Of a DNA stretch of 64,000 nucleotides, positions 1 to 64,000 are shown one piece after another. The stretch is from assembly GCA_020718105.1 (NCBI GenBank), contig DYDA01000009.1, forward strand, positions 2,783-66,782, read 5' to 3'. The stretch comes from Micavibrio sp. Lineage in GTDB: Bacteria > Pseudomonadota > Alphaproteobacteria > UBA9219. Numbering within the stretch: the first letter of the stretch is position 1; each line of letters opens with the position of its first letter. A model generated the notes under the pieces. The model saw only the letters and a program-made list of their open reading frames with translations, did no database searches and had not been told where the DNA came from. The translations under genes were made by a program, and so were the position numbers.

Positions 1-47
1 CTGTTGATGATCGCGAAGCCAGTTTCCTTCCGCCGCCCGTTTCTCTC

Positions 48-1886
48 TTGCCTACAGAAAAAGCCAAAACGGAAGGGGGCTCTAAAATTAAGGAGCCGGA
101 AGAGGCTGCCCCAGAGGAAAAAGATTTAACCGTTCCCCCTCCTTTTAAAGAGCAAGTTAATGAGCAAAAGGAGCCAGCGCCCATCGTTTCGACAACGGCG
201 GCGGTTCCCGCCGCGCCTCCTTCCGCGCCCCCGTCAATGTCAGAGCCGGTTGTTTTGGCCGAGCCTGTCGCGTCAGCGCCGTTGGCCGATGTTGATCCTG
301 AAACAGTGGGTTTGTTGTCTTCGGATAATGGCGGTCTTGGAACGTCTTTGTGGAGCCATACGGCAAGGCCTGTTGTTGATCTTTTAATGCCGGTCGTGAG
401 CTTACCAACAGACTCGGCGGCGCTTAACGATCTGGCGCGTCGTCTGTTCATGAGTACGGCGGCCGCGCCCTTGCCCGCAGCGAACGGCGAGAAACCTCAG
501 CGCAATCTTATCGCGCAGCGAATTGAGGGGTTGATGGCTTTGGGCGCGGTGAGTGAGGCTTGGGCGCTGGCGTCTTTGGCTGAGGCGAAATGGGTGGATG
601 CCGTGACGCTTCGACAATTGACTGAGGCTGCTATTATCGGTCAACACAGCGAAGACGTGTGTAAGAAAATACCGGCCATGATGGAGGCTCATGGAAAAAC
701 AGAAGAAGCCAAAGACGAATGGCAGAAGGCTCTTTTGATTTGCCAGCTTCGCGCCAAAGACGATAAGGCTGTTCAGTTGGGACTTGATTTGATGCGCGAA
801 CAGCAAGTCAAGGACGATATCTTCCTATCGCTTATGAATCGCAATGTGATAGGGGGAAGTAAGCAGCTGCCGCGCCAACTGACGCCGCTGCGTCCCATGG
901 TGCTGGCCGCCTTGCGGCAGATAGAAGTTCCCTTGCCGCCTGAGCTTTACGCGCATCCCGATGCTGCGTTGATTCCTGAACTTCTTTTGACCAAAGCGGT
1001 TGATGATAAGGCTCGCCTTTCTTTGGCGGAGAGGGCGGCAGCGAAAGGCGTGATTGCCGCGCGCGCTTTGGCGGCGGTCTATCAAAGCGTTACCTTGACG
1101 CCTGAAGAAGTGGCCGCCATGAACGGCAGTGTTGAAAAAGGGCCTCGCGCTCATGCTGTTCTTTATCAGGCGATGAAAAATGAACAATCTGCGACGAAGA
1201 AGATTGAGCTTGTTCAAAAATATCTAGAGGACATCGATCCTACGGTTTTATGCGGGGGGCAAGGCCCCTTGCTGGCCGAGATTGTCGGCACGATTCCTGT
1301 GACGGCAGAGGCTCAATCTTTTGCTTATGTGGCGGCGCGGCTTTTCGTGTTGGTGGGAAAGCCGGATCAGGCGATGGCTTGGCTGACTTTGGCACAGGAT
1401 AACGCGGCAAAATCGCCTGTTGTGGCGCAAAGCCTCGCCTCCTCTTGGCCGCTCTTTGTCACTGCAGGGCTTGTGCCAGATGGCCAGTATGCCGCAGGGT
1501 TGCGCTCATGGCTTGATGCCCGCCTTATGGAAACAGAGGACGGCAATCGCCTTCATGCGCAGCGCGAAAAGGCGGGGCAAACCTTGCTGGTGCTTGCGGC
1601 GCTTGGCTATGCCGTGCCGGAAGAAGTATGGCAGCGCGTGATCAGCATATCGCCGCCGACCAAGCAAATGACGCCCTCGCCCCTTCTTCTTGATCGTTTA
1701 AGGCAGGCCGCTTCGGCCAATCGAAAGGGCGAGGCCGTTTTGCTTGGCCTTATCCTTATGGGCAGCAACGCGGGTGATGCGTCGTTGGGGGTGAAGGTGG
1801 AAATTATCCGCGCCTTGCGCCTTTTGGGGCTGACCGCTGAGGCGCAGGCTTTGGCGCGTGAAGTGATCGTGGCGTTGCCTGATTAA
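48..1886 (+). CDS. Hypothetical helical protein upstream of xerD (probably starts before the window)
   Basis: 612-aa ORF with a Pro/Ala-rich N-terminal linker then a GLGTSLW motif and helical body; stop lies 2 nt before the xerD start. Confidence 0.7.
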   Translation: MPTEKAKTEGGSKIKEPEEAAPEEKDLTVPPPFKEQVNEQKEPAPIVSTTAAVPAAPPSAPPSMSEPVVLAEPVASAPLADVDPETVGLLSSDNGGLGTSLWSHTARPVVDLLMPVVSLPTDSAALNDLARRLFMSTAAAPLPAANGEKPQRNLIAQRIEGLMALGAVSEAWALASLAEAKWVDAVTLRQLTEAAIIGQHSEDVCKKIPAMMEAHGKTEEAKDEWQKALLICQLRAKDDKAVQLGLDLMREQQVKDDIFLSLMNRNVIGGSKQLPRQLTPLRPMVLAALRQIEVPLPPELYAHPDAALIPELLLTKAVDDKARLSLAERAAAKGVIAARALAAVYQSVTLTPEEVAAMNGSVEKGPRAHAVLYQAMKNEQSATKKIELVQKYLEDIDPTVLCGGQGPLLAEIVGTIPVTAEAQSFAYVAARLFVLVGKPDQAMAWLTLAQDNAAKSPVVAQSLASSWPLFVTAGLVPDGQYAAGLRSWLDARLMETEDGNRLHAQREKAGQTLLVLAALGYAVPEEVWQRVISISPPTKQMTPSPLLLDRLRQAASANRKGEAVLLGLILMGSNAGDASLGVKVEIIRALRLLGLTAEAQALAREVIVALPD

Positions 1887-1888
1887 GG

Positions 1889-2833
1889 GTGGCGCGTATG
1901 TCTTCCCCTTGCCTTTTAATAGAGCCTTTCTTGGACATGATGTTGGCCGAGCGTGGCGCGTCGACCAATACCCGCGCCGCGTATGCTAGCGATCTGGCTT
2001 TTGCGGCAACCTTTATGACGGTCAAGCGCAAAGTCAATTTAGAGCAAGCGAATGAAGAGGATATTCGTGCCTATATCGTACAGGAGCTTCGTGCCGCAGC
2101 GCCGCGCACACAAGGCCGCCGATTATCCGCGCTTCGCCAGTTTTTCCGTTTTTTGGCTTCAGAGAAAATGCGCGATGATGATCCAACGCGTCATATTGAT
2201 GCGCCTCGTTTAGGGCGCTCTTTGCCCAAGTATCTCAGCGAAAAAGAAGTGCTCTCGCTGATCAAAGTTGTCAGCAAGATGCAGGGGCGCGAGGGGGCGC
2301 GGCTTCGTGCGCTGTTAGAGCTTCTCTATGCGTCGGGGCTGCGCGTCAGCGAACTGGTGAGTTTGCCGCTGGGAGCCGTTCTATTTGATCGTGGCGTTGT
2401 GCAGGTGCGCGGTAAGGGGGGCAAAGAGCGCGTTGTTCCGTTGGGTGATCCTGCGGTTGAAGCGGTGAAAGCGTGGATCGATTATCGCGCCCGTTTTCAA
2501 AAAGAGCGCGGCATGAAATCCGCGTTTCTTTTTCCCTCGGCGCAGTCCAAGACAGGCTACCTTACGCGCCAGCGCTTTTTTCAAAAGCTAAAACAGGTTG
2601 GCCTTGAGGCAGGGCTTGCGCCAGAGAGGCTTAGCCCTCACGTTTTACGTCATGCTTTTGCGACGCATTTAATCGAACATGGCGCGGATTTACGCAGTGT
2701 GCAGACGATGCTCGGCCATGCCGATATCGCGACGACGCAAATATACACGCATGTTGCCAGCGAACGCCTTGCTCAAACAGTGGCTGAACATCATCCGTTG
2801 GCAGATCAAAAAACAGCGAAAAGACGGCCTTGA
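1889..2833 (+). CDS. xerD: Site-specific tyrosine recombinase XerD
   Basis: ERGASTNTRAAY N-terminus, LYASGLRVSEL, GKGGKERVVP, SPHVLRHAFATHL, LGHADIATTQIYTHV. Confidence 0.92.
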   Translation: MARMSSPCLLIEPFLDMMLAERGASTNTRAAYASDLAFAATFMTVKRKVNLEQANEEDIRAYIVQELRAAAPRTQGRRLSALRQFFRFLASEKMRDDDPTRHIDAPRLGRSLPKYLSEKEVLSLIKVVSKMQGREGARLRALLELLYASGLRVSELVSLPLGAVLFDRGVVQVRGKGGKERVVPLGDPAVEAVKAWIDYRARFQKERGMKSAFLFPSAQSKTGYLTRQRFFQKLKQVGLEAGLAPERLSPHVLRHAFATHLIEHGADLRSVQTMLGHADIATTQIYTHVASERLAQTVAEHHPLADQKTAKRRP

Positions 2834-2899
2834 AAGAAAGAAGAAAATGGATAAGAGTATTATCCTCTTTGTTTTTCACCTCTTATTAGGAGTTTTCCT

Positions 2900-3274
2900 A
2901 TGAAACATTCTGTGACGTTTTATCTTGCTCTGCTTGCGTTGTCTTTCACTGTGACAGTTGGCGCGCAGGCGCAAAATGCGGCACCTGTTGCTGGCAATGA
3001 TGCGCTAAAACAGGAAATGCAAACGCTAAAAAATTCGATGAAGGGTGATGCGGAAACACTTAAGGCCGCGCAAGGCGAAATTAAGGCGATTAAGGAAAAG
3101 GTCAAGCCCAGCGCTGATCGCCTTAAGGCCAACCGTGAGAAGATGAAGTCGCTGCGGGAACAAGCCAAAGAATCTCGTCAAGCACACCGCGAACAACGCA
3201 AAACAAAGATTCAAGAAAAGCTACAAGAAAAAGCTGGCGCGGCCTCTGCTCCTGCCACCACACCAGCTCCGTAA
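2900..3274 (+). CDS. Small secreted coiled-coil protein
   Basis: AGGAG RBS, Sec signal ending AQA, Lys/Glu-rich helical body. Confidence 0.7.
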   Translation: MKHSVTFYLALLALSFTVTVGAQAQNAAPVAGNDALKQEMQTLKNSMKGDAETLKAAQGEIKAIKEKVKPSADRLKANREKMKSLREQAKESRQAHREQRKTKIQEKLQEKAGAASAPATTPAP

Positions 3275-3283
3275 CAGCGTTTT

Positions 3284-4168
3284 TTACGATGTGCGTTTCC
3301 CTAAATAGAACCATTCCTCTCCTAAGCTGACTTTGCTGTTGGGGAGCATGATAAAGGCGTCGTGATCTGCCGTTTCTTGCGTTCCATCGTGATAGATGGC
3401 GATCACTTCCCCTTTTTTAATAGGGTCAAGGTGTTTCCATTTTTTGACAAACCGTCCTTTTTGGTGTTTTGAAAAGACCTTATATCCTTTTACGGTAAGT
3501 GGCGTTGAGGTCATTTTCGTCTTCTTTTTTATTGGAGCCGTTAGCCCAAGAAAACTCATGGCAGATAAGATGGCTTTTTCCGCGATAAGGATGGCGTTGG
3601 GATCGTTGTGTTGCCCACATTCGATGACGACTCCTGTTTTTCCTTGACTGTGGGCATAGGATACCGTGTCACCCTCATTGATAACGGCGGCATTGGGGGC
3701 TGTATACATCTCAAGCCAGCCCGTCACAATAGTGTGGGAACCAAGGCATTGGGCAAACGCTTTTGTCTTCTTGTCCACTGTGTCTTGAAAGACAAAAGCG
3801 GGACCTTCTGCTTCATAAGAATGAATATCCAGAAGGTAATCGCAAGTATCGATCCAAGGGATTAAGTGGCTGGCTAGTTTCTCTTCATATAATTTTGGTA
3901 TGGGTTGCTGCGCAATGACGCGATTGAGGTTTTTTTCAATATACCGTTTTCCCTTTTTATAGGCCAGTGGATTGCAGATGGGCACAAATGTTACGCTGCC
4001 CTTGTCAAGGGGTATGAGCCCTTTTTTTAAACGGAAAATAATTTTTTGAATAGCGGCAGGCCCACAAATCTCATTGCCGTGAATCGCGCTGAAAACAAGA
4101 AGGTTAGGGCCGTTCTTAAGGGAAGAGAAAGTGTGAACTTCATGCATGTGGTAAAAAGATGGCTTCAT
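3284..4168 (-). CDS. Succinylglutamate desuccinylase/aspartoacylase (M14-like) family protein
   Basis: IHGNEICG, NLNR, LLDIHS and IECGQH zinc-carboxypeptidase motifs. Confidence 0.85.
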   Translation of the reverse strand: MKPSFYHMHEVHTFSSLKNGPNLLVFSAIHGNEICGPAAIQKIIFRLKKGLIPLDKGSVTFVPICNPLAYKKGKRYIEKNLNRVIAQQPIPKLYEEKLASHLIPWIDTCDYLLDIHSYEAEGPAFVFQDTVDKKTKAFAQCLGSHTIVTGWLEMYTAPNAAVINEGDTVSYAHSQGKTGVVIECGQHNDPNAILIAEKAILSAMSFLGLTAPIKKKTKMTSTPLTVKGYKVFSKHQKGRFVKKWKHLDPIKKGEVIAIYHDGTQETADHDAFIMLPNSKVSLGEEWFYLGKRTS

Positions 4169-4181
4169 GGTTTCCTCCCGT

Positions 4182-4898
4182 TTACTTAATATCTAAAGCG
4201 CAGAAATGTAAGACATACCCGTTCTTATCATCTGTTCTGGATAAAGCGTGCCCCCGATGGCCTTTATTGAATAACTCTTTCGCCGTGGTAAACGCTTTGA
4301 CGGGATCAAGCGAGAGTGTTGTGAGCGGCTTTAAACTTGACGGCGCAGCGTCAAGCGCTTTATGGACGAACAGAAGGAGGCATCCGTCATCGGGATCGAT
4401 GGAGGCATGTGTTACATGGTAGCCCATCTTTAAAAAGCCCTTAAGGCTTGCGGGATTGGCGGCCGCAACTTCTCCCATCGCATGGGTTCTCCCTTGTGTT
4501 TTGCAGAGCTGTTCCCTTGTGGCAATCAGCTCACCATGAAGGCCTTTTTTTCTGTGATCGGGGTCAACGACGCTGTTTTGAATAACACTTAGTAACGTGG
4601 GACAGCACGGCAAGGTTTGGGGCTTGATGAGCATATCGGCCGTTGGCCAGCTCTTTGTAGGAAAAACAATGCCGCCATAGCTTACAAGTGTTCCGTCTTG
4701 AGCAGCATGACCTATCATTGTTCCCCATTGTGTCATTCTTTGATGAAACTGTTCAGCTGTTTTGGGAACAATGAAATTCTTGTTGAGTGGGGAGAGGTGA
4801 TCGATGACCTTTTTTTGAAGCGCCATGATTTGCGGAAGATCGCTTGGAGAGAGCTGTTTAAGAATATAAGTCTGCGTGCAGGGAGTAATAATAGACAT
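4182..4898 (-). CDS. GNAT-family acyltransferase
   Basis: VVDPDHRKKGL acetyl-CoA motif and NPASLKGFLKMGY; AAGGAG RBS before ATG 4898. Confidence 0.75.
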   Translation of the reverse strand: MSIITPCTQTYILKQLSPSDLPQIMALQKKVIDHLSPLNKNFIVPKTAEQFHQRMTQWGTMIGHAAQDGTLVSYGGIVFPTKSWPTADMLIKPQTLPCCPTLLSVIQNSVVDPDHRKKGLHGELIATREQLCKTQGRTHAMGEVAAANPASLKGFLKMGYHVTHASIDPDDGCLLLFVHKALDAAPSSLKPLTTLSLDPVKAFTTAKELFNKGHRGHALSRTDDKNGYVLHFCALDIK

Positions 4899-5238
4899 GA
4901 TCGTGTCTCCTTTTTCTTTTTGATTGTGCCGTTGAAGAAAGCCTATTTCGCAGCGCAAGGAATCGTCTTGCGCGAGGGGGGATCAACGTCGTCGGCATAA
5001 AACAAGAAAGAAAAGGGATTTATAGAGCATAAAAACTTAGCCTCTTATTGGGGTAAAAGAGTGGTGGTTGGCGGTGTTTTGGGGAAAGGTCTGCGCAGCA
5101 GACAAGCGTGATGAGGCGGCGTTAGCCGCGTCGCAATGAAGAAAGAAAGGTTGAGTGTGCGAACATCATCATGATGAGCACTGTGCTAGATCAATGGTGA
5201 AAAAGCAAGATAAAAAATTACTTGTAGGCATGGAAAAG

Positions 5239-5275
5239 AAAAAAGGCGGTCTCTTTTTCAGAGGCCGCCTTTTTT
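5239..5275. terminator. Bidirectional intrinsic terminator after bactofilin gene
   Basis: A6-GGCGGTCTCT-loop-AGAGGCCGCC-T6 hairpin. Confidence 0.8.
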
Positions 5276-5299
5276 ATCGGTTGTTTGCGAAGGCGAAAA

Positions 5300-5947
5300 C
5301 TAACCGCCGACGGCTGTTTTGCGAGAGAAGAGGGCGGGATCTTCGTCCCCGTCTTGCGTGGCGGTGAACTTGGCTGCGCTTTTAAAGCTTGGCTTATTGG
5401 GCTGCGTGTTGGACGACGCTGCGCCGCCACCGACGACAGACATCTCTCCGATGATCTGGCCGCCTGCATTCACTTCTAATTCACCATACTTGATGATGCC
5501 AGTGATGCGTCCTGTGCCACGAAGGGTTAGGCGTCCATGAACGGTCAAATCACCGTCATAGCGACCCGCAATATCGGCGTTCTCAATTTCAACGCTGCCG
5601 CGAAATTGGCCTGTCTCGGTGATCTCCAGCAATTTTCCATCGGAAAGCTTTGCCTCGACCTTGCCTTCGACGACCAGAACATCGCACGCGGTGATTTCAC
5701 CGGCGAGGGATAGACCCTTACCTACCGTCAGTTTACGCTCGCCCGTATCGCCGCCACGATCAACGGGCGTTGCCGCACGGCGGCTGTGAGAGGGTTCGGG
5801 AGAGCGGCGCAAATGGGGGGCTGTCGCGGGGCTCATAGAGCGAGGCGCATCGGGCATGGCGCGTGGTGTAGCGGGGCTTTGCATGGACGTATCCTGCTGT
5901 TCTTGCATTGGTTCAGTCTCTTCGTTGATATCTTTGCGTCCAAACAT
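5300..5947 (-). CDS. Bactofilin (polymer-forming cytoskeletal protein)
   Basis: MFGRK membrane-targeting N-terminus; LTVGKGLSLAGEITACDVLVVEGKV beta-helix repeats. Confidence 0.88.
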   Translation of the reverse strand: MFGRKDINEETEPMQEQQDTSMQSPATPRAMPDAPRSMSPATAPHLRRSPEPSHSRRAATPVDRGGDTGERKLTVGKGLSLAGEITACDVLVVEGKVEAKLSDGKLLEITETGQFRGSVEIENADIAGRYDGDLTVHGRLTLRGTGRITGIIKYGELEVNAGGQIIGEMSVVGGGAASSNTQPNKPSFKSAAKFTATQDGDEDPALFSRKTAVGG

Positions 5948-6234
5948 TCTTGATTCCCCCTTCGAAACGATCAAGCTATAAGCTTATTTATAGAGCCGCT
6001 AGGGGCGTATGGCCTCCCTCGCTCTTATGTCTTGGCAGTAGCATGAAAAAGGTTGGGCAGGCAAGATATTTGGAGCCCTATTTTCAGTGTATTATGGGGA
6101 TAACATGAATCCGTTTGGCAAATCAAAAGAGTAGCTTCTTGTTCTTGATTGAGCGGTTAAGGGCTAGCGGTAAGGCAAAAGGTAAGGTAGAAGATAGCGT
6201 TATCCTTAATTTTTCCTTCAAGAGGTCTTTATTC

Positions 6235-7260
6235 ATGGTTATCCGCACAGTCCCCCCCCATTCTGTTCCTGCTATTTATGACGTTTGCGCGGTGGGTAAT
6301 GCCATCGTTGACGTTATCGCCGATTGTGATGACTCTTTTTTGGAGCAGCATGGCATTGTCAAAGGCTCGATGACTTTGATCGACGAGGTACGCGCTGATT
6401 TTCTTTATAAAACGATGGGCCCTGGCATTGAAATGTCGGGCGGTTCTATCGCTAATTCGGCGGCGGGCATTGCTGCGCTTGGGGGCATGCCAACGTATAT
6501 TGGTAAGGTCAAAGATGATCAGTTGGGGGGGATTTTCCGCCACGATATGCGTTCTTCCGGCGTTCATTATCCGACGGCGCCTTCGACAACGGGGCCTGCG
6601 ACGGCGCGGTGTTTGATCCTTGTGACATCGGATGCGCAGCGCAGCATGAATACTTATTTGGGCGCTTGCGTTGATTTATCGGTTGAAGATATCGATGCGC
6701 AGCAAGTGGCCAATGCAAGTGTGACGCTGCTAGAGGGCTATTTGTTTGATAAGCCCAAGGCGCAGGAAGCCTTTCGCGTGGCGGCAAAAGTTTCGCATGA
6801 CGCGGGACGGCAATTGGCGCTGTCTCTTTCCGATACGTTTTGCGTGGATCGTCATCGTGATGGCTTTCAAGAATTAGTGCGTGATGAAGTGGATTGCTTG
6901 CTCACGAATGAGTTTGAGCTTATGTCTCTCTATCAAGTGGCGACGTTTGAAGAGGCCATCGCTATAGCGCGCACCTTGTGCAGCATTGTGGTTTGCACGC
7001 GTAGTGAAAAGGGTGCCGTCATCACAGCCGGGGCCGAGACCTATAAAATCGATGCGGAAAATGTTCCCGTTCTTCTTGATTCAACAGGCGCGGGAGATTT
7101 ATTTGCGGCGGGCTTTTTGTATGGCTTCACGCATGGGCATGATCTGCCGACCAGTGGTCGCATTGGTTCTATTGCCGCGGCTGAGGTTATCGGTCATTAC
7201 GGTCCTCGTCCCCAGCATGATTTAAAAGAACTGGTAAGAACAAAAGGCATCAAGATCTAA
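6235..7260 (+). CDS. PfkB-family adenosine/sugar kinase
   Basis: GNAIVD, SGGSIANS, DSTGAGDLFAAGF signature. Confidence 0.9.
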   Translation: MVIRTVPPHSVPAIYDVCAVGNAIVDVIADCDDSFLEQHGIVKGSMTLIDEVRADFLYKTMGPGIEMSGGSIANSAAGIAALGGMPTYIGKVKDDQLGGIFRHDMRSSGVHYPTAPSTTGPATARCLILVTSDAQRSMNTYLGACVDLSVEDIDAQQVANASVTLLEGYLFDKPKAQEAFRVAAKVSHDAGRQLALSLSDTFCVDRHRDGFQELVRDEVDCLLTNEFELMSLYQVATFEEAIAIARTLCSIVVCTRSEKGAVITAGAETYKIDAENVPVLLDSTGAGDLFAAGFLYGFTHGHDLPTSGRIGSIAAAEVIGHYGPRPQHDLKELVRTKGIKI

Positions 7261-7290
7261 ATTTCTTGGAGCAGAAAAATCGTTAGCGGC

Positions 7291-10200
7291 ATGAAAAAGC
7301 TTGTTTTAAAACGCGTGACGGCTGTTTCCCTTTTCTTTTTGTTGTCAAGCAGCTTTGTTCAAGCTGAACCCTTGATCACGAAAAAAGGAACGCCCCCTGT
7401 TTCCTTTAAGGTAACGGGACATAGTCTTCATGTTGAAGCGCCGCAAGCTGAGGTGTGTTTATCGTTTTCGCAGCCCTTTGACGAAAAGGATCGCGCCAAG
7501 ATTGTGGCGGGGCTTTCTGTCAAAAAAAATGGCAAGATTCAAAAAAGCGCGGTGGAAGACTTAAGCCTCACGCCACGGGATCTATGTGTTCAGGGATTGC
7601 AGCATCGTGCGACTTATCAGCTTGTTTTGCGTGGGTTGGCATCGAAGGCGGGCGAGCCGATGGCCTCGGCCTATACAGTGTCGTTTGCCGTTCCTGATCG
7701 TAAGGCCTCTTTGTCTTTTGTTGAGGACGGCGCCTTGTTCGCTCTGCCTCGTCATGTGAAAAAAGGCCAAACAGCGGTCGAAGAAAAGGGGCAGGCCAAC
7801 AAGGTGGACGGCATGGCGCACGTTTTGCGTTCCGTCAACATTTTGGCCACGCATTTAACGCTCTATCGTTTTGATGATCGTGCCGTTTTTGCAGGCGCGT
7901 GGCAGCAGTTTAAGCAAGCCCATTTGTCGCCTTCGGAAAGTCAGACGTTTGCGCGTGAAAAAGGAAAAGTGGTTTTCGAAAGCGATCTGGTTTTTGGCGA
8001 TCGCCCGAATGAAGAACAAACGCTTATAGCACCTCTACCGTTAGATGAAGCCTTGAGGGCAGGTCTTTATTATCTGGCGGCAACGCCTCGCGGGAAAGGT
8101 GGCATCGCGCCATCGCTCTTTGCGGGACAATGGTTTTTGGTGTCGGATTTGCGTGTTGCAACCATGATGGAAAACGAAGGCGTGAAGGCTGTCGTCTCTT
8201 CTAGCTCGGCGCAAGATTCGATAAAAGACGTGACCGTAGCCCTGTGGGCGCGGGATGGTAAGCTTGTGGCTGAGGCTAAGACGAAAGAAGACGGCTTGGC
8301 TTTCCTGCCCGTTAAAAATAAAGATGCGGGTTTTTTACTTTCTGCCCAAAGCGAAGAGGGGGCTTTGGATATTGTTGAGATAATGCCTTCTCGCGCCTTG
8401 CGCGATGAAGATAAAGAAAAAAGCGCGGCGCTTTTTCTGGATCGTGAGCGGTACGTTTTTTCAAAAACCGCGCTTGCTTTCTTACGCCCTTTGACCCCCA
8501 ACGCTCAAGGCGCGGGCAAGGAAGAAACCGTCCTTAAATTGCTTGATCCTGATCATCGCCTTGATCGTGAACAGATGATCGCGCCTTTTGGTCAAGAAAG
8601 CGTTCATGCGGCTTCTGTTTCCTTACCGTCGCATGGAAAAGCGGGTTTGTGGCTCTTGTCATGGCAGAAAAAAGACGGGCAAGTTCTTGCCCAAAAAGCG
8701 TTTCCTCTTTCTCTTTCGGATCAAGCGACGCGTGTTAGCATCATTGCCAGTCGCATGGGGGCTGAGGCTTCTTTACCCATAAGTGTAAGCGTTCAGGCGA
8801 ATGATGAAAAAGGAAACCCCTTGCCTTATCGCGAGGGTTTCTTAAGCGTTTCGCCCGCGCGGCCCTCTCTTGAAGGGTGGGAGGCCTATCGTTTTGGCGC
8901 GATGACCTCTGCGCAAAACGATAAAATAATCCGTAAAATCCCGTTCATAACGAACGGAGAGGGGATGTCGCTTTTATCTTTAGACACGGCGTCTCTTGAT
9001 CCTGCTTTTGATGCGCTTTCGTTTAAGGTCGTTTTGGACGAGGGGGCGGAGTCGGCGTCTGTTGTCCTACCGCTTTGGCGCACATCACCCTTTATTGGTC
9101 TTCGCGCTTTGCCTGATGAGCGGCCTTTGTTTCAAAATGGGTTAGCGCAGTTTGGTGTGATCGCCGTTGACCCTTCCAAAAAACGCGTGGCGCAAAATGA
9201 TTTGTATTACATCGTCTATGAAGAGGGGCGAAACTTTGAATGGTTCCCTTCCGAAGGAAACTGGGATTATAAAATGCTTCCTCAACATCGCCGCGTTGGC
9301 GGCGGCGCGCTTGCCCTGACGGCGTCCGGCGAAACCCGCGTCTCTTGGCCTGTGGCTACGGGGCGGTATTTTTTGGAAATCACGAATGCCCGTGGTGATG
9401 TTTTGGCGCGGCGCGGTTTTGAGGCAAGCTCACGCAGCGAACAAGTTGCTGATGCGTCCTTGGCGCAGAAAACAGGCGGAGAAACGAAGGCTGTTTTGCC
9501 TGCCGCGCAAACGCTTGGCGTTAAGGCCTTGGCGCTGCCTGTCATGATGGTTGGGGCGCCTTTTGTGATGAAAGCGCAAATCAGTGCCATGACAAAGGAA
9601 AAACCAACGATGGCCATGGCGATCCTTGCTTCGGATCAGCCTGATGAAATGATTGTGACAAAGCCCGCCGTTGTTGATGGCGAAGGCAAAGTCACGTTTC
9701 ATGCGACGCCCAAAGTTGCCGGAGCCATGACGCTTACGGTAATCGTGTGGAATGACAAACAGTGGGGGAAGGTAGCGGTGGCAGCGGAAGTGGTGACGCC
9801 CTTGCAAATCTCTGGCGATTTGCCTTCTGTTTTATGGCAAGGGGATCGTGCGCCTTTTTCTTTTGTCGTGGCTAATCACGCTGATGAAAAGGGACTCTAT
9901 ACCTATGAAATTAAAACGCCCCCTAACGTGACCTTGACGGGAGCGTCAAAGGGTAAAATTGATTTTCGAAAAATCAAAAAGCAGACGCTGCGCTTAACTC
10001 TTTTGGCACAGGGGAAAACGGATGGCCTTGTTCATTTTAAACTGACGTCTCCCCATGGGAAAACACAGGAACAAACGTGGCCTTTGCGCGTTATCCAAGA
10101 AGGTGCCCCCCTTCTGTCCGTTGAGCCTTTTTCGGTGGAGCCGGACAAGCTTTTTTTAAGCGATCAAAAGGCGCGGGCGTTGATGTTATCGCCTTTGCCG

Positions 10201-11538
10201 TTTTCAGAATCGTTGATCGAGTCTTTGGCTGGCTTTGTTCACGATGAGCCTCAAACGACAACGGAAATAGCTTTGTGGTTAGAGACGGCGCGGCTTTGGA
10301 GCCAGCCGTTAGTCGGTTTGGGATTGTTGAGTGAGGCTTCTTTGGGCGGGTTGGTGTCCAAGCGTGAAGACGCGTTGTTGCGCAGGCAAAATGGGGATGG
10401 CGGTTTTGCCGCTACGCGTTGGGGAGAGCCCAGCGATTTGGCCAGTACGGCTGCCGCGCTTAAAGCGCTTCCTGAACGCAGCGAAAGAAACAAGAACCTT
10501 GCGGCTGGATGGTTGGAAGGCAAGGTTAAAAACACATGGTTTGATGAAGGGGATCGCGCGGCTCACGCGCTGGCGTTTGAATCTTTGGCGCAGGCGCGGC
10601 GCGTGGACATCTCGGCGCTTCGCTACTTTGCGGAAACAAGCCAAGACAAGGCGCTCAACGCTGTGAGCGCGGCGGCGTTGGCGCTGGCGCTCAGGCTTGG
10701 TGGCGATGAAGCTGAGGCGCAGCGTTGGACGGATCGCGCTCAAAAAGCTTTTGGCGAATCTTTGCAAAAGAAGGAAGCCATCTTGACCCCGGCGTTTCGT
10801 TTACTTGCGTTGGATGAAAAAAATAATTTTGATGTGTTAAAGGAAAAACTATCCCTTATGCCTGTTTTAAACGCGCAGGCTTCTTTTGAAGAACGCGCCT
10901 CCTTCCTGACGGGGGTGGCTCTTTCGGCGCTGCGCCTAGGTTCATGGCGAGCCTTGATAAAGGGACAGGATGAAAAGCATTATGGCTTCTCTGTCCTTCC
11001 GGTTTTGCCAGATGGAAAAAAGGATAGTGAAGTCAAAAACATTTCGGCGCGCCCTTTGTACGGACTTGTTCTATTACCTCAGGAAAAAAAGAACAAAATA
11101 AAAAGGGAATCCATGGGATCGATTAAGCGAAGTGTTTATCGGATGGATGGCGAAAAGATAGAAGAAGGACTGCCTTTGCGTGTGGGCGAGGTTTATGGGC
11201 TCTTGCTGCAAGGAAGCGGTAAAAAGGAATTGGAAGTGCCTATCAGGTTGACGCTACCTATGGGCTCCTCGTTTGAGGTGTTTGCACCGTTATCGGGGGA
11301 TCCCGCCCTTATCAAGGGGCTTGCCCCGTGGTTAGAGGGCGAGGCTGCGGCGCTTTCTTCGGTGATGAAAAGCTCAACAGGGGTCAGCTTTGTGCTGAAT
11401 CCATCTCATCATTGGCAAACGATGATCATGATTAAGCCCTTGCGCAGCGGATTTTATAATCTGCCATGGATTGTCACGCGAAGTGAGCAGGGTACGTTCT
11501 CTTACGTGCAAAATACTTTAGGTTTTCGTGTGGAGTGA
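7291..11538 (+). CDS. Bacterial alpha-2-macroglobulin-like protein, divergent
   Basis: Signal peptide, LCVQGLQH, QWFLVSDL, LFLDRERY, RQNGDGGF motifs; no CxEQ thioester. Confidence 0.75.
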   Translation: MKKLVLKRVTAVSLFFLLSSSFVQAEPLITKKGTPPVSFKVTGHSLHVEAPQAEVCLSFSQPFDEKDRAKIVAGLSVKKNGKIQKSAVEDLSLTPRDLCVQGLQHRATYQLVLRGLASKAGEPMASAYTVSFAVPDRKASLSFVEDGALFALPRHVKKGQTAVEEKGQANKVDGMAHVLRSVNILATHLTLYRFDDRAVFAGAWQQFKQAHLSPSESQTFAREKGKVVFESDLVFGDRPNEEQTLIAPLPLDEALRAGLYYLAATPRGKGGIAPSLFAGQWFLVSDLRVATMMENEGVKAVVSSSSAQDSIKDVTVALWARDGKLVAEAKTKEDGLAFLPVKNKDAGFLLSAQSEEGALDIVEIMPSRALRDEDKEKSAALFLDRERYVFSKTALAFLRPLTPNAQGAGKEETVLKLLDPDHRLDREQMIAPFGQESVHAASVSLPSHGKAGLWLLSWQKKDGQVLAQKAFPLSLSDQATRVSIIASRMGAEASLPISVSVQANDEKGNPLPYREGFLSVSPARPSLEGWEAYRFGAMTSAQNDKIIRKIPFITNGEGMSLLSLDTASLDPAFDALSFKVVLDEGAESASVVLPLWRTSPFIGLRALPDERPLFQNGLAQFGVIAVDPSKKRVAQNDLYYIVYEEGRNFEWFPSEGNWDYKMLPQHRRVGGGALALTASGETRVSWPVATGRYFLEITNARGDVLARRGFEASSRSEQVADASLAQKTGGETKAVLPAAQTLGVKALALPVMMVGAPFVMKAQISAMTKEKPTMAMAILASDQPDEMIVTKPAVVDGEGKVTFHATPKVAGAMTLTVIVWNDKQWGKVAVAAEVVTPLQISGDLPSVLWQGDRAPFSFVVANHADEKGLYTYEIKTPPNVTLTGASKGKIDFRKIKKQTLRLTLLAQGKTDGLVHFKLTSPHGKTQEQTWPLRVIQEGAPLLSVEPFSVEPDKLFLSDQKARALMLSPLPFSESLIESLAGFVHDEPQTTTEIALWLETARLWSQPLVGLGLLSEASLGGLVSKREDALLRRQNGDGGFAATRWGEPSDLASTAAALKALPERSERNKNLAAGWLEGKVKNTWFDEGDRAAHALAFESLAQARRVDISALRYFAETSQDKALNAVSAAALALALRLGGDEAEAQRWTDRAQKAFGESLQKKEAILTPAFRLLALDEKNNFDVLKEKLSLMPVLNAQASFEERASFLTGVALSALRLGSWRALIKGQDEKHYGFSVLPVLPDGKKDSEVKNISARPLYGLVLLPQEKKNKIKRESMGSIKRSVYRMDGEKIEEGLPLRVGEVYGLLLQGSGKKELEVPIRLTLPMGSSFEVFAPLSGDPALIKGLAPWLEGEAAALSSVMKSSTGVSFVLNPSHHWQTMIMIKPLRSGFYNLPWIVTRSEQGTFSYVQNTLGFRVE

Positions 11539-11553
11539 TACCAACGAGCCCTA

Positions 11554-12627
11554 TCACCAGAACAAAATTGTCAGGTTAATGCCGCCGAAGCGATCAAGGT
11601 GGCCAACCTGTCCGTCAAATTCTTTTGTGCGCTCAACAAGCGCGACGTCGAGTCTGGCCGCATCAGACCAGAAGAGAGAAGCCCCTAGTGTAAAGTCCGC
11701 AACGAATGGTTTTTTGTTGACGCTTGGACTTGATTCAAAGGTATTGCCATCAAGAAAGATATTGCGTCCTACGGCGCGGCCTTGCGCTCCGGCGAAGAGA
11801 TACCAGCCGAGCCGTCCATTCAGTTGCTGTGCGTCAAACCAATCTGTTCCTGATGGTCCTGGACGAATACGGCTGGGTCCGTAATCGACGCCAAGGTTTT
11901 GCCCCAAACGGATAAGGACGCTTCCTTCACCATAGGTCATGATATTGCCTGCGCTTGCGCCCAGTTCTGGAATAATATCGACAGCGAGATTGCTATAAAG
12001 AGGCTGTTGAAACCGCTATTTACGTTCATACGTCAATATCACGCCCGGCTCGTTATGCAGTTGATTTTCCCATCCCATTGATGGCGTAACATTAACAAAT
12101 TGGTGGAAATCATTTTGCGTTAAACCGCCCAACGCCCATCGCCCCACCACGCCCGCCTGCACTTCAAAATTTTCAAGGGTGTTATGGCTGGATCGCACGT
12201 TTTCTTGAAGCAAGCTCGCCCCTGTATAAAACCAAGCACCATAGGGACGGTCTTTGGTTGAAGGATTGATGCGCGACGTATTTTGTGGTGTATAAAGATT
12301 TTGCCCGAACATAAGGCTGTATTTTCGTTTATAAGATTCACTGGTAAAAATCGGAAGAACATTACCTAGCCCAATAAAAGATTGATCCCAAAAACCATTC
12401 GGTGTCACGGCCCCCGATAAATAGGAAAGTCGTCCTCCTTGTGTATAGTGGCGGTCATCATCTGAAACATACCAGTCATTTTCGTTGATAAGCTTGATGC
12501 GTCCATAGTTGTTATCCTCAACCCGCGCGTTTGTTTCTTGATCTTCTGCTCCCAAAACATTGTTGGGGAAAGAAAGAAAACAAAAAGCAAGGGCAAGCGA
12601 GCCAAAGGATTTATAAATAAACGACAT
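11554..12627 (-). pseudogene. lpxR: Lipid A 3-O-deacylase LpxR family outer-membrane barrel interrupted by in-frame TAG at 12016-12018
   Basis: NEND, DRHYTQG, GQNLYTP, DRPYGAW, QNDFH, GWENQL and NIFLDGNTF motifs; both halves share one frame (YERK*RFQQP). Confidence 0.85.
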
Positions 12628-12936
12628 GCAGTCTTCCTTATCCTTTAAACGGGTGATTAAAAAGATGGTCGGTGTTTTCCTCATCCATCAGGAAAACACC
12701 GTGGGCTGTATGTGACAGCTATGAGATAAAAATACGATGTGCGGTCGTGGGTTTCGAATAAGAAACACGTAAGGACTGAACAGCATAAATATAGTTTAAA
12801 TGCGTCAATCTCTTTAAAAAAGGGGTTGAACCCAAGTTGTTTGCTATGTGTTGTCTTGTGTGATATTGTAAGCGCTATTAATTTAGTACTGAAAAAGTCC
12901 TCTTTTCCTTCCCAGCATCTTCTTGAAAGGATCAGA

Positions 12937-13677
12937 ATGAAAAAAAACAAACAAAAGGTTTTGATCGTTACTGCTGATTCTCAACTTCAAAAGATGATGT
13001 TTATTCTTTTGAATTCAGAAGACTATAAAATTATTGAATGTTTAGCGGGCAAGCAGGCTTCGCGCCTATGCCTCTCCACAAAGCCTGATTTAATTCTTCT
13101 TTCCCTCACGCTGTCGGATATGGAAGGGAAAGACGTTATTATCTCCATTCGCGAATGGTCACAGGTTCCCATTATTGTTCTAACCGAACGCACCGATGAT
13201 GATGATGTTATTATGGCCTTGGATTGTGGCGCAAACGATTATGTTATCCGTCCCTTTAACGCCGATGTTCTTATGGCCAAAATTAATGTTGCCTTGCGAA
13301 GCAAGGTGGTTAATGAAGCGGGGGAGCCAGAAATCACAAACGGTCCCTTACGCATTGATCTCGTCAAGCATCAAGTTTTTCTTAACGATGAAAGACTTGG
13401 TTTTACGCCCAAGGAATATAATCTGCTCCGCTATTTTATCGTCAATCGCGGAAGGATGCTCACCCATAAAGAGATTTTGAAAGAGGTCTGGGGGCCTGCG
13501 CATGGTGACGACACGCAGTATTTGCGCGTCTTTATCGGGCAGATACGAGCAAAGATTGAGAAGGATTCCATCCTTCCTCCCCTTATTACGACGGAACCGG
13601 GGGTGGGGTATCGAATGGAATTGGCAGAAAATATTGGAATAGTTGGCGTTCATACAGGGATAGAGCGCCGCGCATAA
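12937..13677 (+). CDS. Orphan KdpE-like OmpR-family response regulator with degenerate receiver
   Basis: IREWSQVPIIVL, VWGPAHGDDTQYLRVFIGQIRAKIE, TEPGVGY; phospho-Asp position reads Ser. Confidence 0.85.
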   Translation: MKKNKQKVLIVTADSQLQKMMFILLNSEDYKIIECLAGKQASRLCLSTKPDLILLSLTLSDMEGKDVIISIREWSQVPIIVLTERTDDDDVIMALDCGANDYVIRPFNADVLMAKINVALRSKVVNEAGEPEITNGPLRIDLVKHQVFLNDERLGFTPKEYNLLRYFIVNRGRMLTHKEILKEVWGPAHGDDTQYLRVFIGQIRAKIEKDSILPPLITTEPGVGYRMELAENIGIVGVHTGIERRA

Positions 13678-13679
13678 AC

Positions 13680-13711
13680 AATGCGCCGCTCTTTTTCAAA
13701 AGCGGCGCATT
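13680..13711. terminator. Hairpin between convergent genes
   Basis: AATGCGCCGCT...AGCGGCGCATT inverted repeat. Confidence 0.6.
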
Positions 13712-13741
13712 GAGAAGGCTAACAATAAGCAAGCTGAAAAA

Positions 13742-14632
13742 TTATTGCTTGCGTGCCCAAGCTTTTAGATCCGTCATCCATTTATCTAAACTTGCGCTGG
13801 ATTGTTGCATAACTGTTGGATCTTTTTTTGTGATCACAGCGCGCATGTCTTTCACCTCTTTACGCATCTTCACAATGCCTGCTTGGTGGGCTTTATAGGC
13901 ATCATCCTTTTGCATTTCATCAAGCGCGTCATCGGCATGACCTAAAGCATAGCGTGCGCCATCATAGTTTTGACCTCTTAGAAAGTTTTGAGCGATGCTG
14001 ATATTGTCATGAGCCTTATCAACAGGAATAGAGACCTTATTATCAACACTTACGACAGCATCGGTCAACTCGCCCAGCTTTGTTTGCGCTTCGACAAGCT
14101 TTCCTTCCCTAACATAGGCTTCGGCTTCTGTAAGATAGGTTTCCGCTTTATCATTGCTTAAGTCTAGCGTCAGCATAACGATCTCAGCATCGCTAACGGC
14201 GAGGCTGTTTCTCGCCCATATTGGCCCATCACTGACTTCCTTGATCTTCATGGGGCCGGCTTCAAGCGGGAAATAATTATACTTATGTATGGTATCGAAA
14301 GTATAATTGACGCGGCCAGCCGTTACGTTTTGAACGCGTCGTTGATCCGTTGTCGCGCTGGTGATAAGAACAACCATATTGCGTGCCTGGCCGATGTGCT
14401 GCTGGGCTAACTCCGCGTTTTTCATCGCTAAAGCCACGCGGGCATAATTGACATGAGCCACAAAGTTTTGCGCCGCGACGCGAGGATCAGAAATGGATTC
14501 GTTGCTGATGGGGGCATCGGATGTGGTCATGGTTTTGCCGATAATTGTGTTGGCAGCATTCACAGCAGGCGGTTGCGCGAGCATGAAGCCAGTGCCCAGC
14601 ATCGTTGTGATAAGAAGCGTTCGTGTTTTCAT
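13742..14632 (-). CDS. YfdX-family secreted protein
   Basis: Signal peptide; VNYARVAL..AQQHI..AR and NISIAQNFL..YDGARYAL..ADDAL helical pattern. Confidence 0.6.
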   Translation of the reverse strand: MKTRTLLITTMLGTGFMLAQPPAVNAANTIIGKTMTTSDAPISNESISDPRVAAQNFVAHVNYARVALAMKNAELAQQHIGQARNMVVLITSATTDQRRVQNVTAGRVNYTFDTIHKYNYFPLEAGPMKIKEVSDGPIWARNSLAVSDAEIVMLTLDLSNDKAETYLTEAEAYVREGKLVEAQTKLGELTDAVVSVDNKVSIPVDKAHDNISIAQNFLRGQNYDGARYALGHADDALDEMQKDDAYKAHQAGIVKMRKEVKDMRAVITKKDPTVMQQSSASLDKWMTDLKAWARKQ

Positions 14633-14734
14633 TTTGTATTCCTTTATTGCTGGTTGATGGGCTTGATCGGCATAAACCAAGAGGCGTCGTGTGTGCACTG
14701 GCTCACAACGTCCCTTGGTTTTGTGCATGTTAAG

Positions 14735-14971
14735 TTAGGCTGCTTTCGTTGGCGTTCTGGTGCCCGCGCAAGTTGGACAGTCCTTTTCAAACTCTTTGAT
14801 GCGTTTTTCGGCAACTTCCTTGGCAACACCATACTTCTCTTTTAGAACGCCAAAGAATTCTTCTTGTTTGCCGTTATAGAGCATGATGTCGTTATCGGTT
14901 AACTTGCCCCAAGTTTTCTTGATCTCGCCTTTAATCTGATCAAATTTTCCTTCGACTTGTTCTTTATTCAT
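14735..14971 (-). CDS. CsbD-family stress protein
   Basis: MNKEQVEGKFDQIKGEIKKTWGKLTDND...KEKYG. Confidence 0.9.
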   Translation of the reverse strand: MNKEQVEGKFDQIKGEIKKTWGKLTDNDIMLYNGKQEEFFGVLKEKYGVAKEVAEKRIKEFEKDCPTCAGTRTPTKAA

Positions 14972-14992
14972 GAGGACTCTCCTTTGTTGGGG

Positions 14993-15496
14993 TTAAGTAA
15001 CGCTGCTGATGCAGTCGTTCGGTGCGTCGCGGTTTATTTTTTCGCCATCAAGGGGCGGAGCGCGACAAATTTCTCCAAGCACTTGGCCACAGAGCTTGTA
15101 ATTTGTATGAGAGGCCAGATCGCCAAGTGTTACAATGCCAACCAGCCGTTTGTTTGAATCGAGAACCGCAAGTCTGCGCACTTTATTCTCGCCCATGTTT
15201 TTGGTGACCGCATCGGCGCTGTCTGTATCGCGGCAATAAAGAATCTCGGAACTCATAACTGTTTCGGCATTTGTTTCTGCTGGATCATGCGACTTTGCTA
15301 TGCAGCGTAAGGCGAGATCACGATCTGTGATAATCCCGACAATTCGATCCTCCTTAATAACAAGAACGCAGCCACAATCACGATTCTGCATCTTCTGCGC
15401 CACTTCGGGCAAAAGGGCGCTCGGAAGAACAATTTCAACATTTTTACTCATAATGTCTTTAATTGTTTTTGTGGTTTCCTCGGCTTTGGGTTCCAT
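14993..15496 (-). CDS. CBS-pair domain protein
   Basis: IKDIMS, GIITDRDL, VRRLAV...GIVTLGDL. Confidence 0.9.
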   Translation of the reverse strand: MEPKAEETTKTIKDIMSKNVEIVLPSALLPEVAQKMQNRDCGCVLVIKEDRIVGIITDRDLALRCIAKSHDPAETNAETVMSSEILYCRDTDSADAVTKNMGENKVRRLAVLDSNKRLVGIVTLGDLASHTNYKLCGQVLGEICRAPPLDGEKINRDAPNDCISSVT

Positions 15497-15802
15497 GACC
15501 TTTTTCTTTCGGCTTGTTTTGCAGGAGACCTGCGTGCATTTTTTTCTTGCTTTAGTTTGCCCAGCTTCGCATCAAGAAGCGATGTGAAATGTAGAACCGT
15601 CCCATAAGGATGCAGTAAGGCCTCACGCCATCAATAAGATTTGTGAAAATCCTTATGCAAAGAAAATAGGCTGCGCCATTTTCAATATCGATTCATTACA
15701 AGGTAAAGCTTAGTCTTTTGATTGTGGGAGCTATACAGCCCCTGAGAAATGGGCAAGATCGTGACGTTCAAAAAACAGCTCCATCATAAAGGGAGAATAA
15801 AA

Positions 15803-15958
15803 ATGAACACTTATCTAACAAGTCCGTCACCAAGCTATCCAACAGATTTCTTTATGATCGACGATGAGTTTGATTCCTTCGATATAAAAAATGGTGTTGA
15901 AGGTATTCTACGCGAAGTGATTATGCTTCGTTGCGATGCAGAGCATACAGAGACATGA
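15803..15958 (+). CDS. Small acidic hypothetical protein
   Basis: GGGAG RBS; first ORF of the rightward cluster. Confidence 0.4.
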   Translation: MNTYLTSPSPSYPTDFFMIDDEFDSFDIKNGVEGILREVIMLRCDAEHTET

Positions 15959-15981
15959 AACCAAACCTAATGGAGGCTATA

Positions 15982-16224
15982 ATGAAAAAAGCAAACTATG
16001 CAACACTTTCAATTGCCCTTTTATTTCTCCTTTCTGCCTGTGGCAGTAAGACGAGTGATCGCGCTCTAAGTGGTGCTGGTATTGGCGCCGGTGTTGGCGC
16101 CGTCAGCGGTGCTCTTATGGGAAGTCCTGCAACAGGTGCGATTGTTGGGGGCGCTGTTGGCGCAGCGGCTGGCGGTTTAACCAAGCAAAGCGACATTGAT
16201 CTTGGCGAACCTGTATGGCGTTAA
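15982..16224 (+). CDS. Glycine-zipper lipoprotein
   Basis: LSAC lipobox, GAGIGAGVGA/GAIVGGAVGAAAG, DLGEPVWR C-terminus. Confidence 0.85.
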   Translation: MKKANYATLSIALLFLLSACGSKTSDRALSGAGIGAGVGAVSGALMGSPATGAIVGGAVGAAAGGLTKQSDIDLGEPVWR

Positions 16225-16253
16225 AGGCATCGGATCAACTGGAGGAGAATGCT

Positions 16254-16439
16254 ATGCTTAGATATATGGTTATCTTTTTTATTCTTGCTGTTCTTGCCTC
16301 CTTCTTCGGCTTTGGTGGACTCGCTTCTGATTTCGCGGGTATAGCGAAGATTCTCGCCGTGTTATTCATCATCTTGTTCCTTGCAACGCTTGGATACCAA
16401 ATCATAACAGGGCGCAGGGTAAATCTGCCGCCGTTGTAA
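16254..16439 (+). CDS. DUF1328 small membrane protein
   Basis: MLRY..IFFILA..A.FFGFGGLA...AGIAKIL pattern. Confidence 0.9.
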   Translation: MLRYMVIFFILAVLASFFGFGGLASDFAGIAKILAVLFIILFLATLGYQIITGRRVNLPPL

Positions 16440-16502
16440 AACAAAACTGGCCGCTTGCCAGAATGAGGTTGAGTTCAACAGGCAAATCGAAAGGAAATAT
16501 TC

Positions 16503-17306
16503 ATGACACACACTTATACAAAAAAACTTGCATGGTTGTTGACGGTCTCAACCCTCACCCTTGTGATGGCGGCTTGTTCTTCCGGTCAAGAAAATCGAAA
16601 CTTCACCGCCTCATCTGGCACCCCCAACAGCTATATTGACGATGTGCTTGCTGACCAAGCGGATTTATCGATGTTTTATCAATCGCTGCTTGCGACGGGC
16701 GTAGCAAAAGAGCTTAACAACAACACAGAATATACCATCTTTGCGCCAACCAATGCTGCTTTTGCTCAAATCAAACCCCGCGCCTATCCTTGCTTCTATG
16801 ATGTGCAATGTCGTCCGCAAGTCGCCGCTATTTTGCGCAATCACATCGTGCCGAGAAACGAGAGCATTAATCGTTTTTCTAATTGGGGGGGCGGCATTGT
16901 AACGCTTGGCCAGCGCCGCATTGACGTTGAGGAAATCTATAAAGGGCAGTACACCGTTGAAGGGTATCGTGTGCTCTATCAAAACGAAAGCAACGATAGC
17001 ACCCACATTAAAGGAAGCAAGATTAGCCTCTATCGTATTGATGGTGTCATCGCTAGCAATCAGGAAATGATGCCATTTCGCACAGCGCCCTTTGTTGCCA
17101 TGCCTGCTGGTATGATGGAAAAGACAGTCACAACCTATCGCTCACCGATAACTTCTTCTTATGTACCACAAGCTATTATGCCGAACGCTTACTTGGTGCC
17201 GGGTGGGTACGCGACCAATCCAGTGGTTTATAAGGATGAGTATGATGACTTGTCAGAAAGCACAACAGAGACGACGACGGTCACGCATACAACGACGGTC
17301 AAATAA
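16503..17306 (+). CDS. Fasciclin-domain lipoprotein
   Basis: MAAC lipobox, YTIFAPTNAAF, ILRNHIV, YRIDGV. Confidence 0.88.
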   Translation: MTHTYTKKLAWLLTVSTLTLVMAACSSGQENRNFTASSGTPNSYIDDVLADQADLSMFYQSLLATGVAKELNNNTEYTIFAPTNAAFAQIKPRAYPCFYDVQCRPQVAAILRNHIVPRNESINRFSNWGGGIVTLGQRRIDVEEIYKGQYTVEGYRVLYQNESNDSTHIKGSKISLYRIDGVIASNQEMMPFRTAPFVAMPAGMMEKTVTTYRSPITSSYVPQAIMPNAYLVPGGYATNPVVYKDEYDDLSESTTETTTVTHTTTVK

Positions 17307-17359
17307 GAAAGCTGTGTAGAAGCGCTGCTTTTGTCAAACATGCTTTAGTGGAGAAAAAA

Positions 17360-17608
17360 ATGATTCAAAGAAGCATCAAAACCATATTGGTTTTTCTTAT
17401 CGTCATCGCAATCGCTCTTGTTGGGTATAGGGCCTTGACTATGCCAGATAAGCGAACAACAAACGAAAAAATAGGCGACGCCGTTGATGCTATCGGTGAT
17501 GGCGTCGATAAGGCTGGCCGACAATTAGAAAATCGCACGCCAGGTGAAAAAATAGGGGACGCCGTTAAGGATGTTGGCGATGACATTAAAGAAAGAAGCA
17601 ACCCATAA
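17360..17608 (+). CDS. Small membrane-anchored protein with EKIGDAV repeats
   Basis: N-terminal TM, two RTxxEKIGDAV repeats, GGAG RBS. Confidence 0.7.
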   Translation: MIQRSIKTILVFLIVIAIALVGYRALTMPDKRTTNEKIGDAVDAIGDGVDKAGRQLENRTPGEKIGDAVKDVGDDIKERSNP

Positions 17609-17630
17609 AACAAAAGAGAGGGACGGCACC

Positions 17631-17720
17631 ATGAAAGCATTGTTCATACCCTCCATCGTTATTCCATTTGCCGTATCCTTTATTGTTGTGGCTATCGGGT
17701 GGATGCGAGGAACGATGTGA
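17631..17720 (+). CDS. 29-aa single-TM small protein (absent from ORF track)
   Basis: MKALFIPSIVIPFAVSFIVVAIGWMRGTM; GAGGG RBS; in operon orientation. Confidence 0.45.
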   Translation: MKALFIPSIVIPFAVSFIVVAIGWMRGTM

Positions 17721-17779
17721 GTTTTCATGTTTTTTGATTGAGCATCACAACATATAACTTTGAAAAGGAAACCACAGCG

Positions 17780-18031
17780 ATGAATGTTCCCTTTGCTTCT
17801 GTCCGTTATCGAGCCTTTTCCATGGAGTTTACAGCTCATCTGGATGATCAATACGTTGAAATGAACATCCTGACAGACAAGGGTCACCCCATCACCGTCG
17901 TTTGCGATAAAAGCTCCATTCTATCGATCCAAAGTCATATCAAGAAAATGGTTCAGGCTTGCCCTGAGATATCAACGTGGAGCGCGTATGAAGATTTAGG
18001 TGGGTTTCAGGATAACGCTGCCGGTTCTTAA
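17780..18031 (+). CDS. Hypothetical protein
   Basis: AAGGA RBS, 83-aa ORF in cluster. Confidence 0.55.
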   Translation: MNVPFASVRYRAFSMEFTAHLDDQYVEMNILTDKGHPITVVCDKSSILSIQSHIKKMVQACPEISTWSAYEDLGGFQDNAAGS

Positions 18032-18061
18032 GCTTTAAAACCCAACACAAGGATGATCGCC

Positions 18062-18376
18062 ATGAAAAACCTACGCTCTTTCTCCTCCTTTTTAGTCATC
18101 GGTATTCTAGGGCTTTCACTTGGCGCATGCGCGATGTTTTCTGGTCGCGAAACAACGGGTCAATATGTTGATGACACAACGATTACAACGAAAGTTAAAG
18201 CGCAAATCTTTGATGACCCAGCCCTTAAGGTTCTTCAGGTGAATGTTGAAACGATGAAAGGCGTCGTGCAGCTTAGCGGCTTCGTGGATTCCAAGCAAAG
18301 CGCGGGCAAGGCCATCTCTATAGCGCGTCAAGTCAAAGGGGTTGTCTCGGTCAAGGATGATCTCGTGGTGAGATAA
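18062..18376 (+). CDS. BON-domain lipoprotein (OsmY-like)
   Basis: LGAC lipobox, GQYVDDTTITTKVK, VETMKGVVQLSGFV. Confidence 0.9.
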   Translation: MKNLRSFSSFLVIGILGLSLGACAMFSGRETTGQYVDDTTITTKVKAQIFDDPALKVLQVNVETMKGVVQLSGFVDSKQSAGKAISIARQVKGVVSVKDDLVVR

Positions 18377-18468
18377 GATACTTTGCCGTTAGCCATGTCA
18401 CCACGTTTAGACGCTTTGCAAAGAAAGGATTTATGTATATTCTGGCCTCCTGTTAGGAGGGTACCCCT

Positions 18469-19176
18469 GTGCTTGAGCCAGATAATCAATTTGATCGCCT
18501 CATCTATGATGAATGGTTTGGGTTGTTTCCTTACCATATCCGCATGCAACTTAACAGCAAGGCTGAGGTGCGCACCTACAAAGCTGGGGATCCTCTTTTT
18601 CAAAAAGGGGAGGACGGTGCATGGCTTGCCGTGGTTAACACGGGGCGTGTGCGTATTAGTCTCAACTCATTTGATGGACGGGAAATGCTGATTAGTATGG
18701 TGGAGCGTAATGAATTATGCGGGGAGCGTTCTGTTTTTGATGGCAGACCGCGTTCAGGGGATGCCTTTGCAGAGGAAGATACAACGTGCCTTATCTTTAA
18801 ACGCGAAGACTTGTTGCCAGCCATGTATTCTTGCCCTGAAACGATGATGTACGTTATCAGGATTCTCAGCAATCGCGTCGTGCGTTATTTGAACACGATG
18901 GAGTTATACGCGATGCAGAGTATGCCCACGCGTTTAGCCAATTTTCTCGTCTTTCTTGGGCAAAAATATGGTCGTGAAGAAAAGGGCAGGTTGTCCTTGT
19001 CTATTAATCTTAGCCAAACAGATTTAAGCCAACAAATCGCCAGCTCTCGCGAGAGCATCAATCGCCAAATGAAGATATTTGCCGAGCAAGGATTGATTGC
19101 TTTAGAAGGTGGAGAAATTGTAATCACCGATATAGAGAGACTTAAAAAGATGTGCTGCGTGGTGGTTAGTGACTGA
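18469..19176 (+). CDS. Crp/Fnr-family transcriptional regulator
   Basis: cNMP domain (LFQKGE, GERSVFDGRPRS) and HTH (LSQTDLSQQIASSRESINR). Confidence 0.92.
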   Translation: MLEPDNQFDRLIYDEWFGLFPYHIRMQLNSKAEVRTYKAGDPLFQKGEDGAWLAVVNTGRVRISLNSFDGREMLISMVERNELCGERSVFDGRPRSGDAFAEEDTTCLIFKREDLLPAMYSCPETMMYVIRILSNRVVRYLNTMELYAMQSMPTRLANFLVFLGQKYGREEKGRLSLSINLSQTDLSQQIASSRESINRQMKIFAEQGLIALEGGEIVITDIERLKKMCCVVVSD

Positions 19177-19190
19177 CGGGCTGCCTCCTA

Positions 19191-19237
19191 AGTGATATAA
19201 ATCACAGGTTCTTCCTTAACCTGTGATCCATGTCATA
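19191..19237. promoter_or_regulatory. Two tandem CRP-type boxes upstream of nadD
   Basis: AGTGA-tataaa-TCACA (19191-19206) and TGTGA-tccatg-TCATA (19222-19237), each 9/10 to TGTGA-N6-TCACA. Confidence 0.6.
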
Positions 19238-19286
19238 GAAATCAGCAAAAAAGTGCTGCGTTTCAATTTTAAGGGAGCCTTCCTTA

Positions 19287-19991
19287 TTGAAGCAACAAGA
19301 CTTGTTGTGTTGCAATCAATGTATGATAAAGGCAAACAAACTCATCGCTCTTTTTGGTGGTTCTTTTAACCCCGCTACGCGCCGTCATCGCGCCATTGGG
19401 CAGCGTTTGCTTGAGCAATTGCCGATTGAGCAGGTGTGGTATCTGGTTTCTCCTCAAAATCCATTTAAATCAACGCAAGGCATGGCCCGTTTTGAGGATC
19501 GCGTAGCTATGTTGCGTCTGAATGTGGAAGATGAGCCTCGATTTGTCGTGCAAACAATTGAGGCTCGTTATGCGCAAGAGTGCGGGCAGGTTGCGATCAA
19601 TTCCTCAATATCGTTGCGTTGCCTTGTGCGAGATTTTCCAGATCATCGTTTCTTATGGGTTGTGGGCGCCGATAATTTTGTTCAGATGCACACGTGGTCT
19701 GGTTATCGGGATATTATAGCAAAACATCCTGTCATCGTTGTTCCTCGCGAAGGTTATGATGGAAAGATTGAGGACTGCCCCTCGGCAAAAGAAATGGTAG
19801 CGTTGCATCATATCGATAAAACGCAAATGTCTTTGGGGTGGTTTTTGTTGAAAATGGAGCCCAGCGGCATTAATGCGACGGCTTGTCGCAAAGAGCTGCG
19901 CGCTGAAAAAGAACCACTTTCTATGCGGCCTGCCGTCGTGCGTTATGCTCTTTCCAGGGCTCTTTATAGAAAAACAAGGACACCAATCTGA
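19287..19991 (+). CDS. nadD: Nicotinate-nucleotide adenylyltransferase (start could be ATG 19323)
   Basis: LFGGSFNPATRRH, WYLVSPQNPFK, WVVGADN. Confidence 0.85.
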   Translation: MKQQDLLCCNQCMIKANKLIALFGGSFNPATRRHRAIGQRLLEQLPIEQVWYLVSPQNPFKSTQGMARFEDRVAMLRLNVEDEPRFVVQTIEARYAQECGQVAINSSISLRCLVRDFPDHRFLWVVGADNFVQMHTWSGYRDIIAKHPVIVVPREGYDGKIEDCPSAKEMVALHHIDKTQMSLGWFLLKMEPSGINATACRKELRAEKEPLSMRPAVVRYALSRALYRKTRTPI

Positions 19992-20031
19992 GATTCAACA
20001 AACAACAATCAAGAGAAAGGGATACAAGAGC

Positions 20032-21759
20032 ATGAAACAAACCTTAATTCCCGCTTATGAAAACGATATCGTTCGCAAAGGATATCAATCCTACATCAAA
20101 AACATCGGCCCTCTTGCGTGTGACCGCTATGCCTTGACCATGACCTATGCCGCATGGAAGCTTGGCTTTGTTGAGGAAAGAAAGACAACATCCAACGTCT
20201 TTTGCCGAAGCCTTTTGAATAACGGCGAAACCTATAAAGACGGGGAATCGGATGATGTGAAGCAGGTCAAGATCCCGTATCTGATTAATGCGGGGCTTGG
20301 CTTGGTTGCCGAATGGTATAGTGGGTGGACGTGGAAGCGTGATGATCTTCACCATTTAGCGCAGCAGAGTGTTGATGATGGGCGTGGCAACGCTATCCGC
20401 CTTTTCCCTAATGAATTTTTATATTGGTTGTCCAAGCAGAAATTGACGCTGGATATAAACGCAATTCCTGAAGGGCAATTGCTTTTTCCACAAGAGCCGT
20501 CTATGCGTCTTACAGGGCCTTGGTGGCAGCAAATGCTGGTGGAGGCTTCGACGCTAGAGCTGATTTCTTCCAGCACCAATCTGGCGACCGTGGCAACGCA
20601 GGTGCGTCTTGCTGCACAACGCGAAGCACGTAACGAAGGAACCTCGTTGGTTGAGGTCTCGGCCAAGGAGTCGGCGACGCTGGCCGAAATGGCTCTTCGA
20701 CGCTCGCCCAGTATCGGCGCCCTTCAGTCGGCACGCGCGGCGGCTATTGCTGGCTGGAACAGCACGTCAAACGATTATGCCTCGAAGTGTTACGGTATTC
20801 CGGCGATGGGCACGTTTGCCCATGCGTGGGTGATGCTGCACGATACTGAAGAAGAGGCTTTTGAAAACTGGGCAAAGGTTTTTCCAGGCGCAACCATCTT
20901 TCTAGCAGACACCTATAATACTGTTGAGGGTGTCAAAACAGCCATTCGCGTTTGCAAAAAACATGGGTTGAAACTGAAGGGCATTCGTTTGGATTCTGGC
21001 AATTTGGCTTATTTGTCGCGTGAGGCGCATGTGCTTTTGAAAGAAGCTGGTTTTGGGGAGGCCAAGATCCTTGCGACTGACAGTATTTCGGTTAAGGCGG
21101 CGGCGAGTCTCTTCGGGCAGGTTGCTACAGAAGTCACTCAACGCGACAGCTATGTTGACGTTTTTGGTATAGGCTCAACGGTTGCTGTTAATCGCGATAA
21201 TCCACTGCACGATTTTGTGTTGAAATTAGCAGCGCGTCATGACATTCCCGATGGTAAAGAGGAAATGATCCGCGCTTTGATCAAGCTATCGGAAAACGAA
21301 AAGAAAACAACTCTTCCGGGCATGATAGACGTGATCCGTTATGTTGATAAGGATGGCAAGTGGGCGGGGGATACGATTATTCCAGCTGATCTTGCTCTTG
21401 GCACAGGCAGACTGGCGCGCACCGTGTATTCCGAGTCGATGCAAACAGGTCGTGTTGTTGCCTTTCCTGCTGGCGCTCGTTTTGAGCGTTTGCTAAAGCC
21501 GTGGATGAAGGCGGGCAAGATGGTGGATGAGAGCTATAAAAGACAGGATGCCGCTGCCATTTTGTGTCAGAGTCGTGCTACGTGCGCCAAGGCGCTTTCG
21601 ATGTTTGATCGTGATCATCTGTTGATCCCGCCTTATATGCCGCATTCCTATGGCGTCGGTTTGGCCGAAGAGCTTTCCAACGCAAGAAGGCAACTTGTCA
21701 TGCACATCGCGGCCGATAGAAATCTGGAAAGGCAAAAACGGCGTTTTGATTTACAATAA
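20032..21759 (+). CDS. pncB: Nicotinate phosphoribosyltransferase
   Basis: DRYALTM, GIPAMGTFAHAW, ADTY, GIRLDSG, KTTLPG. Confidence 0.88.
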   Translation: MKQTLIPAYENDIVRKGYQSYIKNIGPLACDRYALTMTYAAWKLGFVEERKTTSNVFCRSLLNNGETYKDGESDDVKQVKIPYLINAGLGLVAEWYSGWTWKRDDLHHLAQQSVDDGRGNAIRLFPNEFLYWLSKQKLTLDINAIPEGQLLFPQEPSMRLTGPWWQQMLVEASTLELISSSTNLATVATQVRLAAQREARNEGTSLVEVSAKESATLAEMALRRSPSIGALQSARAAAIAGWNSTSNDYASKCYGIPAMGTFAHAWVMLHDTEEEAFENWAKVFPGATIFLADTYNTVEGVKTAIRVCKKHGLKLKGIRLDSGNLAYLSREAHVLLKEAGFGEAKILATDSISVKAAASLFGQVATEVTQRDSYVDVFGIGSTVAVNRDNPLHDFVLKLAARHDIPDGKEEMIRALIKLSENEKKTTLPGMIDVIRYVDKDGKWAGDTIIPADLALGTGRLARTVYSESMQTGRVVAFPAGARFERLLKPWMKAGKMVDESYKRQDAAAILCQSRATCAKALSMFDRDHLLIPPYMPHSYGVGLAEELSNARRQLVMHIAADRNLERQKRRFDLQ

Positions 21760-21787
21760 GAAAACAAAAGAAAAGGAGGGTTCTCTC

Positions 21788-22819
21788 ATGACCACAGCCA
21801 ACATCATCTTTCTGATCGATATCCAAAACGGGTTTGCGAAGAACAATTTGAATCATGAACAAGGTGGTAGTCTTTATGTGCCGGAGGGAGAAAAGGCAGG
21901 CGCTCCTGCCGCTCGTGTCATAACCTTGGCGCGTGATGCCATCATCGTGTTAAGCGCTGATTTCCACCCCAATAACATCATCAGCGATATGACCAATCAT
22001 TCTGGCGTGATGGCGCTCAGGCAACAGCAGGCCTTAACCCTTGGCGTCGAAGAAGCCACCTTGCCGTTCACAAATGTTTATCTGAGAGAAGGGGCAAATG
22101 GCCAATACAAAGCCGTTGGCGTTATTGTGGACGATAAGGTTTTGGCTGTAGAAACCGATCAAGAGGGTTATGTGGTTAAGGTGCGTGACGATGAAGAACC
22201 TCTCTTGTCAACGGACATGGCGCAGACATTGTGGACGAAGCACTGTGTGCGGGGCACGCAAAGTGCTTTGTATGTTTCGGAAATTATGAACGCGTTACCG
22301 AAAGCGCTTGCCGATCGCATCTATCGGCATGATCTTGCGCCTACACTCGTTCATGTTGATGAGAAGAGTCAAAACACTTTTTATGTTATTCGTAAAGGGA
22401 TGCGTCGTGATGTTGATAGCAACGCGATTGCGGTTGAGAACAATCACAAGTCGTTTACCTCGGCGCTGGATGATTTTAAGGCCATTGCCAAGACGCTTCA
22501 CCAGCGTGGCGTGACGCAGGTGAACATTAGTCTTGGCGGGTTGGCGGGGAACATCTGTGCTGAACTATCTCACAATGATGTGTGCCATTATCTCGTTCCT
22601 CTTCTTCAAGAGAAAGGCATCAAAACGAACGTCGCCTTTATGACGGACATTAGCCCGAACATTCCTATCACGATTCCTGATGGTTCGTTTCCGGATGCTG
22701 CTCATTCGCTCATGCGCATGGCGACCTATGGCACCGAGAAAACGACAACGAAGGACGTCATTCGCTCGATGGTGTGCGGCGCTCAAAGGCGATACAAAAG
22801 AAATGAATTGCAGTTGTGA
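21788..22819 (+). CDS. pncA: Nicotinamidase (isochorismatase family) with insertions
   Basis: IDIQNGF, GGSLYVP, DFHP, WTKHCV, IRKG, GLAGNIC triad. Confidence 0.82.
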   Translation: MTTANIIFLIDIQNGFAKNNLNHEQGGSLYVPEGEKAGAPAARVITLARDAIIVLSADFHPNNIISDMTNHSGVMALRQQQALTLGVEEATLPFTNVYLREGANGQYKAVGVIVDDKVLAVETDQEGYVVKVRDDEEPLLSTDMAQTLWTKHCVRGTQSALYVSEIMNALPKALADRIYRHDLAPTLVHVDEKSQNTFYVIRKGMRRDVDSNAIAVENNHKSFTSALDDFKAIAKTLHQRGVTQVNISLGGLAGNICAELSHNDVCHYLVPLLQEKGIKTNVAFMTDISPNIPITIPDGSFPDAAHSLMRMATYGTEKTTTKDVIRSMVCGAQRRYKRNELQL

Positions 22820-22862
22820 AAGGGAAGGGGGGGCACTCCCCCCCCTTTTAAAGGGCTGAGGA

Positions 22863-25499
22863 ATGCCAGAGAAAAGGGTGCAACGGATTAAAATTGCTTC
22901 AGTTAGTCTTAATCAGACGGTCTATGATTGGGCCAGAAACGTGCGTCATATCCTAAGCGCCATTGATCGGGCTGCCGCAGATCAAGCGGATATTTTATCA
23001 ACGGAAGAGCTTTCCCTTGTGGGCTATCCCGCCGATGATTATCATCAGTGGAACAAAAATAATGATCTGACGTGGGATGCGTTAGCCTATCTTGCCGCTT
23101 ATGCGGCAGAAAAAGCCCCTAACCTTGTCGTGACGGTTGGGGCTCCGTGGCATTACGCCGATAAAAGAAAGCTAACCTGTGATCCCGAATACAATATCGA
23201 TAATCGCCCTTTTAACGTGCATGCCGTTTTAACGGGGGGGCGCGTTGTGGCCATGGCGGCCAAATCTATTTTAGCCGATGGCGCCGCAGAATACGAGCCT
23301 CGGCAATTTACGAATTGGCCTGCATTCAAGGGAACGGTTCAGATAACACTGCCTGATGATTCTATCATACCTTTTGGCAAGCCTGTCATAGCGTTGGGAA
23401 CAGGGCAAAATTTCCTCACGCTTGCTTATGAAATATGCGCAGAAGGTTGGCTTGGGCTGCGTAATGATTTAAGCATCAATCAGCGTGAACAGAACGAAGC
23501 GAGGACTCTTGTACGGCTTGCCTTAACGCATGACATTTCTGTTGTGCTTAATCCCAGCGCTAGCAAGCCAGAGCCAGCGATTAATAAAGAAAAGATTAGG
23601 GGGGAAGGGGTGTGTGTTTCCGGTTCTCGCTATTGTGGGGCTTATGTTTACACCAATTATCTGGGTTCGGCGTCAGGGACTTATGCGGCGGAAGGTAGCC
23701 AACTTTTTGTGCAAGGCGAAAAAATCATTCACCATGGTTATCGTTACTCGTTTCAGGATGTTTCATACAGCAGCGCGGTCGTGACTCTTCCCGTGGCGAT
23801 GCGGGGGCAGCCCGATGCTGTTATCGCGCATGATTTTGCCGATTGTCCTATGCCCATGCGGGCAGGGCAGGAAGCTCCCTTCGATGCCGCTTATGCCGAT
23901 GGCAAGATTGATGGTGAGCAGCTTGTCTATGAAGAATATATGCGCTCTATCGCGCTTTGGCTGCGTGACTATTTAGCGAAACAAAACCATGGGGCTCAAG
24001 GGTATGTTGTGTCATTGTCGGGTGGTAAAGATTCTGGTTACGGAGCGTTAGCTGTCTCGATGATGGTCGATTTGGATGTTCAGGAAAATGGGGTTGATGG
24101 TTTTTTTAAGCGGTTTGCGCATCTTGCGTATAAAGACGAAGTGCTGAAAATCTATGCCGAAAAGGGAGAGGCTGAGGCCGTTCGTTCTATAAAAAAGAAC
24201 CTGCTCACTTGCGTTTATATCAAGGTGGACAACAGTTCACAGGAAACCTTGTATGCTGCGCGTTTTTTGGCTGAGGGCGGGAGGCTGTCGGACGGACGCT
24301 TGGCGCAAGGGCTTGGCGGCAAGTTTTTCGTTGTGTCTGCGCAGGCTGCGTTGAATGAAACAACCATGGCTTTTTCTGGCCTCAATCTGGATCATGTTGT
24401 TCGTGAAAATCTTGAAGAGATTTTGGGCGATCGGAAATATGTCGGATTGACGGATCTGGAACGTTTTGATCTTGCGCGTGCCAAAGGGCTTCGGCAAATC
24501 AAGGCTTATGTTGAAGCTGTGCCATGCACCGTTCCCGCGTTGCCGGATTATATCCATCGCGCTTGTGTTAATCCGTTGACGACGTGGGCTCGGGCGGCCG
24601 ATGATATTACGCTTCAAAATGTTCAAGCGCGTGTGCGCCTTCCCATTCCGTGGGCGATAGCCAATCAAGAACGTAAGATGGCGCTTGCAACCTCTAATGA
24701 ATCCGAAGCTGTGCATAGCTATACAACGGCGGGAGGCGACATGCATATGGGGGGCTCGAATCCCATCGGGGGTGTGCCCAAACATGTGATTGTGGAGTCC
24801 TTAAAGTATTTTGAGCAGCGCGGAATGGTTGGCTTCGCCCCTGTTTCTGCCTTGCATTGGATTAATGAGCAGCAGCCTACTGCCGAATTGCGCCGAAGGG
24901 TGGCGGGAGCGCCACAACAAACGGATGAAGCCGACTTGGGGTTTACTTATGAACAATCGCACTTCATTGAAGAAAAGTTGATTGTCGAACGGCAAACGCC
25001 TGCCGTTGTTTTAAGTCAAATGCGGGGGCATCCTTTGTTCGGCGATGATCTTGCCGCTTCTCGCGGTATTGTGCTGGGTTTTGTGCGTCGTTGGGAGTCC
25101 GGTCAGTTTAAGCGGATTATGGCGCCTTTAGCACCGCATGTGGGCAGCAATGTGGATCCGCATCAAGCTGTGCGCACAACAGTTCTGGGCGACCATTTTC
25201 GTACGGGTGTGGCGCATATGACGCTTGATCTTATGGCTGATAAAACCAATCATCAGACCGCGTTTCGTGATAAATATGGTATGTCTCTGGCGCAGGCCAA
25301 AGTCGCCGCTATGATTAATCCTGACTTTAAGAAAGCGCTGTGCACGCTGTCTTTGGATGAATTGATGCAACCAGCCTTATGGAAGGTCTTTGAGAAAAGG
25401 AACCAATCGGTTTTGTGCCATGTCGCACCGAACCGCCCTTTGAAAAACAAGAGCGCTTTGAAGGCTATCGTTTTTAAACCTAATGAAGGAGGCGCATGA
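22863..25499 (+). CDS. nadE: Glutamine-dependent NAD+ synthetase, enlarged
   Basis: Nitrilase E-K-C (EELSLVGY, AKSIL, EICAE), LSGGKDS, QNVQARVR, PTAEL, QTDEADLG. Confidence 0.9.
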   Translation: MPEKRVQRIKIASVSLNQTVYDWARNVRHILSAIDRAAADQADILSTEELSLVGYPADDYHQWNKNNDLTWDALAYLAAYAAEKAPNLVVTVGAPWHYADKRKLTCDPEYNIDNRPFNVHAVLTGGRVVAMAAKSILADGAAEYEPRQFTNWPAFKGTVQITLPDDSIIPFGKPVIALGTGQNFLTLAYEICAEGWLGLRNDLSINQREQNEARTLVRLALTHDISVVLNPSASKPEPAINKEKIRGEGVCVSGSRYCGAYVYTNYLGSASGTYAAEGSQLFVQGEKIIHHGYRYSFQDVSYSSAVVTLPVAMRGQPDAVIAHDFADCPMPMRAGQEAPFDAAYADGKIDGEQLVYEEYMRSIALWLRDYLAKQNHGAQGYVVSLSGGKDSGYGALAVSMMVDLDVQENGVDGFFKRFAHLAYKDEVLKIYAEKGEAEAVRSIKKNLLTCVYIKVDNSSQETLYAARFLAEGGRLSDGRLAQGLGGKFFVVSAQAALNETTMAFSGLNLDHVVRENLEEILGDRKYVGLTDLERFDLARAKGLRQIKAYVEAVPCTVPALPDYIHRACVNPLTTWARAADDITLQNVQARVRLPIPWAIANQERKMALATSNESEAVHSYTTAGGDMHMGGSNPIGGVPKHVIVESLKYFEQRGMVGFAPVSALHWINEQQPTAELRRRVAGAPQQTDEADLGFTYEQSHFIEEKLIVERQTPAVVLSQMRGHPLFGDDLAASRGIVLGFVRRWESGQFKRIMAPLAPHVGSNVDPHQAVRTTVLGDHFRTGVAHMTLDLMADKTNHQTAFRDKYGMSLAQAKVAAMINPDFKKALCTLSLDELMQPALWKVFEKRNQSVLCHVAPNRPLKNKSALKAIVFKPNEGGA

Positions 25500-26278
25500 T
25501 GAAACCCTATTTTCAAGCATCAGACTCCCTCAGCGCTCAAATCGCTTTTAAAGAGTTTACGCGTCGTTATGGCCAAGCCATGTCTCCTTTGGAGGCGGAT
25601 ATTGTTGTGTCCTTGGGGGGGGATGGACAGACGCTCATCTCACTTCAAGACGCCATTCGTTTTAAGAAGCCTGTCTTTGGCATCAACTTTGGCCATATGG
25701 GGCATTTGCAAAACCTTCACAAAGAATATGATGGATTGATAGAGCGTATCAACGCGGCGGTAACCCTTGTTCTGTGTCCTTTGCGTATCGAGGTTTCGTT
25801 TATGAATGGTTCCATACGGAATGATTTTGCCGTGAATGAAGCCTTTATTTGCAATCATAGCCGCACGGCCACGACCCATTTGCGTGTTCTTTTGGATGAA
25901 AAAGAGTTTTTTTCTAAACTGTCTGGCGATGGGTTGATTGTTTCCACAACGGTGGGAAGCACAGGCTACAATAAGTCTGCGCATGGCCCCGTGTTGCCCC
26001 TTGATGACGATTTGTTTGTCCTTACGCCCAACAATCCACAGAGTCCGGAAAATAGTCGCCCCTGCGTTCTCAGGCCGCGTCCTGTTGAAGTGCAGGTTCT
26101 TGATCCTGTCTTTCGGCAGGCGGATGTTTATGTTGATAACCACAAGGTGGGAGAAGCGGCAAAAACCATCAAGCTTGTTTTAGATAATGCAAATGCCTAT
26201 GAGTTGCTGTTTGATCCGGGGCAAACGTTGCATGAGAAAATCATGCGGACACAGCTTCTTGCATCAAAATTGGGTTGA
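25496..26278 (+). CDS. nadK: NAD kinase
   Basis: LGGDG, AVNE, GDGLIVSTTVGSTGYNKSAHGP. Confidence 0.9.
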   Translation: MMKPYFQASDSLSAQIAFKEFTRRYGQAMSPLEADIVVSLGGDGQTLISLQDAIRFKKPVFGINFGHMGHLQNLHKEYDGLIERINAAVTLVLCPLRIEVSFMNGSIRNDFAVNEAFICNHSRTATTHLRVLLDEKEFFSKLSGDGLIVSTTVGSTGYNKSAHGPVLPLDDDLFVLTPNNPQSPENSRPCVLRPRPVEVQVLDPVFRQADVYVDNHKVGEAAKTIKLVLDNANAYELLFDPGQTLHEKIMRTQLLASKLG

Positions 26279-26308
26279 AGGCAGAAGAAGAGGGTTCATA
26301 TTGAAAAT

Positions 26309-26401
26309 TGGCGGAGACAGAGGGATTCGAACCCTCGATACAGGTATACCCCGTATAACGGTTTAGCAAACCGTCGCCTTCAGCCTCTCGGCCATGTCTC
26401 C
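26309..26401 (-). tRNA. tRNA-Ser(GCT)
   Basis: GGAGACATGGCCGAGAGGCTGAAGG..ACGGT-TTGCTAA-ACCGT, long variable arm, GGTTCGAATCC, 3' CCA. Confidence 0.96.
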
Positions 26402-26438
26402 GCATCTCGTGTCCTTCAGGGGCTAAGGCTGAAGGTCT

Positions 26439-26491
26439 TATTGTTTTGCTCGCCTACGCGAGCGGTATTGTTTTGCTCGCCTACGGCGAGC
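26439..26491. repeat. Tandem 27-bp duplication with hairpins upstream of tRNA-Ser
   Basis: TATTGTTTTGCTCGCCTACG twice; each continues into a GCTCGC..GCGAGC stem. Confidence 0.75.
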
Positions 26492-26604
26492 TTTTCCCGC
26501 TCTGTAGCGAGAAGGGTTGTGTATACCGCGCTTTTTTGTGTTTTAAAACAAAAAAAGGTGCTCTAAAAAGGTTCTTTTTCGTGCGTTCTGAGGCTGTTTT
26601 GACC

Positions 26605-29169
26605 TTAAAGCGTACTTGTTTTCTTGCCCATGGCATTAATCAGCGAAGTGATGAGCGCCGCCCAATAGGGCAGGGTTTGAACCAGCAACATTCCCGACCA
26701 AAGAACGGCGTTTTGATTGGACGTCTCGAACTTATAAAGAATCGAGAAGGCCGCGATTAAGAGGGCGAGCAAAAGGCCGATTTCTTCTTGTGCCATTAGA
26801 AAGGCTTGCGTAGCGGCTGGCTTATCATCGCATTTGGGGGTGCGGATAAAGGGCTTGCCTGATGTGAACAAGCCTTGCCAGACCGCGCGTCCCACGGCGT
26901 GGGTGAGGGCCATGCCCGCCAGTGCCGCGCCAAGGCGATCCCGCCAGCCGCACTTGACGCGCACATGATAAAGCCACAAGCCTGCGACGACTTTGAAGAC
27001 AAAGACGCTAAGCGTTGGAATCAGAAAAACGGCGGGGGGAAACTCCACCCATTTCAGGAGGAGAAGAATCGACCAGAAAACGGCCGCCGCGACAAAGACC
27101 ATATGCGCGGCATCGGCAAACCATGGAAGCCAGCCCGATACAAAATGATAGCGTTGCCCCGATGTCAGCCTTGCGCCGTCCAGCCCTTTTTCTTCGCTGA
27201 GCGCGCGCCAGTGGCGCTTGAGAATTTGCACCGCGCCATAGGCCCAGCGGAAGCGTTGCGTTTTATAGCCGCCGAAACTGTCAGGGATCAGGCCGCGTCC
27301 AAGCGAGTGTTCAAGATACACGGCCTCATAGCCTTTTTCGAAGAGGCGTAAGCCAAGTTCGGCATCCTCACAAATGCACCACTCCGCCCAGCCTTTAACG
27401 CTGCTGAGCAGATCGCGGCGGATCAGTGTCATCGTGCCGTGTTGGATGATCGCATTGCGTTCATTGCGTTGAACCATGCCGATGTGGAAAAAGCCTGCGT
27501 ACTCCCAATAGCAAAGCCGTTTAAAGAGGCTTTCGCTGGCGTCGCGGTAATCTTGTGGCGCTTGCACAATGGCGACTTCGGGTTTGTCAAAGTAGGGGAT
27601 GGTTGCCCGAAGCCAGTCGGCAGAGACGATGTAATCGCTATCGATGACGCCGACGATGGCGGCATCCTTGGCCGTTTGGGTAAGGGCGAAGTTGAGCGCC
27701 CCCGCCTTAAAGCCCGGCCATTGGGGAAGATGGAAAAAGCGAAAACGAGGCCCCAGTTTGGCACAGTGGTCTTGCAAAGGTTTCCAAACTTCTTCGTCTT
27801 TGGTGTTGTTGTCTATGACAAGAACTTCAAAATTAGGATAGGCCAGATCAGCCAGAGCATTCAGCGTTTCAATGACCATTTGCGGCGGCTCGTTATAACA
27901 CGGCACATGGATGGATACTTTGGGCGCGTTCTTGGCGGGCTCTTGGTCAATCGGTGGGAAGGCGCGTTTGCGGTTGGCCCACATGACCTCGGTCAGCTCT
28001 AGCCCGTCCACCAGCAAAAGCGCCAGCAAGACAATTTGAAAACCGATCAAGACAATCCACGCGATGGTGTTGGCGTTGATGATTTTCTCAGCCATTGCGA
28101 CCATGATCGCCCAAATTAAAAGAGAGGCGACGGCTTGGATAAGGGCGGCATAAAACACTTGGCCTGCAAATTTTAAATCTTGCCGTTTGCGCACAAACCA
28201 TTGGATGGGGAACAGAGCCAAAAGCGAAGCGACAAGGCAGCCCCAAAACCAGTGAATGGATTCGCGAACAATGCCGCTCATCGTAAATTTGACGTTGCGA
28301 TCAGCGTCCCAAAGTCCCCAATGCGCGCCGACGGTTCCTTCGATCCCGCGCTTCCACGGCGCATCGATGGATTCAACGATGGAATAATCAAGCCGCGCTT
28401 CACTCGCATAGATTAAAAATTCACGGATGAATTTTGCTTGGTTGATTTGTGAGGGTTCTGCGCCTTTGATCCATTGCCCTTCGCTGGGCCAACCGACTTC
28501 GCCCAGAAGGATGTGCTTATCAGGAAAAGCGGCTTGCAGTTGATCCATGCGATACTTGACATAGGGCAGGGCACCCAAAATATCGACGCCTTCCCAATAA
28601 GGAAGGATGTGAACCGTGATGAAGTCCACAGCGCGGGCCAGTTCCGGATGATCCAGCCAAACATGCCAAGGTTCAGCCGTTGTAACGGGAATATCAATCT
28701 CGCGTTTGACGCGCTCGATATAGGCCACGAGCGCCTCAACAGTTGTGTCGGCGCGCAAGATCGTTTCATTGCCGACGATGGCGCGTTTGATGTTGCTGTG
28801 TTCTTTGGCCAGCCGGATCAGGCGTTCGATTTCCGCCACGTTATCTTTATCGTTAGGCGATATCCACGCGCCCGCAAAAACACTCAGTTTATTTTTTTTT
28901 GCCAGAGGGATGATGCGGTCAAGGCCATCACTAAGGCCATAAAGGCGAATGGCTTCGGCTTGACCTGCAATAAGGCTCATGTCTGTGATGATTTGCTCAT
29001 CGCTGAGGCGGCTGGAGTCGTTGCCTGCTTGCCAAGCGCTATAGGACAGGCTGTTGATTTTGCCGCCCCACGGTTTTTGCCATGCCCCCTGGTTGACAAG
29101 TGCCCAAACAGACAGATTGCCTGTCAGGACAATAAGAAGAACAAGAAGCGTGTGTTGAATTGTTCTCAT
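26605..29169 (-). CDS. ndvB: GH17-GT2 fusion, NdvB-like periplasmic beta-glucan synthase
   Basis: VGNE and GEVGWPS (GH17); HVPCYNE, KAGALN, DSDY, CEDAE, QRFRW (GT2). Confidence 0.8.
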   Translation of the reverse strand: MRTIQHTLLVLLIVLTGNLSVWALVNQGAWQKPWGGKINSLSYSAWQAGNDSSRLSDEQIITDMSLIAGQAEAIRLYGLSDGLDRIIPLAKKNKLSVFAGAWISPNDKDNVAEIERLIRLAKEHSNIKRAIVGNETILRADTTVEALVAYIERVKREIDIPVTTAEPWHVWLDHPELARAVDFITVHILPYWEGVDILGALPYVKYRMDQLQAAFPDKHILLGEVGWPSEGQWIKGAEPSQINQAKFIREFLIYASEARLDYSIVESIDAPWKRGIEGTVGAHWGLWDADRNVKFTMSGIVRESIHWFWGCLVASLLALFPIQWFVRKRQDLKFAGQVFYAALIQAVASLLIWAIMVAMAEKIINANTIAWIVLIGFQIVLLALLLVDGLELTEVMWANRKRAFPPIDQEPAKNAPKVSIHVPCYNEPPQMVIETLNALADLAYPNFEVLVIDNNTKDEEVWKPLQDHCAKLGPRFRFFHLPQWPGFKAGALNFALTQTAKDAAIVGVIDSDYIVSADWLRATIPYFDKPEVAIVQAPQDYRDASESLFKRLCYWEYAGFFHIGMVQRNERNAIIQHGTMTLIRRDLLSSVKGWAEWCICEDAELGLRLFEKGYEAVYLEHSLGRGLIPDSFGGYKTQRFRWAYGAVQILKRHWRALSEEKGLDGARLTSGQRYHFVSGWLPWFADAAHMVFVAAAVFWSILLLLKWVEFPPAVFLIPTLSVFVFKVVAGLWLYHVRVKCGWRDRLGAALAGMALTHAVGRAVWQGLFTSGKPFIRTPKCDDKPAATQAFLMAQEEIGLLLALLIAAFSILYKFETSNQNAVLWSGMLLVQTLPYWAALITSLINAMGKKTSTL

Positions 29170-29175
29170 GGCGTT

Positions 29176-29799
29176 TTAGATTTTCTTGCTTTGCCTCATT
29201 TTTTCGGTCTTTTCGTCTAAGGAACGCAAAAGGGTCGGCATGCCTTCGCGCTTGATGATTGACGTAAAATCGGCGCGGCGCGTAGCGAGTTCACTGATTG
29301 AGGCATCAAGATAAACATCAACGATGCGCAAAGCGCCCGCTTCATCAGGCCGAAGAAGATAGTTGAGAATGACGGGAGTGCTGCCCTTGGGCGTTAATGT
29401 CGTTTCAACCATGATGCCGCCACCCGCTGCTGGTTTCTCGCCGCCGACTTTGAAGACTTCGCCATCGTATTTTGTAAAGCGGCTGGCGTAAGTTGCGATG
29501 GAAAAAGCGGAAAAAGAGCCTACCAGTTTTTCTTGTTCCTCGTGGCTGGCTTTCACCCAAGCGGCGCCGACAGCATAACGCGCCATAAGAGGCAGGTTGA
29601 ACGTGGCCGAGACGGCAGGCTCCAGCTTTTTATAACGTCCCTCAAAACCAAGCTCTGGGCCCTCTTGCATGGTTGTTTGAAGAGCATCGTAGAATTTCTG
29701 AACGATGGCGGCGGCAGGCGTTTCGGCTTGCGCGGGCGCGGCCAAAAAGAGAGTCGTAAGAAAAAAGGGAAGGGCAAGAAAGGTCGCAACGCGTTTCAT
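29176..29799 (-). CDS. MlaC/Ttg2D/HpnM-family periplasmic lipid-binding protein
   Basis: Signal peptide, FNLPLMARYAVG, IVDVYL..SISELATRRADF. Confidence 0.85.
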   Translation of the reverse strand: MKRVATFLALPFFLTTLFLAAPAQAETPAAAIVQKFYDALQTTMQEGPELGFEGRYKKLEPAVSATFNLPLMARYAVGAAWVKASHEEQEKLVGSFSAFSIATYASRFTKYDGEVFKVGGEKPAAGGGIMVETTLTPKGSTPVILNYLLRPDEAGALRIVDVYLDASISELATRRADFTSIIKREGMPTLLRSLDEKTEKMRQSKKI

Positions 29800-29906
29800 C
29801 AAAAACCACCGAAAAAGATCAAGGGAATAGGAACAAGCAAGGGGCGCTTTTTTCAACGCCCCACACCATAGCGGAATATGCCCCCCGTTCAAGGCGAAAG
29901 TATGGC

Positions 29907-30200
29907 TTATGAAGCGTCCCTGATTTGAACCGCTGCTTTTAAAAGGTCGTTGACGCGCGTTTGCCAGCCTTTGCCGCTGGCTTTCAGGGCGGTCAGAACT
30001 TCCGTATCAAGGCTTAGGCTCACGACGGTTTTGCTGCGTCCGGCGGGTCTCCCACGCCCCCGCTTATAAGCCGCGACGATTTCCGGCGCGACTTCGCTGG
30101 CGGGACGCATCTTTCTCATAAGGGAAAGGGGGAGCGGCGGCAGTGCAGCAGAATCCCAATCGGCTTTCGAAATCTTAGATGGTTTACGTGTTGTCGTCAT
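29907..30200 (-). CDS. brnA: BrnA antitoxin
   Basis: RGRGRP..K..VSLSLD.EVL..LKASGKGWQTRVNDLL. Confidence 0.9.
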   Translation of the reverse strand: MTTTRKPSKISKADWDSAALPPLPLSLMRKMRPASEVAPEIVAAYKRGRGRPAGRSKTVVSLSLDTEVLTALKASGKGWQTRVNDLLKAAVQIRDAS

Positions 30201-30450
30201 AAAAACGCCTTTCCCGATTATTGGCCTTACGGAGTCCAATAATCCGTATTTTATTTTTGCGTAGCGTATAAACCATGACATGCAAACGACCCCAAATTGT
30301 GCCATAGGCAACAAAACGAGCTTCGCCATAGTCCTTGCGCGTGTCTTCTACGGCTTGAGCTGTTTCCCAATCGAACACCTCCGCATGGTCGAAATCGACG
30401 CCATGCCGGATCAAGTTCATTCTGGCTTTATTCTCATCCCACTCATACAT
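30184..30450 (-). CDS. brnT: BrnT ribonuclease toxin
   Basis: YEWDENK..NLIRHGVDF, DYGEARF, IRIIGLRKAN.RE. Confidence 0.92.
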   Translation of the reverse strand: MYEWDENKARMNLIRHGVDFDHAEVFDWETAQAVEDTRKDYGEARFVAYGTIWGRLHVMVYTLRKNKIRIIGLRKANNRERRFYDDNT

Positions 30451-30496
30451 CGTGAACACGTGTTTCTAATAAATATAGCTATATTTATTCAGTTTG

Positions 30497-32509
30497 TCAA
30501 GCGCTGGCGATCACCGTTTTGGCGGCCTCAACCCCAAGAGCCTCAAGGGCGGTTGCGACGATATGCTTGGCGGTTAAGCCTGCTTCCTCGTACTGCTTGA
30601 CTTGCGTGTCTTGCAATTGGAAGCGATCGGGCAGAGTCATGCAGCGGATTTTCATCCCGTGATCCATCGCTCCCAGATTGGCCAGATGATGCACAACATG
30701 GCTGCCGAACCCGCCGATAGAGCCTTCCTCAATCGTGATCAGAACCTCATGGTTTTTGGCGAGGCGTTGGATCATTTCCAGATCAAGCGGCTTGGCAAAG
30801 CGCAGATCGGCGATGGTGGTGGAAAGGCCACGCGAATCTAATTCCTCCGCCGCTTTACGGCATTCGCCAAGGCGCGTGCCAAGGTTGAGCAGCGCAATCT
30901 TGCTTCCTTCCTTGACGATGCGGCCACGTCCGATGGTCAGGACTTCGCCACGGTCGGGCAGCTCCATGCCAGAGCTATCGGCGCGAGGATACCGCACTGC
31001 CGTAGGGCGATCGTTGATGGCGGCGGCGGTTGCGACCATGTGGGTCATTTCAACCTCGTCCGAGGGCGCCATAACGATGATATCGGGAAGGCAGCCCATC
31101 AAAGCCAAATCGAACGATCCGGCATGTGTCGCGCCATCCGCGCCCACCAAACCGGCGCGATCCATCATCAAACGAACAGGCAGCTTTTGCAAAACGACAT
31201 CGTGCATGACTTGGTCATAGGCGCGTTGCATGAATGAAGAGTAGATGGCGCAGAAAGGTTTAAGCCCTTCGCAAGCCAAGCCTGCGGCAAAGGTGACCGC
31301 GTGCTGCTCGGCAATACCAACATCGAACAGGCGGCCTTCAAAACGGCGACCAAAGATATCAAGGCCCGTTCCGGCGGGCATGGCGGCGGTAATGGCGACG
31401 ATCTTGTCGTCATGTTCGGCCTCTTTGACCAGAGCATCGGCAAACACACGCGTGAAGGATGGGGGCGCGTTCTTGGCGCTTTCTTGTGCGCCTGTGACGA
31501 TGTTGAATTTGGCGACGCCATGCATTTTGTCGGGCGCGCAGACGGCGGGCGCATAGCCATGCCCTTTTTCTGTCACGATATGGATCAAAACGGGGCCGCC
31601 CTCTTGATTATCGCGCACGTTTTCCAAAACAGGAATCAAATGGTCAAAGTTATGACCATCGATGGGGCCAACATAATAGAATCCCATTTCCTCAAACAGC
31701 GTGCCGCCTGTCACAAGCCCACGGGCGTAATGCTCAGCCTTACGCGCCGCTTCCTTTAAAGGGCGGGGGAAAATGTTGGCAAACTCTTTGCCGATATGGC
31801 GGAGCTTGCGGTATTCCTTAGACGATGCGATGCGTGAAAGGTATGAGCTAATCGCCCCTGTTGGCGGCGCAATCGACATATCATTGTCATTGAGAATGAC
31901 GATAAGGCGCGAATCCATCGCGCCCGCGTTGTTCAACGCCTCATAGGCCATGCCTGCGCTGATCGAGCCATCGCCGATCACGGCAATCACTTGGTTTTTC
32001 TTTTGTGCGAAATCACGCCCTACCGCAAAGCCTACCGCTGCCGAAATGGATGTAGAGCTGTGCCCCGCGCCGAACGGATCGTATTCGCTTTCCTCGCGCT
32101 TTGTAAAACCTGATAGCCCGCCGCCTTGACGCAGCGTGCGGATGCGATCCCTGCGACCCGTAAGAATCTTGTGAGGATAAACCTGATGCCCAACATCCCA
32201 AATCAACGTGTCGTCAGGCGTGTTAAAGACGTAATGCAGCGCAACGGTTAGTTCAACCACACCAAGGCCAGAGCCGAAATGCCCACCTGTGGACGAGACG
32301 GTATCGATCACTTCGGCGCGAAGCTCATCCGCCAGTTGCGGCAACTGTTCGGGCGTCAGCTTTCGCAGGTCATAAGGCACTTTGACCGTATCAAGAAGCG
32401 GCGTGGCAGGGCGACCATTGAATGAGGGCACATCGCCTGCCTCAACAACGCATCCTTCGTCGGGACATAGGGCGTGCAAGGGTTTCTTATTTTTTTGGGT
32501 GAGCGACAC
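30497..32509 (-). CDS. dxs: 1-deoxy-D-xylulose-5-phosphate synthase
   Basis: [56 protein letters not shown]. Confidence 0.97.
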
Positions 32510-32554
32510 AACGGTTCTCCTGAATTATTACTATCGAATAAGGGATTGATGAAT

Positions 32555-32788
32555 TCAAGATTCGCGTTTCCACGTGATCTGAAATTCTATTTCTTCTTGG
32601 TCGGCGGCGCGTTCATGCTCTATGTTGAAAAGGGCATGAGTGGGAACATGAAGCCGTTCACCAGCAATTTGGATATCAAACCGCTCTCCTTTCTCAAGGC
32701 AATCAGCAAGCCTGCGAAGTTTTTCGACAAACTGATTTGTCGGATAGGTTTTCTCGATATCGCGCTTTTTCGTTTTTACAACACTCAT
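32555..32788 (-). CDS. Amphi-Trp domain protein
   Basis: RDIEKTY...KLRRLADCLE.GERF.IQIAGER...EEIEFQITW. Confidence 0.8.
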   Translation of the reverse strand: MSVVKTKKRDIEKTYPTNQFVEKLRRLADCLEKGERFDIQIAGERLHVPTHALFNIEHERAADQEEIEFQITWKRES

Positions 32789-33313
32789 TTTTGTCCCCTT
32801 TTGCCCCCCCTTGTTTTTGATACGGATAGGTTGACAACTCCAATGTTGAACGGCGCAGACAACAGCGCAACAAAGGGGCTGTGAACGGCATGGAATCTCT
32901 TTCATATCACTTTCAGGGCGTAAGGCAGTAGGACTAGACCCATCCCCCCCTCTATTGCAAGAAGAGCGTTACTTTCGCGCAACAGAGTCGTTAGGTTATG
33001 TTGCTTTGCAACATTGGAGGGAGGGGCGTCGTGCCTCTTTTATTCAAAACACATGAAATTTAGCTTCCGCAAAAAGATGATTCAGAAAAGCGTTTGTTTT
33101 CAATGGGATACATGGGGTCTTCGATTTTGACAAAATCGTTATATTTCATGGACATAAATGGTTAATCCGGTACAAACAGACTCAAAAGCGTCTCTCAGTA
33201 GCCTTCTGCTCGACGTACGGCCTCAAAAAAGGGGAGATTCGTTGATTCTATTGTATTTTTTTGTGGGTCAAACGAGGGGGCGGGAGATGCCCCCCAAGCC
33301 GCTTAAGGAAGGG

Positions 33314-33880
33314 TTAAATATAAGGACTGTTTTGGAGACGTTGCTGCGCCTTTTTATCGATAGGTTCAGGCTGGGGGTCTTCTCTATGGCCAAAGTTAAA
33401 GTTATAGACGTTGGTTTTTGCTGACGCGGGCTCCAGCCGTTGCACGGAAGCTTTAATCTCGCTGATCTCTTTGGCGACGGCTTTAAACGCGCCCTCTACC
33501 GTTGGCCGCTGGGTAGCAGGAAGAAAATAAAAAAGCGCGCTAATAACAAGGCTGGAGATAGCGCCAGAGATCAGGCCGGAAGTCAGGGTGGGGACGAAAG
33601 CAGTTCTGTTGTGAATTTCTGATATTTTTCCTTGTTCGCTTTTTAGAAATGTTTCCTCTGCAGCTTTTAAAATTTTGTCCGTCTGTTCTTCGCTGTTTAA
33701 AATCCTATGTGCCGTTGGAATAGGCAGGGAGTCATCATCCAGATACTGGGAGAACGTAGCAAATGCCATCAAAGATGATATTCTTCCAGATTTTGCATAA
33801 GCTTGAAGAAAAACGTCCTGGGCTTTTAGCCGTATGGCATTTTTCGATGACGGAAGGGATTGCTTCTTATTTCTACTCAT
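33314..33880 (-). CDS. Hypothetical single-TM protein
   Basis: 188-aa AT-rich ORF with one hydrophobic segment. Confidence 0.55.
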   Translation of the reverse strand: MSRNKKQSLPSSKNAIRLKAQDVFLQAYAKSGRISSLMAFATFSQYLDDDSLPIPTAHRILNSEEQTDKILKAAEETFLKSEQGKISEIHNRTAFVPTLTSGLISGAISSLVISALFYFLPATQRPTVEGAFKAVAKEISEIKASVQRLEPASAKTNVYNFNFGHREDPQPEPIDKKAQQRLQNSPYI

Positions 33881-33957
33881 AATTTTTCTCCCATTTTTCA
33901 GGCAAGAAATTATCAAAATGTATTAATAAAGGCGTGTCGAATTTCTACCGGAAACCA

Positions 33958-34209
33958 TCAATCGTTATCGCAGGTCTTTTGCGAATGATGGTGATTGTGC
34001 CCATTGGGGCGGTTGGCGTATTCGGAAGCGATATCGAGAATTGCATTTCCAATGGCTATTCCCACCTTGGCGGGAACTGGCTGAGATGAAATGATCCACC
34101 AATCTTTTTGGAGCTTCGTTAAGCCAGAGGGGGGGGCAATGGGATGTTCTGCCAAAGATGTTCCTGCGGCAGCGCCGATTTGTTTTGCAGAAAGACTATG
34201 TTTTGACAT
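33958..34209 (-). CDS. Small hypothetical protein
   Basis: AAGGA upstream; His-rich C-terminus. Confidence 0.45.
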   Translation of the reverse strand: MSKHSLSAKQIGAAAGTSLAEHPIAPPSGLTKLQKDWWIISSQPVPAKVGIAIGNAILDIASEYANRPNGHNHHHSQKTCDND

Positions 34210-34532
34210 ATCCGTCACCATTCCTTGAGGAGAGTATGGCGCAGTATAAAACATTATCGTTTCCTTTCAAAAAGAATTAGAGCGTTATCATGAGAAGCAG
34301 TGTAAAAGGTATTGTGCGGGATGTCAGGAAAAATATACAATACTTTCATGGTGTTAGCTTAATAAAACCTTAATTGGTTTCTGAAAAATTAAGTTTAGGG
34401 CTACATTCTTGTTTTGCTTTCGGCCTTCGCAGGCGTGGGTGGCGGCGCGGTGGCCTTTTCTTTCTTTTCTCTCTGGTTTTTGTTATGTCCTTTCCCATGC
34501 TTTAGGCTTGTTGAAAGAAAGAAGGTTTTTTG

Positions 34533-35864
34533 ATGCCCCGTAAACTTTTTGGAACCGATGGTATCCGTGGCCGCGCCAATCAAGAGCCAATGACGGCCAC
34601 GACGGCGCTGTCCGTCGCGATGGCCGCTGCGCGGCTGTTTCGTCGCGGGGCGCATCGTCATCGCGTCGTGATTGGTAAGGACACGCGCCTGTCTGGCTAT
34701 TTGTTAGAGCCTGCGCTGACGGCGGGGTTTATCGCGCAGGGCATGGATGTTATTTTGCTGGGTCCCTTGCCGACGCCTGCCGTCGCGATGTTGACGAAAA
34801 GTCTACGCGCTGATTTGGGCGTGATGATCTCGGCCTCGCATAACCCTTATGCTGACAACGGCATCAAGTTGTTTGCACCGGATGGACAAAAGTTGTCGGA
34901 CGAGTTGGAAGAGCAAATTGAGGCTCTGATGGATGATCCCGAAAAGGACTTGGCGGCTTCGGACGTCTTGGGCAAGGCCTCGCGGCTTGAGGATGCGCAA
35001 GGCCGTTATGTCGAGTTTGTCAAGGCGACGTTTCCGGTGGGGCAGCGTCTTGATGGCCTTAAAATTGTGATCGATTGTGCCAATGGCGCGGCGTACAAAG
35101 TTGCGCCGACGGTTTTGTGGGAGTTGGGCGCCGAGGTGATCCCCGTTGCCATCACGCCCAACGGGCGCAACATCAATGATCATTGCGGCGCGACGCATAC
35201 CGATTTAATGCGCGAGACTGTTTTGCTTCATGGCGCGGATGTCGGGATTTCTTTGGATGGTGATGCCGACCGTTTGATCATGGCCGATGAAAAAGGACAA
35301 GTCATCGATGGTGATCAGTTGATGGCGCTCATTGCCAAGGCGTGGGCAGCGCAAGGCCGCCTTAAGGGGGGCAAGTTGGCGACGACGGTTATGTCCAATC
35401 TGGGGCTAGAGCGGTTTTTAAAAACGATAGGCCTTGGCATGATCCGTGCGAACGTAGGCGATCGTTATGTTGTTGAGGCGATGCGCGAGCAAGGCTGTAA
35501 CTTAGGCGGTGAGCAATCAGGCCATATGGTTCTTTCCGATTATTCAACAACGGGCGATGGGCTTTTGACGGCGCTGCAAGTGTTGGCCGTGATAGGCGAG
35601 GCGGGAAAGCCCGCCAGTCAAGTGTGCCGCTTGTTTGAGCCTGTGCCTCAGCTTTTGAAAAGCGTGAAGGTCTCCCGCGATGTGATGAACGATCCGGCCT
35701 TTTTGGACGCGATTAAGGTGGCTGAAGGAAAGCTTAACGGCGGCGGGCGTTTGCTTGTGCGCAAATCCGGTACGGAAAATCTGGTGCGCGTGATGGCCGA
35801 AGGTGATGACCCTGCTTTGGTTGAATCCATTGTGAACGATCTGATAGCCATGATCGCGCCGTAA
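34533..35864 (+). CDS. glmM: Phosphoglucosamine mutase
   Basis: [34 protein letters not shown]. Confidence 0.97.
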
Positions 35865-35870
35865 GGGATG

Positions 35871-36073
35871 TAAGGCCAACCGCCCTATGAACCCACCCCT
35901 ATCGTCATTGCGAGCGAGCGCATGCGAGCGCGGCAATCCATCTCCCACACTTTCCACAAAAGCCCCTATTCGCCACTTCAGGTGATGGATCGCCACGCTC
36001 CGCCTTCGGCTCCGCTCGCGATGACGGATTCTATTTGAGAGTCGTTTCATTGGGCGGTTGGTATAAGGCCAAC
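35871..36073. mobile_element. MITE-like element with terminal inverted repeats enclosing a REP-like palindrome
   Basis: CCAACCGCCCTATGAA (35876) / TTCATTGGGCGGTTGG (36046-36061); internal CGTCATTGCGAGCG...CGCTCGCGATGACG. Confidence 0.7.
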
Positions 36074-36096
36074 TCTTGCCCTGTTTTGGGTATCTA

Positions 36097-38064
36097 TCAG
36101 CCCGTTTTTTGTGATTTGCCGACAGGCGAGGCCGTCAGAAATTCTTCCTCGGCATAAAGCAGCGCCTCTAGCTCTTCTTCGGTTAGGTTTTCATAATCGG
36201 GGATCGAGAAATTGATCAAGTCCTGATGATCAACGGTGCTTGGCAACGGGGCAGAGGGTGGTTTGATTTTTGAAAGTTTCTCAATAAGCGGCGCGGCAAA
36301 ATTGATGCGCGAGGGAGGCGCGTTGGCTGTGGGTTTTGTGATGGCGCGCTCGGCCAGCGGGGGACGCGCCGGTTCAGCGGGTTTGGTTTCTTCCGTTTTT
36401 CCTTCATGCTTTGACGCATCATGGGGTTTAGATATTCTGGCCTTTTGTGTAGGCGCCTTATTTTTTGTTTGGGTTAGGGGCGGCGTTTCTTGAGAGTCGT
36501 TTTCTTTTTTAAGAGCCTCTTTTGAAGCGCGCGTTCCATCCAACACTTCCGTTTTTGTTTCCGATAAACAAGCCGCAATTTCAGGCGAAATTTTCTTTTC
36601 TTCCGTGGCGAAGATAGGGGAGGGCGCAGGCGTTCCCGATGGGCCATCCGGTGGCGGCGAAGCAGAGGCTTTTTGCGTTAGGGAAAGAGTCGCCTCCTTG
36701 TCAGAGGGAGATTCAATTTGCGGCAAGGGAGCGGAAGCCATGGATTTAAGCGTGGTGGGCAAAGAACCCTTTTGCTCAATTTGCGATAGGCGCGGCGTGA
36801 CTTCTTCAATATGGCGCACAAGGGATTCCATGGCTTGACGCTTTGACGCGCCTTCGCCTTGGCCATCATGGGCGTTATAGTACGAAGCATAGTCGCTGGA
36901 CTGCCCATAAATAGAGGCAATCTGGCGTGATAAATCCGCGCCTAAAAGGCCAAGGCGTCCCACATAGGCCTGAAAGACCAAGGTGCGGATCCGTGGCCAG
37001 CTTGTTGTTTTTTCGTTGTTGTCTTGGGCAATTTTGGCAAGCCGCGCCTGACAAATTGATCGCGCCGCCATCAGTTCGCCGCGCAACGCGGCGGCGATAG
37101 CCTTGATGTCGTCGCGTTTTTGGCGAAGGCGATAGAGGGTCACCGCGCCCGTCACGCACAGCGTCGTGAAAAGGAAAAGAATCCCCGTCATAAGAAGCTG
37201 ATATCGCTCTAAAAAGCTTTGCTCCTGCGTGAAGGGCGCAGGAAGAAGATCGGCTGGGGAAAGCCCAAGGTCTTTATCCGAGAGCTTAAACGCATCAACC
37301 GAGGCGGAGTCCGTCAGGGAAACGCTTATCGGTTGCGCATCGTTTTGGCCTTCTGTTTTATCTTCAGTCACGGCAGGCGCGGCGGCAACGGCTCCCTTGT
37401 TTTTAAAGGCGGCGGCTTGCGCGGCGGTTAGCGCCTCTAGCTCAAGCTTGGCCTTGGCCTCTTCTCCTTTAAGGCGCGCGATTTCGGCTTTGGTCGCGGC
37501 GGCCTTGGCGGCGGCTTCGCTTAAGCTTTTATCCGAAGCGGCGGGTGGCGTCCCCGTTGACCACAGGCCAAGGCGCTGGCTTTGCGCCGCTTGTTCAGCG
37601 GCCAGATAGGCTTCGGCATAGTCCGACGATTGCAGCGTTCCGCGTGCGCTGACGGCCAAGCCGCGCCGCAAAAGCTCAAGGCCGAAATCAGTGTTGGATG
37701 CGTTACGACAAAGCGCCAGCAAACGGCCATCGCGGTCGCGGTCTTTAATCTGGCAAGTCACGGGGCCTTGGGCAAGAGCATCCACAACAGCGCGGGCTTG
37801 CGGCCCGTTGGTGGCGCTCATCTGCGGCGGCACAACGCCGTACAGGCGAACTTCATAACCGTTAAGGCGCAAGCGCTCGGCGTCCAATACTTCGGCTTGC
37901 CCGTCCAGCCTGCGCGAAGGCGGCATGGCGGTTTTATTGACAAGAACCTCGCTGTTGACGGGTGTGCGTGGCGCTTTTTTGGGTGGGGGCATAACTTGGG
38001 CTTGCGTTGCCTCGCAGGTGAAAAGCAAAGCCGCCCCGACTAAAAAAACAGTGATGCGCGTCAT
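36097..38064 (-). CDS. Membrane protein with thermonuclease (SNase)-like domain and disordered C-terminus
   Basis: Signal peptide, VRLYGV, DRDRDGRLLALC, AEQAAQSQRLGLW, TM, Pro/Ser-rich tail. Confidence 0.75.
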   Translation of the reverse strand: MTRITVFLVGAALLFTCEATQAQVMPPPKKAPRTPVNSEVLVNKTAMPPSRRLDGQAEVLDAERLRLNGYEVRLYGVVPPQMSATNGPQARAVVDALAQGPVTCQIKDRDRDGRLLALCRNASNTDFGLELLRRGLAVSARGTLQSSDYAEAYLAAEQAAQSQRLGLWSTGTPPAASDKSLSEAAAKAAATKAEIARLKGEEAKAKLELEALTAAQAAAFKNKGAVAAAPAVTEDKTEGQNDAQPISVSLTDSASVDAFKLSDKDLGLSPADLLPAPFTQEQSFLERYQLLMTGILFLFTTLCVTGAVTLYRLRQKRDDIKAIAAALRGELMAARSICQARLAKIAQDNNEKTTSWPRIRTLVFQAYVGRLGLLGADLSRQIASIYGQSSDYASYYNAHDGQGEGASKRQAMESLVRHIEEVTPRLSQIEQKGSLPTTLKSMASAPLPQIESPSDKEATLSLTQKASASPPPDGPSGTPAPSPIFATEEKKISPEIAACLSETKTEVLDGTRASKEALKKENDSQETPPLTQTKNKAPTQKARISKPHDASKHEGKTEETKPAEPARPPLAERAITKPTANAPPSRINFAAPLIEKLSKIKPPSAPLPSTVDHQDLINFSIPDYENLTEEELEALLYAEEEFLTASPVGKSQKTG

Positions 38065-38233
38065 GATCCTCAAACCTCGTTGTCGCTTTGATCTTTGGGG
38101 CGATTCTTTTTAGATTATACCCATCAATCCATCCTAACCCTTTTTTGTCCAAGATGGAAATAGAACCTATTGTGCAAAAGAAACAGAGGCTCTATTAATA
38201 AGAACGTAAGTAACCAGACATTACCCGTCTTGT

Positions 38234-38372
38234 GTCATTCCCGCGAAAGCGGGAATCCAGCGCCGAGCGTCCGCGAGGCGTATGAGTCAAAAACAGCGTG
38301 TTTCTCGTATCTTTTTGATTTATGTGCGCCGTGGACACGGCGCAGCTGGATTCCCGCTTTCGCGGGAATGAC
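38234..38372. repeat. REP/dRS3-like paired palindrome
   Basis: Perfect 28-bp inverted repeat GTCATTCCCGCGAAAGCGGGAATCCAGC; each arm contains ATTCCC-N8-GGGAAT. Confidence 0.88.
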
Positions 38373-38461
38373 GCAGTTTTTTTGAGAAGTTATGCCCTAT
38401 TATTTATGGACTGATTAATATCTCTTTGTTTTCAGTAAGAGCCTGCGCGAAAGGAATGACG

Positions 38462-39514
38462 ATGACAACAAAAATGCCAGTGACGGTTCTGACGGGGTTT
38501 CTTGGCTCTGGGAAAACGACCCTTCTTAATCACATTCTAACAGCCTCGCATGGTAAGCGTTACGCCGTCGTGGTCAACGAGTTTGGCGAGATTGGGATCG
38601 ATAATGACCTTATTGTTGCCTCGGATGAAGAGATTTTTGAAATGAGCAACGGGTGCGTTTGCTGCACCCTTCGCGGCGATTTGATCCGCGTGATCGGTGG
38701 GTTGATGCGTCGCGCTCATGCCTTTGATGGTATTTTGATCGAAACGACAGGGCTTGCCGATCCCGCCCCCGTGGCGCAGACGTTTTTGACCGATCCAGAT
38801 TTAGCCTCGCGCACTGTGCTGGATAGCATCATCGCGCTTGTTGATGCCGCGCATGTCGTGGAGCAGCTTAAGACCGATCCAGAGGTTGAGACGCAAATCG
38901 CGTTTGCCGATAGCCTTATTCTGAACAAAACGGATATTGTGAGCGAGGCCGACATCGCCAGCATCACAGCGCTTCTTAAAACGCTGAATCCCTTTGCGAC
39001 GGTTCATGTTGCCTCACGCGGCGTTCTGCCTCTTGATAAAATCATGGGGCAGGGCGGGTTTGATTTGGGGGCGGTGGCCGAGAAACTGGCCGCGTGTGAC
39101 GAACAAGAAGCGCAGGAAGAGCCCCCTCCTCACGCTCATCATGACGAGGGTGATTGCGCGTGCGGGTGTTGCATGGCAGCGGCAGCGCCTGTACCTGCTT
39201 TTCATCATGATACGACAATCAGCAGCGTTTCTTTGGTCAGCGATAAACCGATGGGGGCGGACAAGATTCAAAACTGGCTTGTGGCCTTGGCGCAAAAACA
39301 AGGAGCTGATCTCTTGCGCTATAAAGGCATTTTCCATTTCGCGGGCGAAGAAAACAAAATCGTGATCCAAGGTGTTCGCATGACGCTAGAGGGTGGCGCG
39401 CTTGCGCCGTGGCCTAAGACGGGGCGCCGCGTTAGCCGTCTTGTTTTGATTGGGCGGCAGCTTAAGGAAAAAGAACTTCGCGCCGCCTTCCTTGCCTGCA
39501 TAAGCGAAGAATAG
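38462..39514 (+). CDS. CobW/COG0523 metallochaperone GTPase
   Basis: [35 protein letters not shown], His/Cys-rich linker. Confidence 0.93.
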
Positions 39515-39519
39515 ACGCC

Positions 39520-39978
39520 TCACCCAACGCCGGTTGAGCCAAAGCCGCCTGAACCTCGATTGGTCGGGGGAAGGCTGGCGGCGGCCTCCCATGTGATGCG
39601 GGTGTAGGGGGCGATGACCATTTGCGCGATGCGCATGCCGCGTGTGACGGTAAAGGGCTCACTGCCCAAGTTGGCCAAGATCACCTGCACTTCGCCTCTG
39701 TAATCGGCATCAATGGTTCCCGGACTGTTGAGAACGCTTAGCCCGTTTTTAAGGGCGAGGCCAGAGCGTGGCCTTATCTGCGCCTCAAACCCTTCTGGCA
39801 GAGCGATGGCAAGACCCGTGGGGATAAGCTTGCGCTCCCCCGCTTGTAATGTGATGGGGGCTTCCTCGCCAATGGCGGCGCACAGATCCATGCCAGCGGC
39901 ATGCTCGGTGGCATAGGCGGGAAGGTCAAGCCCCTGCGCATGGGGCAAGGTGGTGATGGCAACGATGACGTTTGGCAT
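39520..39978 (-). CDS. dut: dUTP diphosphatase
   Basis: [36 protein letters not shown]. Confidence 0.97.
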
Positions 39979-40476
39979 AAAGATTTCCTAAGAGAGTTAA
40001 AAGACGGGGAAAGCGTAGCATGATCGCGGCATGCGAAAAAAGGGGGGCGGCCCGTAATCTTGCTCCAGCCCGTCTTCAGAGGATTTGCGGGTGTAAATGG
40101 CGCACCGGATGCGGGGCATTCATCATTTTCTCTCCTTTTTGCTTTTTAAATTGGCGGTGGAGTCGTGGCACAAGTAAAAACTTGCTGGCCAATTCTTTCC
40201 GGCCACCGACAGGTTGAATCATCTTTATGCCCCTGCATCCAATTATGTACTGCATACGGCATCGAATACAAGGGGTGCGCGAAAGGGCTCCCCCATTAAT
40301 GATTGGCACCGCAGGATGGTTAACGATGGTGCCCAGCATCTGCTTGCAGCAAGTCAAGCATAAAATCGTGTCATTTATCATGTTTTGCTTGGTTTTTGCT
40401 GCTGCATTCTTTTGATTTCAGGCCGCGTTAACGATATAATGAGTTTGTTGCTTTAAGGACTTTTTAGAGAAGGATT

Positions 40477-40767
40477 TTGACCATGTGCGAGGATGCTGCA
40501 TCAAACGTACTCTCCTTTAAAGCGAAGGGCGTTTCCAACAAGGGCTGCGAGCTTTCCAGAACGATTGACTTCAAAGAGACGCATACACTCTCTGCACTTA
40601 TCCGTCACGTCGCCCACGAGATAAAAACCGAGGAAGCGGAAATCTTTGAGATAACCCAAAGAGTCTTCGGCGTTTGTGATTTGAGTCATCTTCCGGCCAA
40701 AGACCTTGAAACCGTCTTGAATTTTCTTATCGGCATTGCGGGATCAAGCACAGCGGCTAAAAATTGA
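40477..40767 (+). CDS. Small protein with ORF6C/antirepressor-like C-terminal domain
   Basis: ALIRHVA...RVFGVCDLSHLPAKDLETVLNFL; paralogous to 43333 and 43687. Confidence 0.6.
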   Translation: MTMCEDAASNVLSFKAKGVSNKGCELSRTIDFKETHTLSALIRHVAHEIKTEEAEIFEITQRVFGVCDLSHLPAKDLETVLNFLIGIAGSSTAAKN

Positions 40768-40771
40768 CTCG

Positions 40772-41212
40772 TTATAGGGTTATCCGGAAGCCTTCGTAAC
40801 GAAACACACGATGATTGCGAAGGCGTTCTATGCCTAGGAGCTTTTTCGCTTTAGCATCAAGCTTGAACACCAGCATGGAATAGATGTAGCTGTCTGGGCC
40901 TTCACCGGTGATGTTTTCCATTTCTTCAAGACCGCTGCGTTCCAACCAGAGCTGTGCCTTCTTGGGAGGTGCTTTAAGTTTTGTTTCTTTCCAGAGGAAA
41001 AGGCCATCTTTGCCCCAATCAACAATAAGATACTTGCGCGGGGATTTCTGAGGAGATGTTTTCACAGTCCAACAGGGCCATCGCTTCTTCTTCCGGCCAT
41101 CTGTGACAGGCTCTAATGTGCAATATTCAAGCGAAACCACCTCTCCCTTCGGAAAGCCCTTTGGCTCGATGAGATTTCCAACCTTTAAAGAAGCTTTGAA
41201 AGACGATTTCAT
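40772..41212 (-). CDS. Hypothetical protein
   Basis: ATGA overlap with upstream DUF2156 gene. Confidence 0.65.
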   Translation of the reverse strand: MKSSFKASLKVGNLIEPKGFPKGEVVSLEYCTLEPVTDGRKKKRWPCWTVKTSPQKSPRKYLIVDWGKDGLFLWKETKLKAPPKKAQLWLERSGLEEMENITGEGPDSYIYSMLVFKLDAKAKKLLGIERLRNHRVFRYEGFRITL

Positions 41213-42252
41213 ACCGCAATCCTATGGTCTTGGGCAGGCGCTTGACGGATTTTCCAACTATCTTTGGCAACTGTAGAGCGGGCTGCCAATGAATAAATGT
41301 TGATGCTGGAAACGGGGTCGAATTTCATTTTGAAATAATCCAGCTCGGCGGATTCAGATCCACCAAGATTCATCAATGAGACGCCCTCTTGAAAAAGTTT
41401 ATCGGCGGTCATTTTGATTGCGTAGTCAGAGAGGCCAACGCACAATTCGTTGCTGCACAAGTTGACGTACATATTCGCTGTTTCGTCGCCCGTAACCTCC
41501 CACAAGGTCACCGCCTGCACACGGCGGTTCATTCGAAAAATCAAGCCCTTCAAGTTTGCGCCCTTGCAACCCACAAGGCCTAGGAGACGTAAATACGGGT
41601 CGGTAAGATCAAGAAGATCTTCTCCTTCGGAGGATTTAAAACTTGCCCACTCTTCGGCCAGTTTACGAAGACAAGGAACGTGCTTTGGCTCCAAATCTTC
41701 CGTATGAACAACAAGATTCTCTATGTGACGAACACGGTTGCGAATTCTACGAAATTTTCCGCCCTCAGCGTTTGCAAGGTGAGCCGTCGACAAAATTCTA
41801 ATCGGATATTTCCAATCAAGAACACTTTCCTCAACAACGGCACAGGCTTTTTGATAAAAGGAACCGTCTTGCGTTTGAAGGGATTTAATGTCGTCTTCCT
41901 TAAACCTAGCTAAAAGAAATCCGCGAGGGGGTGTCGGGAGATTTTGAACCAAGGAGACTATCGCGGCGAAGTCCTTCTCACCTCGCGGTGGGAAAACCAG
42001 AATCTGGCCATCGAGATTGGGGTGCCAGCAAAACGGAACAAAAGTTTGACCATATTGATACAACCAAAGCCCGCGCCGTCCTGTAAAGGCGTAGTACACA
42101 ACGGAGGACAGGTAACTGTCCGTGTCATTTTCCTTCGCCAACAGATCGGACAGTTTCCCTAAATCATAATCAAAAATATGCTGTACGCCATGCTCTTGGT
42201 CTAGCAGAGCTTCATAATTAATCTCTTCCATATTTGCGAAAAAAATGCTCAT
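41209..42252 (-). CDS. Stand-alone DUF2156 / aminoacyl-PG synthase-type (Fem/GNAT) aa-tRNA-dependent transferase
   Basis: GGKFRRIRNRV, GLSDY, MNLGGSESAELDYFKMKFDP. Confidence 0.7.
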   Translation of the reverse strand: MSIFFANMEEINYEALLDQEHGVQHIFDYDLGKLSDLLAKENDTDSYLSSVVYYAFTGRRGLWLYQYGQTFVPFCWHPNLDGQILVFPPRGEKDFAAIVSLVQNLPTPPRGFLLARFKEDDIKSLQTQDGSFYQKACAVVEESVLDWKYPIRILSTAHLANAEGGKFRRIRNRVRHIENLVVHTEDLEPKHVPCLRKLAEEWASFKSSEGEDLLDLTDPYLRLLGLVGCKGANLKGLIFRMNRRVQAVTLWEVTGDETANMYVNLCSNELCVGLSDYAIKMTADKLFQEGVSLMNLGGSESAELDYFKMKFDPVSSINIYSLAARSTVAKDSWKIRQAPAQDHRIAV

Positions 42253-42893
42253 TCGTCTTTCCTTAAAATCTTTCCACCTGAAAGCCATGCAATTTCGAAT
42301 AATTTTCGTGCACTTTCGACAAAGCGCGCATCATCAATAATGATAACCTGCGGCGACGGTTTCCAAGAAACCAAAGCCAACTTCGACCCATACATGCAAA
42401 ACGGATATGGAGAGAAGAGTTCGTCCGGTATGGCTCTATAAGTGTCGTAAGGCGGCACCAAATTGGGATCGTCCGCTCTCACCAGCATTCTGCAAGAAAT
42501 ATTGGCTTCATTCCTTTTTTGAATTTGCTCGCGCATAAACTCTTCATTGAGGCTTTGCTTGGCCAGCCCTTCCTCAAGGTGGGCAACCAACAATTCGCCG
42601 CCAGTACCTCTAAGGGTCTCGTATACGTCGACCATCAAGTTTTTGAAGCAATCTTCGCCAGTATAGGTAATAACGACACGATTTTTCAGCCTAACGCCTG
42701 AATCTGGAAGGAACTCAAGGCCAGCTCCCTCAAATACCTTCTGCAGCTTTTCCATTGTATCGCGGCGGCCAAGAACCTTACCCCGCTCGATTTTGTTAAT
42801 CGCATTGAGAGCAACTCCTGACATTTCGGCAAGATCGGACGTCTTCCAATCAAGCATGGCTCGGGCTGCTCTAAGCTGAATTGCATCAATCAT
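42249..42893 (-). CDS. XRE-family HTH regulator with C-terminal domain
   Basis: QLRAARAMLDW...LAEMSGVALNAINKIERG...GLEF. Confidence 0.85.
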   Translation of the reverse strand: MIDAIQLRAARAMLDWKTSDLAEMSGVALNAINKIERGKVLGRRDTMEKLQKVFEGAGLEFLPDSGVRLKNRVVITYTGEDCFKNLMVDVYETLRGTGGELLVAHLEEGLAKQSLNEEFMREQIQKRNEANISCRMLVRADDPNLVPPYDTYRAIPDELFSPYPFCMYGSKLALVSWKPSPQVIIIDDARFVESARKLFEIAWLSGGKILRKDE

Positions 42894-42960
42894 TTTCTCT
42901 CCTTTACGGGGAACTACCAAAAATAGGTAAGAATCTGCCTAAATTGGGTAGCCATTCGCA

Positions 42961-43051
42961 TTTATAAGGCGTTTCTTTCGTTTTGTCAATCATTTCATAG
43001 CACGAAAGCATTTAAAATATCATTGACAACCACCTCTGTCAATGGTACTAC
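42961..43051. promoter_or_regulatory. Divergent sigma70 promoters
   Basis: Minus strand TTGACA-17-TATAAA (42989-42961) and TTGACA-17-TATTTT (43042-43014); plus strand TTGACA-17-TACTAC (43023-43051). Confidence 0.7.
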
Positions 43052-43122
43052 TGGTGAACGGTTGGTATTCTAGGTGGCAATGGTTGGTTATATTAACACA
43101 TTAACACGGAAAGGTATTTAAA

Positions 43123-43320
43123 ATGCTCGATTTTGACACGATTACGAAGAAACACAGTGAAAGCCTAGTTCAGCAAATCGTCGAAACTTGGGAGCGTTAT
43201 AACAATGTCCGCCATGAGCGTCCAATGATGCTCGAAGACCGCTGGGCGCACTTCATTGGTGCCACCAACGACTATCAAGTCAGTGCTTGCTCCACCGCCG
43301 CCCCTACGGCCACCAATTAA
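43123..43320 (+). CDS. Small hypothetical protein
   Basis: AAGG RBS, first ORF after rightward promoter. Confidence 0.6.
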   Translation: MLDFDTITKKHSESLVQQIVETWERYNNVRHERPMMLEDRWAHFIGATNDYQVSACSTAAPTATN

Positions 43321-43332
43321 GGAGCAACCCAA

Positions 43333-43665
43333 ATGACCAAGCCCCAAACCATGAAAACCGCCGAAGAGGCCTTCAACGAGACTACAGAAGGCAAAGACCT
43401 TTCCACCGGCAGCCTTCACCTTATGACTTCCGATCTAGTAGCCCTTCGCAAGGCTCACGAGAAGCCCCTGAATGAAGTCGAGATTCGGGCCGTCTCTGGC
43501 ATGATCGCTTACGTTGCCTATGAACAGAATGTGAGAGCGGACACCGTCTGTGAAGTGACGGCTTCTCATTTTGGGGTTGAAACTGTAACGGCATTGCCCT
43601 CACGTCTATATCAAGCCGCCATCGAGTATCTTGTCGATTTGAAAATGAACAAGGTTATAAACTGA
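43333..43665 (+). CDS. Small protein with ORF6C/antirepressor-like domain
   Basis: AAGGAG RBS; HFGVETVTALPSRLYQAAIEYL. Confidence 0.65.
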   Translation: MTKPQTMKTAEEAFNETTEGKDLSTGSLHLMTSDLVALRKAHEKPLNEVEIRAVSGMIAYVAYEQNVRADTVCEVTASHFGVETVTALPSRLYQAAIEYLVDLKMNKVIN

Positions 43666-43686
43666 ATTTGAAGAATAGGACTTGCC

Positions 43687-44049
43687 ATGAGCAGCGCACC
43701 GAAACAGACCTTGCTAAAACCCTCCACGGACAACGAGGAAACCCTCGAAGCCGAGAAGTCGCCTGCCACGAACGATCTTTCTCTGTCTGAATTGCAGCTG
43801 TTGCACGAAGGGCTTGCTGCCCTACGCGAGGCAGATGGGGAAGAAGAAGGCACGGAGCAGGAAGAACACAAGTCCGTTCGCGCACTGATCGCCTATGCCG
43901 CCTGTGATCTCGGGATCAACGAAGAGGTCGTTCGAGCGCAGGTCGAACGTCATTTTGAATTCTCTGACATTAGCGAGTTGCGCGACGGTCATTACGACGA
44001 GCTGGTACAGTTTTTAAAAGACTTGAATATCAAACAATTCATTAACTGA
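43687..44049 (+). CDS. Small protein with ORF6C/antirepressor-like domain
   Basis: ALIAYAA...HFEFSDISELRDGHYDELVQFL. Confidence 0.65.
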   Translation: MSSAPKQTLLKPSTDNEETLEAEKSPATNDLSLSELQLLHEGLAALREADGEEEGTEQEEHKSVRALIAYAACDLGINEEVVRAQVERHFEFSDISELRDGHYDELVQFLKDLNIKQFIN

Positions 44050-44069
44050 TTTATTAAGGCGCGAGAGCC

Positions 44070-44834
44070 ATGACAGACTTATATCTTATAACAGGTGCGC
44101 AAAGCAGAATGGCGCGATCATTGTTGAAATGGTCTCGTGAAAAGCTGGCTGATGAAGCAAATGTCTCTCGCGGCACCATTCGTATTTTTGAAGACGATCA
44201 GCCTATTCGTGAATCCAACATCCTTGATATACACAGCGTCCTTGATGCTCATGGCGTCGAATGCCATCCGGATGGCAGTGTGAGGCCGCGTTCAGACGGC
44301 ATCAAGGATTTCCGTGGGCTTGGTGGCTGTGACCGTTTTTTTGCTAACATTGAAAAGATACTGAAAGACAAAGCCTCTGGCTTGGTGTGCAGGATCGGCA
44401 GCCAAGACATGTTGTCAAACGTTACGGGACGGAATGGCCTAACAAATTTTGACCGGCTGCAGAACCTAAGCAAGGTCGCACCGGTGAGATGCCTGCTGAC
44501 GGATCAGAACATATATCTGCCGGGGCCTCCTTCTTTTGAGGTCAGGGTATATCCGGAGCCCCCCATCAACTTGATTTTATCCGACTTTGCTTATGGCGAT
44601 GAAGTCACGTTCGCCATCGAGCAGGATATCCGCTTCCATTTCCGCCAACCAGTTTATATGGTAATCGAGTCGGCCAAGTTTGTAGAAAAGACGTTAGGAT
44701 ATTTCGACAAACGCTGGCAGGCAGCCAAGCCCTATAAAACATCGACCACCAAAAGGTCGGCTTCAAGCTTTGGTCATCGGATAGTTCTGCCAGAAGACAT
44801 TGAGACGCCAGAACAGCTTGTCTCCTGTTATTAG
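44070..44834 (+). CDS. XRE-family HTH regulator with C-terminal domain
   Basis: ITGAQSRMARSLLKWSREKLADEANVSRGTIRIFE; paralog of 42249-42893. Confidence 0.8.
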   Translation: MTDLYLITGAQSRMARSLLKWSREKLADEANVSRGTIRIFEDDQPIRESNILDIHSVLDAHGVECHPDGSVRPRSDGIKDFRGLGGCDRFFANIEKILKDKASGLVCRIGSQDMLSNVTGRNGLTNFDRLQNLSKVAPVRCLLTDQNIYLPGPPSFEVRVYPEPPINLILSDFAYGDEVTFAIEQDIRFHFRQPVYMVIESAKFVEKTLGYFDKRWQAAKPYKTSTTKRSASSFGHRIVLPEDIETPEQLVSCY

Positions 44835-44869
44835 GCACTTCCCATCGTCGGAGTTCTGTCCGACGTTTA

Positions 44870-45334
44870 TCAATCCATGTCTTTGATCACGACCATCGTG
44901 GGAAATAGCTCTCGATGCTCCACAAAATGAAAAATGGCATCGGGAGACAATACAGTTTCCCGAAGCGAAACCCATGTATCATAGGCTTGCTGGAAGTGCT
45001 TTTTTCTCAAGCCATGTCCTGCAACGATTTTCATTGTCGTGACGTTGCCCGTTTTGGCGGCACGCTCTTTCATCTCACCAAGATTGACGTCACTGGCAGG
45101 AGACGCAAAATGCTCAAGCATATGGTCGAGAATAGCCGAGCATACATAAATCACGCTTACCTGCTCCGCGAACCTATCGGGGGAGAGAAAGCGCCAGGTG
45201 GATTCCTCCACTTCATCCGGAAGCATAGGAAAATCCTCATCCCGCCCCGCATAGGCAATGAGAATACCGCAGAGGTCTTTCCTGATCGTATCGGGGAGAG
45301 ACTTCACAAAAGATAAGATGACCTGATTCAACAT
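44870..45334 (-). CDS. Hypothetical protein
   Basis: 154-aa ORF with ordinary globular composition; start uncertain. Confidence 0.5.
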   Translation of the reverse strand: MLNQVILSFVKSLPDTIRKDLCGILIAYAGRDEDFPMLPDEVEESTWRFLSPDRFAEQVSVIYVCSAILDHMLEHFASPASDVNLGEMKERAAKTGNVTTMKIVAGHGLRKKHFQQAYDTWVSLRETVLSPDAIFHFVEHRELFPTMVVIKDMD

Positions 45335-45595
45335 CGTCGCATTCTGGCGCGATTCAAAGAGGCAGACAACACAAAAACACTTGTCACGCCAAAACTTTTC
45401 CCACACGACCTCTGCCAAAACGGCCTCAATCAGAATTGCAATAAAGGTCAGAATTCTAGCCGAAAAGGCCAAAATGCAAATTCGGCCAAATTGACGGCCT
45501 AAAAACGAGCAAATAGGCCAAATTCTCCTGTGGAATCACGCGCGGCCAATATCGATACTCACCTCATTGATTGAACCCGTATCGATGAGCATTAC

Positions 45596-45892
45596 ATGAC
45601 AAACGACAACACAGCAATCGCATTACCACTCATCGGAACGCCGAAGTCAAACGCGCATCCGTTATCACGGGAAGCTGTTGCGGTTGAGATCATCCAAGAC
45701 AATTTTGCATCGGATGCCGAGCGCGGTGAGTTTACGCAAGCCGTCAAGATGCATGGGGTTACTTTCCTATATCTCGCCAATTTTCCACTTCCACAGCCTT
45801 CTTCGCGTGACTTGAACACGATTCAGAGACTGGCGCGTTTGTTGTCACGTTTCTGGCCGCAGGCATTGGTTATTGGAGGCTGCCATGAATAA
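45596..45892 (+). CDS. Hypothetical protein, first gene of long operon
   Basis: Overlaps next start and contains its GGAGG RBS. Confidence 0.6.
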   Translation: MTNDNTAIALPLIGTPKSNAHPLSREAVAVEIIQDNFASDAERGEFTQAVKMHGVTFLYLANFPLPQPSSRDLNTIQRLARLLSRFWPQALVIGGCHE

Positions 45893-46319
45893 CAACGAGC
45901 AAATGCGCCTCTGCCTCATGCTGGCATTTCAGAGCCTGATTTCACAAGGCGAAACTGCCAAGTCAAAAGATGCCGATCAAAAGATCATCGTGCTTGCAAA
46001 GCTCATGAATGAGTTTTGCGATCTGCACCTCAAGCAAACATTCCCTGAAAAGACCATCGAGCTTGCCGAAGACAAATGGGCAACAAAGATCGACGCCACG
46101 CTCAACATGCATATTGAAGAGCTGCAAAAGCGTGAACAGACACAGTTGCCCGAAGATCGAGAAACCCTCATCCAATTTTATGACCGCCTTCAGCAGCGCA
46201 AGGTGCGTCGGAAACAATGGGTGTTCTATGCGGAAGCCTCAACGGGACAATTAGCCGATCTGGTCTTGAAATATCTCGACGAGGAAATCGAAGACAGAAA
46301 AACGGGAGGGTATCAATGA
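45885..46319 (+). CDS. Hypothetical helical protein
   Basis: GGAGG RBS; ATGA coupling to next gene. Confidence 0.7.
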   Translation: MNNNEQMRLCLMLAFQSLISQGETAKSKDADQKIIVLAKLMNEFCDLHLKQTFPEKTIELAEDKWATKIDATLNMHIEELQKREQTQLPEDRETLIQFYDRLQQRKVRRKQWVFYAEASTGQLADLVLKYLDEEIEDRKTGGYQ

Positions 46320-46672
46320 CCAACAATGAAAATACGCAGATACACCTCAAAGATTGCGCCATCGGCCCATCGCAGCTACGCGCAGCGCGCGGCATGCTTG
46401 GCTGGTCTCGTGGCGAGCTTGCCAAGGAAGCAAGACTATCGGCGGAAACAATCAAGAATATCGAACACAGCGTTTATTCGCCAAAGGAAGAAACAATCAA
46501 AACCTTGGTTGAGGTCTTCGCGCGTCGAGGCATCCAGTTTGTTCAAAATGAAGCTGTCGTTTCCATTCCTGCCAGTTGCGGGCAAGAGGAAAGCACTCTG
46601 GTTTTTTCTCATATTGGGATATTCCGTATGGAGCTCTCTGTCTCCGAAATCAGGGAGATAGGCCATGACTAA
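46316..46672 (+). CDS. XRE-family HTH regulator
   Basis: SQLRAARGMLGWSRGELAKEARLSAETIKNIE. Confidence 0.85.
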   Translation: MTNNENTQIHLKDCAIGPSQLRAARGMLGWSRGELAKEARLSAETIKNIEHSVYSPKEETIKTLVEVFARRGIQFVQNEAVVSIPASCGQEESTLVFSHIGIFRMELSVSEIREIGHD

Positions 46673-46937
46673 AGCTACCCACCCCCACCGTATCGTCGAT
46701 CAAATTACGACTGCGACAGACAAGAAATACGAGCCTGTCGCGCGCATGGCCGATGCCATCATCGATACGAGATTGGAAAGCGGAGATTGCTTGCCGCAAG
46801 ACCTCCACGCCAAGGGCTTCACACATCAGGACATAACTGCACTTTGGCACTTCGCCAACGCGCTGGCCATCATCGAGCTTAAGTGCCGTACGAACGGCAT
46901 CGGTTCCTCTTATAAACGGGAGGTGCGCTATGCCTAA
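46665..46937 (+). CDS. Hypothetical protein
   Basis: GGAG RBS; overlaps both neighbours. Confidence 0.65.
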   Translation: MTKATHPHRIVDQITTATDKKYEPVARMADAIIDTRLESGDCLPQDLHAKGFTHQDITALWHFANALAIIELKCRTNGIGSSYKREVRYA

Positions 46938-47466
46938 AGTCAAATTGCAGTTGGCAGCCAAACCGCTGGCTGAAATGTTGCAGATTCAAGCGCAGAACGA
47001 AAGCGAACCTAAGCATGTCAAAATCGTCGTTTTTGATGATCAAAACCGCGTGCTGACGGTCAAAAGCAAGACCCGCTTCGTCCTGCCCGGTGGGCGTGTG
47101 GAATGGGATGACGACGATGACGAGGCTGCGGCGCGGCGCGAGGTTTTTGAAACGGCGAACATCACCCTCGGTCTGGTGACCCTCGTAACCCTCGTGAGAA
47201 TCAAAGATCACAACAAACAGATTACAAAAACGATGGTGTTCGTCGGGCGCATGTCTGGCAAGGAGCAAGCTGCGCCTAATCAAAAACAGAAGCATCAATT
47301 TGTAAGCAAGGAGGCGTTTTTAGTGGCGACAGGCTCTCGAAACGATCTTGTGCGCACATTAGTCGATGCTGCTTTCAAGGCTCTGGTCTCCGAGGAGATC
47401 AGGGAAGACCACGATCAGACGATCCTGAGCGGACGTGAAAAATACAACAGCCAATCCCTCTTATAA
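46930..47466 (+). CDS. Nudix-fold protein with degenerate Nudix box
   Basis: LPGGRVEWDDDDDEAAARREVFETANI. Confidence 0.75.
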   Translation: MPKVKLQLAAKPLAEMLQIQAQNESEPKHVKIVVFDDQNRVLTVKSKTRFVLPGGRVEWDDDDDEAAARREVFETANITLGLVTLVTLVRIKDHNKQITKTMVFVGRMSGKEQAAPNQKQKHQFVSKEAFLVATGSRNDLVRTLVDAAFKALVSEEIREDHDQTILSGREKYNSQSLL

Positions 47467-47478
47467 ATGGAGAATTTA

Positions 47479-48696
47479 ATGAGCAAGAACAATCAAGATA
47501 CAATGCAATCAAACGCCTCAAAAGTCGTTTATCTCAACTATGCAGCAACATCGTTTCCCAAAAACCCAGATGTTGTGAATGTCTACAACGAAGCGCTTGC
47601 GCTGCTTCCAGGCGGAAATCGTCAAGGCATCGGCAAAGGAGGCCTCGTCGACGAAGCGCGAGAAATGCTTGCAACAGGCCTTAATGTCGGTAAAGAAAAC
47701 ATCTACTTTTCTAGCGGATCGACGCAAGCTCTCAACGAAATCATTTTGGGTTCTGTAAATTCGGGCGACCATTGCCTTTTCGATAATCGCTCACACAACT
47801 CGGTTGTGCGCCCTATGCACGAGCTGCCTTCTTCCATCGATGCGGAAATGTGCCCGCTTTATCGAGAGGATGAAACCCTTGATCTTGACGCTCTGACATC
47901 GCGCCTTAACACGACTACAAAACTTGTCTGCTTGGTTCACGCCAGCAACGTGACGGGCACGGTCTATGACATAAAAACGGTTATTTCCGCCGTCAGAGAG
48001 AAAGCTCCCCAATCAGTTGTCTTAGTCGATGCCGCTCAATCAGCTGGCGCCATTGATCTGAAGGACGCGCTCAAAGCGGATTATGTGGTATTTCAAGGGC
48101 ACAAACACCTTCATGCCCCACATGGCGCGGCAGTCGTGGTGGCCAAGCGGCACGTTCGCCCCGTCATTTTTGGAGGCGGCCAAACTTTAACGGGTCAGGA
48201 AGGCGACCCGCATCTGCTCGAAGTCGGGACGCAGAACCACGCTGCCATTTACGCCACCGCCGTTGCTTTCGGCATCGCGTCGGACAATCTTCTTAAGCAC
48301 CAGACACACGAACGCGCCCTCTACACAAAGCTACGGTCGGCGCTTGACGGGGTTTATGGGCTAGAACCGCTGCCAGTCAACCCCAAGTTCGACCACGTCT
48401 CTATTATGGCCTTCCGCACTAAGATGGGCACGCCGGAAGGAGATTGGGTTCCGTTCTTGCAGTCGAAAAATATCATCGCTCGCGGTGGGCTGCATTGTTC
48501 CCCGTGCCTGCATGAACAGCTTGGTTTGACGCAGTACGGAACGCTGCGCCTTAGCCTCGGCTGGTACACAACAGACAAGGACGTCGAAGCAGCGGCGCAC
48601 GCCATTCATGAGTTTTCGGATCATCTGAAGACGCATGGTCCGGCACATCCTGTACAGACAAGTTGTTCGGTGTCGTTTCCCTCTAACCGAAAATAA
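47479..48696 (+). CDS. Class V PLP aminotransferase, cysteine desulfurase (SufS-like)
   Basis: YLNYAATSFPK, HNSV, DAAQSAG, GHK PLP lysine, RGGLHCSP catalytic Cys. Confidence 0.85.
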   Translation: MSKNNQDTMQSNASKVVYLNYAATSFPKNPDVVNVYNEALALLPGGNRQGIGKGGLVDEAREMLATGLNVGKENIYFSSGSTQALNEIILGSVNSGDHCLFDNRSHNSVVRPMHELPSSIDAEMCPLYREDETLDLDALTSRLNTTTKLVCLVHASNVTGTVYDIKTVISAVREKAPQSVVLVDAAQSAGAIDLKDALKADYVVFQGHKHLHAPHGAAVVVAKRHVRPVIFGGGQTLTGQEGDPHLLEVGTQNHAAIYATAVAFGIASDNLLKHQTHERALYTKLRSALDGVYGLEPLPVNPKFDHVSIMAFRTKMGTPEGDWVPFLQSKNIIARGGLHCSPCLHEQLGLTQYGTLRLSLGWYTTDKDVEAAAHAIHEFSDHLKTHGPAHPVQTSCSVSFPSNRK

Positions 48697-48733
48697 TTCA
48701 GTTTTAGGGCATATATTTTTTGAGGATTATTCT

Positions 48734-49849
48734 ATGAACGAACAATTTAAACCGGCTATCGCCACAATTATGAACCTTCTTGGGCAGTCAAATATTGAAC
48801 TGCCCAATGAAGGGGGCGCTTTGGAGACGTTCCTAGACCGTGCGCTAGAATATCTTGCGGCAAGCCATGCCATTGGCTCTGTTGCCGAGCAGAAAGCCTA
48901 TATTCTAAGCCGCCTCGTTCCGGCAGAAAAGGCATCAAAGGGAAAGTTCAGCTTTGTTCTTGAACACAACATCGATCCTCAAAAAGGATCGACCGTTCCC
49001 ACAATCCAAGTCAGCGGAACCAGCGGAAACTATCACGCACTTATCATCAAGAGGCAGGACACCCTGCTTAAGGGCTATAAGTGCCAGCAACAACTTAAAA
49101 TAGCTGGAAACCTCTGCCAAGTCGGATTTGCAACAAGCCGCATACGGGCGGATGTTGATTTGGCCAGAGAGTTCCCCACACTGGACAGCCTGAAGAAAGG
49201 CTGCCGTATGGAAGGGCGTCCCATCATCTACTTCCTTGGTGCGGCACGGCGCTTTCCCGATGGAGGGGAGCAAGCCTCCGCTATCAAAGGACAAGTCAAG
49301 GCCGTCAACGCCATTTTTGATACGTTGGAGAGTGCCTTTGGTAACAACGTTATCATTGGAACGGGCGGTTGGGCTGGGACAAAAGAAGGATCGTTGGGCA
49401 TTCCCCGCATTGGTTACCTGCATGCTGTTTCGACTAACCAATTGATTTTGACGACAATGCCGCGTGTTGGGGCTTATGACCGGCATGAAAACCCAACACT
49501 CGAAGTGTTCTGCGGACAGGAATGGGGCGATGACTCTGCCGTGCTGGCCGCAACCTGCGATGCTGCCTTTGTCTTCAGGCCACATGGGACGTGGACACAA
49601 ATCGAGGTCGAGAATTTGCTCGCACAGGACAAGCCCTTCGTCGTGATCGATGACCCTAAAAACAGTCAATTGAGGTCAGACGAAAATAAGAAGCGGATCA
49701 GCACCCAAGGGGGGGACTATTTTGTCTATCGCCACCCTAAGACGGCGGCCAATGATTTATTGCGGAAGCTCAGCGAAGCGGGTTTTATATACTCACGGCG
49801 ACCGTCTCGCCGCCCCGCCGCTTTGCTTGCCGAACCCGCGCACAAATGA
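48734..49849 (+). CDS. Protein with C-terminal SLOG/LOG-like nucleotide-processing domain
   Basis: IIYFLGA, IGTGGWAG, CDAAFVF..HGTWTQIE...DKPFVVI resemble the LOG TGG and GGxGTxxE motifs. Confidence 0.5.
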   Translation: MNEQFKPAIATIMNLLGQSNIELPNEGGALETFLDRALEYLAASHAIGSVAEQKAYILSRLVPAEKASKGKFSFVLEHNIDPQKGSTVPTIQVSGTSGNYHALIIKRQDTLLKGYKCQQQLKIAGNLCQVGFATSRIRADVDLAREFPTLDSLKKGCRMEGRPIIYFLGAARRFPDGGEQASAIKGQVKAVNAIFDTLESAFGNNVIIGTGGWAGTKEGSLGIPRIGYLHAVSTNQLILTTMPRVGAYDRHENPTLEVFCGQEWGDDSAVLAATCDAAFVFRPHGTWTQIEVENLLAQDKPFVVIDDPKNSQLRSDENKKRISTQGGDYFVYRHPKTAANDLLRKLSEAGFIYSRRPSRRPAALLAEPAHK

Positions 49850-50574
49850 AGAGAATCGAGAACACAATGCATACTGCTACCAACATATTTTTCGATCTGG
49901 ACGGAACATTGACTGATCCCAAGGAAGGGATCGTCAACAGCATCGTTTTTGCTTTGGAACAAGTCGGACATGCCATCCCAACGCAGAAAGACCTCAACAA
50001 TCTGATCGGGCCTCCTTTACGGGATTACTTTGAGCGGGAGCTGGACGAGGAAAAAGCCAAGACCGCGATGAAGAATTTTGTACAGCATTACGATTTTGAA
50101 GGAAAGTGCCTGACGGAAAACGCGCTTTATCCAGAAATACCGAGTGTGCTCAACTTGCTTCGTCAACACGGCAAGAGGTTGTTCGTAGTTACGGCGAAGC
50201 CAAAGACCATTGCTGAAAAAATCGTCCGCCACTTTGGATTGGATTCGTACTTTCTTTGTGTATATGGAGCCGAACAGGACGAAACGCGGAGTGATAAAGT
50301 GAAGCTAATCTCCTACGTTCTCGGTCGTGAGCAGATAGCCCCCCAATCCGCCGTTATGATCGGCGACCGCAAACATGACATTTTGGGAGCACTAGCAAAC
50401 GGTGTGGCCAGCATTGGCGCACTATGGGGCTATGGCGAGCCAGGCGAGTTGAAAGCGGCGGGGGCGCAACGGCTGGCCAAGACGCCGCAAGATATCGTGA
50501 GATTTCTGTTGGAACCCGCTGTCCGATCTGTGGGACACGGATGCAGAATTTCCAAACCTTCTACAATGTGTTGA
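49846..50574 (+). CDS. HAD-family phosphatase (5'-nucleotidase/phosphoglycolate phosphatase-like)
   Basis: FDLDGTLTD, IGPPL, MIGDRKHD, WGYG. Confidence 0.92.
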   Translation: MKRIENTMHTATNIFFDLDGTLTDPKEGIVNSIVFALEQVGHAIPTQKDLNNLIGPPLRDYFERELDEEKAKTAMKNFVQHYDFEGKCLTENALYPEIPSVLNLLRQHGKRLFVVTAKPKTIAEKIVRHFGLDSYFLCVYGAEQDETRSDKVKLISYVLGREQIAPQSAVMIGDRKHDILGALANGVASIGALWGYGEPGELKAAGAQRLAKTPQDIVRFLLEPAVRSVGHGCRISKPSTMC

Positions 50575-50584
50575 GGCAGCAATA

Positions 50585-51898
50585 ATGACTGAAACATTTA
50601 GTTTTGATCTTGAGAAAGTTAGAACGAGAAACGCTCTCATTCACGCCAACTCCATCTTTTCAGGTCGGGGCGTGCGTCCAGATGCGCATCAGTCCGTTAC
50701 GAACATTAGACCGTTCGTCCGCGCCGTTGCCGCAGGCTCGCATCCGCAAATTTCTGTCGGCGAGAAAAAAAGTATCGTTCTTATTGGCCTCGACTCGATC
50801 AAACACAGTTTCGCGGAGAAAGTTTTCAAGCCAGATCACTTGGTTTGCATGACAAGCGTTTTTCCTTCGACGTCGATTCGTGTGTGGCCAACGGCCCTGA
50901 CGGGATATAGCCCCGAGACGTTTGGTTCCGTTGGCCCCGTTTTCTATGCCAAGGAAATCGACGCGCTGTACAATGCGCTGGATGACTCCTATCGGGTTCA
51001 AGAGTCGTTTGTTGTCGATCCCAAAGTAACCGACCAGCACCCCATAGGTAGCAAGGACAATCTTTTCAGTGACCTAAATGTTCTTGGTTTCCAAACCGTC
51101 TGCATCAACGGGTTCTATGCTCATAAAAAGAGTCGCTGGTCTCAGGCCATGCAAGAGAATGCCGGACGCTATGTGACGTCAAAGTACGATTGGCGCAATA
51201 TCACGATGCAACCCGACCTAATTGTCGCTTCCATTCGGGAAGACGTTTCTGAAGCCTTGACATCAATGAACAAAGGGCAAAATGCGCTTGTCTGGACGCT
51301 ATCAGATATCGATTGTTACGTGCATGAACATGGATATTCAGACAATTTAAAAACAGCGCTAGACGAATTAGACGGGTTTTTCCGCGAATTGGCTAATAAT
51401 GGCCACCTTGTAATCGCCTTTGCGGATCATGGGCAGGTTCCTCAAGTCGTCAGTACCTTTACCGAAGGCTGGGACAATATCCACAGCGATGAGAATTGCC
51501 GTAGGCCATCCGGCGGAGCTGGAAGAGTCCGGTGGAGTTATCCGCGTCCGGGGCACGAACAAGCCCTTAAAGAGCAAATCGAAGGTCTTTTGGGCGATAC
51601 CGCCGCCGTCATATGGCGCGCCGATCTTGAGAAGCTCGGCATCCTTTCATTAGGAGAAAATCTTAAGAGCCAGATTGGAGAGATTGTGGTTCTCGGTCTG
51701 ACCGAGGACTTTCCGTTGGCCCTGCACGGTGACGGCTTCATATATGAACACGGATCCGTAAGCAGAGACGAGATGCTCGTCCCCCTGATGATTTACAAGG
51801 CTGCCGCGAAAGAGGCGTCCGCCCATACACTTACTGTGCCATCGAGAGAAGACGCTTTGGCTCACCCCGCAACCTTCAACCCGAAACTGGGAGGATAA
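50585..51898 (+). CDS. Alkaline phosphatase superfamily nucleotide pyrophosphatase/phosphodiesterase
   Basis: [36 protein letters not shown] metal ligands. Confidence 0.82.
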
Positions 51899-51900
51899 AA

Positions 51901-53358
51901 ATGTCCGACAAATCTAAAAGTGAGAAAAACATGAAAAATCAGATGAAATTCTTCAATACATTGACGCGCGAGGCGCAGCCTCTTGCCCCGATTAATGCGA
52001 ACGAGATAGGGTTGTACACATGCGGCCCAACTGTTTACAGCTACGCCCATATCGGCAACCTGCGCACATATATTTTCGAGGATATCTTGCGCCGCGTTCT
52101 TGAAAAATCTGGCTATAGCGTCAAGCATGTGATGAACATCACCGATGTTGGCCATCTGCAATCCGATGCTGATGAAGGCGAAGACAAGATGGAAGTGGCG
52201 GCCCGGCGCGAAAAGAAGTCACCTTGGGAAATCGCTAAGTTTTTCGAATCCACCTTTTTCAGCGATTGCGCGGATTTGAATGTCCAGCGCCCACATGTCG
52301 TTTGCCGCGCTACAGAGCATATTCCGGAAATGATCGAATTCGTGAAAGCTCTTGAGGAAAAAGGCATCGCTTATGCCGTCGACGGCAACGTCTATTACGA
52401 TACGTCCAAGTTTTCTAGCTACGCTGATTTTGCACGGCTTGATTTCTCTCAAATGCAAGAATTTGGGCGCGTCGAGCAGGATTCGCGCAAACGCAATCCC
52501 CAAGACTTTGTGCTCTGGTTCTCTCAATCGAAATATCCGAACCAGATCATGAAATGGGATTCTCCTTGGGGCGTCGGTTTTCCGGGATGGCATATCGAAT
52601 GCTCGGCGATGGCCTCAAAATATCTTGGCGAGCAATTCGACATTCATTGCGGCGGCATCGACCACATTCCCGTTCACCACACGAACGAAATCGCGCAAAG
52701 CGAAGGCCGTTTCGGACACCGGTGGGTCAATCATTGGATGCATGGCGAGTTTCTCGTCTTGGACAAAGGAAAAATGTCGAAGTCCAAAGGAGGTACGCTG
52801 ACGGTCGCTACCTTGAAAGAACTTGGCTATGACCCGATGCACTTCCGCTATCTCTGCTTGAATGCACATTACCGAAGCCAGCTTAAGTTCAGCTACGACT
52901 CCTTGGATGGTGCGCGCAACGCCTATGAAACGCTCCAGCACAAGCAGGCGGATTGGGCGGCAGAACCAGAATCGCCCCTGTCGGCTCAAGACAAAAAGTT
53001 GGTCGCCGATTACGAAGGGCAATTTTGGAGCGCGATGACCGATGACCTCAATGCGCCCCTAGCGTTGTCCGCGCTTTGGACGGGACTTCGTGACGACCGG
53101 ATGTCAACGACGGCGAAACAAGCTCTTTTTGGGACGGTGAATGAGGTTCTCGGCATCACAAAGCCGGAAGAAGAAATGAAGTTGGCTCCTGAATTGGAAC
53201 AGCTCATCAAAGATCGAGAAGCGGCACGTGGCCAGAAGGATTGGAAGCGAGCCGATGAGCTTAGAGGCAAGCTGGAAGATCAAGGCATTCTTATAAAGGA
53301 TAGACCCAATGGAACGGATTGGTTCGTAAAAAAAAACAAAACTAGCCTGACACCCTAG
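51901..53358 (+). CDS. cysS: Cysteine--tRNA ligase
   Basis: [49 protein letters not shown]. Confidence 0.96.
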
Positions 53359-53411
53359 TTCTACAAGACAAAAAAGACTGATTTTACAACAACTTATTTT
53401 GGGAGGCTAAA

Positions 53412-54455
53412 ATGAGCACAGGGGAAATTTATGCCCTGACGGCAAAAGAGGCAACGGCACCGGCCATCGATCCTTGGAACAATGTAGTTCAAGAAGATTT
53501 AGCGCCGTTCATTCAATTCCACGGATTGCAGACCACTGATGAAATTCAGGGGCTCCTCGACAACGAGAAGCTGAGGCCGCTTGCTAAATCTGCGGTCTCC
53601 GGCATTGGCATTACAGACGATGTCATTGGTTTCCTTCAAAACAAGCCGTCTTCCGTGGTTGCTATTTCTGGTTTCGATACGGCAGGAGATCTGCACTTTG
53701 GCAATCTTCTTGTCCTCAAGCAGCTCATGATCCTTGGACAGAAAGGATGCCAAGTCAGGATTCCGCTTGCCGATCTTGAGGCCATTGCCGCGCGCGGTGA
53801 AGACAGCAAAACCTCTGAGGATCGCGCGAATTCGACCATGATTCCCAATCTTGTTCAGTTGGGATTTAAATCCGAAAGTGTTTACATCCGATCCACAGTT
53901 CCACGAATTCTGGACATGATGGCGGTCGTTTCTCGTGGCACAGCTCCTGATAAGATGGAAAAACTCTATGGCCGCGCACTTTCTGGGCCGGAGATTTTTT
54001 CACTGACTTTTATGGCAGCTGACCTGCTTCGGCCTCAAACAGAAGGCATCAAACACACGATTGCCGTTTATGGCATCGATGAAGCACCCCACATCCGGGC
54101 GATTAATCAGATTGCTATTGATGTAGGCCTGAAGCCCATTGCCGGTCTTTTTAGTCCCCTTGTGCCGAGCAAGCAAAACTCGTCAATCAAGATGAGCAAA
54201 AGCCTTCAGAAACGTGGTGCAAACCTGTCACTGACGGCGGCTGTCGAGGACGCACGCGATACGGTCATTCAGTACGAAGTACAAGACCCTTGCATGGTGA
54301 AAGCCTTGCGGAAGCATTTTTTGATTGGGTCTGTTCTGAGGGATGATGCCGTCGAGTGCGACCTCGAATGCGCCGCCTGCAAAAGAGAGTCCGGAGCTGC
54401 AATTTTCGGCTTTATGGCGAACAAAAACCTTATTCAGAAACTCGCAAATTTATAA
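53412..54455 (+). CDS. Divergent class Ic (archaeal-type TrpRS-like) aminoacyl-tRNA synthetase paralog
   Basis: IDPW, SGFDTAGDLHFGN, ADLEAIAARG, AADLLRPQ, GIDEAPH, KMSKS, C-x21-C-x3-C-x2-C. Confidence 0.8.
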   Translation: MSTGEIYALTAKEATAPAIDPWNNVVQEDLAPFIQFHGLQTTDEIQGLLDNEKLRPLAKSAVSGIGITDDVIGFLQNKPSSVVAISGFDTAGDLHFGNLLVLKQLMILGQKGCQVRIPLADLEAIAARGEDSKTSEDRANSTMIPNLVQLGFKSESVYIRSTVPRILDMMAVVSRGTAPDKMEKLYGRALSGPEIFSLTFMAADLLRPQTEGIKHTIAVYGIDEAPHIRAINQIAIDVGLKPIAGLFSPLVPSKQNSSIKMSKSLQKRGANLSLTAAVEDARDTVIQYEVQDPCMVKALRKHFLIGSVLRDDAVECDLECAACKRESGAAIFGFMANKNLIQKLANL

Positions 54456-54473
54456 ACCAAAGGAGATTTTCAA

Positions 54474-55481
54474 ATGGATAAGACAGAAAAAGCACTTAAA
54501 GTGATTGCGCCTTATATCGTCAAGACGCCTTTGCTCAAATCTAAGGATTTAAGCAAAAAACTCGGCTGCGAACTCTACTTCAAATATGAGCACCTGCAGG
54601 TGGCGGGATCCGTGAAGGCTAGAGGTTCTTTCCTGAAAGTTTTTTCCGCCGAACGGACAAATCCAAAGGGTTATGTGACAGCATCAAGCGGCAACCACGG
54701 TCTGAGCATTGCAATGGCTTCTCAGCAGGCTGGCGTAAAGCTGAAACTGTTCATGCCCGAAACAACACCTGAATCGAAAATTCAGAAAGTCAAAGCCTTG
54801 GGCGTCGACTTGGGCATAACCGGAACCTCATGGGACGATGCGAACGACGCCGCCTTCGCCTACGGAAAAGAGACCGGAGCCGAATTTATCCATGCCTTTG
54901 CCGATCCGACCATCATCTTGGGACACTCGACGGCTGCGCTGGAGTGTCTTCAGGATATGCCCTCGGTTGATATCGCTATTTGTTCCATCGGCGGTGGCGG
55001 CATTGCACACGGATTTTTGGGCTATCTAAAAAGAAAGCTCCCCAATCTGCGTTGCTATGGCGTCGAAACCTATGGCGCAGAGTCCATGCTGACGAGTTTT
55101 CAGCACAATCGCGTTATGACGATTCCTGAAATCACATCGAAGGCATCCGCCATCGGCGTGCGCGCGCCCGTGGACGAGACGTTCAGTTTTGCGAAAAAGA
55201 ACTTGAATGGCCTTGTCGCTGTCAGCGATTACGCTGCTGCGGTCGCCCAGACGACGATCCTGAATTACGACAAACAGCTCGTCGAGCTTGCGGCATCCTG
55301 CTGCGTGGCCGCCCTGCAAGCCGAGAAGATACCCAACATTCAAGGAAAGAAGGTGCTGGTGCTCTTGTGCGGCGGCAACACCACCATGTCTGAGCTTGGC
55401 CTTGAAGCTACAGCCCAGCCGAAGCCGCCAACATTTCTGGCAAACGACAAAAGAGCTGTTGTGTCCTGCTGTCAATTATAA
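54474..55481 (+). CDS. PLP fold-II serine/threonine dehydratase-like enzyme
   Basis: FKYEHLQVAGSVKARG, ASSGNHG, IGGGG, LCGGN. Confidence 0.88.
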   Translation: MDKTEKALKVIAPYIVKTPLLKSKDLSKKLGCELYFKYEHLQVAGSVKARGSFLKVFSAERTNPKGYVTASSGNHGLSIAMASQQAGVKLKLFMPETTPESKIQKVKALGVDLGITGTSWDDANDAAFAYGKETGAEFIHAFADPTIILGHSTAALECLQDMPSVDIAICSIGGGGIAHGFLGYLKRKLPNLRCYGVETYGAESMLTSFQHNRVMTIPEITSKASAIGVRAPVDETFSFAKKNLNGLVAVSDYAAAVAQTTILNYDKQLVELAASCCVAALQAEKIPNIQGKKVLVLLCGGNTTMSELGLEATAQPKPPTFLANDKRAVVSCCQL

Positions 55482-55493
55482 TTGGGGAACAAA

Positions 55494-56339
55494 ATGAAAG
55501 ATAAACAAAAAATTATTTTTACGATCATGGGATGCGGTTCGGCTTATGGCGTGCCGACGGCAGGAAACGGATGGGGTATCTGCGATCCCAATCATCCGGC
55601 GAACAGGAGACTGGCCTCGTCCGTTGTTCTGCGTTCGGAAACCGACACGATCATCATCGATCTTGGGCCTGACTTCCGCCAGCAGACATGCACGCACAAT
55701 GTACGAGAGATATCCGGCGTTTTGTTTACGCATTCCCACGCTGACCACATCACCGGGATATTTGAGCTGCCAATGTTTACGCAATGGCAAAGGGGTGACA
55801 TCCATTGTTTTGCGACACCTGAAACCTTGGTGGGCATCCAAAAAAGATTTCATTACCTGTTTGATCCGAACATCACGGTCTATCACTACGGCGGCGGAAG
55901 AATTCTTTGGCATGAAATCGAATATGGCCAAGAAATGGTCGTTGGCGACATGCCAATCCTTCCTTTTCAACAAGATCATGGCTTTATGTCCAGCACAGGG
56001 TTTCGCGTCGGCGACATAGCCTATTCGACGGACGTGAAAAAGATCGACGAAGCCAACAAAGCCTTTCTCAAAGATCTGAAAATATGGGTGCTCGATTGCA
56101 ACGGCATAGAGGTCAGCCCTGTCCACAATCACCTCGATCAGGCTCTCGCGTGGATTGAGGAGATAAAGCCTGAACGCGCCATCCTGACGCATCTCAGCGA
56201 GACCGTAGACTACGTTACAACAAGCAAGAAACTGCCGCCAAATGTCGAACTGGCAGTCGACGGCATGTCCTTTGAAACCTTTGTCCAAAGACCGACATGC
56301 CGTCGTCCTTTGCGTCAATATTCACCCAGCAACATATAG
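55494..56339 (+). CDS. PhnP-like metallo-beta-lactamase phosphodiesterase
   Basis: GCGSAYGVP, DLGPDFRQQ, THSHADH, YSTD, LTHLS. Confidence 0.9.
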   Translation: MKDKQKIIFTIMGCGSAYGVPTAGNGWGICDPNHPANRRLASSVVLRSETDTIIIDLGPDFRQQTCTHNVREISGVLFTHSHADHITGIFELPMFTQWQRGDIHCFATPETLVGIQKRFHYLFDPNITVYHYGGGRILWHEIEYGQEMVVGDMPILPFQQDHGFMSSTGFRVGDIAYSTDVKKIDEANKAFLKDLKIWVLDCNGIEVSPVHNHLDQALAWIEEIKPERAILTHLSETVDYVTTSKKLPPNVELAVDGMSFETFVQRPTCRRPLRQYSPSNI

Positions 56340-56349
56340 GAGAAGAGAT

Positions 56350-57381
56350 ATGAACGACGAAAACGGAAACTTCATTTACAAAGCTCGCCCTTCGCTTCAG
56401 GCGGGCACAAAAATTGGCATCGTGTCACCCGGAAGCTGGGACGATTCGCCCAATTATGGGTTTCTCGATGCGCTTAGGGCGTTTTGGGAAAAGAAGGGTT
56501 TTGATGTCTGCATCCATCCGCAGAATTACTACAAGGACGGCGTGCTTGCTGGTTCCGACGCGGCCAGAGCCAAAGCGTTTATGGACATGGTCAAGAATCC
56601 CGAAATTGGCGCAATCATGTTTGCGCGCGGATGTACGGGTTCCATCCATATTCTCGACATGCTCGATTATGATGCCATTAAGGCCAATCCAAAACCTATC
56701 ATTGGTTCTTCCGATACAACGACGCTGCTTCACGCGATAACAAAGAAAAGCGGCGTTGTGACATTCTATGGACCTATGGGCTGTCACTTCGCCGATCCGG
56801 CGAATGACCAGCGCACCTGCGATGACCTAATCACGGCGATCAATGCCGGAAATGAAGAGTACGAAATGACGTATCCTGAAGTCAGTTGTTTGCGTGAGGG
56901 AAAAGCCGAAGGATGGCTTGTTGGCGGGCACATGAACCGCATGCAGCTTCTCATGGGGACGCCGTATGACTGCCTTCCTCAAAGATCGCTGGTCGATGGC
57001 GTCGTTCTGTTTATTGAGACTGTGGACACAACCCGGCTTGAAATCGACAACATTTTAAGCCAGTTCCGTTTGGCCGGAAAGTTGCAGACCGTGCGGGGGC
57101 TTATTGTCGGGGAAATGCTGGGCGTACAAGATGGGGAGACCAGCTTGGCGCGAAAGGGAGAACGAACTTATGGCCGTGATGTTCAAGGCATTATCGCCAA
57201 GGCCATGAAAGAAATATCGCCCCGCGTTCCGGTCGTTTGGAACTTTCCCTGTGGGCACGGTTCGTATCTCTCGACGATGCCCATCGGGAGCCACGTTAGC
57301 CTCGCTACGAGCAAGCAAGATGGAACACGGCTCTCTTTCCGGCCTGTGCCGAAAAGTGCGCCGATTATGTGTTATCTGTAA
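56350..57381 (+). CDS. S66 peptidase (MccF / LD-carboxypeptidase family)
   Basis: IGIVSPGS, LAGSDAARA, GSSDTT (Ser), LFIET (Glu), PCGH (His). Confidence 0.88.
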   Translation: MNDENGNFIYKARPSLQAGTKIGIVSPGSWDDSPNYGFLDALRAFWEKKGFDVCIHPQNYYKDGVLAGSDAARAKAFMDMVKNPEIGAIMFARGCTGSIHILDMLDYDAIKANPKPIIGSSDTTTLLHAITKKSGVVTFYGPMGCHFADPANDQRTCDDLITAINAGNEEYEMTYPEVSCLREGKAEGWLVGGHMNRMQLLMGTPYDCLPQRSLVDGVVLFIETVDTTRLEIDNILSQFRLAGKLQTVRGLIVGEMLGVQDGETSLARKGERTYGRDVQGIIAKAMKEISPRVPVVWNFPCGHGSYLSTMPIGSHVSLATSKQDGTRLSFRPVPKSAPIMCYL

Positions 57382-58324
57382 ATAGCTCGGTGGAAAGGTA
57401 ACGCTCGGCACTGTCTGGCAAAAGCGTGACGATGGTCTTTCCGGCCATTTCGGGGCGCTTGGCAAGCTGGATCGCTGCCGCCACCGCTGCTCCGGATGAT
57501 ATACCAGCAAGGATGCCTTCCTTGCGCGCCAGATCCCGCGCGTGAGACAAGGCATCCTCGTTGGTGATATTCAAAATTTCATTAATTCCGCTGACGTTCA
57601 AAATGTCAGGGACAAAATTGGCCCCGATACCTTGGATCTTGTGAACGCCGGGTTTTCCACCTGTCAGGACGGGGCTGTTGGCAGGTTGAGCTGCGACTAT
57701 CCTGATATCGGGTTTGTGCTTGCGCAAGCCTTCAGACACGCCTTGCACAGTTCCTCCCGTTCCGACACCGGCCACAAAGACATCGACTTGCCCGTTTGTG
57801 TCCGCCCAAATTTCTTCTGCTGTGGTGCGCGTGTGAATGGCGGGATTGGCTGGATTGGAAAATTGACGCGGCATAATCGCATTCAGGCGCGTTTTGACGA
57901 CCTCTTCAGCCTTGCGGAGCGCGCCCGCCATGCCTTCTTCTGCGGGCGTCAGGATAATTTCAGCGCCCAAGAAGGACAGAAGCTTGCGTCGCTCAATAGA
58001 CATATTGTCCGGCATGGTCAAGACAAGACCATAACCCTTCACGGCGGCGATAAACGCAAGACCGATGCCTGTATTTCCAGATGTCGCTTCAACAAGAACG
58101 CCACCGGAAACCAGCGTGCCGTCCCGTTCGGCAGCTTCGATCATGCCCAATGCGGTCCTGTCTTTAACCGATGAAAGCGGGTTGAAGTATTCCAGTTTCG
58201 CCAGAACGGTGGCAACGCTTCCAGCCTCTTGAGGCATCCTGTTTAAGCGGACAAGCGGTGTTCCGCCAATGGTCTCAATGATATTTTGATAAGTGATACC
58301 GCGTGCGGGTGATAGATTCGACAT
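57365..58324 (-). CDS. cysK: Cysteine synthase A
   Basis: KLEYFNPLSSVKDR, ATSGNTG, GVGTGGT, HKIQGIGA, ERYLST. Confidence 0.96.
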   Translation of the reverse strand: MSNLSPARGITYQNIIETIGGTPLVRLNRMPQEAGSVATVLAKLEYFNPLSSVKDRTALGMIEAAERDGTLVSGGVLVEATSGNTGIGLAFIAAVKGYGLVLTMPDNMSIERRKLLSFLGAEIILTPAEEGMAGALRKAEEVVKTRLNAIMPRQFSNPANPAIHTRTTAEEIWADTNGQVDVFVAGVGTGGTVQGVSEGLRKHKPDIRIVAAQPANSPVLTGGKPGVHKIQGIGANFVPDILNVSGINEILNITNEDALSHARDLARKEGILAGISSGAAVAAAIQLAKRPEMAGKTIVTLLPDSAERYLSTELFTDNT

Positions 58325-58340
58325 GGATTTTCTCCTCGTT

Positions 58341-59201
58341 TCAATGATTTTCGGGAATAACGGCTTGATCCATTTCGTCTGCCGGTCGTGCACTTCTTGG
58401 CGCACCGACGATTTTTGCGGGGATGCCAGCAACCGTAGTGTGGGGAGGTACGTCCCGAAGCACTACGCTTCCTGCAGCTATGCATGCTCCGGCACCTATT
58501 TCGACATTGCCAAGGATCGACGCGCCCGCACCGATCATAACGCCCGAGCGCACTTTGGGGTGACGGTCGCCTTGCTCCTTGCCCGTTCCACCGAGCGTGA
58601 CATTGTGAAGGATGGAAACGTGATCTTCAACAATTGCCGTTTCTCCGATGACGAGGCCCGTCGCATGGTCAAGCATAATGCCGCTGCCAATCTTTGCGGC
58701 GGGGTGAATGTCTACGTCGTACAAAAGAGAACTGCGGTTCTGAAGGAGCAACGCATCGTCTGTTTCTCCATTCAGCCAAAGCACATGAGCCAGACGATGA
58801 ATCTGAAGGGCATGGAAGCCCTTAAAATACAGAAACGGCGTCAAAGCGTCCGTGACGGCGGGATCTCGTGCGACAACGGCCTCCAAGTCGCGGGAGGCCG
58901 CCAAAACAAGATCGGGGTGTCTTTCATAAAGACCAGACAGCCTTTTTTCCAAGACGCTCGGCGCAAGCAGCGCGTCCGTTTGTTGGTGCGAAAGTGTTCG
59001 GCTTAGGCTTTGGGGTAGACTCTCACTGTCCAAAATGATCGTCTGGATCAGGGTTGCCGATAAAGAGCCGTGTCGAAGCCTGTTTTCGGCAGCTAGGCGA
59101 AGTTTGAGCCAAAGCCCCTCTAAAGGCGAGGAACCTGCCTTTAGCAAAAAAGAGGCGGATTGTTTTGATGAGCTGAGCGCTCGTAAAGCGAAAATGTTCA
59201 T
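58341..59201 (-). CDS. cysE: Serine O-acetyltransferase
   Basis: RDPA, FKGFHALQ, DIHPAAKIG, DHATG, TLGGTGKE.GDRHPK. Confidence 0.95.
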   Translation of the reverse strand: MNIFALRALSSSKQSASFLLKAGSSPLEGLWLKLRLAAENRLRHGSLSATLIQTIILDSESLPQSLSRTLSHQQTDALLAPSVLEKRLSGLYERHPDLVLAASRDLEAVVARDPAVTDALTPFLYFKGFHALQIHRLAHVLWLNGETDDALLLQNRSSLLYDVDIHPAAKIGSGIMLDHATGLVIGETAIVEDHVSILHNVTLGGTGKEQGDRHPKVRSGVMIGAGASILGNVEIGAGACIAAGSVVLRDVPPHTTVAGIPAKIVGAPRSARPADEMDQAVIPENH

Positions 59202-59288
59202 TTGAGGTCTCTGTGGTTCGCCTGAAAATCAGGCTTGTTGTTCCTTGTGGCGCAAGCGCCTCTAACCTCGCGGCAACCGCGAGAAAAA

Positions 59289-59318
59289 TTAGTTACAAGG
59301 ACAACAACAGAGAAACAT
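59289..59318 (-). CDS. Cys-rich leader peptide MFLCCCPCN (putative attenuator of cysE-cysK)
   Basis: ATG TTT CTC TGT TGT TGT CCT TGT AAC TAA; GGAG 10 nt upstream; complementary to cysE start region. Confidence 0.8.
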   Translation of the reverse strand: MFLCCCPCN

Positions 59319-59349
59319 GAACCTACGGCTCCATATAGTTAACGAGGTC

Positions 59350-59378
59350 ATTTTACTTATTTTCAGCAATGAAGTCAA
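59350..59378 (-). promoter_or_regulatory. Sigma70 promoter for leader-cysE-cysK
   Basis: TTGACT-17 nt-TAAAAT. Confidence 0.75.
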
Positions 59379-59416
59379 CCAAATGCGTTCTACACTGGTT
59401 GCAAGGCAAGAAGATT

Positions 59417-59650
59417 TCATCGGCACGGAAGCAACAGCTTGCGAAAAACACTATAATCTATAAGCACTTCAGTAAACGCAGCATCTTTCGGAGCATTTTC
59501 GACCTCAGCAGCCAGCTTGTCCTGAAACTCGCGGCTATATTCCTTGATCGGTGGGCAAACGCAGGCGGGGTTAGAACTTGCCGTTTCGCAGGCGCTTAAC
59601 GAGATCAGCACGAGTGCGAGGAGCATCCATCGTTGCACGGAGTTGAGCAT
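59417..59650 (-). CDS. Phage o-spanin (Rz1-like) lipoprotein
   Basis: LSAC lipobox, CVCPP; overlaps the upstream TM gene in another frame. Confidence 0.65.
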   Translation of the reverse strand: MLNSVQRWMLLALVLISLSACETASSNPACVCPPIKEYSREFQDKLAAEVENAPKDAAFTEVLIDYSVFRKLLLPCR

Positions 59651-59810
59651 CTTTGATCTCCACGATTTTCTTGAGTTGGTCATAGCGTTCTGCGGTGCGG
59701 CCTGATTGCTTCGCGCCGAGAAGCACAGCGGCCACAGATGCGGCAATCGCGCCCCAGCCGATGATTTTTATGAGGTTGCTGGAAAACCAGCCCGTTATAA
59801 TCGTCCACAT
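59571..59810 (-). CDS. Phage i-spanin (Rz-like)
   Basis: N-terminal TM plus coiled coil; directly follows endolysin. Confidence 0.6.
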   Translation of the reverse strand: MWTIITGWFSSNLIKIIGWGAIAASVAAVLLGAKQSGRTAERYDQLKKIVEIKDAQLRATMDAPRTRADLVKRLRNGKF

Positions 59811-60475
59811 CAGCGCAGCCCTTTCCGATTGTCGTCGATACGCGCCCAGATCATCACCCCGATGCCGATCAGCGTGATTGCCAAAAGCAGCCATTTGGCA
59901 ATGTCGAGATAAGGCACGAGTGTTTGAAGCGCGTCACGGGCTGGATCAAGGCCGTCTTGTACCGCCTGCAGCGCCCCAAGGCCAACGGTTGCCGCCGTAG
60001 CGGCCTTACCTCCCCTTACGGTGCGCGTGTGTTGCAGATTTTTGGCCGGAGGCTCCACACCTGCCAGCACCAAGGCTTTGTCGATTTGTGCGCCCGTGTA
60101 AGGCTGCTGGCCGTTCTCGTGCTGGATAATGGCTTCGACAAGGGGCTTCAGGTCGGCGTGGGCGTGCATGTCAAGCGTTTGGTCTGGTGCAAAACCCGTC
60201 TCGTCCGAAACAGCCTTGGTGTACGCCGCCGTGTCGTTTTCATTCGGGGGAGCCCAGCGCTCGATGATCTGCCGTATTGTTCGCAACCCGTGTTTGACCT
60301 GATAGACGATTAAGACGCGCGCCATCGCTCGGATGCCATAAATCTGGCTCTTAAACATGAAAAAATCAGGATCCGTCTGCTGTTCAGCCAACCCTTGCCA
60401 TGCGGTATCCGTCCGGCGAAGATTGCCCGGATTGTTATTACGGACACCTCGTGATAGTTTTTCTTGAGTCGACAT
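59810..60475 (-). CDS. Phage lysozyme-like endolysin/virion protein with C-terminal TMs
   Basis: RGVRNNNPGNLR, GIRAM, RWAPPNENDT.AY, IIQHENG; AAAGGAGG RBS. Confidence 0.8.
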   Translation of the reverse strand: MSTQEKLSRGVRNNNPGNLRRTDTAWQGLAEQQTDPDFFMFKSQIYGIRAMARVLIVYQVKHGLRTIRQIIERWAPPNENDTAAYTKAVSDETGFAPDQTLDMHAHADLKPLVEAIIQHENGQQPYTGAQIDKALVLAGVEPPAKNLQHTRTVRGGKAATAATVGLGALQAVQDGLDPARDALQTLVPYLDIAKWLLLAITLIGIGVMIWARIDDNRKGLR

Positions 60476-60502
60476 AAGTAAACCTCCTTTCAAGGATTTA
60501 AG

Positions 60503-61441
60503 ATGCTGGAACTGGGACATGTTGAGCGCTTGGAATTGCGCTCCGTTTGGGCAAGCGAACCCCATGACTTCACGCCTTGGCTGGCCAAGACTGAAAATCT
60601 CGAACGTCTTGGAAACACCATCGGTATGGATCTAGTGACGGATCAGATCGAGAAAGGGGTCGGCCCTTTCAGCGCAGATATTTTGTGTAAAAACACGCTC
60701 GACGACTCATGGGTGGTGATCGAAAATCAAATCGAAAAAACCGATCACACTCACCTTGGACAAGTGCTGACCTATGCGGCGGGTCTTGACGCTTCTACAG
60801 TCATTTGGATTGCTGCCCGTTTTACGGATGAACACCGCGCCGCCATCGATTGGCTGAACAAAAACACGACCGACAACATCCAGTTCTTTGGGGTTGAAAT
60901 TGAAATCCTGAAAATTGGATCGTCTTTGCCCGCGCCTCAATTCATGGTCGTTGCCAACCCGAATGACTGGAGCCGCAATGTCTCTGCCACCGCCCGCCGT
61001 TCTCAATCGGGCGAAATGAACGACACTCAAAAGCTTCAGCTGGGGTTCTGGTCGGGTTTGTCCGAATATCTTGCCGAGAACACAGCTTTCCAACTGCGCT
61101 CTCCGCGTCCGCAAGGATGGGCGGATTTCAGCCTTGGGAAAACAAATACGCTGTTGCGTCTTTCGATCAGCACACAGGCTCGAAAACTTGCGGCTGGCGT
61201 TTATCTTTACGACAACATGAAACCGTTTTTTGAAGACCTCACCCAGCACAAAACAGAAATGGAATCTATGTTGGGCTATTCTCTGATATGGGAAAACGAT
61301 CCAAGCAAGCAAACTGCCGTTATCAAAGTCGAGAAAACGCTTGATCTCTCCAATGAGGCATCTTGGAAAGAAGGCTTTGTCTGGTTTTCTGAAAGGCTGA
61401 GTGACATCAACAAAGTCTTTCGTCCTCTTATGAAGGGCTAA
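60503..61441 (+). CDS. NucS-like PD-(D/E)xK nuclease domain plus DUF4268
   Basis: VWASEPHDFTPWLA, ADIL, IENQ..TDHTHLGQVLTYAAG, FWSGL. Confidence 0.82.
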   Translation: MLELGHVERLELRSVWASEPHDFTPWLAKTENLERLGNTIGMDLVTDQIEKGVGPFSADILCKNTLDDSWVVIENQIEKTDHTHLGQVLTYAAGLDASTVIWIAARFTDEHRAAIDWLNKNTTDNIQFFGVEIEILKIGSSLPAPQFMVVANPNDWSRNVSATARRSQSGEMNDTQKLQLGFWSGLSEYLAENTAFQLRSPRPQGWADFSLGKTNTLLRLSISTQARKLAAGVYLYDNMKPFFEDLTQHKTEMESMLGYSLIWENDPSKQTAVIKVEKTLDLSNEASWKEGFVWFSERLSDINKVFRPLMKG

Positions 61442-61737
61442 CCTTCAAAGCAGGATCGGATCCATATCTTCTTGGTGCCTTTCTGAAAAAGACTGAGCCA
61501 GACGATTTGTTGGTTTTCGAGCGTTTTCCAGACATGCATCTCGAAACTTTCTAGCCCCTCTATCGCCATCTGGCCAAAATCGGTCAGTTTGAAATAAGCG
61601 TTCTCACGGCCAAGCCTGTCGCATCCTTCCGAAGCAATTTCTGCGATCCTCAGAAAAGCATCCATTTGCTCTTCGATATAAATTTCGGAATCTGCCGTCT
61701 CGTCAGTGATGCCGAGGCATTTAAATTGCTTGCTCAT
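61438..61737 (-). CDS. Hypothetical protein (paralog of 61752-62066)
   Basis: GAGGGAGG RBS; shares FxLxDF and WxxxF..KK motifs. Confidence 0.65.
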   Translation of the reverse strand: MSKQFKCLGITDETADSEIYIEEQMDAFLRIAEIASEGCDRLGRENAYFKLTDFGQMAIEGLESFEMHVWKTLENQQIVWLSLFQKGTKKIWIRSCFEG

Positions 61738-61751
61738 CTTGCCCTCCCTCG

Positions 61752-62066
61752 TTATCCGTTCGGATCAAGCATTCCAAAAAGCCGCAGCTTCTTGCCTTCG
61801 GCCTCGAAGATGCCAATCCATTGCTCGACGCCTGCGTGCGGATATTTCTCCATCGTCAATTTGAACCCGCCGAGTTCGCGCTCGACAGCCGTTTCAAAAT
61901 CGCTCAGGTCATAAAACCCTTTCCGGCATTTCGTGCAGGCCATCTCGCGCATGCAATGCTCAAAATAGTCGCAAAGCAGTTCGAGTTCGTCCTCATCGCA
62001 CCCCTCGTTCTGGATGTCGTCCACGCTCGGTTTCCAAAACTGCTTTTTCTCCAATTTGCTGTACAT
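61752..62066 (-). CDS. Hypothetical protein
   Basis: AGGAGG RBS; paralog of next gene. Confidence 0.65.
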   Translation of the reverse strand: MYSKLEKKQFWKPSVDDIQNEGCDEDELELLCDYFEHCMREMACTKCRKGFYDLSDFETAVERELGGFKLTMEKYPHAGVEQWIGIFEAEGKKLRLFGMLDPNG

Positions 62067-62200
62067 TTGGCCCTCCTTTTTCGAGCTTTTTCATCGCCTA
62101 ACCACATGACCATTAACGCTCTTTCTTCCTTTATTATCAACTAGATAATCGGCATTAAGTGCGAATAAAGAAGGCCGTTCTTCAACATTTGGAAACACTT

Positions 62201-62446
62201 TTAAGACCCCTTGCTCGTCCACCAGCGAAGGACGTTATCGAGGACGAATCCGGCGATGGCTCCAAGGGTCAGGATGACGGCGAAGCCGCCTTTCCATCGG
62301 TTCGCCAAGCGGTCGAGCTGGTCGAGGCGCGTGTCGATGCCGTCCACTTTTGTTTTAAGTTCGGACACAGCGGCGATAAGGCTAGCAACTTGTGCTTCAA
62401 GCCGCCCGATGCTGCGGAAGTATTCGATTTGATCGTTCGGGCTCAT
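62201..62446 (-). CDS. Coiled-coil plus C-terminal TM phage protein (holin/XhlA-like)
   Basis: IGRLEAQV coiled coil, NRWKGG then TM; lies between tail and lysis genes. Confidence 0.6.
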   Translation of the reverse strand: MSPNDQIEYFRSIGRLEAQVASLIAAVSELKTKVDGIDTRLDQLDRLANRWKGGFAVILTLGAIAGFVLDNVLRWWTSKGS

Positions 62447-62509
62447 GGGCGTGTTCTCCTGTTCCCGTTCGGATGGAACGAGTTGCGTTTGGGGTTGAGG
62501 CATGATGGG

Positions 62510-62719
62510 TTATCCCGCGACGATGATAACGAGAGGCTGTTGCGCGCTGCCAGAAGGCGGCGCGGCGTTCGCCCTCAACACTTCAACAACGATCTGGCTT
62601 GTTCGAGCGTAGCGCGAAGCCGGACGGCGCAAAACTTCGATGGCTGCTTGCGACACGCGCAAGCTCGCGTTCGTCGGCTTACGAACGATCTCGACAGCGG
62701 CTTGTGTAACACGCAACAT
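62510..62719 (-). CDS. Small phage protein with three tandem RxxQxxxEvlR repeats
   Basis: LRVTQAAVEIVR / LRVSQAAIEVLR / ARTSQIVVEVLR; TAATG coupling to upstream gene. Confidence 0.65.
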   Translation of the reverse strand: MLRVTQAAVEIVRKPTNASLRVSQAAIEVLRRPASRYARTSQIVVEVLRANAAPPSGSAQQPLVIIVAG

Positions 62720-63744
62720 TACGCTTGCACCTTATAGCCGAACTCAGCGGCGTTGATCTCGGCTTCTGTCCACGCTGCGGCTGTGGCGGGATTTTGATTC
62801 CAGATCGTGCGATGATCGATGTAAGAATCCGAGAGCGCTAGATCACCGCCTTCGTAATTGACTGCGCCGACACGCGCAATGCCTCGCAGCGTCCGCGATC
62901 CCGCATCGTCCTTGCGGGCTATCATGTTTGCTTGAACGCCCATGACCGTTGCATTCAAAGCCGTGACATCGGTGAAGACGAAACTATCGATGTTTCCAGC
63001 CGTGTTACTGGCATTGTAGGTCGCATCATCGTCCGGCGAGGCGTCGTCCACATTTTCAGAATTGTTCACGCTTCCGGTCGGGGTGAATTGCGCCGATGCG
63101 CCTGCGCCGGAGGGAAATATCGTGTCCACGCGCACGTCGCCAAGAAAGTCCTTATTCACGCTTCCCGTGCCGTCGCAAATGTATAAATCGTCGTACCATG
63201 CGTAATAAGCGGGAGACAGGCCGGAGAATCTAATCGAGTTTGCCGTAGCGAGAGAGGATGAATACTTCGTGTCGCCTGTATAGCTGACCCATGTCTGGCC
63301 GTTGACGCGCGCTTCAAAAATCCCGCCGCTATCGGCGATGGTTAGCTTAGCCTCGATATAGTTCCATGCGTTGGCCAATAGGGCATTTGCAGAAGTTGCT
63401 AGCACAGTGCCGCTGGTCGAGCCGCGTGTGAGCATCAACGCGCCAGAGGTTGTGATGCATAGACAGGCCTGCGCGTTGCCCGTGTTGTCACGGAATTGCA
63501 TAAGAGCCACGTTGCCGGACGGCAAGGTCTCGATCTTGATCGCCGCGCCGACGATCCATGTTGCTTGTTCATCCAGCGTTTTGGTGACATAGCCGGAAGA
63601 TGTGTAAAGACGCACAGCATTGCTGCCCGACCGCCGACCCACATCCAAAGCGACATAGCTGTTTACAGCAATCTCGTTGTACTTATAGAGAAGCTGGGCG
63701 ATGGTCGTAAAATGATCGAACCCATCGATAAAGCGTAAGGTCAT
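62719..63744 (-). CDS. Phage tail-associated beta-sandwich (LamG/ConA-like) protein
   Basis: FIDGFDH, WNYIEAK, YDDLYICDGTG..FLGD, NPAT.AAWT. Confidence 0.65.
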   Translation of the reverse strand: MTLRFIDGFDHFTTIAQLLYKYNEIAVNSYVALDVGRRSGSNAVRLYTSSGYVTKTLDEQATWIVGAAIKIETLPSGNVALMQFRDNTGNAQACLCITTSGALMLTRGSTSGTVLATSANALLANAWNYIEAKLTIADSGGIFEARVNGQTWVSYTGDTKYSSSLATANSIRFSGLSPAYYAWYDDLYICDGTGSVNKDFLGDVRVDTIFPSGAGASAQFTPTGSVNNSENVDDASPDDDATYNASNTAGNIDSFVFTDVTALNATVMGVQANMIARKDDAGSRTLRGIARVGAVNYEGGDLALSDSYIDHRTIWNQNPATAAAWTEAEINAAEFGYKVQA

Positions 63745-63757
63745 GGTGTTTTCTCCC

Positions 63758-64000
63758 TTAAATGCGAAGGCCAGCAAGCGCAAAGCCAATGTCGGCCAGT
63801 GTGTCGTCGGGCGTGGATGGGGCGACCAGCGTCAGAACATCGCCCGCCGCAAAGTCTGTGTTGCTGGCGCAAGTGAAAGTTGCGGTTGTGGCCGCCGCCG
63901 CAAAATCCATTGAGGCAAATTGCGCTCCGTTCTTGCGGAGCAAAAAGGAAACCGCCGCCGTCGCTGCCGTTGCCGCTACGCCCTTGCTGGAAGATAGGCC
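63758..64000 (-). CDS. C-terminal part of a phage tail fibre-type protein (runs off window)
   Basis: Ala/Thr-rich, FAAGDVLTLVAP..PD.TLADI ending; frame open to window edge. Confidence 0.55.
   Translation of the reverse strand, partial: GLSSSKGVAATAATAAVSFLLRKNGAQFASMDFAAAATTATFTCASNTDFAAGDVLTLVAPSTPDDTLADIGFALAGLRI

Follow-up and report, generated by a model that had tools for sequence, protein, structure and literature searches.

Gene content and prophage setting of the cassette

The stretch of Micavibrio sp. DNA analysed here (the window; 64,000 nucleotides of contig DYDA01000009.1) contains ten plus-strand genes (g01 to g10) and a convergent cysE-cysK pair on the minus strand, and open reading frames and family matches confirmed this gene set at the coordinates originally predicted. 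Spacing between g01 and g10 ranges from -4 to 53 nt in the ORF list, and the stop of g01 (47466) abuts the next start (47467); the genes are tightly packed, as proposed, but the first of them, encoding a Nudix-fold protein, falls within a conserved phage module outside the variable cargo, a cassette of approximately 12 kb at 47468-59498. A single 13,431-base contig from the probable source run covers 46646-60076, pieces at least 99% alike were found in two further studies, and a separate metagenome contig (L010) shows the same order of CysRS, TrpRS-like, PALP and metallo-beta-lactamase (MBL) genes; the cluster is therefore not an assembly artefact.

While the cluster had been described as prophage-adjacent, it sits inside a prophage, between an HTH/Nudix module and phage lysis and tail genes, a location that is new relative to the original prediction. 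Homology to the closest relative (G006) ends at C27:42287, equivalent to window position 39505, at the end of cobW; the first gene past this synteny, encoding a dUTPase (39520..39978, minus strand; Pfam dUTPase, 1.6e-30), probably lies on the prophage or island side of the left boundary. An LPG_synthase_C (DUF2156) gene (41209..42288, minus strand; Pfam, 1e-9), whose product has the fold of aminoacyl-tRNA-dependent transferases, is paired with a 146-aa ORF at 40772-41212; as both (62% and 35% identity) recur together near another copy of the element (G068:C38), this gene is element backbone rather than cargo. The conserved left module proper (44070..46937, plus strand), recognized from several matching copies, at the DNA and protein level, on C17 of this genome and in relatives, encodes a 254-aa protein with a 98-aa ORF, a 148-aa "anchor" protein (45873-46319) found in 23 of 71 genomes of the order, an HTH_3 protein (46217-46672; 2.9e-7) and a 90-aa protein (46665-46937), all on the plus strand, and its span includes a minus-strand 200-aa ORF (44870-45472). 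The last gene of this module is g01 (46930..47466, plus strand; NUDIX, 1.9e-10), which had been counted as a cluster member; it is instead phage backbone, since homologs with 56-61% identity head different cargos and DNA homology to another relative (G005) runs to window position 47467 and stops there.

On the other side of the cargo, a conserved right module (59417..63789, minus strand), which represents the late end of the prophage and is multi-copy in relatives, encodes a 109-aa lipoprotein-like ORF (59417-59746), an endolysin-like protein (59810-60565; phrog_873 endolysin, 5.5e-64), a DUF4268 protein (60503-61441, plus strand; 1.9e-21), a 192-aa ORF (62159-62737, plus strand) and a phage protein matching phrog_2448 (62719-63789; 2.7e-48). 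In G005:C1, this module lies at most about 4 kb downstream of a tape-measure gene and in line with major head, protease, portal and terminase genes. The modules flanking 47468-59498 recur around different cargos, and the cluster is variable cargo of a temperate, tailed prophage.

Proteins encoded by the cassette

Two PLP enzymes are encoded on the plus strand. The first, g02 (47467..48696; Aminotran_5, 5.4e-49), is a class-V enzyme of the cysteine desulfurase family; it scores 205.9 bits against TIGR01977, under the cut-off of 377, cysteine desulfurases are the solved structures closest to it (1.5e-21), and it carries GHK and GGLHC motifs. The second, g08 (54474..55481; PALP, 2.1e-66), falls in the threonine/serine dehydratase and serine racemase group, with threonine deaminases and serine racemases as solved relatives and 231.7 bits against TIGR01127, under the cut-off of 378.75.

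Six of the ten plus-strand proteins (Nudix, SLOG-like, HAD, AlkP, MBL and S66) are of hydrolase type, so that degradation fits this gene set as well as synthesis does. The SLOG-like protein g03 (48734..49849; 371-404 aa) matches nothing in Pfam, NCBIfam or the PDB by sequence and has 12 homologs, itself included; its assignment comes from a predicted structure (pLDDT 83.7) in which a helical/beta domain at the N-terminus is followed by a C-terminal SLOG (LOG/Moco-carrier-like) Rossmann domain, for which Foldseek returned Moco carrier protein, YgdH and LOG (probability 1.0, TMt 0.68-0.75). The HAD phosphatase g04 (49846..50574; HAD_2, 5.4e-31) is phosphoglycolate phosphatase/PpaX-like, with all NCBIfam matches under their cut-offs. 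For the AlkP-superfamily phosphodiesterase/phosphatase g05 (50585..51898; Phosphodiest, 1.4e-8), sequence searches found no solved relative, and the two-metal site is complete, with D70, T96 (FPSTS), D243, H247 and D281-H282 invariant and H389 near-invariant among 30 homologs. A PhnP-like MBL-fold paralog of phosphodiesterase type, g09 (55482..56339; Lactamase_B_2, 6.8e-30), shares 38-39% identity with a housekeeping copy on C18 and best matches 3py5, a structure named only "beta-lactamase-like" (1e-46), followed at a distance by PhnP (3g1p; 1e-10). Finally, g10 (56242..57381, with a likely start at M37, position 56350, 10 nt past the g09 stop) encodes an S66 serine peptidase with both Peptidase_S66 N and C domains; its top solved match is MccF (3.3e-26), ahead of muramoyltetrapeptide carboxypeptidase (4.4e-16), which bears out its prediction as MccF-like, with LdcA more distant than MccF among the solved relatives. 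Two further S66 genes are present in the genome (C11 and C36).

The second cysteinyl-tRNA synthetase, g06 (51901..53358), is full length, scores 470.9 bits against TIGR00435 (cut-off 340) and retains the CysS_C anticodon-binding domain. A genome search located separate housekeeping genes, cysS on C32 and trpS on C42, and two cysS genes in the genome exceed the cut-off; with only 32% identity to the host copy, the cassette CysRS is foreign rather than a dosage copy. The strongly diverged archaeal-type TrpRS relative g07 (53412..54455; tRNA-synt_1b, 5e-15) had been called degenerate. It is neither truncated nor without motifs: structure comparison indicates a full-length TrpRS fold (TMq 0.74-0.75), profile residues 5-328 align with 3-354 of the 372-residue Aeropyrum pernix TrpRS chain, and a nine-member family alignment has invariant H95-x-G97-N98 and K260-M-S-K-S264 motifs, and four invariant C-terminal cysteines (C294/C316/C320/C323). 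The M201-A-A-D204 helix is likewise invariant, and GIDE stands where GxDQ would be expected. Catalytic motifs are thus intact in both the TrpRS relative and the AlkP-type enzyme. The family of g07 is very small, with 7 members among 1.84 billion representatives (E<=1e-30) and none found in 40 relatives, and g07 reaches only 56.4 bits against the trpS model (cut-off 176.75); because it is so rare and so far under the cut-off, a new function fits it better than a simple resistant copy.

On the minus strand, cysK (57365..58432, with a likely start at M37, position 58324; PALP, 2.6e-73; TIGR01136, 422.6 bits) encodes O-acetylserine sulfhydrylase and cysE (58341..59201; SATase_N, 6.2e-25, plus Hexapep) a serine acetyltransferase. 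With regard to separate cysE and cysK copies, a second cysE is present on C11 (55% identical to the cassette gene), but the cassette cysK is the sole cysK/M in the assembly, being the only TIGR01136 match over the cut-off; the site of the chromosomal cysK of G006 is empty in this genome (C14), and only two of nine same-genus relatives carry cysK. Given that most of the host genus lacks cysK, cysE and cysK could plausibly supply the precursor, as predicted. Within the cassette, a crude hydropathy scan identified no exporter or other membrane protein, intergenic gaps in the ORF list leave no room for a precursor peptide, and a ThiF/MccB-type enzyme was not found; among the ten plus-strand proteins, Pfam and NCBIfam matches included no oxidoreductase or methyltransferase, and no ligase or transferase besides the aaRS relatives.

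Co-occurrence and sister cassettes

The cluster is an accessory gene set; its MBL, S66 and cysE genes, like its CysRS gene, have paralogs elsewhere in the genome. Its genes also co-occur elsewhere, as the original prediction implied. CysRS, TrpRS-like and PALP genes are found in the same order on L010 (94-97% identity) and on a second contig, L011 (70-74%). SLOG-like, AlkP-like and TrpRS-like homologs with 45-50% identity each lie on a contig 9652 bases long, and matches to g03, g05 and g07 coincide on equal-length contigs of 9652, 6654, 10847 and 8607 bases, so that these three genes co-occur in distant metagenome versions. The SLOG-like family also exists apart from the other cassette genes; two Rhodospirillales MAGs have no other cassette gene within 10 kb of the SLOG-like gene, and genome-wide searches of three MAGs with this gene found no g07 or g05 relative.

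Other aaRS-bearing cassettes occupy the same slot in related prophages. The aaRS theme recurs in 5 of 23 slot copies examined; with a limited reference set, a single one of the 18 further copies yielded aaRS genes. One sister cargo, on C17 of the same genome, combines TyrRS with YcaO, radical SAM, PLP decarboxylase-like and AstE/AspA hydrolase genes; two in G008 combine TyrRS with AMP-binding-like, aminotransferase and AstE/AspA genes, and MetRS with MetK, kinase and amidohydrolase genes; one in G043 combines TrpRS with two radical SAM, luciferase-like, SDR, ADH, AMP-binding and class-III aminotransferase genes. These four cassettes, with an extra aaRS beside biosynthetic-looking enzymes, support the logic of a spare aaRS serving immunity or ligation. 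Further cargos include PEP mutase, ATP-grasp and OTCase genes, and defence cargo comprises an MmeI-type restriction-modification gene, helicases and WYL proteins.

Candidate functions of the cassette

We tentatively favor, at somewhat less than even chances, a phage-carried lysogenic-conversion cassette for a putative antimetabolite plus immunity, i.e., a weapon together with its antidote. The aminoacyl-nucleotide pathway originally proposed survives in part: spare cysS and trpS genes, co-occurrence and the MccF-likeness of g10 agree with it, while the Nudix gene is backbone and the TrpRS relative is intact. The product would be centered on cysteine and an indole amino acid. Cysteine would be made by cysE and cysK, in a lineage mostly without cysK, and the class-V and dehydratase/racemase-type PLP enzymes may reshape cysteine or serine or mobilize sulfur; g07 may form the adenylate of tryptophan or of an indole analogue for transfer to tRNA or another acceptor, and the SLOG-like, HAD, AlkP-type and MBL enzymes could trim an intermediate that bears a nucleotide or phosphoester. 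The second CysRS would represent an insensitive target copy or a source of Cys-tRNA, and the MccF-like peptidase would cleave a toxic aminoacyl conjugate within the producer. Against this reading, two aaRS types per cassette are unusual for a single-target inhibitor, the gene set is rich in hydrolases with no exporter and no space for a precursor peptide, the SLOG-like family is found without its partners, and aaRS genes are scarce in the further slots.

Because the genome has no cysK besides that of the cassette, some of these genes may do no more than support the metabolism of the host. Extended to the whole cassette, such auxiliary metabolism (cysteine synthesis, sulfur mobilization, nucleotide or phosphoester salvage and extra Cys and Trp charging, with no toxin) would pay off as a fitter lysogen or greater phage yield; the scarcity of cysK in the genus, the empty chromosomal site, the many hydrolases suited to breakdown or salvage and the apparent lack of an exporter agree with it. 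We nevertheless consider it unlikely, as g03, g05 and g07 are rare families whose travelling together points to a dedicated pathway, the genome already has housekeeping CysRS and TrpRS, the cassette CysRS is foreign, and the YcaO, radical SAM and adenylating enzymes of sister cassettes are not salvage functions. The MccF-like peptidase, the spare aaRS copies and the defence cargo in the same slot would also fit a cassette that conferred immunity only, shielding the lysogen against an aaRS-directed antibiotic of foreign origin through insensitive CysRS and TrpRS, extra cysteine to outcompete it, and Nudix, AlkP, MBL, HAD and LOG-like enzymes that could dismantle an aminoacyl-nucleotide stepwise. 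Eleven genes are, however, many for mere resistance, g07 is too diverged for a plain insensitive TrpRS, the two PLP enzymes would have no clear role, and sister cassettes look biosynthetic; we regard immunity alone as quite unlikely.

MshC, a CysRS homolog, acts as a ligase in mycothiol synthesis, and offers a parallel for g06 or g07 as an ATP-dependent amino-acid ligase in the making of a non-toxic cysteine-containing thiol, cofactor or signal. While g06 matches the MshC model (7.5e-63) and cysteine supply genes accompany a phosphatase, as in thiol pathways, this proposal appears distinctly improbable: g06 exceeds the cysS cut-off, falls far below that of MshC (212.7 against 485.1) and keeps CysS_C, family matches identified no glycosyltransferase or deacetylase in the cassette, and the MccF-like peptidase and the spare aaRS of sister cassettes suit conflict better. 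Conflict between phage and host could also involve spare aaRS that take over from host enzymes put out of action by a toxin or defence system, or that enable stop-codon recoding; UGN codons are read by both CysRS and TrpRS, with Cys, Trp and UGA forming one codon box, and the slot also carries defence genes. Such a role is very improbable, since the 45 tRNAs of the genome are all standard, with a single one for each of Cys, Trp and Tyr and no suppressor or extra tRNA, the standard code leaves all ORFs open, PADLOC matched no system beyond a generic resemblance of the desulfurase to SspA/DndA, and the PLP and phosphoesterase genes would be unaccounted for.

The tentatively preferred antimetabolite-plus-immunity cassette has counterparts among described pathways. 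The IleRS homolog SbzA adds isoleucine in a pathway with a nucleotide building block, in which a PLP core enzyme and sulfur from cysteine are also used (PMC13518217), and in the tiarins, an aaRS that is borne by the biosynthetic gene cluster and has a housekeeping duplicate has been read as an immunity determinant (bioRxiv 10.64898/2025.12.02.691738).

Gene content of the cassette and its prophage slot

[quoted passage not shown] The last three genes encode a PLP enzyme of the threonine/serine dehydratase-racemase group (g08; PALP, 2.1e-66), an MBL-fold PhnP-like enzyme (g09; Lactamase_B_2, 6.8e-30), and an S66 peptidase whose nearest solved relatives are MccF proteins (g10; 3.3e-26). A hydropathy scan of the cassette showed no membrane protein and no exporter, and Pfam and NCBIfam scans of its proteins identified no ligase other than the aaRS relatives. 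Promoter and terminator scans were uninformative (10 and 24 predictions, respectively, against shuffle expectations of 14.0 and 21.1).

A DNA search of window positions 44001-64000 against the genus found 44001-47467 and 59450-63988 to be repeated, and these flanks enclose different DNA in two related genomes (G005:C1 and, twice, G008:C2) as well as on contig C17 of the same genome (G000). Protein comparisons defined a left module consisting of a 254-aa protein, a 148-aa "anchor" protein, an HTH_3 protein, a 90-aa protein, and the Nudix protein, and a right module consisting of a lipoprotein-like ORF, an endolysin-like protein (phrog_873, 5.5e-64), DUF4268, and a phrog_2448 protein. The tape-measure gene of G005 has the right module within about 4 kb on its downstream side, and this module is collinear with genes for major head, protease, portal, and terminase. 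Both flanks were found around 10 different cargos (the window, G000:C17, G005:C1, two in G008:C2, and fetched loci L068, L070, L071, L072, and L076). Judged by these structural and lysis genes, the locus is a prophage cargo (moron) locus, with a variable segment between conserved phage modules; since the modules recur around other DNA, the variable cargo can be delimited to 47468-59498, which covers g02 to g10 with cysK and cysE. The Nudix gene, originally counted as a cluster member, is part of the phage backbone, even though its stop abuts g02. Of 71 genomes from the order, 23 were found to encode the anchor protein, and all 23 belong to one family. The far end of the prophage is out of view, as the contig stops 2 kb past the window, and neither an integrase gene nor att sites were found; on the other side, synteny with the closest relative (G006) stops at the cobW stop (window 39505).

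Several further features of the surroundings were noted. Upstream of the left module, a minus strand gene (41209-42288) encodes a DUF2156/LPG_synthase_C protein, with the fold of aminoacyl-tRNA-dependent transferases, and is accompanied by a 146-aa ORF (40772-41212, minus strand); because G068:C38 has this pair close to a further copy of the element, the pair seems to belong to the element backbone. In G006:C1, cobW directly adjoins the block found at the start of the contig studied here (C27:693), while within window 1-39505 (C27 693-42287) about 24.5 kb (window 11536-36097, including tRNA-Ser at 26309-26401) separates blocks that adjoin in G006, which may reflect a rearrangement, an insertion, or a misassembly. 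Window 19873-26278, upstream of the tRNA-Ser gene, carries a run of NAD-related genes whose products are a NAPRTase-like protein (628 aa), a long NAD synthase (878 aa) that also has a CN-hydrolase domain, and an NAD kinase. At least 13 contigs of this genome share a repeat of about 110-240 bases whose copies are 78-89% alike, and the repeat is also found at L088 3108-3233 and L054 3137-3375.

The synthetase homologs and the accompanying enzymes

g06 passes the CysRS equivalog and also matches tRNA-synt_1e (4.2e-97) and CysS_C (2.6e-9), and HIGN and KMSKS are readable in its sequence; assignment as an MshC-type mycothiol ligase was rejected (TIGR03447, 212.7 bits against a cut-off of 485.1). 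g07, by comparison with TrpRS models, falls below the equivalog cut-offs (TIGR00233/PRK12285, 56.4 against 176.75; best model NF008925, 101.3 against 451). The description of this protein as a degenerate TrpRS did not hold, as HxGN, KMSKS, and four cysteines are invariant in all nine family members compared (H95-x-G97-N98, K260-M-S-K-S264, and C294/C316/C320/C323, together with Y220-G-I-D-E224). In place of GxDQ, the family has G221-I-D223-E224, with E in 12 of 12 members, while Q is found at this position in 39 of 55 more distant relatives (not necessarily canonical TrpRS); against these same 55 sequences, A replaces S in the P-S-G stretch and M201 replaces Q in the x-A-A-D-I-L helix of the g07 family. 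A profile of the family aligned end to end with Aeropyrum pernix TrpRS (3a04; 7.9e-28; 5-328 of the profile, 3-354 of 372 residues), with the C-terminal cysteine-rich stretches of the two in the same region of the alignment. The AlphaFold model of g07 (pLDDT 80.9) resembled archaeal and eukaryotic TrpRS structures in Foldseek, with 3a04 and 3jxe as top matches (TMq 0.74-0.75, probability 1.0, about 350-380 aligned columns). The model thus points to a class Ic TrpRS fold over the whole length of g07, including the C-terminal domain. The invariant M201-A-A-D204 of the family resembles the indole-binding helix of bacterial TrpRS, for which an abstract names Met129 and Asp132; as M-A-A-D corresponds to this bacterial pattern, an indole compound is still a likely substrate of g07. 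The family is small; a word-indexed search of 5.8 billion clusters returned 8 matches, and an exhaustive search of 1.84 billion representatives returned 7 at E<=1e-30 and 285 at E<=0.001.

For g03, no sequence relative was found among solved structures. Its predicted structure (pLDDT 83.7) supports the original "SLOG-like" label, in that the C-terminal half matched the Moco carrier protein (2iz5/2iz6, TMt 0.68-0.75), YgdH, TM1055, and LOG entries in Foldseek (probability 0.99-1.0), suggesting a LOG/Moco-carrier/YgdH-type C-terminal domain. LOG proteins carry the catalytic motifs GGGxGxMG and PGGxGTxxE; the invariant stretches of the g03 family (T210-G-G-W-A-G215 and G285-x-W287-T288-x-I290-E291) are similar to both, yet different. 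The two-metal site of AlkP/NPP enzymes follows the pattern D, T, D..H, DH, H, with a Thr or Ser nucleophile. Among 30 homologs of g05, D70, T96, D243, H247, D281, and H282 are invariant and H389 is nearly so; with a Pfam Phosphodiest score of 35.1 bits against a cut-off of 23, g05 keeps a complete AlkP/NPP-type metal site along with the threonine nucleophile. Both the S66 N and C domains of g10 score over their cut-offs; g10 matches MccF entries at 3.3e-26 to 2.8e-21, the muramoyltetrapeptide carboxypeptidase 6uuk at 4.4e-16, and the LdcA equivalog at 91.4 bits against a cut-off of 378. Based on its domains and its closeness to MccF over LD-carboxypeptidase, g10 is best classified as a probable MccF-type S66 peptidase.

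Spare copies, sister cassettes, and occurrence elsewhere

The genome (1.91 Mb, 96% complete) contains separate housekeeping copies of both synthetase genes, as the original prediction implied, namely cysS on C32 (509.5 bits, with 470.5 bits for g06 in the same scan; 32% identity between the two) and a normal trpS on C42 (328.8 bits). As in clusters with a duplicated target aaRS, cysS is thus present both on C32 and within the cluster, with trpS on C42. The corresponding expectation for cysEK stood only in part; a second cysE is found on C11 (55% identical), while the cassette cysK is the only cysK/M gene over cut-off in the assembly. A housekeeping MBL gene on C18 is 38-39% identical to g09, and two further S66 genes are located on C11 and C36. 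g07 was found in none of 40 relatives. MBL matches were found in 19 of 24 relatives and S66 matches in 22 of 24; since the best identities are 36-43% for g09 and at most 49% for g10, no relative among these holds an ortholog of either cassette copy. The cassette genes are accessory, and several of them are spare copies.

Spare synthetases also recur in other copies of the slot. The second copy in this genome (G000:C17 1-17000, locus L063) carries genes for a PLP-decarboxylase-like protein (10903-12648), a radical SAM protein (9398-10390), a YcaO protein (8009-9391), a TyrRS (6571-7950) that shares only 26% identity with its housekeeping counterpart, and an AstE/AspA-type hydrolase (5566-6543); a 112-aa ORF (10549-10887), conceivably a precursor, also lies within this cargo. 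The first cassette in G008:C2 combines a TyrRS, two weak AMP-binding-like proteins, an aminotransferase, and an AstE/AspA-type hydrolase. The second (G008:C2 1-26000, loci L060/L061) encodes MetK (8602-10086, 68% identical to the host copy) and MetRS (13645-15276, 48%), so that both methionine-using enzymes are duplicated, along with an APH-type kinase, an amidohydrolase, and unknown proteins of 844 and 469 aa; it is preceded by eight paralogous HTH-type proteins of 220-310 aa (2150-8587). In G043:C32 (189411-209410, L076), two radical SAM proteins, a luciferase-like monooxygenase, an SDR, a Zn-ADH, an AMP-binding enzyme, a class-III aminotransferase, and a TrpRS are encoded together; this second TrpRS is of the bacterial type (40% identical to the G000 housekeeping TrpRS, the reference used), and the cassette has the look of a cluster for a small molecule in which this TrpRS would confer resistance. 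The cargo in G005:C1 comprises helicases, an MmeI-type restriction-modification gene, and an M20 peptidase.

A spare aaRS was found in at least 5 of the 23 slot copies examined, which is a lower bound because the BLAST references were Cys, Trp, Tyr, and Met aaRS and MetK only; 4 of these 5 copies encode an amide hydrolase as well. A tally of 93 cargo proteins from 18 further loci (20 fetched, minus L082 and L087, which at 517 and 985 bases were too short) gave, among the 25 families listed of 121, radical SAM (6), WYL/WCX (4), and aminotransferases (3), with 2 each for PEP mutase, TPP enzymes, OTCase, DDAH, D-Ala-D-Ala-ligase/ATP-grasp, and helicases; no aaRS appeared among these 25 listed families. 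The further slot copies (in G024, G022, G068, G045, G050, G023, G021, G063, and others; L068-L086) include PEP mutase and TPP enzymes of a phosphonate type, ATP-grasp/D-Ala-D-Ala-ligase-like proteins, OTCase, DDAH, an AcrB-type pump, WYL/WCX regulators, and helicases.

Co-occurrence of the cassette genes outside this genome, which the original prediction had proposed to check, was confirmed on two metagenome contigs that keep CysRS, TrpRS-like, and PALP genes, at 94-97% identity in L010 (followed by the start of the MBL gene, 81% over 26 residues) and at 70-74% in L011. Indirect evidence, i.e., equal contig size, further suggests that relatives of g03, g05, and g07 share contigs; the longest contig for homologs of g03 (45%), g05 (50%), and g07 (48%) is 9652 bases in the same source, a 6654-base contig is common to relatives of g05 and g07, and contigs of 10847 and 8607 bases are common to relatives of g03 and g05. 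Further distant homologs lie on contigs of 49163, 35859, and 13313 bases. The TrpRS-like profile found 2 short contigs in the metagenome-contig collection and nothing in the public genome-contig or viral-contig collections. The SLOG-like profile found 3 loci with unrelated neighbours in the genome-contig collection and, like the AlkP-like profile, nothing in the viral-contig collection. The g03 family also occurs alone, as in two Rhodospirillales MAGs where genes for GntR, DHDPS-family, aldehyde dehydrogenase, and FAD oxidoreductase proteins adjoin it; in three MAGs with a SLOG-like homolog, the g07 and g05 profiles found no match in a search run without a positive control. On one Rhodospirillales MAG contig (CAXXGD010000052.1, L013 1-10000), GC content is 26-38% upstream of the SLOG-like homolog against 59-69% downstream, and the 10 kb upstream contains no ORF of at least 150 aa; this low-GC stretch may stem from a chimeric join or be an unusual insert.

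The sequencing runs that best hold the cassette are groundwater and aquifer metagenomes, one of which is possibly the source. Pieces at least 99% alike were found in two other studies, in one DNA library and one RNA library; contigs of the RNA library match at this level in 29 of 30 bins. Small shares in wastewater and sludge runs were given no weight. As these contigs are of low depth and span cassette and phage genes alike, the pieces were taken to indicate presence rather than transcription.

Possible functions and comparison with known systems

Our leading reading, tentative and short of probable, is that the cassette encodes a small-molecule weapon with its own immunity, carried by a phage; this appears to fit best because a temperate phage combines an amide hydrolase with a second copy of the target enzyme and with enzymes that modify amino acids. 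In such a pathway, pictured by analogy with the sbz pathway and the tiarins (below), CysE and CysK would supply cysteine, g02 and g08 would be the source of sulfur or of a three-carbon amino acid in modified form, g07 would activate an indole amino acid, and g03, g04, g05, and g09 would trim a nucleotide or phosphoester, with g06 acting as an insensitive target or Cys-tRNA donor and g10 as a safety hydrolase.

The weapon reading is held no more firmly, and four rivals are kept beside it, because hydrolases dominate, no exporter, membrane protein, or ligase beyond the aaRS relatives was identified in the cassette, two aaRS types are present, and cysK is part of the cargo. The last point bears on auxiliary metabolism. 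The chromosomal cysK of the closest relative (G006:C2 146324-147226, L088) is exactly missing in G000:C14, where the empty site (31188-31204) has its flanks 16 bases apart, and cysK is patchy among relatives (2 of 9 in the genus, 5 of 15 in the family); the cassette cysK may thus simply complement the host, which counts against a weapon. A role in auxiliary metabolism nevertheless seems unlikely to us, and even a metabolic cassette would be unusual, as a prophage would then carry a second CysRS and a TrpRS relative known from a handful of sequences along with the sole cysK of its host. We regard a cassette that confers immunity only as less credible than a metabolic role, and one that makes a non-toxic metabolite as slightly less credible again. 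Phage-host conflict or recoding is the most improbable; a change in the genetic code was rejected, as the only tRNA in the window is tRNA-Ser(GCT) (26309-26401) and the 45 tRNAs of the genome, all standard, include no suppressor. A known defence system was likewise rejected, as no PADLOC 2.0 system matched and 8 of the 10 proteins had no match, the others being g02, which hit SspA/DndA through generic desulfurase similarity, and g01, with a weak hit (2.9e-4).

Extending the weapon reading to the whole slot gives a broader picture, which we consider doubtful as a complete account, roles of the parts included. A family of temperate phages that infect groundwater bacteria would swap cassettes of an antimetabolite and an insensitive target (Cys/Trp, Tyr, Met, and Trp aaRS) in one slot, and the Cys cassette would produce a new non-ribosomal aminoacyl-adenylate mimic whose building blocks would be an indole amino acid, a nucleotide after trimming, and sulfur taken from cysteine. 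The repurposed, possibly iron-sulfur-binding TrpRS relative would serve as the ligase, the CysRS of foreign origin as either the donor or the immune target, and the MccF-like peptidase as a safety valve. If this is true, finished small-molecule weapons travel from strain to strain on temperate phages along with the aaRS that is insensitive to them, a spare aaRS can serve as the mark by which to find such weapons, and a new TrpRS-derived enzyme family has been recruited for biosynthesis. Inhibitors of aaRS are proven antibiotic leads; no natural CysRS-directed compound was found in the literature searched, which lay largely outside subscription journals.

Among known systems, sublancin on SPbeta illustrates a temperate phage with a weapon and its immunity as lysogenic-conversion cargo. 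Known cases of this kind are mostly ribosomal peptides, whereas the cassettes described here consist of enzymes only, with a spare aaRS, in a slot where related prophages have exchanged one cargo for another. The presence of a further aaRS gene within a gene cluster is shared with the resistant-aaRS clusters for albomycin (SerRS), agrocin 84 (LeuRS), and indolmycin (TrpRS), which are chromosomal or plasmid-borne and have one aaRS type each along with known ligases or transferases; to our knowledge, none of these clusters has the gene set of the cassette. In the microcin C system (MccA-F), the peptidase MccF cleaves the aminoacyl-nucleotide for self-protection, and MccF proteins are the nearest solved relatives of g10. 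Membership in this group was rejected, as g01 to g10 include no match to a ThiF-type MccB and their gaps of at most 53 nt hold no precursor peptide gene; unlike microcin C, the cassette also has no MccC exporter and no MccE acetyltransferase among its proteins.

An Fe-S cluster TrpRS is known from Thermotoga maritima. [quoted passage not shown] By that description, g07 would be similar in being a diverged archaeal-type relative present beside a canonical TrpRS, with a possible [4Fe-4S] cluster at its C-terminal cysteines and relatives on bacterial metagenome contigs; it differs, in a comparison by description only, in that the cassette has no tRNA gene and has other neighbours.

The sbz cluster of Streptomyces (altemicidin, SB-203207, and SB-203208) contains an IleRS homolog, SbzA, with the housekeeping copy elsewhere; SbzA adds isoleucine to a sulfonamide to yield an aaRS inhibitor, and the scaffold is made from beta-NAD via a PLP core enzyme, with ADP and ribose later removed and sulfur derived from cysteine (PMC13518217). 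The cassette may resemble sbz in logic, with its in-cluster aaRS homologs and PLP enzymes. Against the sbz components covered in that text, it lacks an SbzP-type aminotransferase, cupin, GNAT, carrier protein, and F420 enzyme, so that only enzyme classes are shared, and it differs further in being phage-borne and in carrying CysRS and a TrpRS relative with Nudix, AlkP, HAD, MBL, and LOG-like proteins as trimming enzymes. [quoted passage not shown] The in-cluster aaRS with a housekeeping duplicate elsewhere is likewise found here; judged by those described features, tiarin or RiPP membership was rejected, as the cassette has no TfxB/TfxC-type Pfam match and no room for a peptide gene.

Neither the gene set, nor self-resistance through CysRS, nor phage-borne aaRS cassettes were described in the literature searched, largely outside subscription journals and supplements. 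The logic of cluster-borne aaRS and of phage-borne weapons is known; new, as far as searched, are the combination of genes, the family derived from TrpRS, and the phage slot with its swappable cargo.

Follow-up and report, generated by a model that had tools for sequence, protein, structure and literature searches.

A divergent archaeal-type TrpRS homologue with conserved ATP-binding motifs and a deleted anticodon loop, encoded in a mobile accessory operon of Micavibrio sp.

Introduction

Repurposed aaRS cores constitute a recurring source of new chemistry, as illustrated by the CDPSs, MshC, the hydrazine synthetases and the albomycin enzymes. In GluQRS/YadB, and in the CysRS paralogue MshC, an aaRS core adenylates an amino acid for a non-canonical acceptor, and GluQRS sets the precedent of a truncated aaRS paralogue that aminoacylates a modified base. 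The CDPSs, as described in PMC3105412, have neither HIGH nor KMSKS, are devoid of the C-terminal domain, and take aa-tRNA as their substrate in place of ATP. A further system is PyrN-C, the MetRS-like domain of bacterial hydrazine synthetases: this class I aaRS-derived domain retains a HIGH-type motif, adenylates an amino acid and hands the acyl group of the bound aminoacyl-adenylate over to a small acceptor other than tRNA (10.1101/2025.08.22.671884). Judging from a title in the reference list of that preprint, PyrN-C belongs to a cupin/MetRS-like enzyme family.

Duplicates of aaRS genes within accessory clusters are reliable beacons for aaRS-inhibiting antibiotics. As outlined in a review of natural Trojan-horse aaRS inhibitors, aaRS genes located inside inhibitor clusters, with a duplicate elsewhere, serve immunity or act as donors, AbmK and AgnB2 being examples, and a role is likewise assigned there to MccF (PMC8323819); aaRS genes are also described in the tiarin clusters (10.64898/2025.12.02.691738).

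In this work, we analysed a window of 64,000 nucleotides (the whole stretch studied, positions 2,783 to 66,782 of contig DYDA01000009.1, assembly GCA_020718105.1) from Micavibrio sp., and focused on a gene resembling that of an archaeal-type TrpRS. The host is a groundwater bacterium. We describe the ancestry, motifs, distribution and genomic neighbourhood of this gene, and propose a role for its product.

Results

The TrpRS-like gene is functional and of archaeal-type ancestry

The gene and its translation signal were located as follows.

53401–53406, forward strand: Shine-Dalgarno-like GGGAGG, 5 nt before the ATG, recognised by reading the sequence
53412–54455, forward strand: TrpRS-derived class Ic paralogue of 347 aa with an ATG start, from the ORF list and PF00579

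Comparison with a 96%-identical metagenome copy yielded a dN/dS of 0.023 at a dS of 0.85; against a 74% homologue the ratio was saturated. Because of this low dN/dS and the strong Shine-Dalgarno sequence, we consider the ORF a real, functional gene under strong purifying selection.

The sole Pfam match of the protein was PF00579, at 56 bits. The TrpRS equivalog score was not reached in the NCBIfam models, the best of which, NF008925, gave 101.3 bits against a cut-off of 451, followed by NF008926 (78.3 against 320) and TIGR00233 (56.4 against 176.75). The closest PDB sequence match was the TrpRS of A. pernix (3a04, E 8e-28), and the top Foldseek matches were 3a04 (E 1e-13, TM 0.74) and 3jxe; the AF2 model, with a pLDDT of 80.9, includes a C-terminal helical domain. 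Since the best NCBIfam, PDB and Foldseek matches are all archaeal/eukaryotic TrpRS, the product is a divergent homologue of archaeal-type TrpRS, with the class I Rossmann fold and both signature motifs of HIGH type and KMSKS, as indicated by HFGN, KMSKS, PF00579 and the match to TrpRS structures.

The gene is supernumerary and rare

A canonical bacterial TrpRS is encoded on another contig (C42) of the same genome, so the TrpRS-like gene is supernumerary; similarly, one homologue (P0010) is accompanied in its Chloroflexi genome by canonical TrpRS and TyrRS. Only 8 homologues were recovered among 5.8 billion proteins, and a profile search of 60 related genomes found the gene in none. Pattern scans of genome contigs gave no hit in a first round and a single locus, in a Chloroflexi MAG, in a second; there the gene has different neighbours and is flanked by apparent transposase fragments. 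The corresponding scan of metagenomes returned two close loci, that of viral contigs no relative; among plasmids, the sole hits were two trpS genes of haloarchaea, 25-26% identical. A protein-atlas search with the TrpRS-like protein retrieved only generic W/Y synthetase clusters.

An aquifer DNA run from an independent source (X2) also contained the genomic island that holds the gene (see below): 36 of 37 pieces reached at least 99% identity, and 28 of 30 bins had some depth. A run from a metatranscriptome library (X3) contained contigs at the same level of identity (28 of 31 pieces; 28 of 30 bins), which do not prove transcription; in this run there were no contigs in 53336-53856 and little in 53857-54377. 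A further run (X4) comprised only parts of the island, at 90-95% identity.

The ATP-binding motifs are retained and the substrate side is altered

The main active-site features, numbered by residue of the TrpRS-like protein, are these.

53676–53705, forward strand: HIGH-type ATP motif D89-T-A-G92...H95-F-G-N98, in which TAG replaces the canonical PSG
53778–53780, forward strand: Glu123, placed by alignment to 3jxe; elsewhere this residue is the partner of the substrate alpha-amino group
54012–54014, forward strand: Met201, which is Gln in canonical relatives
54069–54083, forward strand: Y220-G-I-D-E224, the GxDQ motif, in which Glu stands in place of Gln
54189–54203, forward strand: KMSKS, the second ATP-binding motif, invariant in the nine-sequence alignment

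A sequence-only reading of this DNA had listed HFGN and KMSKS as retained, together with three segments characteristic of archaeal TrpRS, and each of these was recovered in the translation and the alignment: H95-F-G-N98 and K260-M-S-K-S264, both invariant, and I19-D-P-W22 (whose DPW lies in the N-terminal extension), A120-D-L-E-A...A-R-G129 and A203-D-L-L-R-P-Q209. In all 9 aligned sequences, which are 37-93% identical to the query, H95, G97, N98, E123, M201, YGIDE, KMSKS and the four Cys described below are invariant, as are D89, A91, G92 and D223 of the GxD. This invariance across nine sequences, taken with the low dN/dS, places the motifs beyond chance.

Two replacements claimed by the same reading, GxDQ to GIDE and PSG to TAG, proved to be family traits. 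Position 224 is Glu in 12/12 family members and in 14/14 other GxDE lineages, and Gln in 32/32 canonical relatives, so the GxDQ Gln expected of a TrpRS is missing; at positions 90-91, P and S are found in 28/32 and 30/32 canonical archaeal-type relatives, respectively. Position 201 is Met in the whole family (12/12) and in 11 of the 14 other GxDE lineages, and Gln in 28 of the 32 canonical relatives. Altogether, the replacements peculiar to the family comprise Gln to Met201, Gln to Glu224, PS to TA, Gln to Arg160 and Arg to Asn232. Conversely, Glu at position 123 is common to all 12 family members and all 32 canonical relatives, and its counterparts, Glu116 of P. horikoshii TrpRS and Glu199 of human TrpRS, are described as forming a salt bridge to the substrate alpha-amino group (PMC2831299).

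The proposal of an altered substrate pocket is in keeping with family-specific changes such as Met201 and Glu224, but several other of its positions are common to the genuine TrpRS of A. pernix. At three pocket positions this enzyme has the same Ile/Leu, Pro/Ala and Ala replacements, and the positions that recognise indole in the P. horikoshii and human enzymes are non-Tyr/non-Gln in A. pernix as well; as A. pernix TrpRS shares these replacements, the case for a changed amino-acid specificity is weakened.

These observations bear on whether the protein might be a working but very divergent TrpRS, kept as an inhibitor-insensitive spare for self-resistance or against a competitor's TrpRS inhibitor. 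All catalytic class I motifs are present, some pocket replacements recur in a genuine TrpRS, and aaRS duplicates in clusters are usually described as resistant target copies (PMC8323819; 10.64898/2025.12.02.691738). However, the protein scores 101 bits where the family cut-off is 451, the Gln to Glu change in GxDQ separates the entire family from every canonical relative, and the anticodon loop is deleted (see below); moreover, an archaeal-type enzyme would face the bacterial tRNA-Trp identity elements G73 and A1:U72 in place of the archaeal A73, as these are given in PMC1538984. We therefore regard a spare TrpRS as quite improbable. The earlier claim that this is not a translational TrpRS thus gains indirect support, from the canonical TrpRS elsewhere in the genome, the low family score, the GxDE and the lost loop.

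The anticodon loop is deleted and the Cys4 site is inherited

Downstream of the KMSKS region, two further features were delimited.

54282–54290, forward strand: site of the TGGR-loop deletion, 14-16 residues, from the alignment and an HMM alignment to 3a04
54291–54380, forward strand: C294-x21-C316-x3-C320-x2-C323, a putative Fe-S (or metal) site, followed by Lys324

In canonical relatives, the stretch that leads from the KMSKS region to the first Cys includes A-[LF]-T-G-G-R-x-T-x-E-E-Q...G-G. The TGGR loop is absent from 12/12 family members, in agreement with the deletion noticed in the sequence-only reading, and with it the anticodon-binding loop of a TrpRS is gone; the equivalent alpha10-alpha11 loop of human TrpRS is described as wrapping the anticodon triplet (PMC1538984). 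According to the same source, a Lys following the last Cys/Thr-Gly position is strictly conserved for anticodon binding. Lys324, immediately after the last Cys, corresponds to it by position and is retained by the query and by 7/12 of the family, so that some contact with RNA may persist.

The resemblance of the Cys motif to that of Thermotoga-type TrpRS, pointed out earlier, is genuine: the T. maritima enzyme has C-x22-C-x6-C-x2-C in its anticodon-binding domain and is reported to bind a [4Fe-4S] cluster there (PMC2954223). A special link to Thermotoga did not hold, as the motif is ancestral. The same four columns are Cys in 26, 26, 26 and 24 of 32 canonical archaeal-type relatives, and also in 3a04, with a usual spacing of C-x~23-C-x6-C-x2-C, the second gap being x3 in the query. 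The four Cys are thus inherited from canonical archaeal-type TrpRS, and only their spacing is altered. Within the wider family the Cys4 motif occurs in 10 of 12 members, P0011 and P0012 having no Cys motif.

The retention of a C-terminal helical domain, the Cys4 site and Lys324 would be expected of an enzyme still acting on RNA, which could transfer an amino acid to tRNA or another RNA at a non-canonical site, as GluQRS does, or charge a non-Trp tRNA through Cys4/Lys324. Nevertheless, the loop making most of the anticodon contacts is gone, there is no tRNA gene inside the island, and two family members dispense with the Cys motif altogether; we judge an action on RNA to be improbable.

The gene lies in a tight operon rich in hydrolases

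The TrpRS-like gene belongs to a tight operon of 10 genes, 46930-57381, the other members of which, and the convergent gene that follows, are given below.

46930–47466, forward strand: NUDIX hydrolase, operon gene 1 and last gene of the conserved left flank
47467–48696, forward strand: class V PLP enzyme of the cysteine-desulfurase family (TIGR01977, 205.9 bits against a cut-off of 377)
48734–49849, forward strand: unknown protein, possibly SLOG/LOG-like; the ORF may start at 48635
49846–50574, forward strand: HAD phosphatase
50585–51898, forward strand: alkaline-phosphatase-superfamily phosphodiesterase / nucleotide pyrophosphatase-like protein (PF01663, 35.1 bits)
51901–53358, forward strand: second full-length CysRS, CysRS2 (TIGR00435, 470.9 bits, above the 340-bit cut-off)
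54474–55481, forward strand: fold-type II PLP enzyme, Thr/Ser dehydratase- or racemase-like (PF00291, 224.7 bits)
55482–56339, forward strand: MBL-fold hydrolase (PhnP / PRK02113-like)
56350–57381, forward strand: S66 peptidase (PF02016, PF17676); the ORF may start at 56242
57365–58432, reverse strand: cysteine synthase CysK, convergent (TIGR01139, 426.6 bits, above the 351-bit cut-off)

A better-scoring CysRS is encoded on contig C32 (399 bits, against 326 bits for CysRS2), and the pair are 32.5% identical; thus, as in aaRS-inhibitor clusters, the operon has housekeeping counterparts elsewhere in the genome, for CysRS on C32 and for TrpRS on C42. An MshC-like identity of CysRS2 was rejected, as it passes the cysS model and reaches 212.7 bits against the 485-bit cut-off of TIGR03447. 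The fold-type II PLP enzyme falls short of all NCBIfam equivalog cut-offs, and in the PDB it is closest to Thr deaminases and Ser racemases. By PDB matches, the S66 peptidase, a putative immunity enzyme of the MccF type (which cleaves aminoacyl-nucleotides) and the product of one of 3 S66 genes in the genome, is nearer to MccF (96 and 84 bits) than to LdcA-type enzymes (44 and 34 bits). The phosphodiesterase-like protein had no PDB sequence match, and the unknown protein had no Pfam, NCBIfam or PDB match; for the latter, an atlas match to LSDAT/LDcluster4 clusters at 0.90 serves as a lead only, and the single-sequence AlphaFold pLDDT is 35.5.

The order CysRS - TrpRS-like - PLP also occurs in the metagenome loci L005 and L006. 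The linkage to CysRS2 and the PLP enzyme was seen only among close homologues (at least 73% identity): when the best 120 PLP and the best 120 CysRS2 homologues were compared with the 42-48%-identical TrpRS-like proteins no longest contig of equal length was found, and the only match that this comparison yielded, at 6654 bases, belongs to the 73-74% group. Promoter- and terminator-like sites were no more frequent than in shuffled sequences.

A simple hydropathy scan of 30 ORFs in 39.5-63.8 kb revealed no multi-pass membrane exporter. Nor was any obvious enzyme for building a scaffold (NRPS, ATP-grasp, ThiF-like) recognised in the operon and its neighbours, where one operon protein is unmatched. 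Neither TfxB/C-like genes, as in a tiarin-type cluster, nor a ThiF/MccB-like gene, as in a microcin C-type cluster, were seen. Likewise, SepRS/SepCysS-like tRNA-dependent Cys synthesis was set aside, the class V enzyme matching the SepCysS model at only 23.6 bits, as was a selC*-type tRNA partner, since the island has no tRNA gene and the only one in the window is a tRNA-Ser (26309-26401).

As the operon is hydrolase-rich, detoxification or salvage fits its composition as well as synthesis does. The hydrolases could dismantle imported aminoacyl-nucleotide antibiotics, and the TrpRS-like protein could bind or sequester adenylate mimics, or recycle the amino acid; five hydrolases, including the MccF-like peptidase, and the lack of an exporter or scaffold-building enzyme in the regions searched accord with such a cassette. 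Yet invariant catalytic motifs and very strong purifying selection favour an enzyme over a sponge, and sister cassettes include clear biosynthetic enzymes, so we find a resistance or salvage cassette very improbable.

The operon is a mobile accessory cassette at a hypervariable locus

Between ~47.5 and 57.4 kb the window had no DNA match in 20 relatives, and both flanks recur: the left-flank DNA, 45429-47467, is found in relatives and on contig C17 of the same genome, and the right flank is marked by the following features.

59473–60442, unstranded: right-flank repeat, found in relatives (at least 8 places in G008) and on contig C17 of the same genome
59810–60565, reverse strand: ORF of 251 aa with no family match

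The GC content of this island is unremarkable (0.508, against 0.526 for the genome). The same locus holds TyrRS + YcaO + radical SAM on contig C17 of the genome itself (G000), SerRS + carbamoyltransferase + methyltransferase in a relative (G005) where the SerRS is a second copy, and TyrRS + AMP-binding-like enzymes on contig C2 of another (G008). Other occurrences of the hotspot carry phage-defence-like cargo (Gabija-like, DUF499/DUF1156/helicase, NYN and WYL on contig C99 of G008) or RmuC, WYL, HD and NUDIX (G011), and every cassette seen begins with the conserved NUDIX gene. Thus, the operon is a mobile accessory cassette at a hypervariable locus.

This setting suggests an alternative centred on nucleotides and on conflict or defence, in which the enzyme derived from an aaRS would synthesise, inside the cell, an aminoacyl-nucleotide with a signalling or toxic role, or a compound like a dinucleoside polyphosphate, that the NUDIX, HAD, phosphodiesterase-like, MBL and SLOG-like proteins would process or degrade. 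The cargo of these last two relatives, the constant NUDIX gene, the absence of an exporter in the scan above and the possible SLOG protein all point in that direction. On the other hand, full-length duplicate aaRSs beside YcaO, radical SAM, carbamoyltransferase and methyltransferase resemble metabolite clusters, and the SLOG assignment is a lead only; we hold a conflict or defence function to be rather improbable.

Discussion

We tentatively propose, giving the idea a little less than an even chance, that the TrpRS-like protein is an ATP-dependent amino-acid-activating ligase that operates outside translation, in a small-molecule pathway of aminoacyl-nucleotide type. The enzyme would descend from an archaeal-type, Cys4-bearing TrpRS and would subsequently have left translation. 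Because the HxGN, KMSKS, the Asp of GxD and the alpha-amino-binding Glu are kept, binding of ATP and an alpha-amino acid with formation of an aminoacyl-adenylate is the most likely catalysis; because the CCA-anticodon loop is lost and substrate-side residues that are near-invariant in canonical relatives are changed, the amino acid may be one other than Trp, and tRNA-Trp is probably no longer the acceptor. The original suggestion of an adenylating ligase for a non-Trp substrate is therefore plausible, given that the ATP motifs are kept and the gene context fits.

In the proposed pathway, the TrpRS-like enzyme would activate an amino acid and couple it to a small acceptor, probably one resembling a nucleoside or nucleotide. 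Its gene is co-transcribed with CysRS2, with PLP enzymes of Cys/Ser-type chemistry and with the possible SLOG protein, as well as with five hydrolases (NUDIX, HAD, phosphodiesterase-like, MBL and MccF-like S66) predicted to act on phosphate/nucleotide esters or aminoacyl-nucleotides. The product would be an aminoacyl-nucleotide-type metabolite of the aaRS-inhibiting kind; CysRS2 could then be an insensitive copy of the target, an aminoacyl donor, or both, and the S66 peptidase would carry out detoxification.

A broader proposition, which we advance as unlikely but worth stating, is that these proteins constitute an uncharacterised family of ligases, derived from TrpRS and bearing Fe-S, that attach an amino acid to a nucleoside or nucleotide in place of tRNA and yield a new class of aminoacyl-nucleotide antimetabolite against an aaRS, perhaps CysRS. 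Such a family would form a module of an 'aaRS cassette' hotspot hitherto overlooked, HTH-NUDIX-flanked and found in small-genome groundwater bacteria, with interchangeable clusters that each carry a spare aaRS (CysRS, TyrRS or SerRS). In the literature searched we found no description of a TrpRS-derived protein with an ATP site and Cys4 but no anticodon reading, and the one review of natural Trojan-horse aaRS inhibitors that was searched mentions no natural CysRS-directed compound (PMC8323819). Ligation of an amino acid to a non-tRNA acceptor, if true, would define a new enzyme family; considered alongside the adjacent spare CysRS and MccF-like peptidase, it would also hint at the existence of a natural compound of that type. 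Furthermore, the recurrence of the locus with different spare aaRSs offers a direct route to the mining of related clusters.

Comparison with known systems

Like the clusters of albomycin (AbmK), agrocin 84 (AgnB2) and the tiarins, the operon contains a duplicate aaRS, CysRS2, in an accessory setting, and an MccF-like S66 peptidase is encoded beside it; unlike them, it and its neighbours displayed no TfxB/TfxC, MccB/ThiF-like, siderophore or exporter genes. The TrpRS-like protein is itself unlikely to be a resistant target, since it is not a full aaRS.

With A. pernix TrpRS (3a04) the protein has in common the fold, the DPW-bearing N-terminal extension, the HIGH-type and KMSKS motifs, the alpha-amino Glu and the four Cys columns. 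It differs from canonical archaeal/eukaryotic-type TrpRS in the GxDE, Met201 and TAG, in the deleted TGGR loop and in a second Cys gap of x3 instead of x6; moreover, it is supernumerary beside a bacterial TrpRS and far below the family cut-offs.

Among aaRS-derived enzymes, GluQRS/YadB and MshC come from lineages different from that of the query. The CDPSs resemble it in being class Ic (TyrRS/TrpRS-like) Rossmann folds that function outside translation. The query nonetheless has a HIGH-type motif, KMSKS and a C-terminal helical domain, and it was correctly excluded from the CDPSs in the sequence-only reading, these enzymes being described as devoid of both motifs (PMC3105412). Finally, PyrN-C derives from the MetRS lineage and the query from that of TrpRS, and the KMSKS that is degenerate in the PyrN-C account (KFSTG) is intact in the protein described here.

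Ancestry and constraint of the TrpRS-like gene

53412-54455, + strand: TrpRS-like gene, 347 aa, ATG start

Inspection of the sequence places GGGAGG five bases 5' of the ATG. The product carries a single Pfam domain (tRNA-synt_1b, PF00579; 56 bits, residues 82-282) and its best NCBIfam models are archaeal-type TrpRS, the scores lying far under the curated cut-offs: 101.3 for NF008925 (cut-off 451), 78.3 for NF008926 (320) and 56.4 for TIGR00233 (176.75). A profile of its family matched in the PDB the TrpRS of A. pernix (3a04, E 8e-28) and then that of P. horikoshii (3jxe, 2e-9), and an AlphaFold model made from nine sequences (mean pLDDT 80.9, pTM 0.83) had 3a04, 3jxe and eukaryotic TrpRS structures as top Foldseek matches (TM about 0.74). 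The protein thus stems from an archaeal/eukaryotic-type TrpRS, in agreement with the archaeal-type descent proposed in the earlier sequence-only reading. Relative to a copy from a metagenome contig (96% identical), dN was 0.020 and dS 0.853 (dN/dS 0.023); therefore, this is a working, strongly constrained gene and not a decaying duplicate.

Motifs and substrate-side residues

Every motif listed in the sequence-only reading was found at its position in the protein:

IDPW, residues 19-22
DTAG, residues 89-92
HFGN, residues 95-98
ADLEA..ARG, residues 120-129
ADLLRPQ, residues 203-209
YGIDE, residues 220-224
KMSKS, residues 260-264
C294-x21-C316-x3-C320-x2-C323

In an alignment of nine sequences, whose members are 37-93% identical to the query, there is no variation at H95, G97, N98, E123, M201, Y220-E224, K260-S264 or any of the four cysteines.

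Table. Residues at seven compared columns in the family (12 rows), other GxDE sequences (14) and canonical sequences (32)
Position 224 (Gln of GxDQ): family Glu 12/12; other GxDE Glu 14/14; canonical Gln 32/32
Position 201: family Met 12/12; other GxDE Met 11/14; canonical Gln 28/32
Positions 90-91: family T 8/12, A 12/12; other GxDE L 4/14, S 10/14; canonical P 28/32, S 30/32
Position 160: family Arg 12/12; other GxDE Gln 8/14; canonical Gln 26/32
Position 232: family Asn 12/12; other GxDE Lys 6/14; canonical Arg 31/32
Position 243: family Ile 8/12; other GxDE Pro 7/14; canonical Pro 32/32
Position 220: family Tyr 12/12; other GxDE Leu 7/14; canonical Val 27/32

These seven rows give the family-specific changes; three further differences in the claimed altered pocket are not among them. 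Ile85 and Pro118 align with the residues reading the indole N-H in P. horikoshii/human TrpRS (Tyr77/Tyr159 and Gln111/Gln194, respectively), and Ala124 with the carbonyl-holding Lys117/Lys200; since A. pernix TrpRS has Leu, Ala and Ala at these columns, the three differences are a TrpRS-subtype trait and no evidence of a new substrate. Glu123 is kept throughout the family (12/12) and the canonical sequences (32/32), aligned to Glu116 of P. horikoshii TrpRS, which salt-bridges the substrate alpha-amino group (PMC2831299). Its retention, together with the new invariant charged residues Asp89, Glu224, Arg160 and Arg207, suggests a charged or polar amino acid as substrate, which we offer as a conjecture.

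C-terminal domain

Before the first cysteine, the canonical relatives have the segment A-[LF]-T-G-G-R-x-T-x-E-E-Q-[RK]-x-x-G-G. The suspected deletion of the TGG segment proved real, with 14-16 residues missing in the 12 family members (a gap in the family alignment; the alignment with 3a04 shows it as insertions). The corresponding alpha10-alpha11 loop of human TrpRS in complex with tRNA (Phe377, Ser378, Gly380, Arg381, Asp382, Ile384, His387) winds around the three anticodon bases and provides most contacts to C34, C35 and A36 (PMC1538984); with this counterpart deleted, the family has lost its main anticodon reader. Lys324, adjoining the last cysteine, is the positional counterpart of Lys431, termed strictly conserved (PMC1538984), and is kept in 7/12 members.

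The four cysteines are present in 10/12 members (P0011 and P0012 lack them), and the same columns are Cys in 26/32, 26/32, 26/32 and 24/32 canonical relatives, so the motif is inherited and not newly acquired. The likeness noted earlier to the [4Fe-4S] motif of T. maritima TrpRS (C-x22-C-x6-C-x2-C; PMC2954223) thus stands for the cysteines themselves, as an ancestral feature, but not for their spacing: canonical relatives share the T. maritima arrangement (C-x~23-C-x6-C-x2-C), whereas the family's middle gap is reduced from x6 to x3.

Phylogeny and distribution

An exhaustive profile search of 1.84 billion representatives returned 285 hits at E <=0.001 and 7 at <=1e-30. In a FastTree phylogeny of 126 rows (the query and 125 hits of 270-470 aa, out of 156 proteins), all rows with a recognisable GxDQ motif fell in one 81-row clade (support 98), and the query in a clade of 12 rows (support 97), 10 of which form its core (support 98). 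The remaining 45 rows, the query's clade included, form several long-branched lineages, mostly GxDE and lacking the GGR segment; in such a quick tree with long branches the deep order is unreliable. Further long-branched TrpRS-like lineages include P0013-P0018, P0020, P0024-P0027, P0044, P0092 and P0151, among others. The further GxDE lineages (Glu in 14/14; at the 201 column, Met in 11/14) also lack the TGGR loop, and some have no Cys motif or carry KMGKS. The paired Gln-to-Glu and Gln-to-Met changes seem to be the signature of a broader group of non-canonical TrpRS relatives that is still undescribed.

The family itself is very rare and uncharacterised. Among 5.8 billion proteins, a word-indexed search detected 8 homologues (93, 74, 73, 48, 44, 44, 42 and 42% identity), and a profile search (E <=1e-5) found the family in 0/60 related genomes, including 0/9 of the same genus and 0/27 from other genera of the taxonomic family. 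Pattern scans of 185,579 species genomes gave one locus, in a Chloroflexi MAG.

The host genome (1.91 Mb, 42 contigs, 96% complete) has four PF00579 matches: the TrpRS-like gene, a normal bacterial TrpRS (contig C42, 329 aa) and two TyrRS (C3, 413 aa; C17, 459 aa). The Chloroflexi MAG also encodes a canonical TrpRS (36% identical to that of the host) and a TyrRS, so the homologue is supernumerary there as well as in the host. On its contig of 5169 bases, this homologue (P0010, 37% identical) is flanked on both sides by ORFs whose translations read as transposase fragments, and is followed by ORFs whose translations read as a kinase-like (HRD-type motif) and a radical-SAM (CxxxCxxC) protein.

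The stretch is present in full in a groundwater metagenome run, X1, its possible source. In X2, an independent aquifer run from another study, it occurs at >=99% identity with some depth in 28/30 bins, and in X3, from an aquifer metatranscriptome library, contigs at >=99% cover most of the operon, such contigs being no proof of transcription.

The ten-gene operon

The gene lies in an operon of ten + strand genes (46930-57381; gaps of -4 to 53 bases), on which a cysK converges:

46930-47466, +: NUDIX
47467-48696, +: cysteine-desulfurase-family PLP enzyme (TIGR01977, 206 bits, below cut-off)
48734-49849, +: protein of no assigned family
49846-50574, +: HAD phosphatase
50585-51898, +: phosphodiesterase/nucleotide-pyrophosphatase-like protein (PF01663, 35 bits)
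51901-53358, +: CysRS (CysRS2; passes TIGR00435, 471 vs 340)
53412-54455, +: TrpRS-like gene
54474-55481, +: Thr/Ser-dehydratase- or racemase-like PLP enzyme
55482-56339, +: MBL hydrolase
56350-57381, +: S66 peptidase
57365-58432, -: bona fide CysK

The S66 peptidase, one of three in the host genome, scores 96 and 84 bits against chains of MccF, the microcin-C immunity protein, versus 44 and 34 bits against LdcA-type murein carboxypeptidases. CysRS2 is a second copy, the better-scoring CysRS being on contig C32. As the pair is only 32.5% identical and CysRS2 has relatives in distant taxa, its transfer between distant hosts is suggested; the next relatives (~57-60%) are named as Myxococcota, Patescibacteria and Alphaproteobacteria MAG proteins. 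The CysRS/TrpRS-like/PLP order recurs on two metagenome contigs, with the 96% and 74% TrpRS-like homologues, and only homologues at least 73% identical have been seen linked to CysRS2 and the PLP enzyme; the neighbours of the Chloroflexi homologue differ. CysRS2 can probably travel without the TrpRS-like gene, since proteins 88-89% identical to it lie on contigs 5.4 Mb and 533 kb long, and none of the 8 listed TrpRS-like homologues has a contig of either length.

A variable locus carrying extra aaRS genes

The 16.6 kb at 44000-60600 were searched as DNA against 20 relatives. The left flank (~44.0-47.47 kb; 70-76% identity) stops precisely where the NUDIX gene ends, the right flank (~59.47-60.44 kb) is 76-87% identical in several relatives' genomes, and ~47.5-57.4 kb has no match in the 20 relatives save ~150 bases common to ordinary cysS genes. 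Host contig C17 also has both flanks. Cargo beside such flanks was Pfam-scanned at six places:

This window: CysRS and TrpRS-like
Host C17:5566-13891: NUDIX, HTH, 580-aa PLP-decarboxylase-like, radical SAM, YcaO, TyrRS, AstE/AspA-like hydrolase
Congener G005, C1 ~180.9-206.6 kb: NUDIX, uncharacterised ORF, MBL, carbamoyltransferase, methyltransferase, SerRS, oxidoreductases
Related genome G008, C2: NUDIX, TyrRS, HAD, two AMP-binding-like proteins, aminotransferase, AstE/AspA-like hydrolase
Related genome G011, C10: PfkB kinase, AdoHcy-hydrolase-like, NUDIX, HD, then RmuC, WYL; no aaRS among 7 ORFs scanned
G008, C37: NUDIX, uncharacterised ORF, MBL; no aaRS in the only 3 ORFs scanned

A full-length aaRS is present at 4/6 places, and these genes are supernumerary: two SerRS N-domain matches occur in G005, the lower-scoring being the island copy, and W/Y-family matches number five in G008, three in G005 and two in G011. 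Copies of the same flanks enclose the C17 cassette, which resembles a RiPP- or thioamide-type cluster equipped with a spare TyrRS (459 aa) that has an N-terminal extension.

A seventh place, G008 C99, chosen for its two W/Y-family hits and outside the six-place count, holds Gabija-like genes (AAA_15/TOPRIM and UvrD-like helicase), DUF499/DUF1156/helicase, NYN and WYL adjoining a TyrRS and another W/Y-family gene that scores lower (398 aa); thus, the hotspot accepts defence-type cargo too.

Regarding the surroundings, no family is matched by flank ORFs 59810-60565 (-, 251 aa) and 44070-44834 (+, 254 aa), the relatives contain their DNA many times over, and the right flank occurs at at least 8 places in G008. 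A DUF4268 protein (60503-61441, +; 77 bits) lies just right of the island, and most ORFs at 59.4-63.8 kb lack a family match. About 5 kb to the left, adjoining an HTH gene (42249-42920), a 358-aa ORF (41209-42288, -) matches LPG_synthase_C/DUF2156 (38 bits, cut-off 27.5), the C-terminal domain of phosphatidylglycerol lysyltransferase, an aminoacyl-tRNA-dependent transferase fold.

Proposed role and comparison with known systems

The literature searched, with subscription journals and supplementary files outside its scope, held no description of such a TrpRS-derived family. The earlier observation is confirmed and its interpretation, a ligase for a non-Trp substrate, partly supported: the protein is probably an aaRS core repurposed outside translation. 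Possibly, at somewhat under even likelihood, it acts as an amino-acid-activating ligase in a pathway for an aminoacyl-nucleotide-type compound, in which CysRS2 would be an insensitive target copy and/or a donor, and the S66 peptidase and the phosphate-/nucleotide-ester hydrolases would serve maturation or self-protection. Hydrolases make up half of the operon's genes and no scaffold-building enzyme was recognised in or beside it, which would equally suit a detoxification cassette or one for intracellular nucleotide signalling or defence; among the 30 ORFs at 39.5-63.8 kb, no multi-pass membrane exporter-like protein was found.

Seen against the precedents of aaRS-inhibitor clusters and PyrN, a TrpRS-like ligase working with CysRS2 and hydrolases in an aminoacyl-nucleotide-type pathway is the most economical account, tentative as it is. 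Duplicate aaRS in accessory clusters are a known mark of aaRS-inhibitor clusters: the SerRS AbmK is insensitive to the inhibitor and in addition provides AbmF with seryl-adenylate, the LeuRS AgnB2 is resistant, and the S66 peptidase MccF confers self-immunity by cleaving aminoacyl-nucleotides (PMC8323819). The words CysRS, cysteinyl, TrpRS, tryptophanyl, TyrRS and Nudix do not occur in that review. Judged by Pfam families alone, the G005 cassette, with its carbamoyltransferase, methyltransferase and SerRS, is similar to the "putative seryl-nucleoside" clusters known from Proteobacteria, which are albomycin-warhead-like (PMC8323819). For each aaRS in a tiarin cluster there is a housekeeping duplicate, and the specificity of the cluster enzyme predicts the target (10.64898/2025.12.02.691738), and the hydrazine synthetase PyrN, through a class I aaRS-like, MetRS-like domain, adenylates an amino acid for a small acceptor (10.1101/2025.08.22.671884).

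What the first reader, a model, noticed from the sequence alone, without database searches (positions are those of the whole stretch)
59196..59378. Unannotated Cys-codon leader peptide (MFLCCCPCN) forming a translational attenuator of cysE-cysK
Seen on the minus strand: TTGACT-17-TAAAAT promoter, GGAG SD, and a 9-codon ORF with four UGU codons. The leader pairs in nested fashion with downstream RNA. UUGUUGUCCUUGU pairs with ACAAGGAACAACAA (59235-59248, one bulge), UCUCUGU with ACAGAGA (59208-59214, cysE RBS region), and GUUCAU with AUGAAC (the cysE start codon). No U-tailed terminator follows. Known: poly-Cys leader attenuation is described in actinobacteria, whereas proteobacterial cys genes are usually under CysB-type regulators. 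Inference: ribosome stalling at low Cys-tRNA frees the cysE start. This would also respond to CysRS inhibition by the neighbouring cluster's product.
Basis: partly seen in the sequence, partly recalled or inferred. Interest (0 to 1): 0.85.

Follow-up and report, generated by a model that had tools for sequence, protein, structure and literature searches.

The report
Cysteine-sensing leader ORF before cysE
A nine-codon mini-gene with four cysteine codons sits in front of the cysteine-synthesis genes cysE-cysK, and its RNA folds over their start site; the design is conserved in related uncultured bacteria and most likely switches the genes on when cysteine runs short.

Summary
On the minus strand lie TTGACT-17-TAAAAT (59378-59350), GGAG, the ORF MFLCCCPCN (59318-59289) and a multi-helix fold (z -4.6). 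The fold pairs the ORF with a spacer segment, with the cysE Shine-Dalgarno region and with the cysE AUG. No terminator follows.

It is not chance. Cys-run sORFs lie upstream of cysE in 14 of 32 loci of this uncultured alphaproteobacterial family, against 2 of 791 control windows. The peptides vary (MSLCCCPCC, MTLCCCCPSL, MSFCCCCLCR and others) but keep in-frame Cys runs. In 15 of 16 folds the sORF pairs with the cysE ribosome-binding region. Own sORF/RBS pairs are more stable than cross-species pairs (0 of 20000 permutations). On a model-fitted alignment of 9 leaders, 27 of 47 pairs change on both sides.

The best reading is a Cys-tRNA-sensing translational attenuator. The mechanism was shown experimentally for mycobacterial poly-Cys sORFs (Canestrari 2020). 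Here it is SD-led, in Proteobacteria, on cysE-cysK, and absent from Rfam, so I call it a new variant of a known kind. Cysteine response and the transcription start are untested. The link to a CysRS inhibitor is speculation, although an extra CysRS paralogue does lie nearby.

The parts
59350..59378 (-). Predicted sigma-70-type promoter TTGACT (59378-59373), 17 nt, TAAAAT (59355-59350). The -10 box ends 31 nt before the sORF AUG.
   Evidence: 10 of 12 matches and the only site in 801 nt, against 0.4 expected; a TTGACN-17/18-[TC]AnnnT site lies upstream of the sORF in 16 of 18 leaders. The transcription start was not mapped.
59329..59332 (-). GGAG Shine-Dalgarno-like motif of the sORF, 10 nt before the AUG. 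It is part of GGAGCC, which recurs in 6 leaders.
   Evidence: GGAGCC is seen in the window, G023, G059, G050, G044 and G045.
59289..59318 (-). Leader sORF MFLCCCPCN plus stop. The Cys codons (all TGT) lie at 59309-59301 and 59297-59295.
   Evidence: Relatives have MLLCCCPCN, MFLCCCPCC, MFLCCCPCK, MSLCCCPCC, MSLCCCPRC, MTLCCCCPSL, MSLCCCR, MSLCCCL, MSFCCCCLCR and others.
59295..59322 (-). 5' strands of the closing helices: GUUCAU (59322-59317, which includes the A and U of the sORF AUG) and UCUCUGUUGUUGUCCUUGU (59313-59295).
   Evidence: MFE structures; helices 1-3.
59262..59292 (-). Inner hairpin (CUCGCGG-UUG-CCGCGAG, extended by an AACUAA/UUAG stem).
   Evidence: These are helices 4 and 5. 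They are present in only 3-4 of the 9 aligned leaders, so this hairpin is a variable feature.
59249..59260 (-). Inner hairpin GGCG-CUUG-CGCC.
   Evidence: helix 6.
59235..59248 (-). ACAAGGAACAACAA, the 3' partner of the Cys-codon tract (one bulge).
   Evidence: An ACAACA-type partner recurs in the relatives. In helix 3, 97.4% of cells are paired.
59220..59234 (-). Hairpin GCCUGA-UUU-UCAGGC just upstream of the cysE RBS region.
   Evidence: In helix 7, 6 of 6 pairs show changes on both sides.
59196..59214 (-). cysE translation-initiation region: ACAGAGA (59214-59208, a weak SD-like stretch that pairs with sORF codons 2-4) and AUGAAC (59201-59196, which pairs with GUUCAU at the sORF start).
   Evidence: In one search, helix 2 has 5 of 7 pairs and helix 1 has 4 of 6 pairs with changes on both sides.
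58341..59201 (-). cysE, serine O-acetyltransferase, 286 aa.
   Evidence: SATase_N plus Hexapep domains; TIGR01172 scores above its cutoff. It is one of two cysE copies in the genome.
57365..58432 (-). cysK, cysteine synthase A. These are the ORF coordinates as listed. The profile match starts at residue 48-52, so the real start is probably just after the cysE stop.
   Evidence: It is the only CysK homologue found in the assembly by tblastn at E <= 1e-8.

Best explanation
The element is a ribosome-mediated, cysteine-sensing translational attenuator of the cysE-cysK operon.

Inferred order of events:
1. A sigma-70-type promoter starts the mRNA some 20-25 nt upstream of a 9-codon sORF (MFLCCCPCN).
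2. With ample Cys-tRNA(Cys), the ribosome finishes the sORF quickly and leaves.
3. The sORF RNA (start region, codons 2-4 and the UGU tract) then zips up with three downstream segments. This closes a multi-branch junction that buries the cysE Shine-Dalgarno region and the cysE AUG. It also buries the sORF's own AUG, because the two start codons pair with each other.
4. When charged tRNA(Cys) is scarce, the ribosome stalls on the UGU codons. It then covers the 5' strands, the 3' strands stay single-stranded, and 30S subunits can initiate on cysE.

Shown here: the sequence elements, the fold, their conservation, and covariation of the helices. Inferred: translation of the sORF, stalling, the co-transcriptional order of events, and the cysteine response.
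For: 1. Anatomy and fold.
2. Enrichment: an ATG sORF of 3-20 codons containing Cys-Cys lies in the 250 nt upstream of cysE in 14 of 32 family loci, against 2 of 791 control windows in the same loci. Two further variants were seen by eye: G043 MFLCRC and G045, which lacks an ATG. More cases came from a GTDB MAG (L082) and a metagenome contig (L160).
3. In G000 only 75 of 23306 short ATG ORFs have at least 3 Cys including a Cys-Cys pair. Two of them (three rows, because the window's sORF is listed from two in-frame ATGs) precede the genome's two cysE genes.
4. The peptides differ in length (6-16 aa) and in their non-Cys residues, and six TGC codons occur among them, but an in-frame Cys run and a nearby stop are always kept.
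5. In 15 of 16 MFE folds the cysE RBS window pairs with the sORF.
6. Covariation:
- sORF positions +4, +5 and +8 change together with their partners: U:A/C:G, U:A/C:G and C:G/U:A/G:C.
- L160 keeps M-F-L through synonymous UUC CUU while its partner strand changes to match.
- Own sORF/RBS duplexes average -16.95 kcal/mol against -13.30 for cross-species pairs; 0 of 20000 permutations reach the own mean.
- On 9 leaders, 94.2% of cells are paired and 27 of 47 pairs change on both sides. 0 of 500 shuffles reach this, and slid controls give 3-8 pairs.
7. Masking a ribosome stalled with the first Cys codon in the A site raises the mean unpaired probability of positions -13 to +3 of cysE from 0.36 to 0.58. 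It rises in 15 of 18 leaders; in the window it goes from 0.39 to 0.75.
8. No terminator lies between the sORF and cysE.
9. Precedent: in M. smegmatis, ribosomes stalled in a poly-Cys sORF block a structure that sequesters the downstream SD, as shown with compensatory mutants (10.1101/834739; abstract, sections 6 and 10).
10. Contigs of an RNA library cover the leader, including the sORF, at 59221-59389. This is weak evidence.
Against: - There is no experimental evidence. The organism is an uncultured MAG.
- The transcription start is unmapped. The one RNA-library contig runs to 59389, about 10 nt beyond the predicted -35 box. This means read-through, DNA in the library, or a wrong promoter call.
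- The GGAG-to-AUG spacing of the sORF is long (10 nt), and the sORF AUG is itself inside helix 1.
- The window's element folds almost as well on the other strand.
- A plain MAFFT/RNAalifold analysis recovered only 6 pairs, one of them with a compensatory change. The strong pair counts come from an alignment fitted to the model.
- 18 of 32 family cysE loci have no such ATG sORF.
- G045 lacks an ATG. The G050 (L038) fold does not pair the sORF with the RBS.
- In 3 of 18 leaders the simulated stall does not open the RBS.
- In 2 of 15 leaders the own duplex is weaker than the cross mean.
- The cysE SD in the window is weak (AGAGA).
- The relatives are kin, so the p-values overstate independence.
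Confidence: 0.72

Rival explanations
1. The sensor is the same (ribosome stalling at Cys codons of the sORF), but the main output is transcriptional or acts on mRNA stability. This could be Rho-dependent termination or RNase attack in the leader or early cysE when cysE is not translated, rather than RBS occlusion as such.
For: Seliverstov et al. 2005 (PMC1262725, passages) proposed Rho-dependent termination for terminator-less Cys leaders in Actinobacteria. An untranslated cysE would be open to polarity. No intrinsic terminator is present.
Against: The conserved and co-varying helices specifically bury the SD region and the AUG of cysE. That is what RBS occlusion needs and what Rho does not need. 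The leader is highly structured, which disfavours Rho loading. This rival could also act in addition to occlusion rather than instead of it.
Confidence: 0.12
2. The sORF is a constitutive regulatory uORF with a structured 5' UTR that sets a low basal cysE translation, or couples it to general translation capacity. It does not sense cysteine; the Cys codons follow from the U/G-rich pairing sequence.
For: TGT is used 61 times and TGC 6 times in the 18 leaders, although the genome prefers TGC 2:1. This shows a nucleotide-level constraint: UGUUGU pairs with ACAACA.
Against: The UGU runs are always in frame with an upstream ATG (17 of 18) and a close stop. Their number varies from 2 to 6. TGC does occur. 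The sORFs precede cysteine-related genes specifically: cysE of two different leader types and a PALP+CBS enzyme. If pairing alone were selected, any frame would do.
Confidence: 0.08
3. The RNA is a ligand- or protein-binding element (a riboswitch-like junction for a sulfur metabolite, or the site of an RNA-binding regulator), and the sORF is not translated.
For: The fold is a multi-helix junction with conserved hairpins, and helix 7 has 6 of 6 co-varying pairs. Several riboswitches act by RBS sequestration (established knowledge).
Against: There is no Rfam match in the window or in 16 other leader loci. The inner hairpins vary in number and sequence between leaders, with no conserved unpaired core as an aptamer would have. 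The start codon, the frame, the Cys codons and the stop are what is conserved.
Confidence: 0.05
4. The sORF encodes a functional Cys-rich micropeptide (for example a metal- or redox-active one) that is merely co-transcribed with cysE, and the pairing is incidental.
For: The C-C-C-P-C motif recurs in 5 leaders (window, G023, G048, G005, L160), and G059, G045, G044 and G003 have close variants.
Against: Lengths are 6-16 aa and only the Cys run is shared. The pairing with the cysE RBS co-varies. The peptides have no signal or partner genes.
Confidence: 0.03

Closest known systems
Mycobacterial poly-Cys leaderless sORF attenuators (Ms5788A and the 'Cys ribulon'; Canestrari et al. 2020, 10.1101/834739; abstract and sections 6 and 10 read)
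   Same: A very short ORF with consecutive Cys codons lies upstream of cysteine-metabolism genes. The sORF RNA pairs with the SD region of the downstream gene. No terminator is needed. A stalled ribosome is proposed to free the RBS (shown in M. smegmatis, inferred here). Several loci per lineage are affected.
   Different: - Phylum: Pseudomonadota (Alphaproteobacteria) rather than Actinobacteria, with no sign of common descent (not tested).
- The window's sORF is led by a 5' UTR with GGAG: the -10 box ends 31 nt before the AUG. It is not leaderless, although 3 of 18 related leaders have only 7-8 nt.
- The target is cysE-cysK.
- The Cys tract pairs with a spacer segment, while sORF codons 2-4 and the sORF start pair with the SD region and the AUG.
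- The fold is a multi-helix junction with start-codon-to-start-codon pairing.
uORFC-8-2 motif upstream of cysS in Rhodobacterales (Brewer et al. 2021, PMC8632094; passages read)
   Same: It is alphaproteobacterial. It has a uORF with tandem Cys codons inside a stem and is proposed to sense Cys-tRNA charging through ribosome stalling.
   Different: It lies upstream of cysS, not cysE. It has two Cys codons at positions 14-15. It ends in a U run typical of an intrinsic terminator (transcription attenuation), and none is present here. Codon preference is reversed: UGC dominates there and UGU here.
Predicted Cys leader peptides of Actinobacteria (Seliverstov et al. 2005, PMC1262725; passages read)
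   Same: Short ORFs with Cys-codon runs near the stop codon lie upstream of cys/cbs operons, without terminators.
   Different: They are actinobacterial. No conserved hairpins were found there and Rho dependence was suggested. Here conserved, co-varying helices occlude the RBS.
ermC/cat-type translational attenuation (as summarised in section 10 of 10.1101/834739; otherwise recalled)
   Same: A ribosome arrested in a short leader ORF remodels hairpins that hide the SD of the downstream gene.
   Different: The arrest signal there is a drug acting with a specific nascent peptide. Here the presumed signal is lack of charged tRNA(Cys) at repeated codons.
Classical trp/his/leu-type leader-peptide transcription attenuators of Proteobacteria (established knowledge, recalled)
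   Same: A leader peptide is enriched in codons for the pathway's end-product amino acid, and RNA pairings depend on ribosome position.
   Different: Those end in an intrinsic terminator with an antiterminator alternative. No terminator is present here, and the occluded element is the RBS.

Membership tests
Poly-Cys sORF translational attenuator (Ms5788A type) | A short ORF with at least 2 consecutive Cys codons, upstream of and co-oriented with a cysteine-metabolism gene | tested here: met
   MFLCCCPCN lies 87 nt upstream of cysE-cysK. The arrangement is enriched: 14 of 32 against 2 of 791.
Poly-Cys sORF translational attenuator (Ms5788A type) | Base pairing between the sORF and the SD/start region of the downstream gene | tested here: met
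   (15 of 16 folds), with covariation. The evidence is computational only.
Poly-Cys sORF translational attenuator (Ms5788A type) | Leaderless sORF (AUG at the transcript's 5' end) | tested here: not met
   The predicted -10 box ends 31 nt before the AUG, and a GGAG lies in between. This is a prediction, because the transcription start is not mapped. L040, L049 and L064 have only 7-8 nt.
Poly-Cys sORF translational attenuator (Ms5788A type) | Downstream expression rises on cysteine limitation and depends on the Cys codons and on the pairing | not testable with these tools
   This needs reporter assays or in vitro translation. Only a simulated stall was run.
Classical leader-peptide transcription attenuator (including uORFC-8-2) | An intrinsic terminator (GC-rich hairpin plus U run) between the leader ORF and the structural gene | tested here: not met
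   One search finds no minus-strand terminator-like site between 59289 and 59201. Neither the hairpin at 59262-59292 nor the one at 59220-59234 is followed by a U run.
Classical leader-peptide transcription attenuator (including uORFC-8-2) | A leader ORF with tandem codons of the regulating amino acid | tested here: met
   Three consecutive Cys codons plus one more.
uORFC-8-2 motif | Location upstream of cysS in Rhodobacterales | tested here: not met
   The downstream gene is cysE. The genome is an uncultured alphaproteobacterial MAG of a different, unnamed order.
Any curated Rfam family | A covariance-model match | tested here: not met
   No match at gathering score in the window. Nothing meaningful at E <= 10 in 58900-59700. 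Nothing at E <= 0.1 in 16 other leader loci apart from a tRNA.

The most novel reading that the evidence does not exclude
This order of small-genome, uncultured groundwater Alphaproteobacteria has independently evolved a 'Cys ribulon'. Poly-Cys sensory sORFs, some SD-led and some nearly leaderless, occlude the start sites of several cysteine-related genes. These are cysE (two unrelated leader types, both present in this one genome), a PALP+CBS cysteine-synthase-like gene (MLMCCC, MTMMCC) and a Peptidase_C26 gene (MSFCCCLA).

In G000 the sensor reads tRNA(Cys) charging. The only cysK operon of the cell would therefore also be induced by anything that inhibits CysRS. That includes a possible product of the adjacent cluster, which carries an extra divergent CysRS, a TrpRS/TyrRS-like gene and an MccF-like S66 peptidase.
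Probability: 0.3. Interest if true: 0.7.

Novelty: new variant of a known kind. Interest (0 to 1): 0.58.

Why it matters
Translational attenuation that senses an amino acid has been demonstrated essentially for mycobacterial poly-Cys leaderless sORFs. Finding the same logic in Alphaproteobacteria has several consequences:

- The design here is SD-led, controls cysE-cysK, uses co-varying helices that pair the two start codons, and has no Rfam family. This argues that the mechanism is a convergent and more general solution, not a quirk of leaderless translation.
- It gives a concrete, testable regulator for cysteine synthesis in a lineage known only from MAGs.
- It shows that 6-16-codon ORFs missed by annotation carry regulatory function.
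- It offers a compact natural sensor of tRNA(Cys) charging.
- It also warns that Cys-rich mini-ORFs in front of cys genes should be looked for more widely.

Tried and rejected
1. A DNA search with the leader found only 3 of 41 relatives. A pattern search allowing 3 mismatches was as frequent as its reversed control, so it was useless.

2. MAFFT plus RNAalifold on 13 leaders recovered only the UGUUGU:ACAACA helix: 6 pairs, energy -0.5. The alignment cannot handle the register shifts, so I used an alignment-free duplex test, an AUG-anchored pair table and a covariance-model alignment.

3. Model R1 with default filters found only 4 of the leaders. With filters off at E <= 10 it mixed in false hits (24 rows). 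I kept the 9 rows with E <= 1.9, all of them leaders already identified. L048's true site scored 7.2 bits and fell below that cut.

4. Rows flagged by the Cys filter but dropped as chance:
- In one search, I dropped the ORFs of 15-40 codons (mostly TTG/GTG starts) with scattered Cys in L056, L057, L058, L061, L062, L065, L066, L071, L073, L076 and L077. L076 and L077 share a conserved Cys-containing ORF about 400 nt upstream of a non-CysE hexapeptide transferase; I did not pursue it.
- In one search, 19 of 80 loci were flagged and 3 kept (L080, L082, L085). L091 (Chelatococcus, MARLCC at -281) is left undecided.
- In one search, 7 of 80 loci were flagged and 2 kept (L160, L163). L162, L164 and L200 are explained by an operator-like inverted repeat. 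L161 and L234 are unlikely.

5. The other CCC sORFs of G000 (C10, C31, C6, C5, C36) overlap longer ORFs or have no downstream gene.

6. The class-wide pattern search gave 24 hits in 401 genomes against 9 control hits by my count. None of the 22 hits outside G000 lies within 1.5 kb of a cysE, cysK or cysS homologue.

7. Sequencing runs: the RNA-library contigs (X2) cover 58753-59244 and 59221-59389, but contigs cannot give a start, a strand or a level, and parts without cover mean nothing.

8. I did not test a CysB-type regulator, build a tree for horizontal transfer of the cysEK module, or fold or dock any protein.

9. Searches for prior description found no paper in the held library that describes a Cys-codon leader upstream of cysE in Proteobacteria. 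PMC13285730 holds none of the words cysteine, cysE, cysK or Cys codons. Table S2 of the Canestrari preprint and the supplementary motif lists of PMC8632094 could hold related cases that I could not see.

Full report
WHAT IS THERE.

Read on the minus strand, the window carries these elements in order:
- TTGACT (59378-59373), a 17-nt spacer, TAAAAT (59355-59350).
- GGAG (59332-59329).
- Ten nucleotides later, ATG TTT CTC TGT TGT TGT CCT TGT AAC TAA (59318-59289), which reads MFLCCCPCN.
- 87 nt after the stop, the ATG (59201) of a 286-aa ORF.

That ORF is a serine O-acetyltransferase (SATase_N plus Hexapep; TIGR01172 227 bits against a cutoff of 210.65). A cysteine synthase A follows it (TIGR01139 426.6 bits against a cutoff of 350.95).

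The consensus scan finds this promoter as the only promoter-like site in 58900-59700 (10 of 12 matches; shuffles give 0.4). It finds no minus-strand terminator-like site between the sORF and cysE.

RNAfold of 166 nt gives -58.4 kcal/mol against -40.0 +/- 4.0 for shuffles (z -4.60, 0 of 200 as good).
- GUUCAU (59322-59317, overlapping the sORF AUG) pairs with AUGAAC (59201-59196, the cysE start).
- UCUCUGU pairs with ACAGAGA (59214-59208).
- The UGU tract pairs with ACAAGGAACAACAA (59248-59235).
- Three inner hairpins complete the junction.

Rfam has nothing for it.

IS IT MORE THAN CHANCE? The window alone cannot tell. The opposite strand folds nearly as well (-54.3, z -3.96), and a 9-codon ORF is cheap. 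The relatives decide it.

The window belongs to a 1.9-Mb, 42-contig assembly (G000) of an uncultured alphaproteobacterium. Its named relatives are MAGs labelled Alphaproteobacteria or Pseudomonadota bacterium. The DNA is held in groundwater and aquifer runs.

A DNA search with the leader hit G023, a different genus, at 89% identity. In G005 it hit a 26-nt stretch that is 100% identical and is exactly the sORF, while the rest of the G005 leader has diverged.

I then took every CysE match in the 71 genomes of the order (45 of 71 genomes have one, 47 places) and read the upstream DNA of the 44 loci that have any. Sixteen carry a short ORF with a Cys run just upstream of cysE:

| Locus | Leader peptide |
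|---|---|
| Window | MFLCCCPCN |
| G023 | MLLCCCPCN |
| G005 | MFLCCCPCC |
| G048 | MSLCCCPCC |
| G059 | MSLCCCPRC |
| G044 | MTLCCCCPSL |
| G060 | MSLCCCR |
| G070 | MSFCCCCLCR |
| G004 | M(M)QLCCCRCC |
| G003 | MSYIALKASCCCCPCC |
| G061 | MKTVFLCC |
| G050 | MFFRCC |
| G043 | MFLCRC |
| G006 | MKALNRKINRLAAACC |
| G000, second cysE on contig C11 | MKALNRKITCPAAACC |
| G045 | ...LRCCPCC, no ATG |

Two more came from other collections. L082 (MSLCCCL) is one of the 80 best CysE loci of GTDB species. L160 (MFLCCCPCK) is one of the 80 best metagenome loci.

In a formal count, an ATG ORF of 3-20 codons containing Cys-Cys lies in the 250 nt upstream of cysE in 14 of 32 family loci, against 2 of 791 control windows of the same loci. 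The relatives are kin, so the binomial p-value overstates independence, but the effect is large.

In G000 itself, 75 of 23306 short ATG ORFs have at least 3 Cys including a Cys-Cys pair. Two of them precede the two cysE genes; they fill three of the 75 rows, because the window's sORF is listed from two in-frame ATGs. The other CCC cases lie inside longer ORFs or have no gene behind them.

PEPTIDE OR RNA? Both are constrained.
- The frame, an upstream ATG (17 of 18), the Cys run (2-6 codons) and a nearby stop are always kept, while length and the other residues vary.
- The Cys codons are TGT 61 times and TGC 6 times, although long ORFs of G000 prefer TGC 3078 to 1539. The UGUUGU tract pairs with an ACAACA segment, so the nucleotides are selected too. 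UGU, read by wobble, may also be the slower codon; that is inference.

STRUCTURE IN THE RELATIVES.
- In 15 of 16 MFE folds the cysE ribosome-binding window (-14 to +3) pairs with the sORF. G050 is the exception.
- An AUG-anchored table of 10 leaders shows sORF nucleotides +3 to +10 (codons 2-4) pairing with positions -4 to -17 of cysE, and the sORF start pairing with the cysE start. Partners change together at +4 (U:A/C:G), +5 (U:A/C:G) and +8 (C:G/U:A/G:C).
- L160 keeps Met-Phe-Leu by synonymous changes (UUC CUU) and its partner strand follows (ACAAAGGAA).
- Alignment-free test: across 15 non-redundant leaders, own sORF/RBS duplexes average -16.95 kcal/mol against -13.30 for cross-species pairs. 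0 of 20000 permutations reach the own mean. Two leaders, L048 and L055, are worse than their cross mean.
- MAFFT plus RNAalifold failed to capture the shifted registers: only 6 pairs.
- A covariance model built from the window and G023 with the window's structure, searched without filters, aligned 9 true leaders. On that alignment 94.2% of cells are paired, and 27 of 47 pairs change on both sides. 0 of 500 shuffles reach these values, and partners slid by 1-3 columns give 3-8 such pairs and 33-52% pairing.
- Helix by helix: the start-to-start helix has 4 of 6 co-varying pairs, the codon-2-4/SD helix 5 of 7, and the hairpin before the RBS 6 of 6. The alignment is fitted to the model, which favours the structure. 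The slid controls and the alignment-free test argue that the signal is real.
- The sense strand is more stable than the antisense in 16 of 18 leaders.

PROMOTER AND TRANSCRIPT.
- A TTGACN-17/18-[TC]AnnnT site precedes the sORF in 16 of 18 leaders. L160 is cut off and G005 has a poorer -10 box.
- The -10 box ends 25-33 nt before the AUG in 13 leaders. It ends only 7-8 nt before it in 3 (G061, G006 and G000's second cysE), which would make those sORFs nearly leaderless (this is a prediction).
- Contigs of one aquifer RNA library cover 58753-59244 and 59221-59389 without a difference. The leader with its sORF is therefore present in that library, but contigs show no start or strand, and the piece runs about 10 nt past the predicted -35 box.

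MECHANISM.
- Masking a ribosome stalled with the first Cys codon in its A site raises the mean unpaired probability of cysE positions -13 to +3 from 0.36 to 0.58. It rises in 15 of 18 leaders; in the window it goes from 0.39 to 0.75.
- Masking the whole sORF drops the window's MFE from -53.4 to -28.0, and the paired RBS positions from 10 of 17 to 4 of 17.
- With no terminator present, the best reading is translational attenuation: fast translation of the sORF lets the helices close over the cysE start, and stalling at UGU keeps them open.
- Because the sORF AUG is itself in helix 1, the decision is probably taken co-transcriptionally, before the 3' strands (75-120 nt downstream) are made. This is inference.
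- The mechanism has an experimental precedent. In M. smegmatis, ribosomes stalled in the poly-Cys tract of the leaderless sORF Ms5788A block a structure that sequesters the downstream SD, as shown by disruptive and compensatory mutants. Six loci respond to cysteine limitation (10.1101/834739; abstract, sections 6 and 10).
- Cys leaders without terminators were predicted in Actinobacteria in 2005 (PMC1262725, passages).
- In Alphaproteobacteria, a Cys-Cys uORF with a terminator is described upstream of cysS in Rhodobacterales (uORFC-8-2; PMC8632094, passages).
- Four literature searches found no description of a Cys leader before cysE in Proteobacteria. Supplements were closed.

DISTRIBUTION.
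- Outside the family I did not find the arrangement. Of the 80 best GTDB CysE loci, only G023, G004 and L082 have it.
- A class-wide pattern search (M-x-[LF]-C-C-C with TGT codons; 401 genomes) gave 24 hits against 9 control hits. None of the 22 hits outside G000 lies near a cysE, cysK or cysS homologue.
- Within the order, the looser pattern gave 32 hits against 10 control hits. Nine are the known cysE leaders.
- Two of the hits are new. MLMCCC lies 86 nt before a 464-aa PALP+CBS enzyme in G034, which belongs to family f3 (fold z -2.8). Its relatives G040 and G038 have MTMMCC and MTSMRC; G026 has none. MSFCCCLA lies before a Peptidase_C26 gene in G066, with a fold (z -4.2) built like the window's, including start-to-start pairing.
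- The lineage therefore seems to use Cys sORFs repeatedly.

CONTEXT AND THE CysRS IDEA.
- G000 has two cysE genes (the window copy and one on C11, 55% identical), one cysK (the window copy), and two CysRS genes.
- The CysRS in the window (51901-53358, plus strand) is only 36-40% identical to the single CysRS of G005, G006, G023 and G048 and to G000's other copy. It is therefore an extra, divergent paralogue.
- It sits in a plus-strand cluster at 46930-57381. The cluster holds NUDIX, a class-V aminotransferase, an unknown protein, HAD, a phosphodiesterase, the CysRS, a TrpRS/TyrRS-like protein, a PALP enzyme, an MBL hydrolase and an S66 LD-carboxypeptidase.
- By DNA the cluster is not in G005, G023, G048 or G059, whereas cysK-cysE-leader is 91% identical in G023.
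But nothing here shows that the cluster makes a CysRS inhibitor.

VERDICT. It is a new variant of a known kind: a Cys-sensing translational attenuator that is SD-led, proteobacterial, acts on cysE-cysK, and has no curated family.

Noticed in passing
G000 contig C11, locus L064:703-831 (+); also L049:1352-1482 (G006): The genome's second cysE (55% identical) has a different leader, MKALNRKITCPAAACC (G006 has MKALNRKINRLAAACC). The predicted -10 box ends only 7 nt before the AUG, so the sORF is nearly leaderless. The middle of the sORF pairs with a U-rich stretch just before the cysE SD. One genome therefore has two unrelated Cys-sORF leaders on two cysE genes.
   Followed up: partly
window 46930-57381 (+): A co-directional cluster holds NUDIX, a class-V aminotransferase, an unknown 404-aa protein, HAD, a phosphodiesterase, a full-length CysRS, a TrpRS/TyrRS-like protein, a PALP enzyme, an MBL hydrolase and an S66 LD-carboxypeptidase (the MccF family, recalled). 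The CysRS is only 36-40% identical to the single CysRS of four relatives and to G000's own second copy on C32. By DNA the cluster is not found in G005, G023, G048 or G059. It could be a pathway with aaRS-like ligases or self-resistance genes; its product is unknown.
   Followed up: partly
L264:1501-1521 (G034), gene from 1587; L294 (G040) and L293 (G038) upstream regions: In another family of the order, the sORF MLMCCC lies 86 nt before a 464-aa PALP+CBS-domain enzyme (cystathionine-beta-synthase-like). An ACAACA partner is present and the fold has z -2.8. Relatives have MTMMCC and MTSMRC, and G026 has none.
   Followed up: partly
L280:1501-1527 (G066), gene from 1629: The sORF MSFCCCLA precedes a 273-aa Peptidase_C26/GATase gene. 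The leader fold (z -4.2) has the same design as the window's: the sORF start and codons 2-4 pair with the segment before the gene's AUG, and the UGU tract pairs with ACGACAAC. It may be a further member of a Cys-sensing set.
   Followed up: partly
L162, L164, L200 (metagenome contigs), about 150-190 nt upstream of cysE: A shared inverted repeat, TGTATAAAT-CT-ATTTATACA (with small variants), lies upstream of cysE in three soil or bog contigs. It looks like an operator for a DNA-binding regulator. It produced false 'Cys-Cys' sORF calls.
   Followed up: no
L039 (G045), leader upstream of cysE: This leader has the GGAGCC motif, the Cys run (..LRCCPCC), a stop and the pairing, but no ATG, GTG or TTG downstream of the predicted promoter. 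It may use a non-canonical start, be decaying, or carry an assembly error.
   Followed up: no
window 59289-59318 and 17 related leaders: Cys codons in the leaders are TGT 61 times and TGC 6 times, while long ORFs of G000 use TGC twice as often as TGT (3078 to 1539). A Pro codon follows the Cys run in 9 of the 18 leaders.
   Followed up: partly
window about 47500-59500 compared with G005 contig C1: The flanks of this stretch (window 44.0-47.5 kb and 59.5-62.0 kb) match G005 C1 at 72-86% identity, but there they lie about 26 kb apart. The cluster plus cysK-cysE-leader therefore sits in a variable island. The window's CysE is closer to those of other genera (G023 89%, G048 65%) than to its own genus (53-55%), which hints at transfer of the module. 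No tree was built.
   Followed up: no
window 59389 (RNA-library contig end): The RNA-library contig that covers the leader extends to 59389, about 10 nt upstream of the predicted -35 box. The cause could be read-through from the upstream ORF (59417-59746), DNA in the library, or another start.
   Followed up: no
window 26312-26401 (-): A 90-nt tRNA (Rfam RF00005, 60.1 bits) is the only Rfam match in the window. Its length suggests a long variable arm.
   Followed up: no
L076, L077 (family f2), about 360-450 nt upstream of a hexapeptide transferase: Two genomes share a TTG-start ORF with ..CCCVL[QR]FHASANTTPM... It is probably part of a conserved gene in another frame and was not examined.
   Followed up: no
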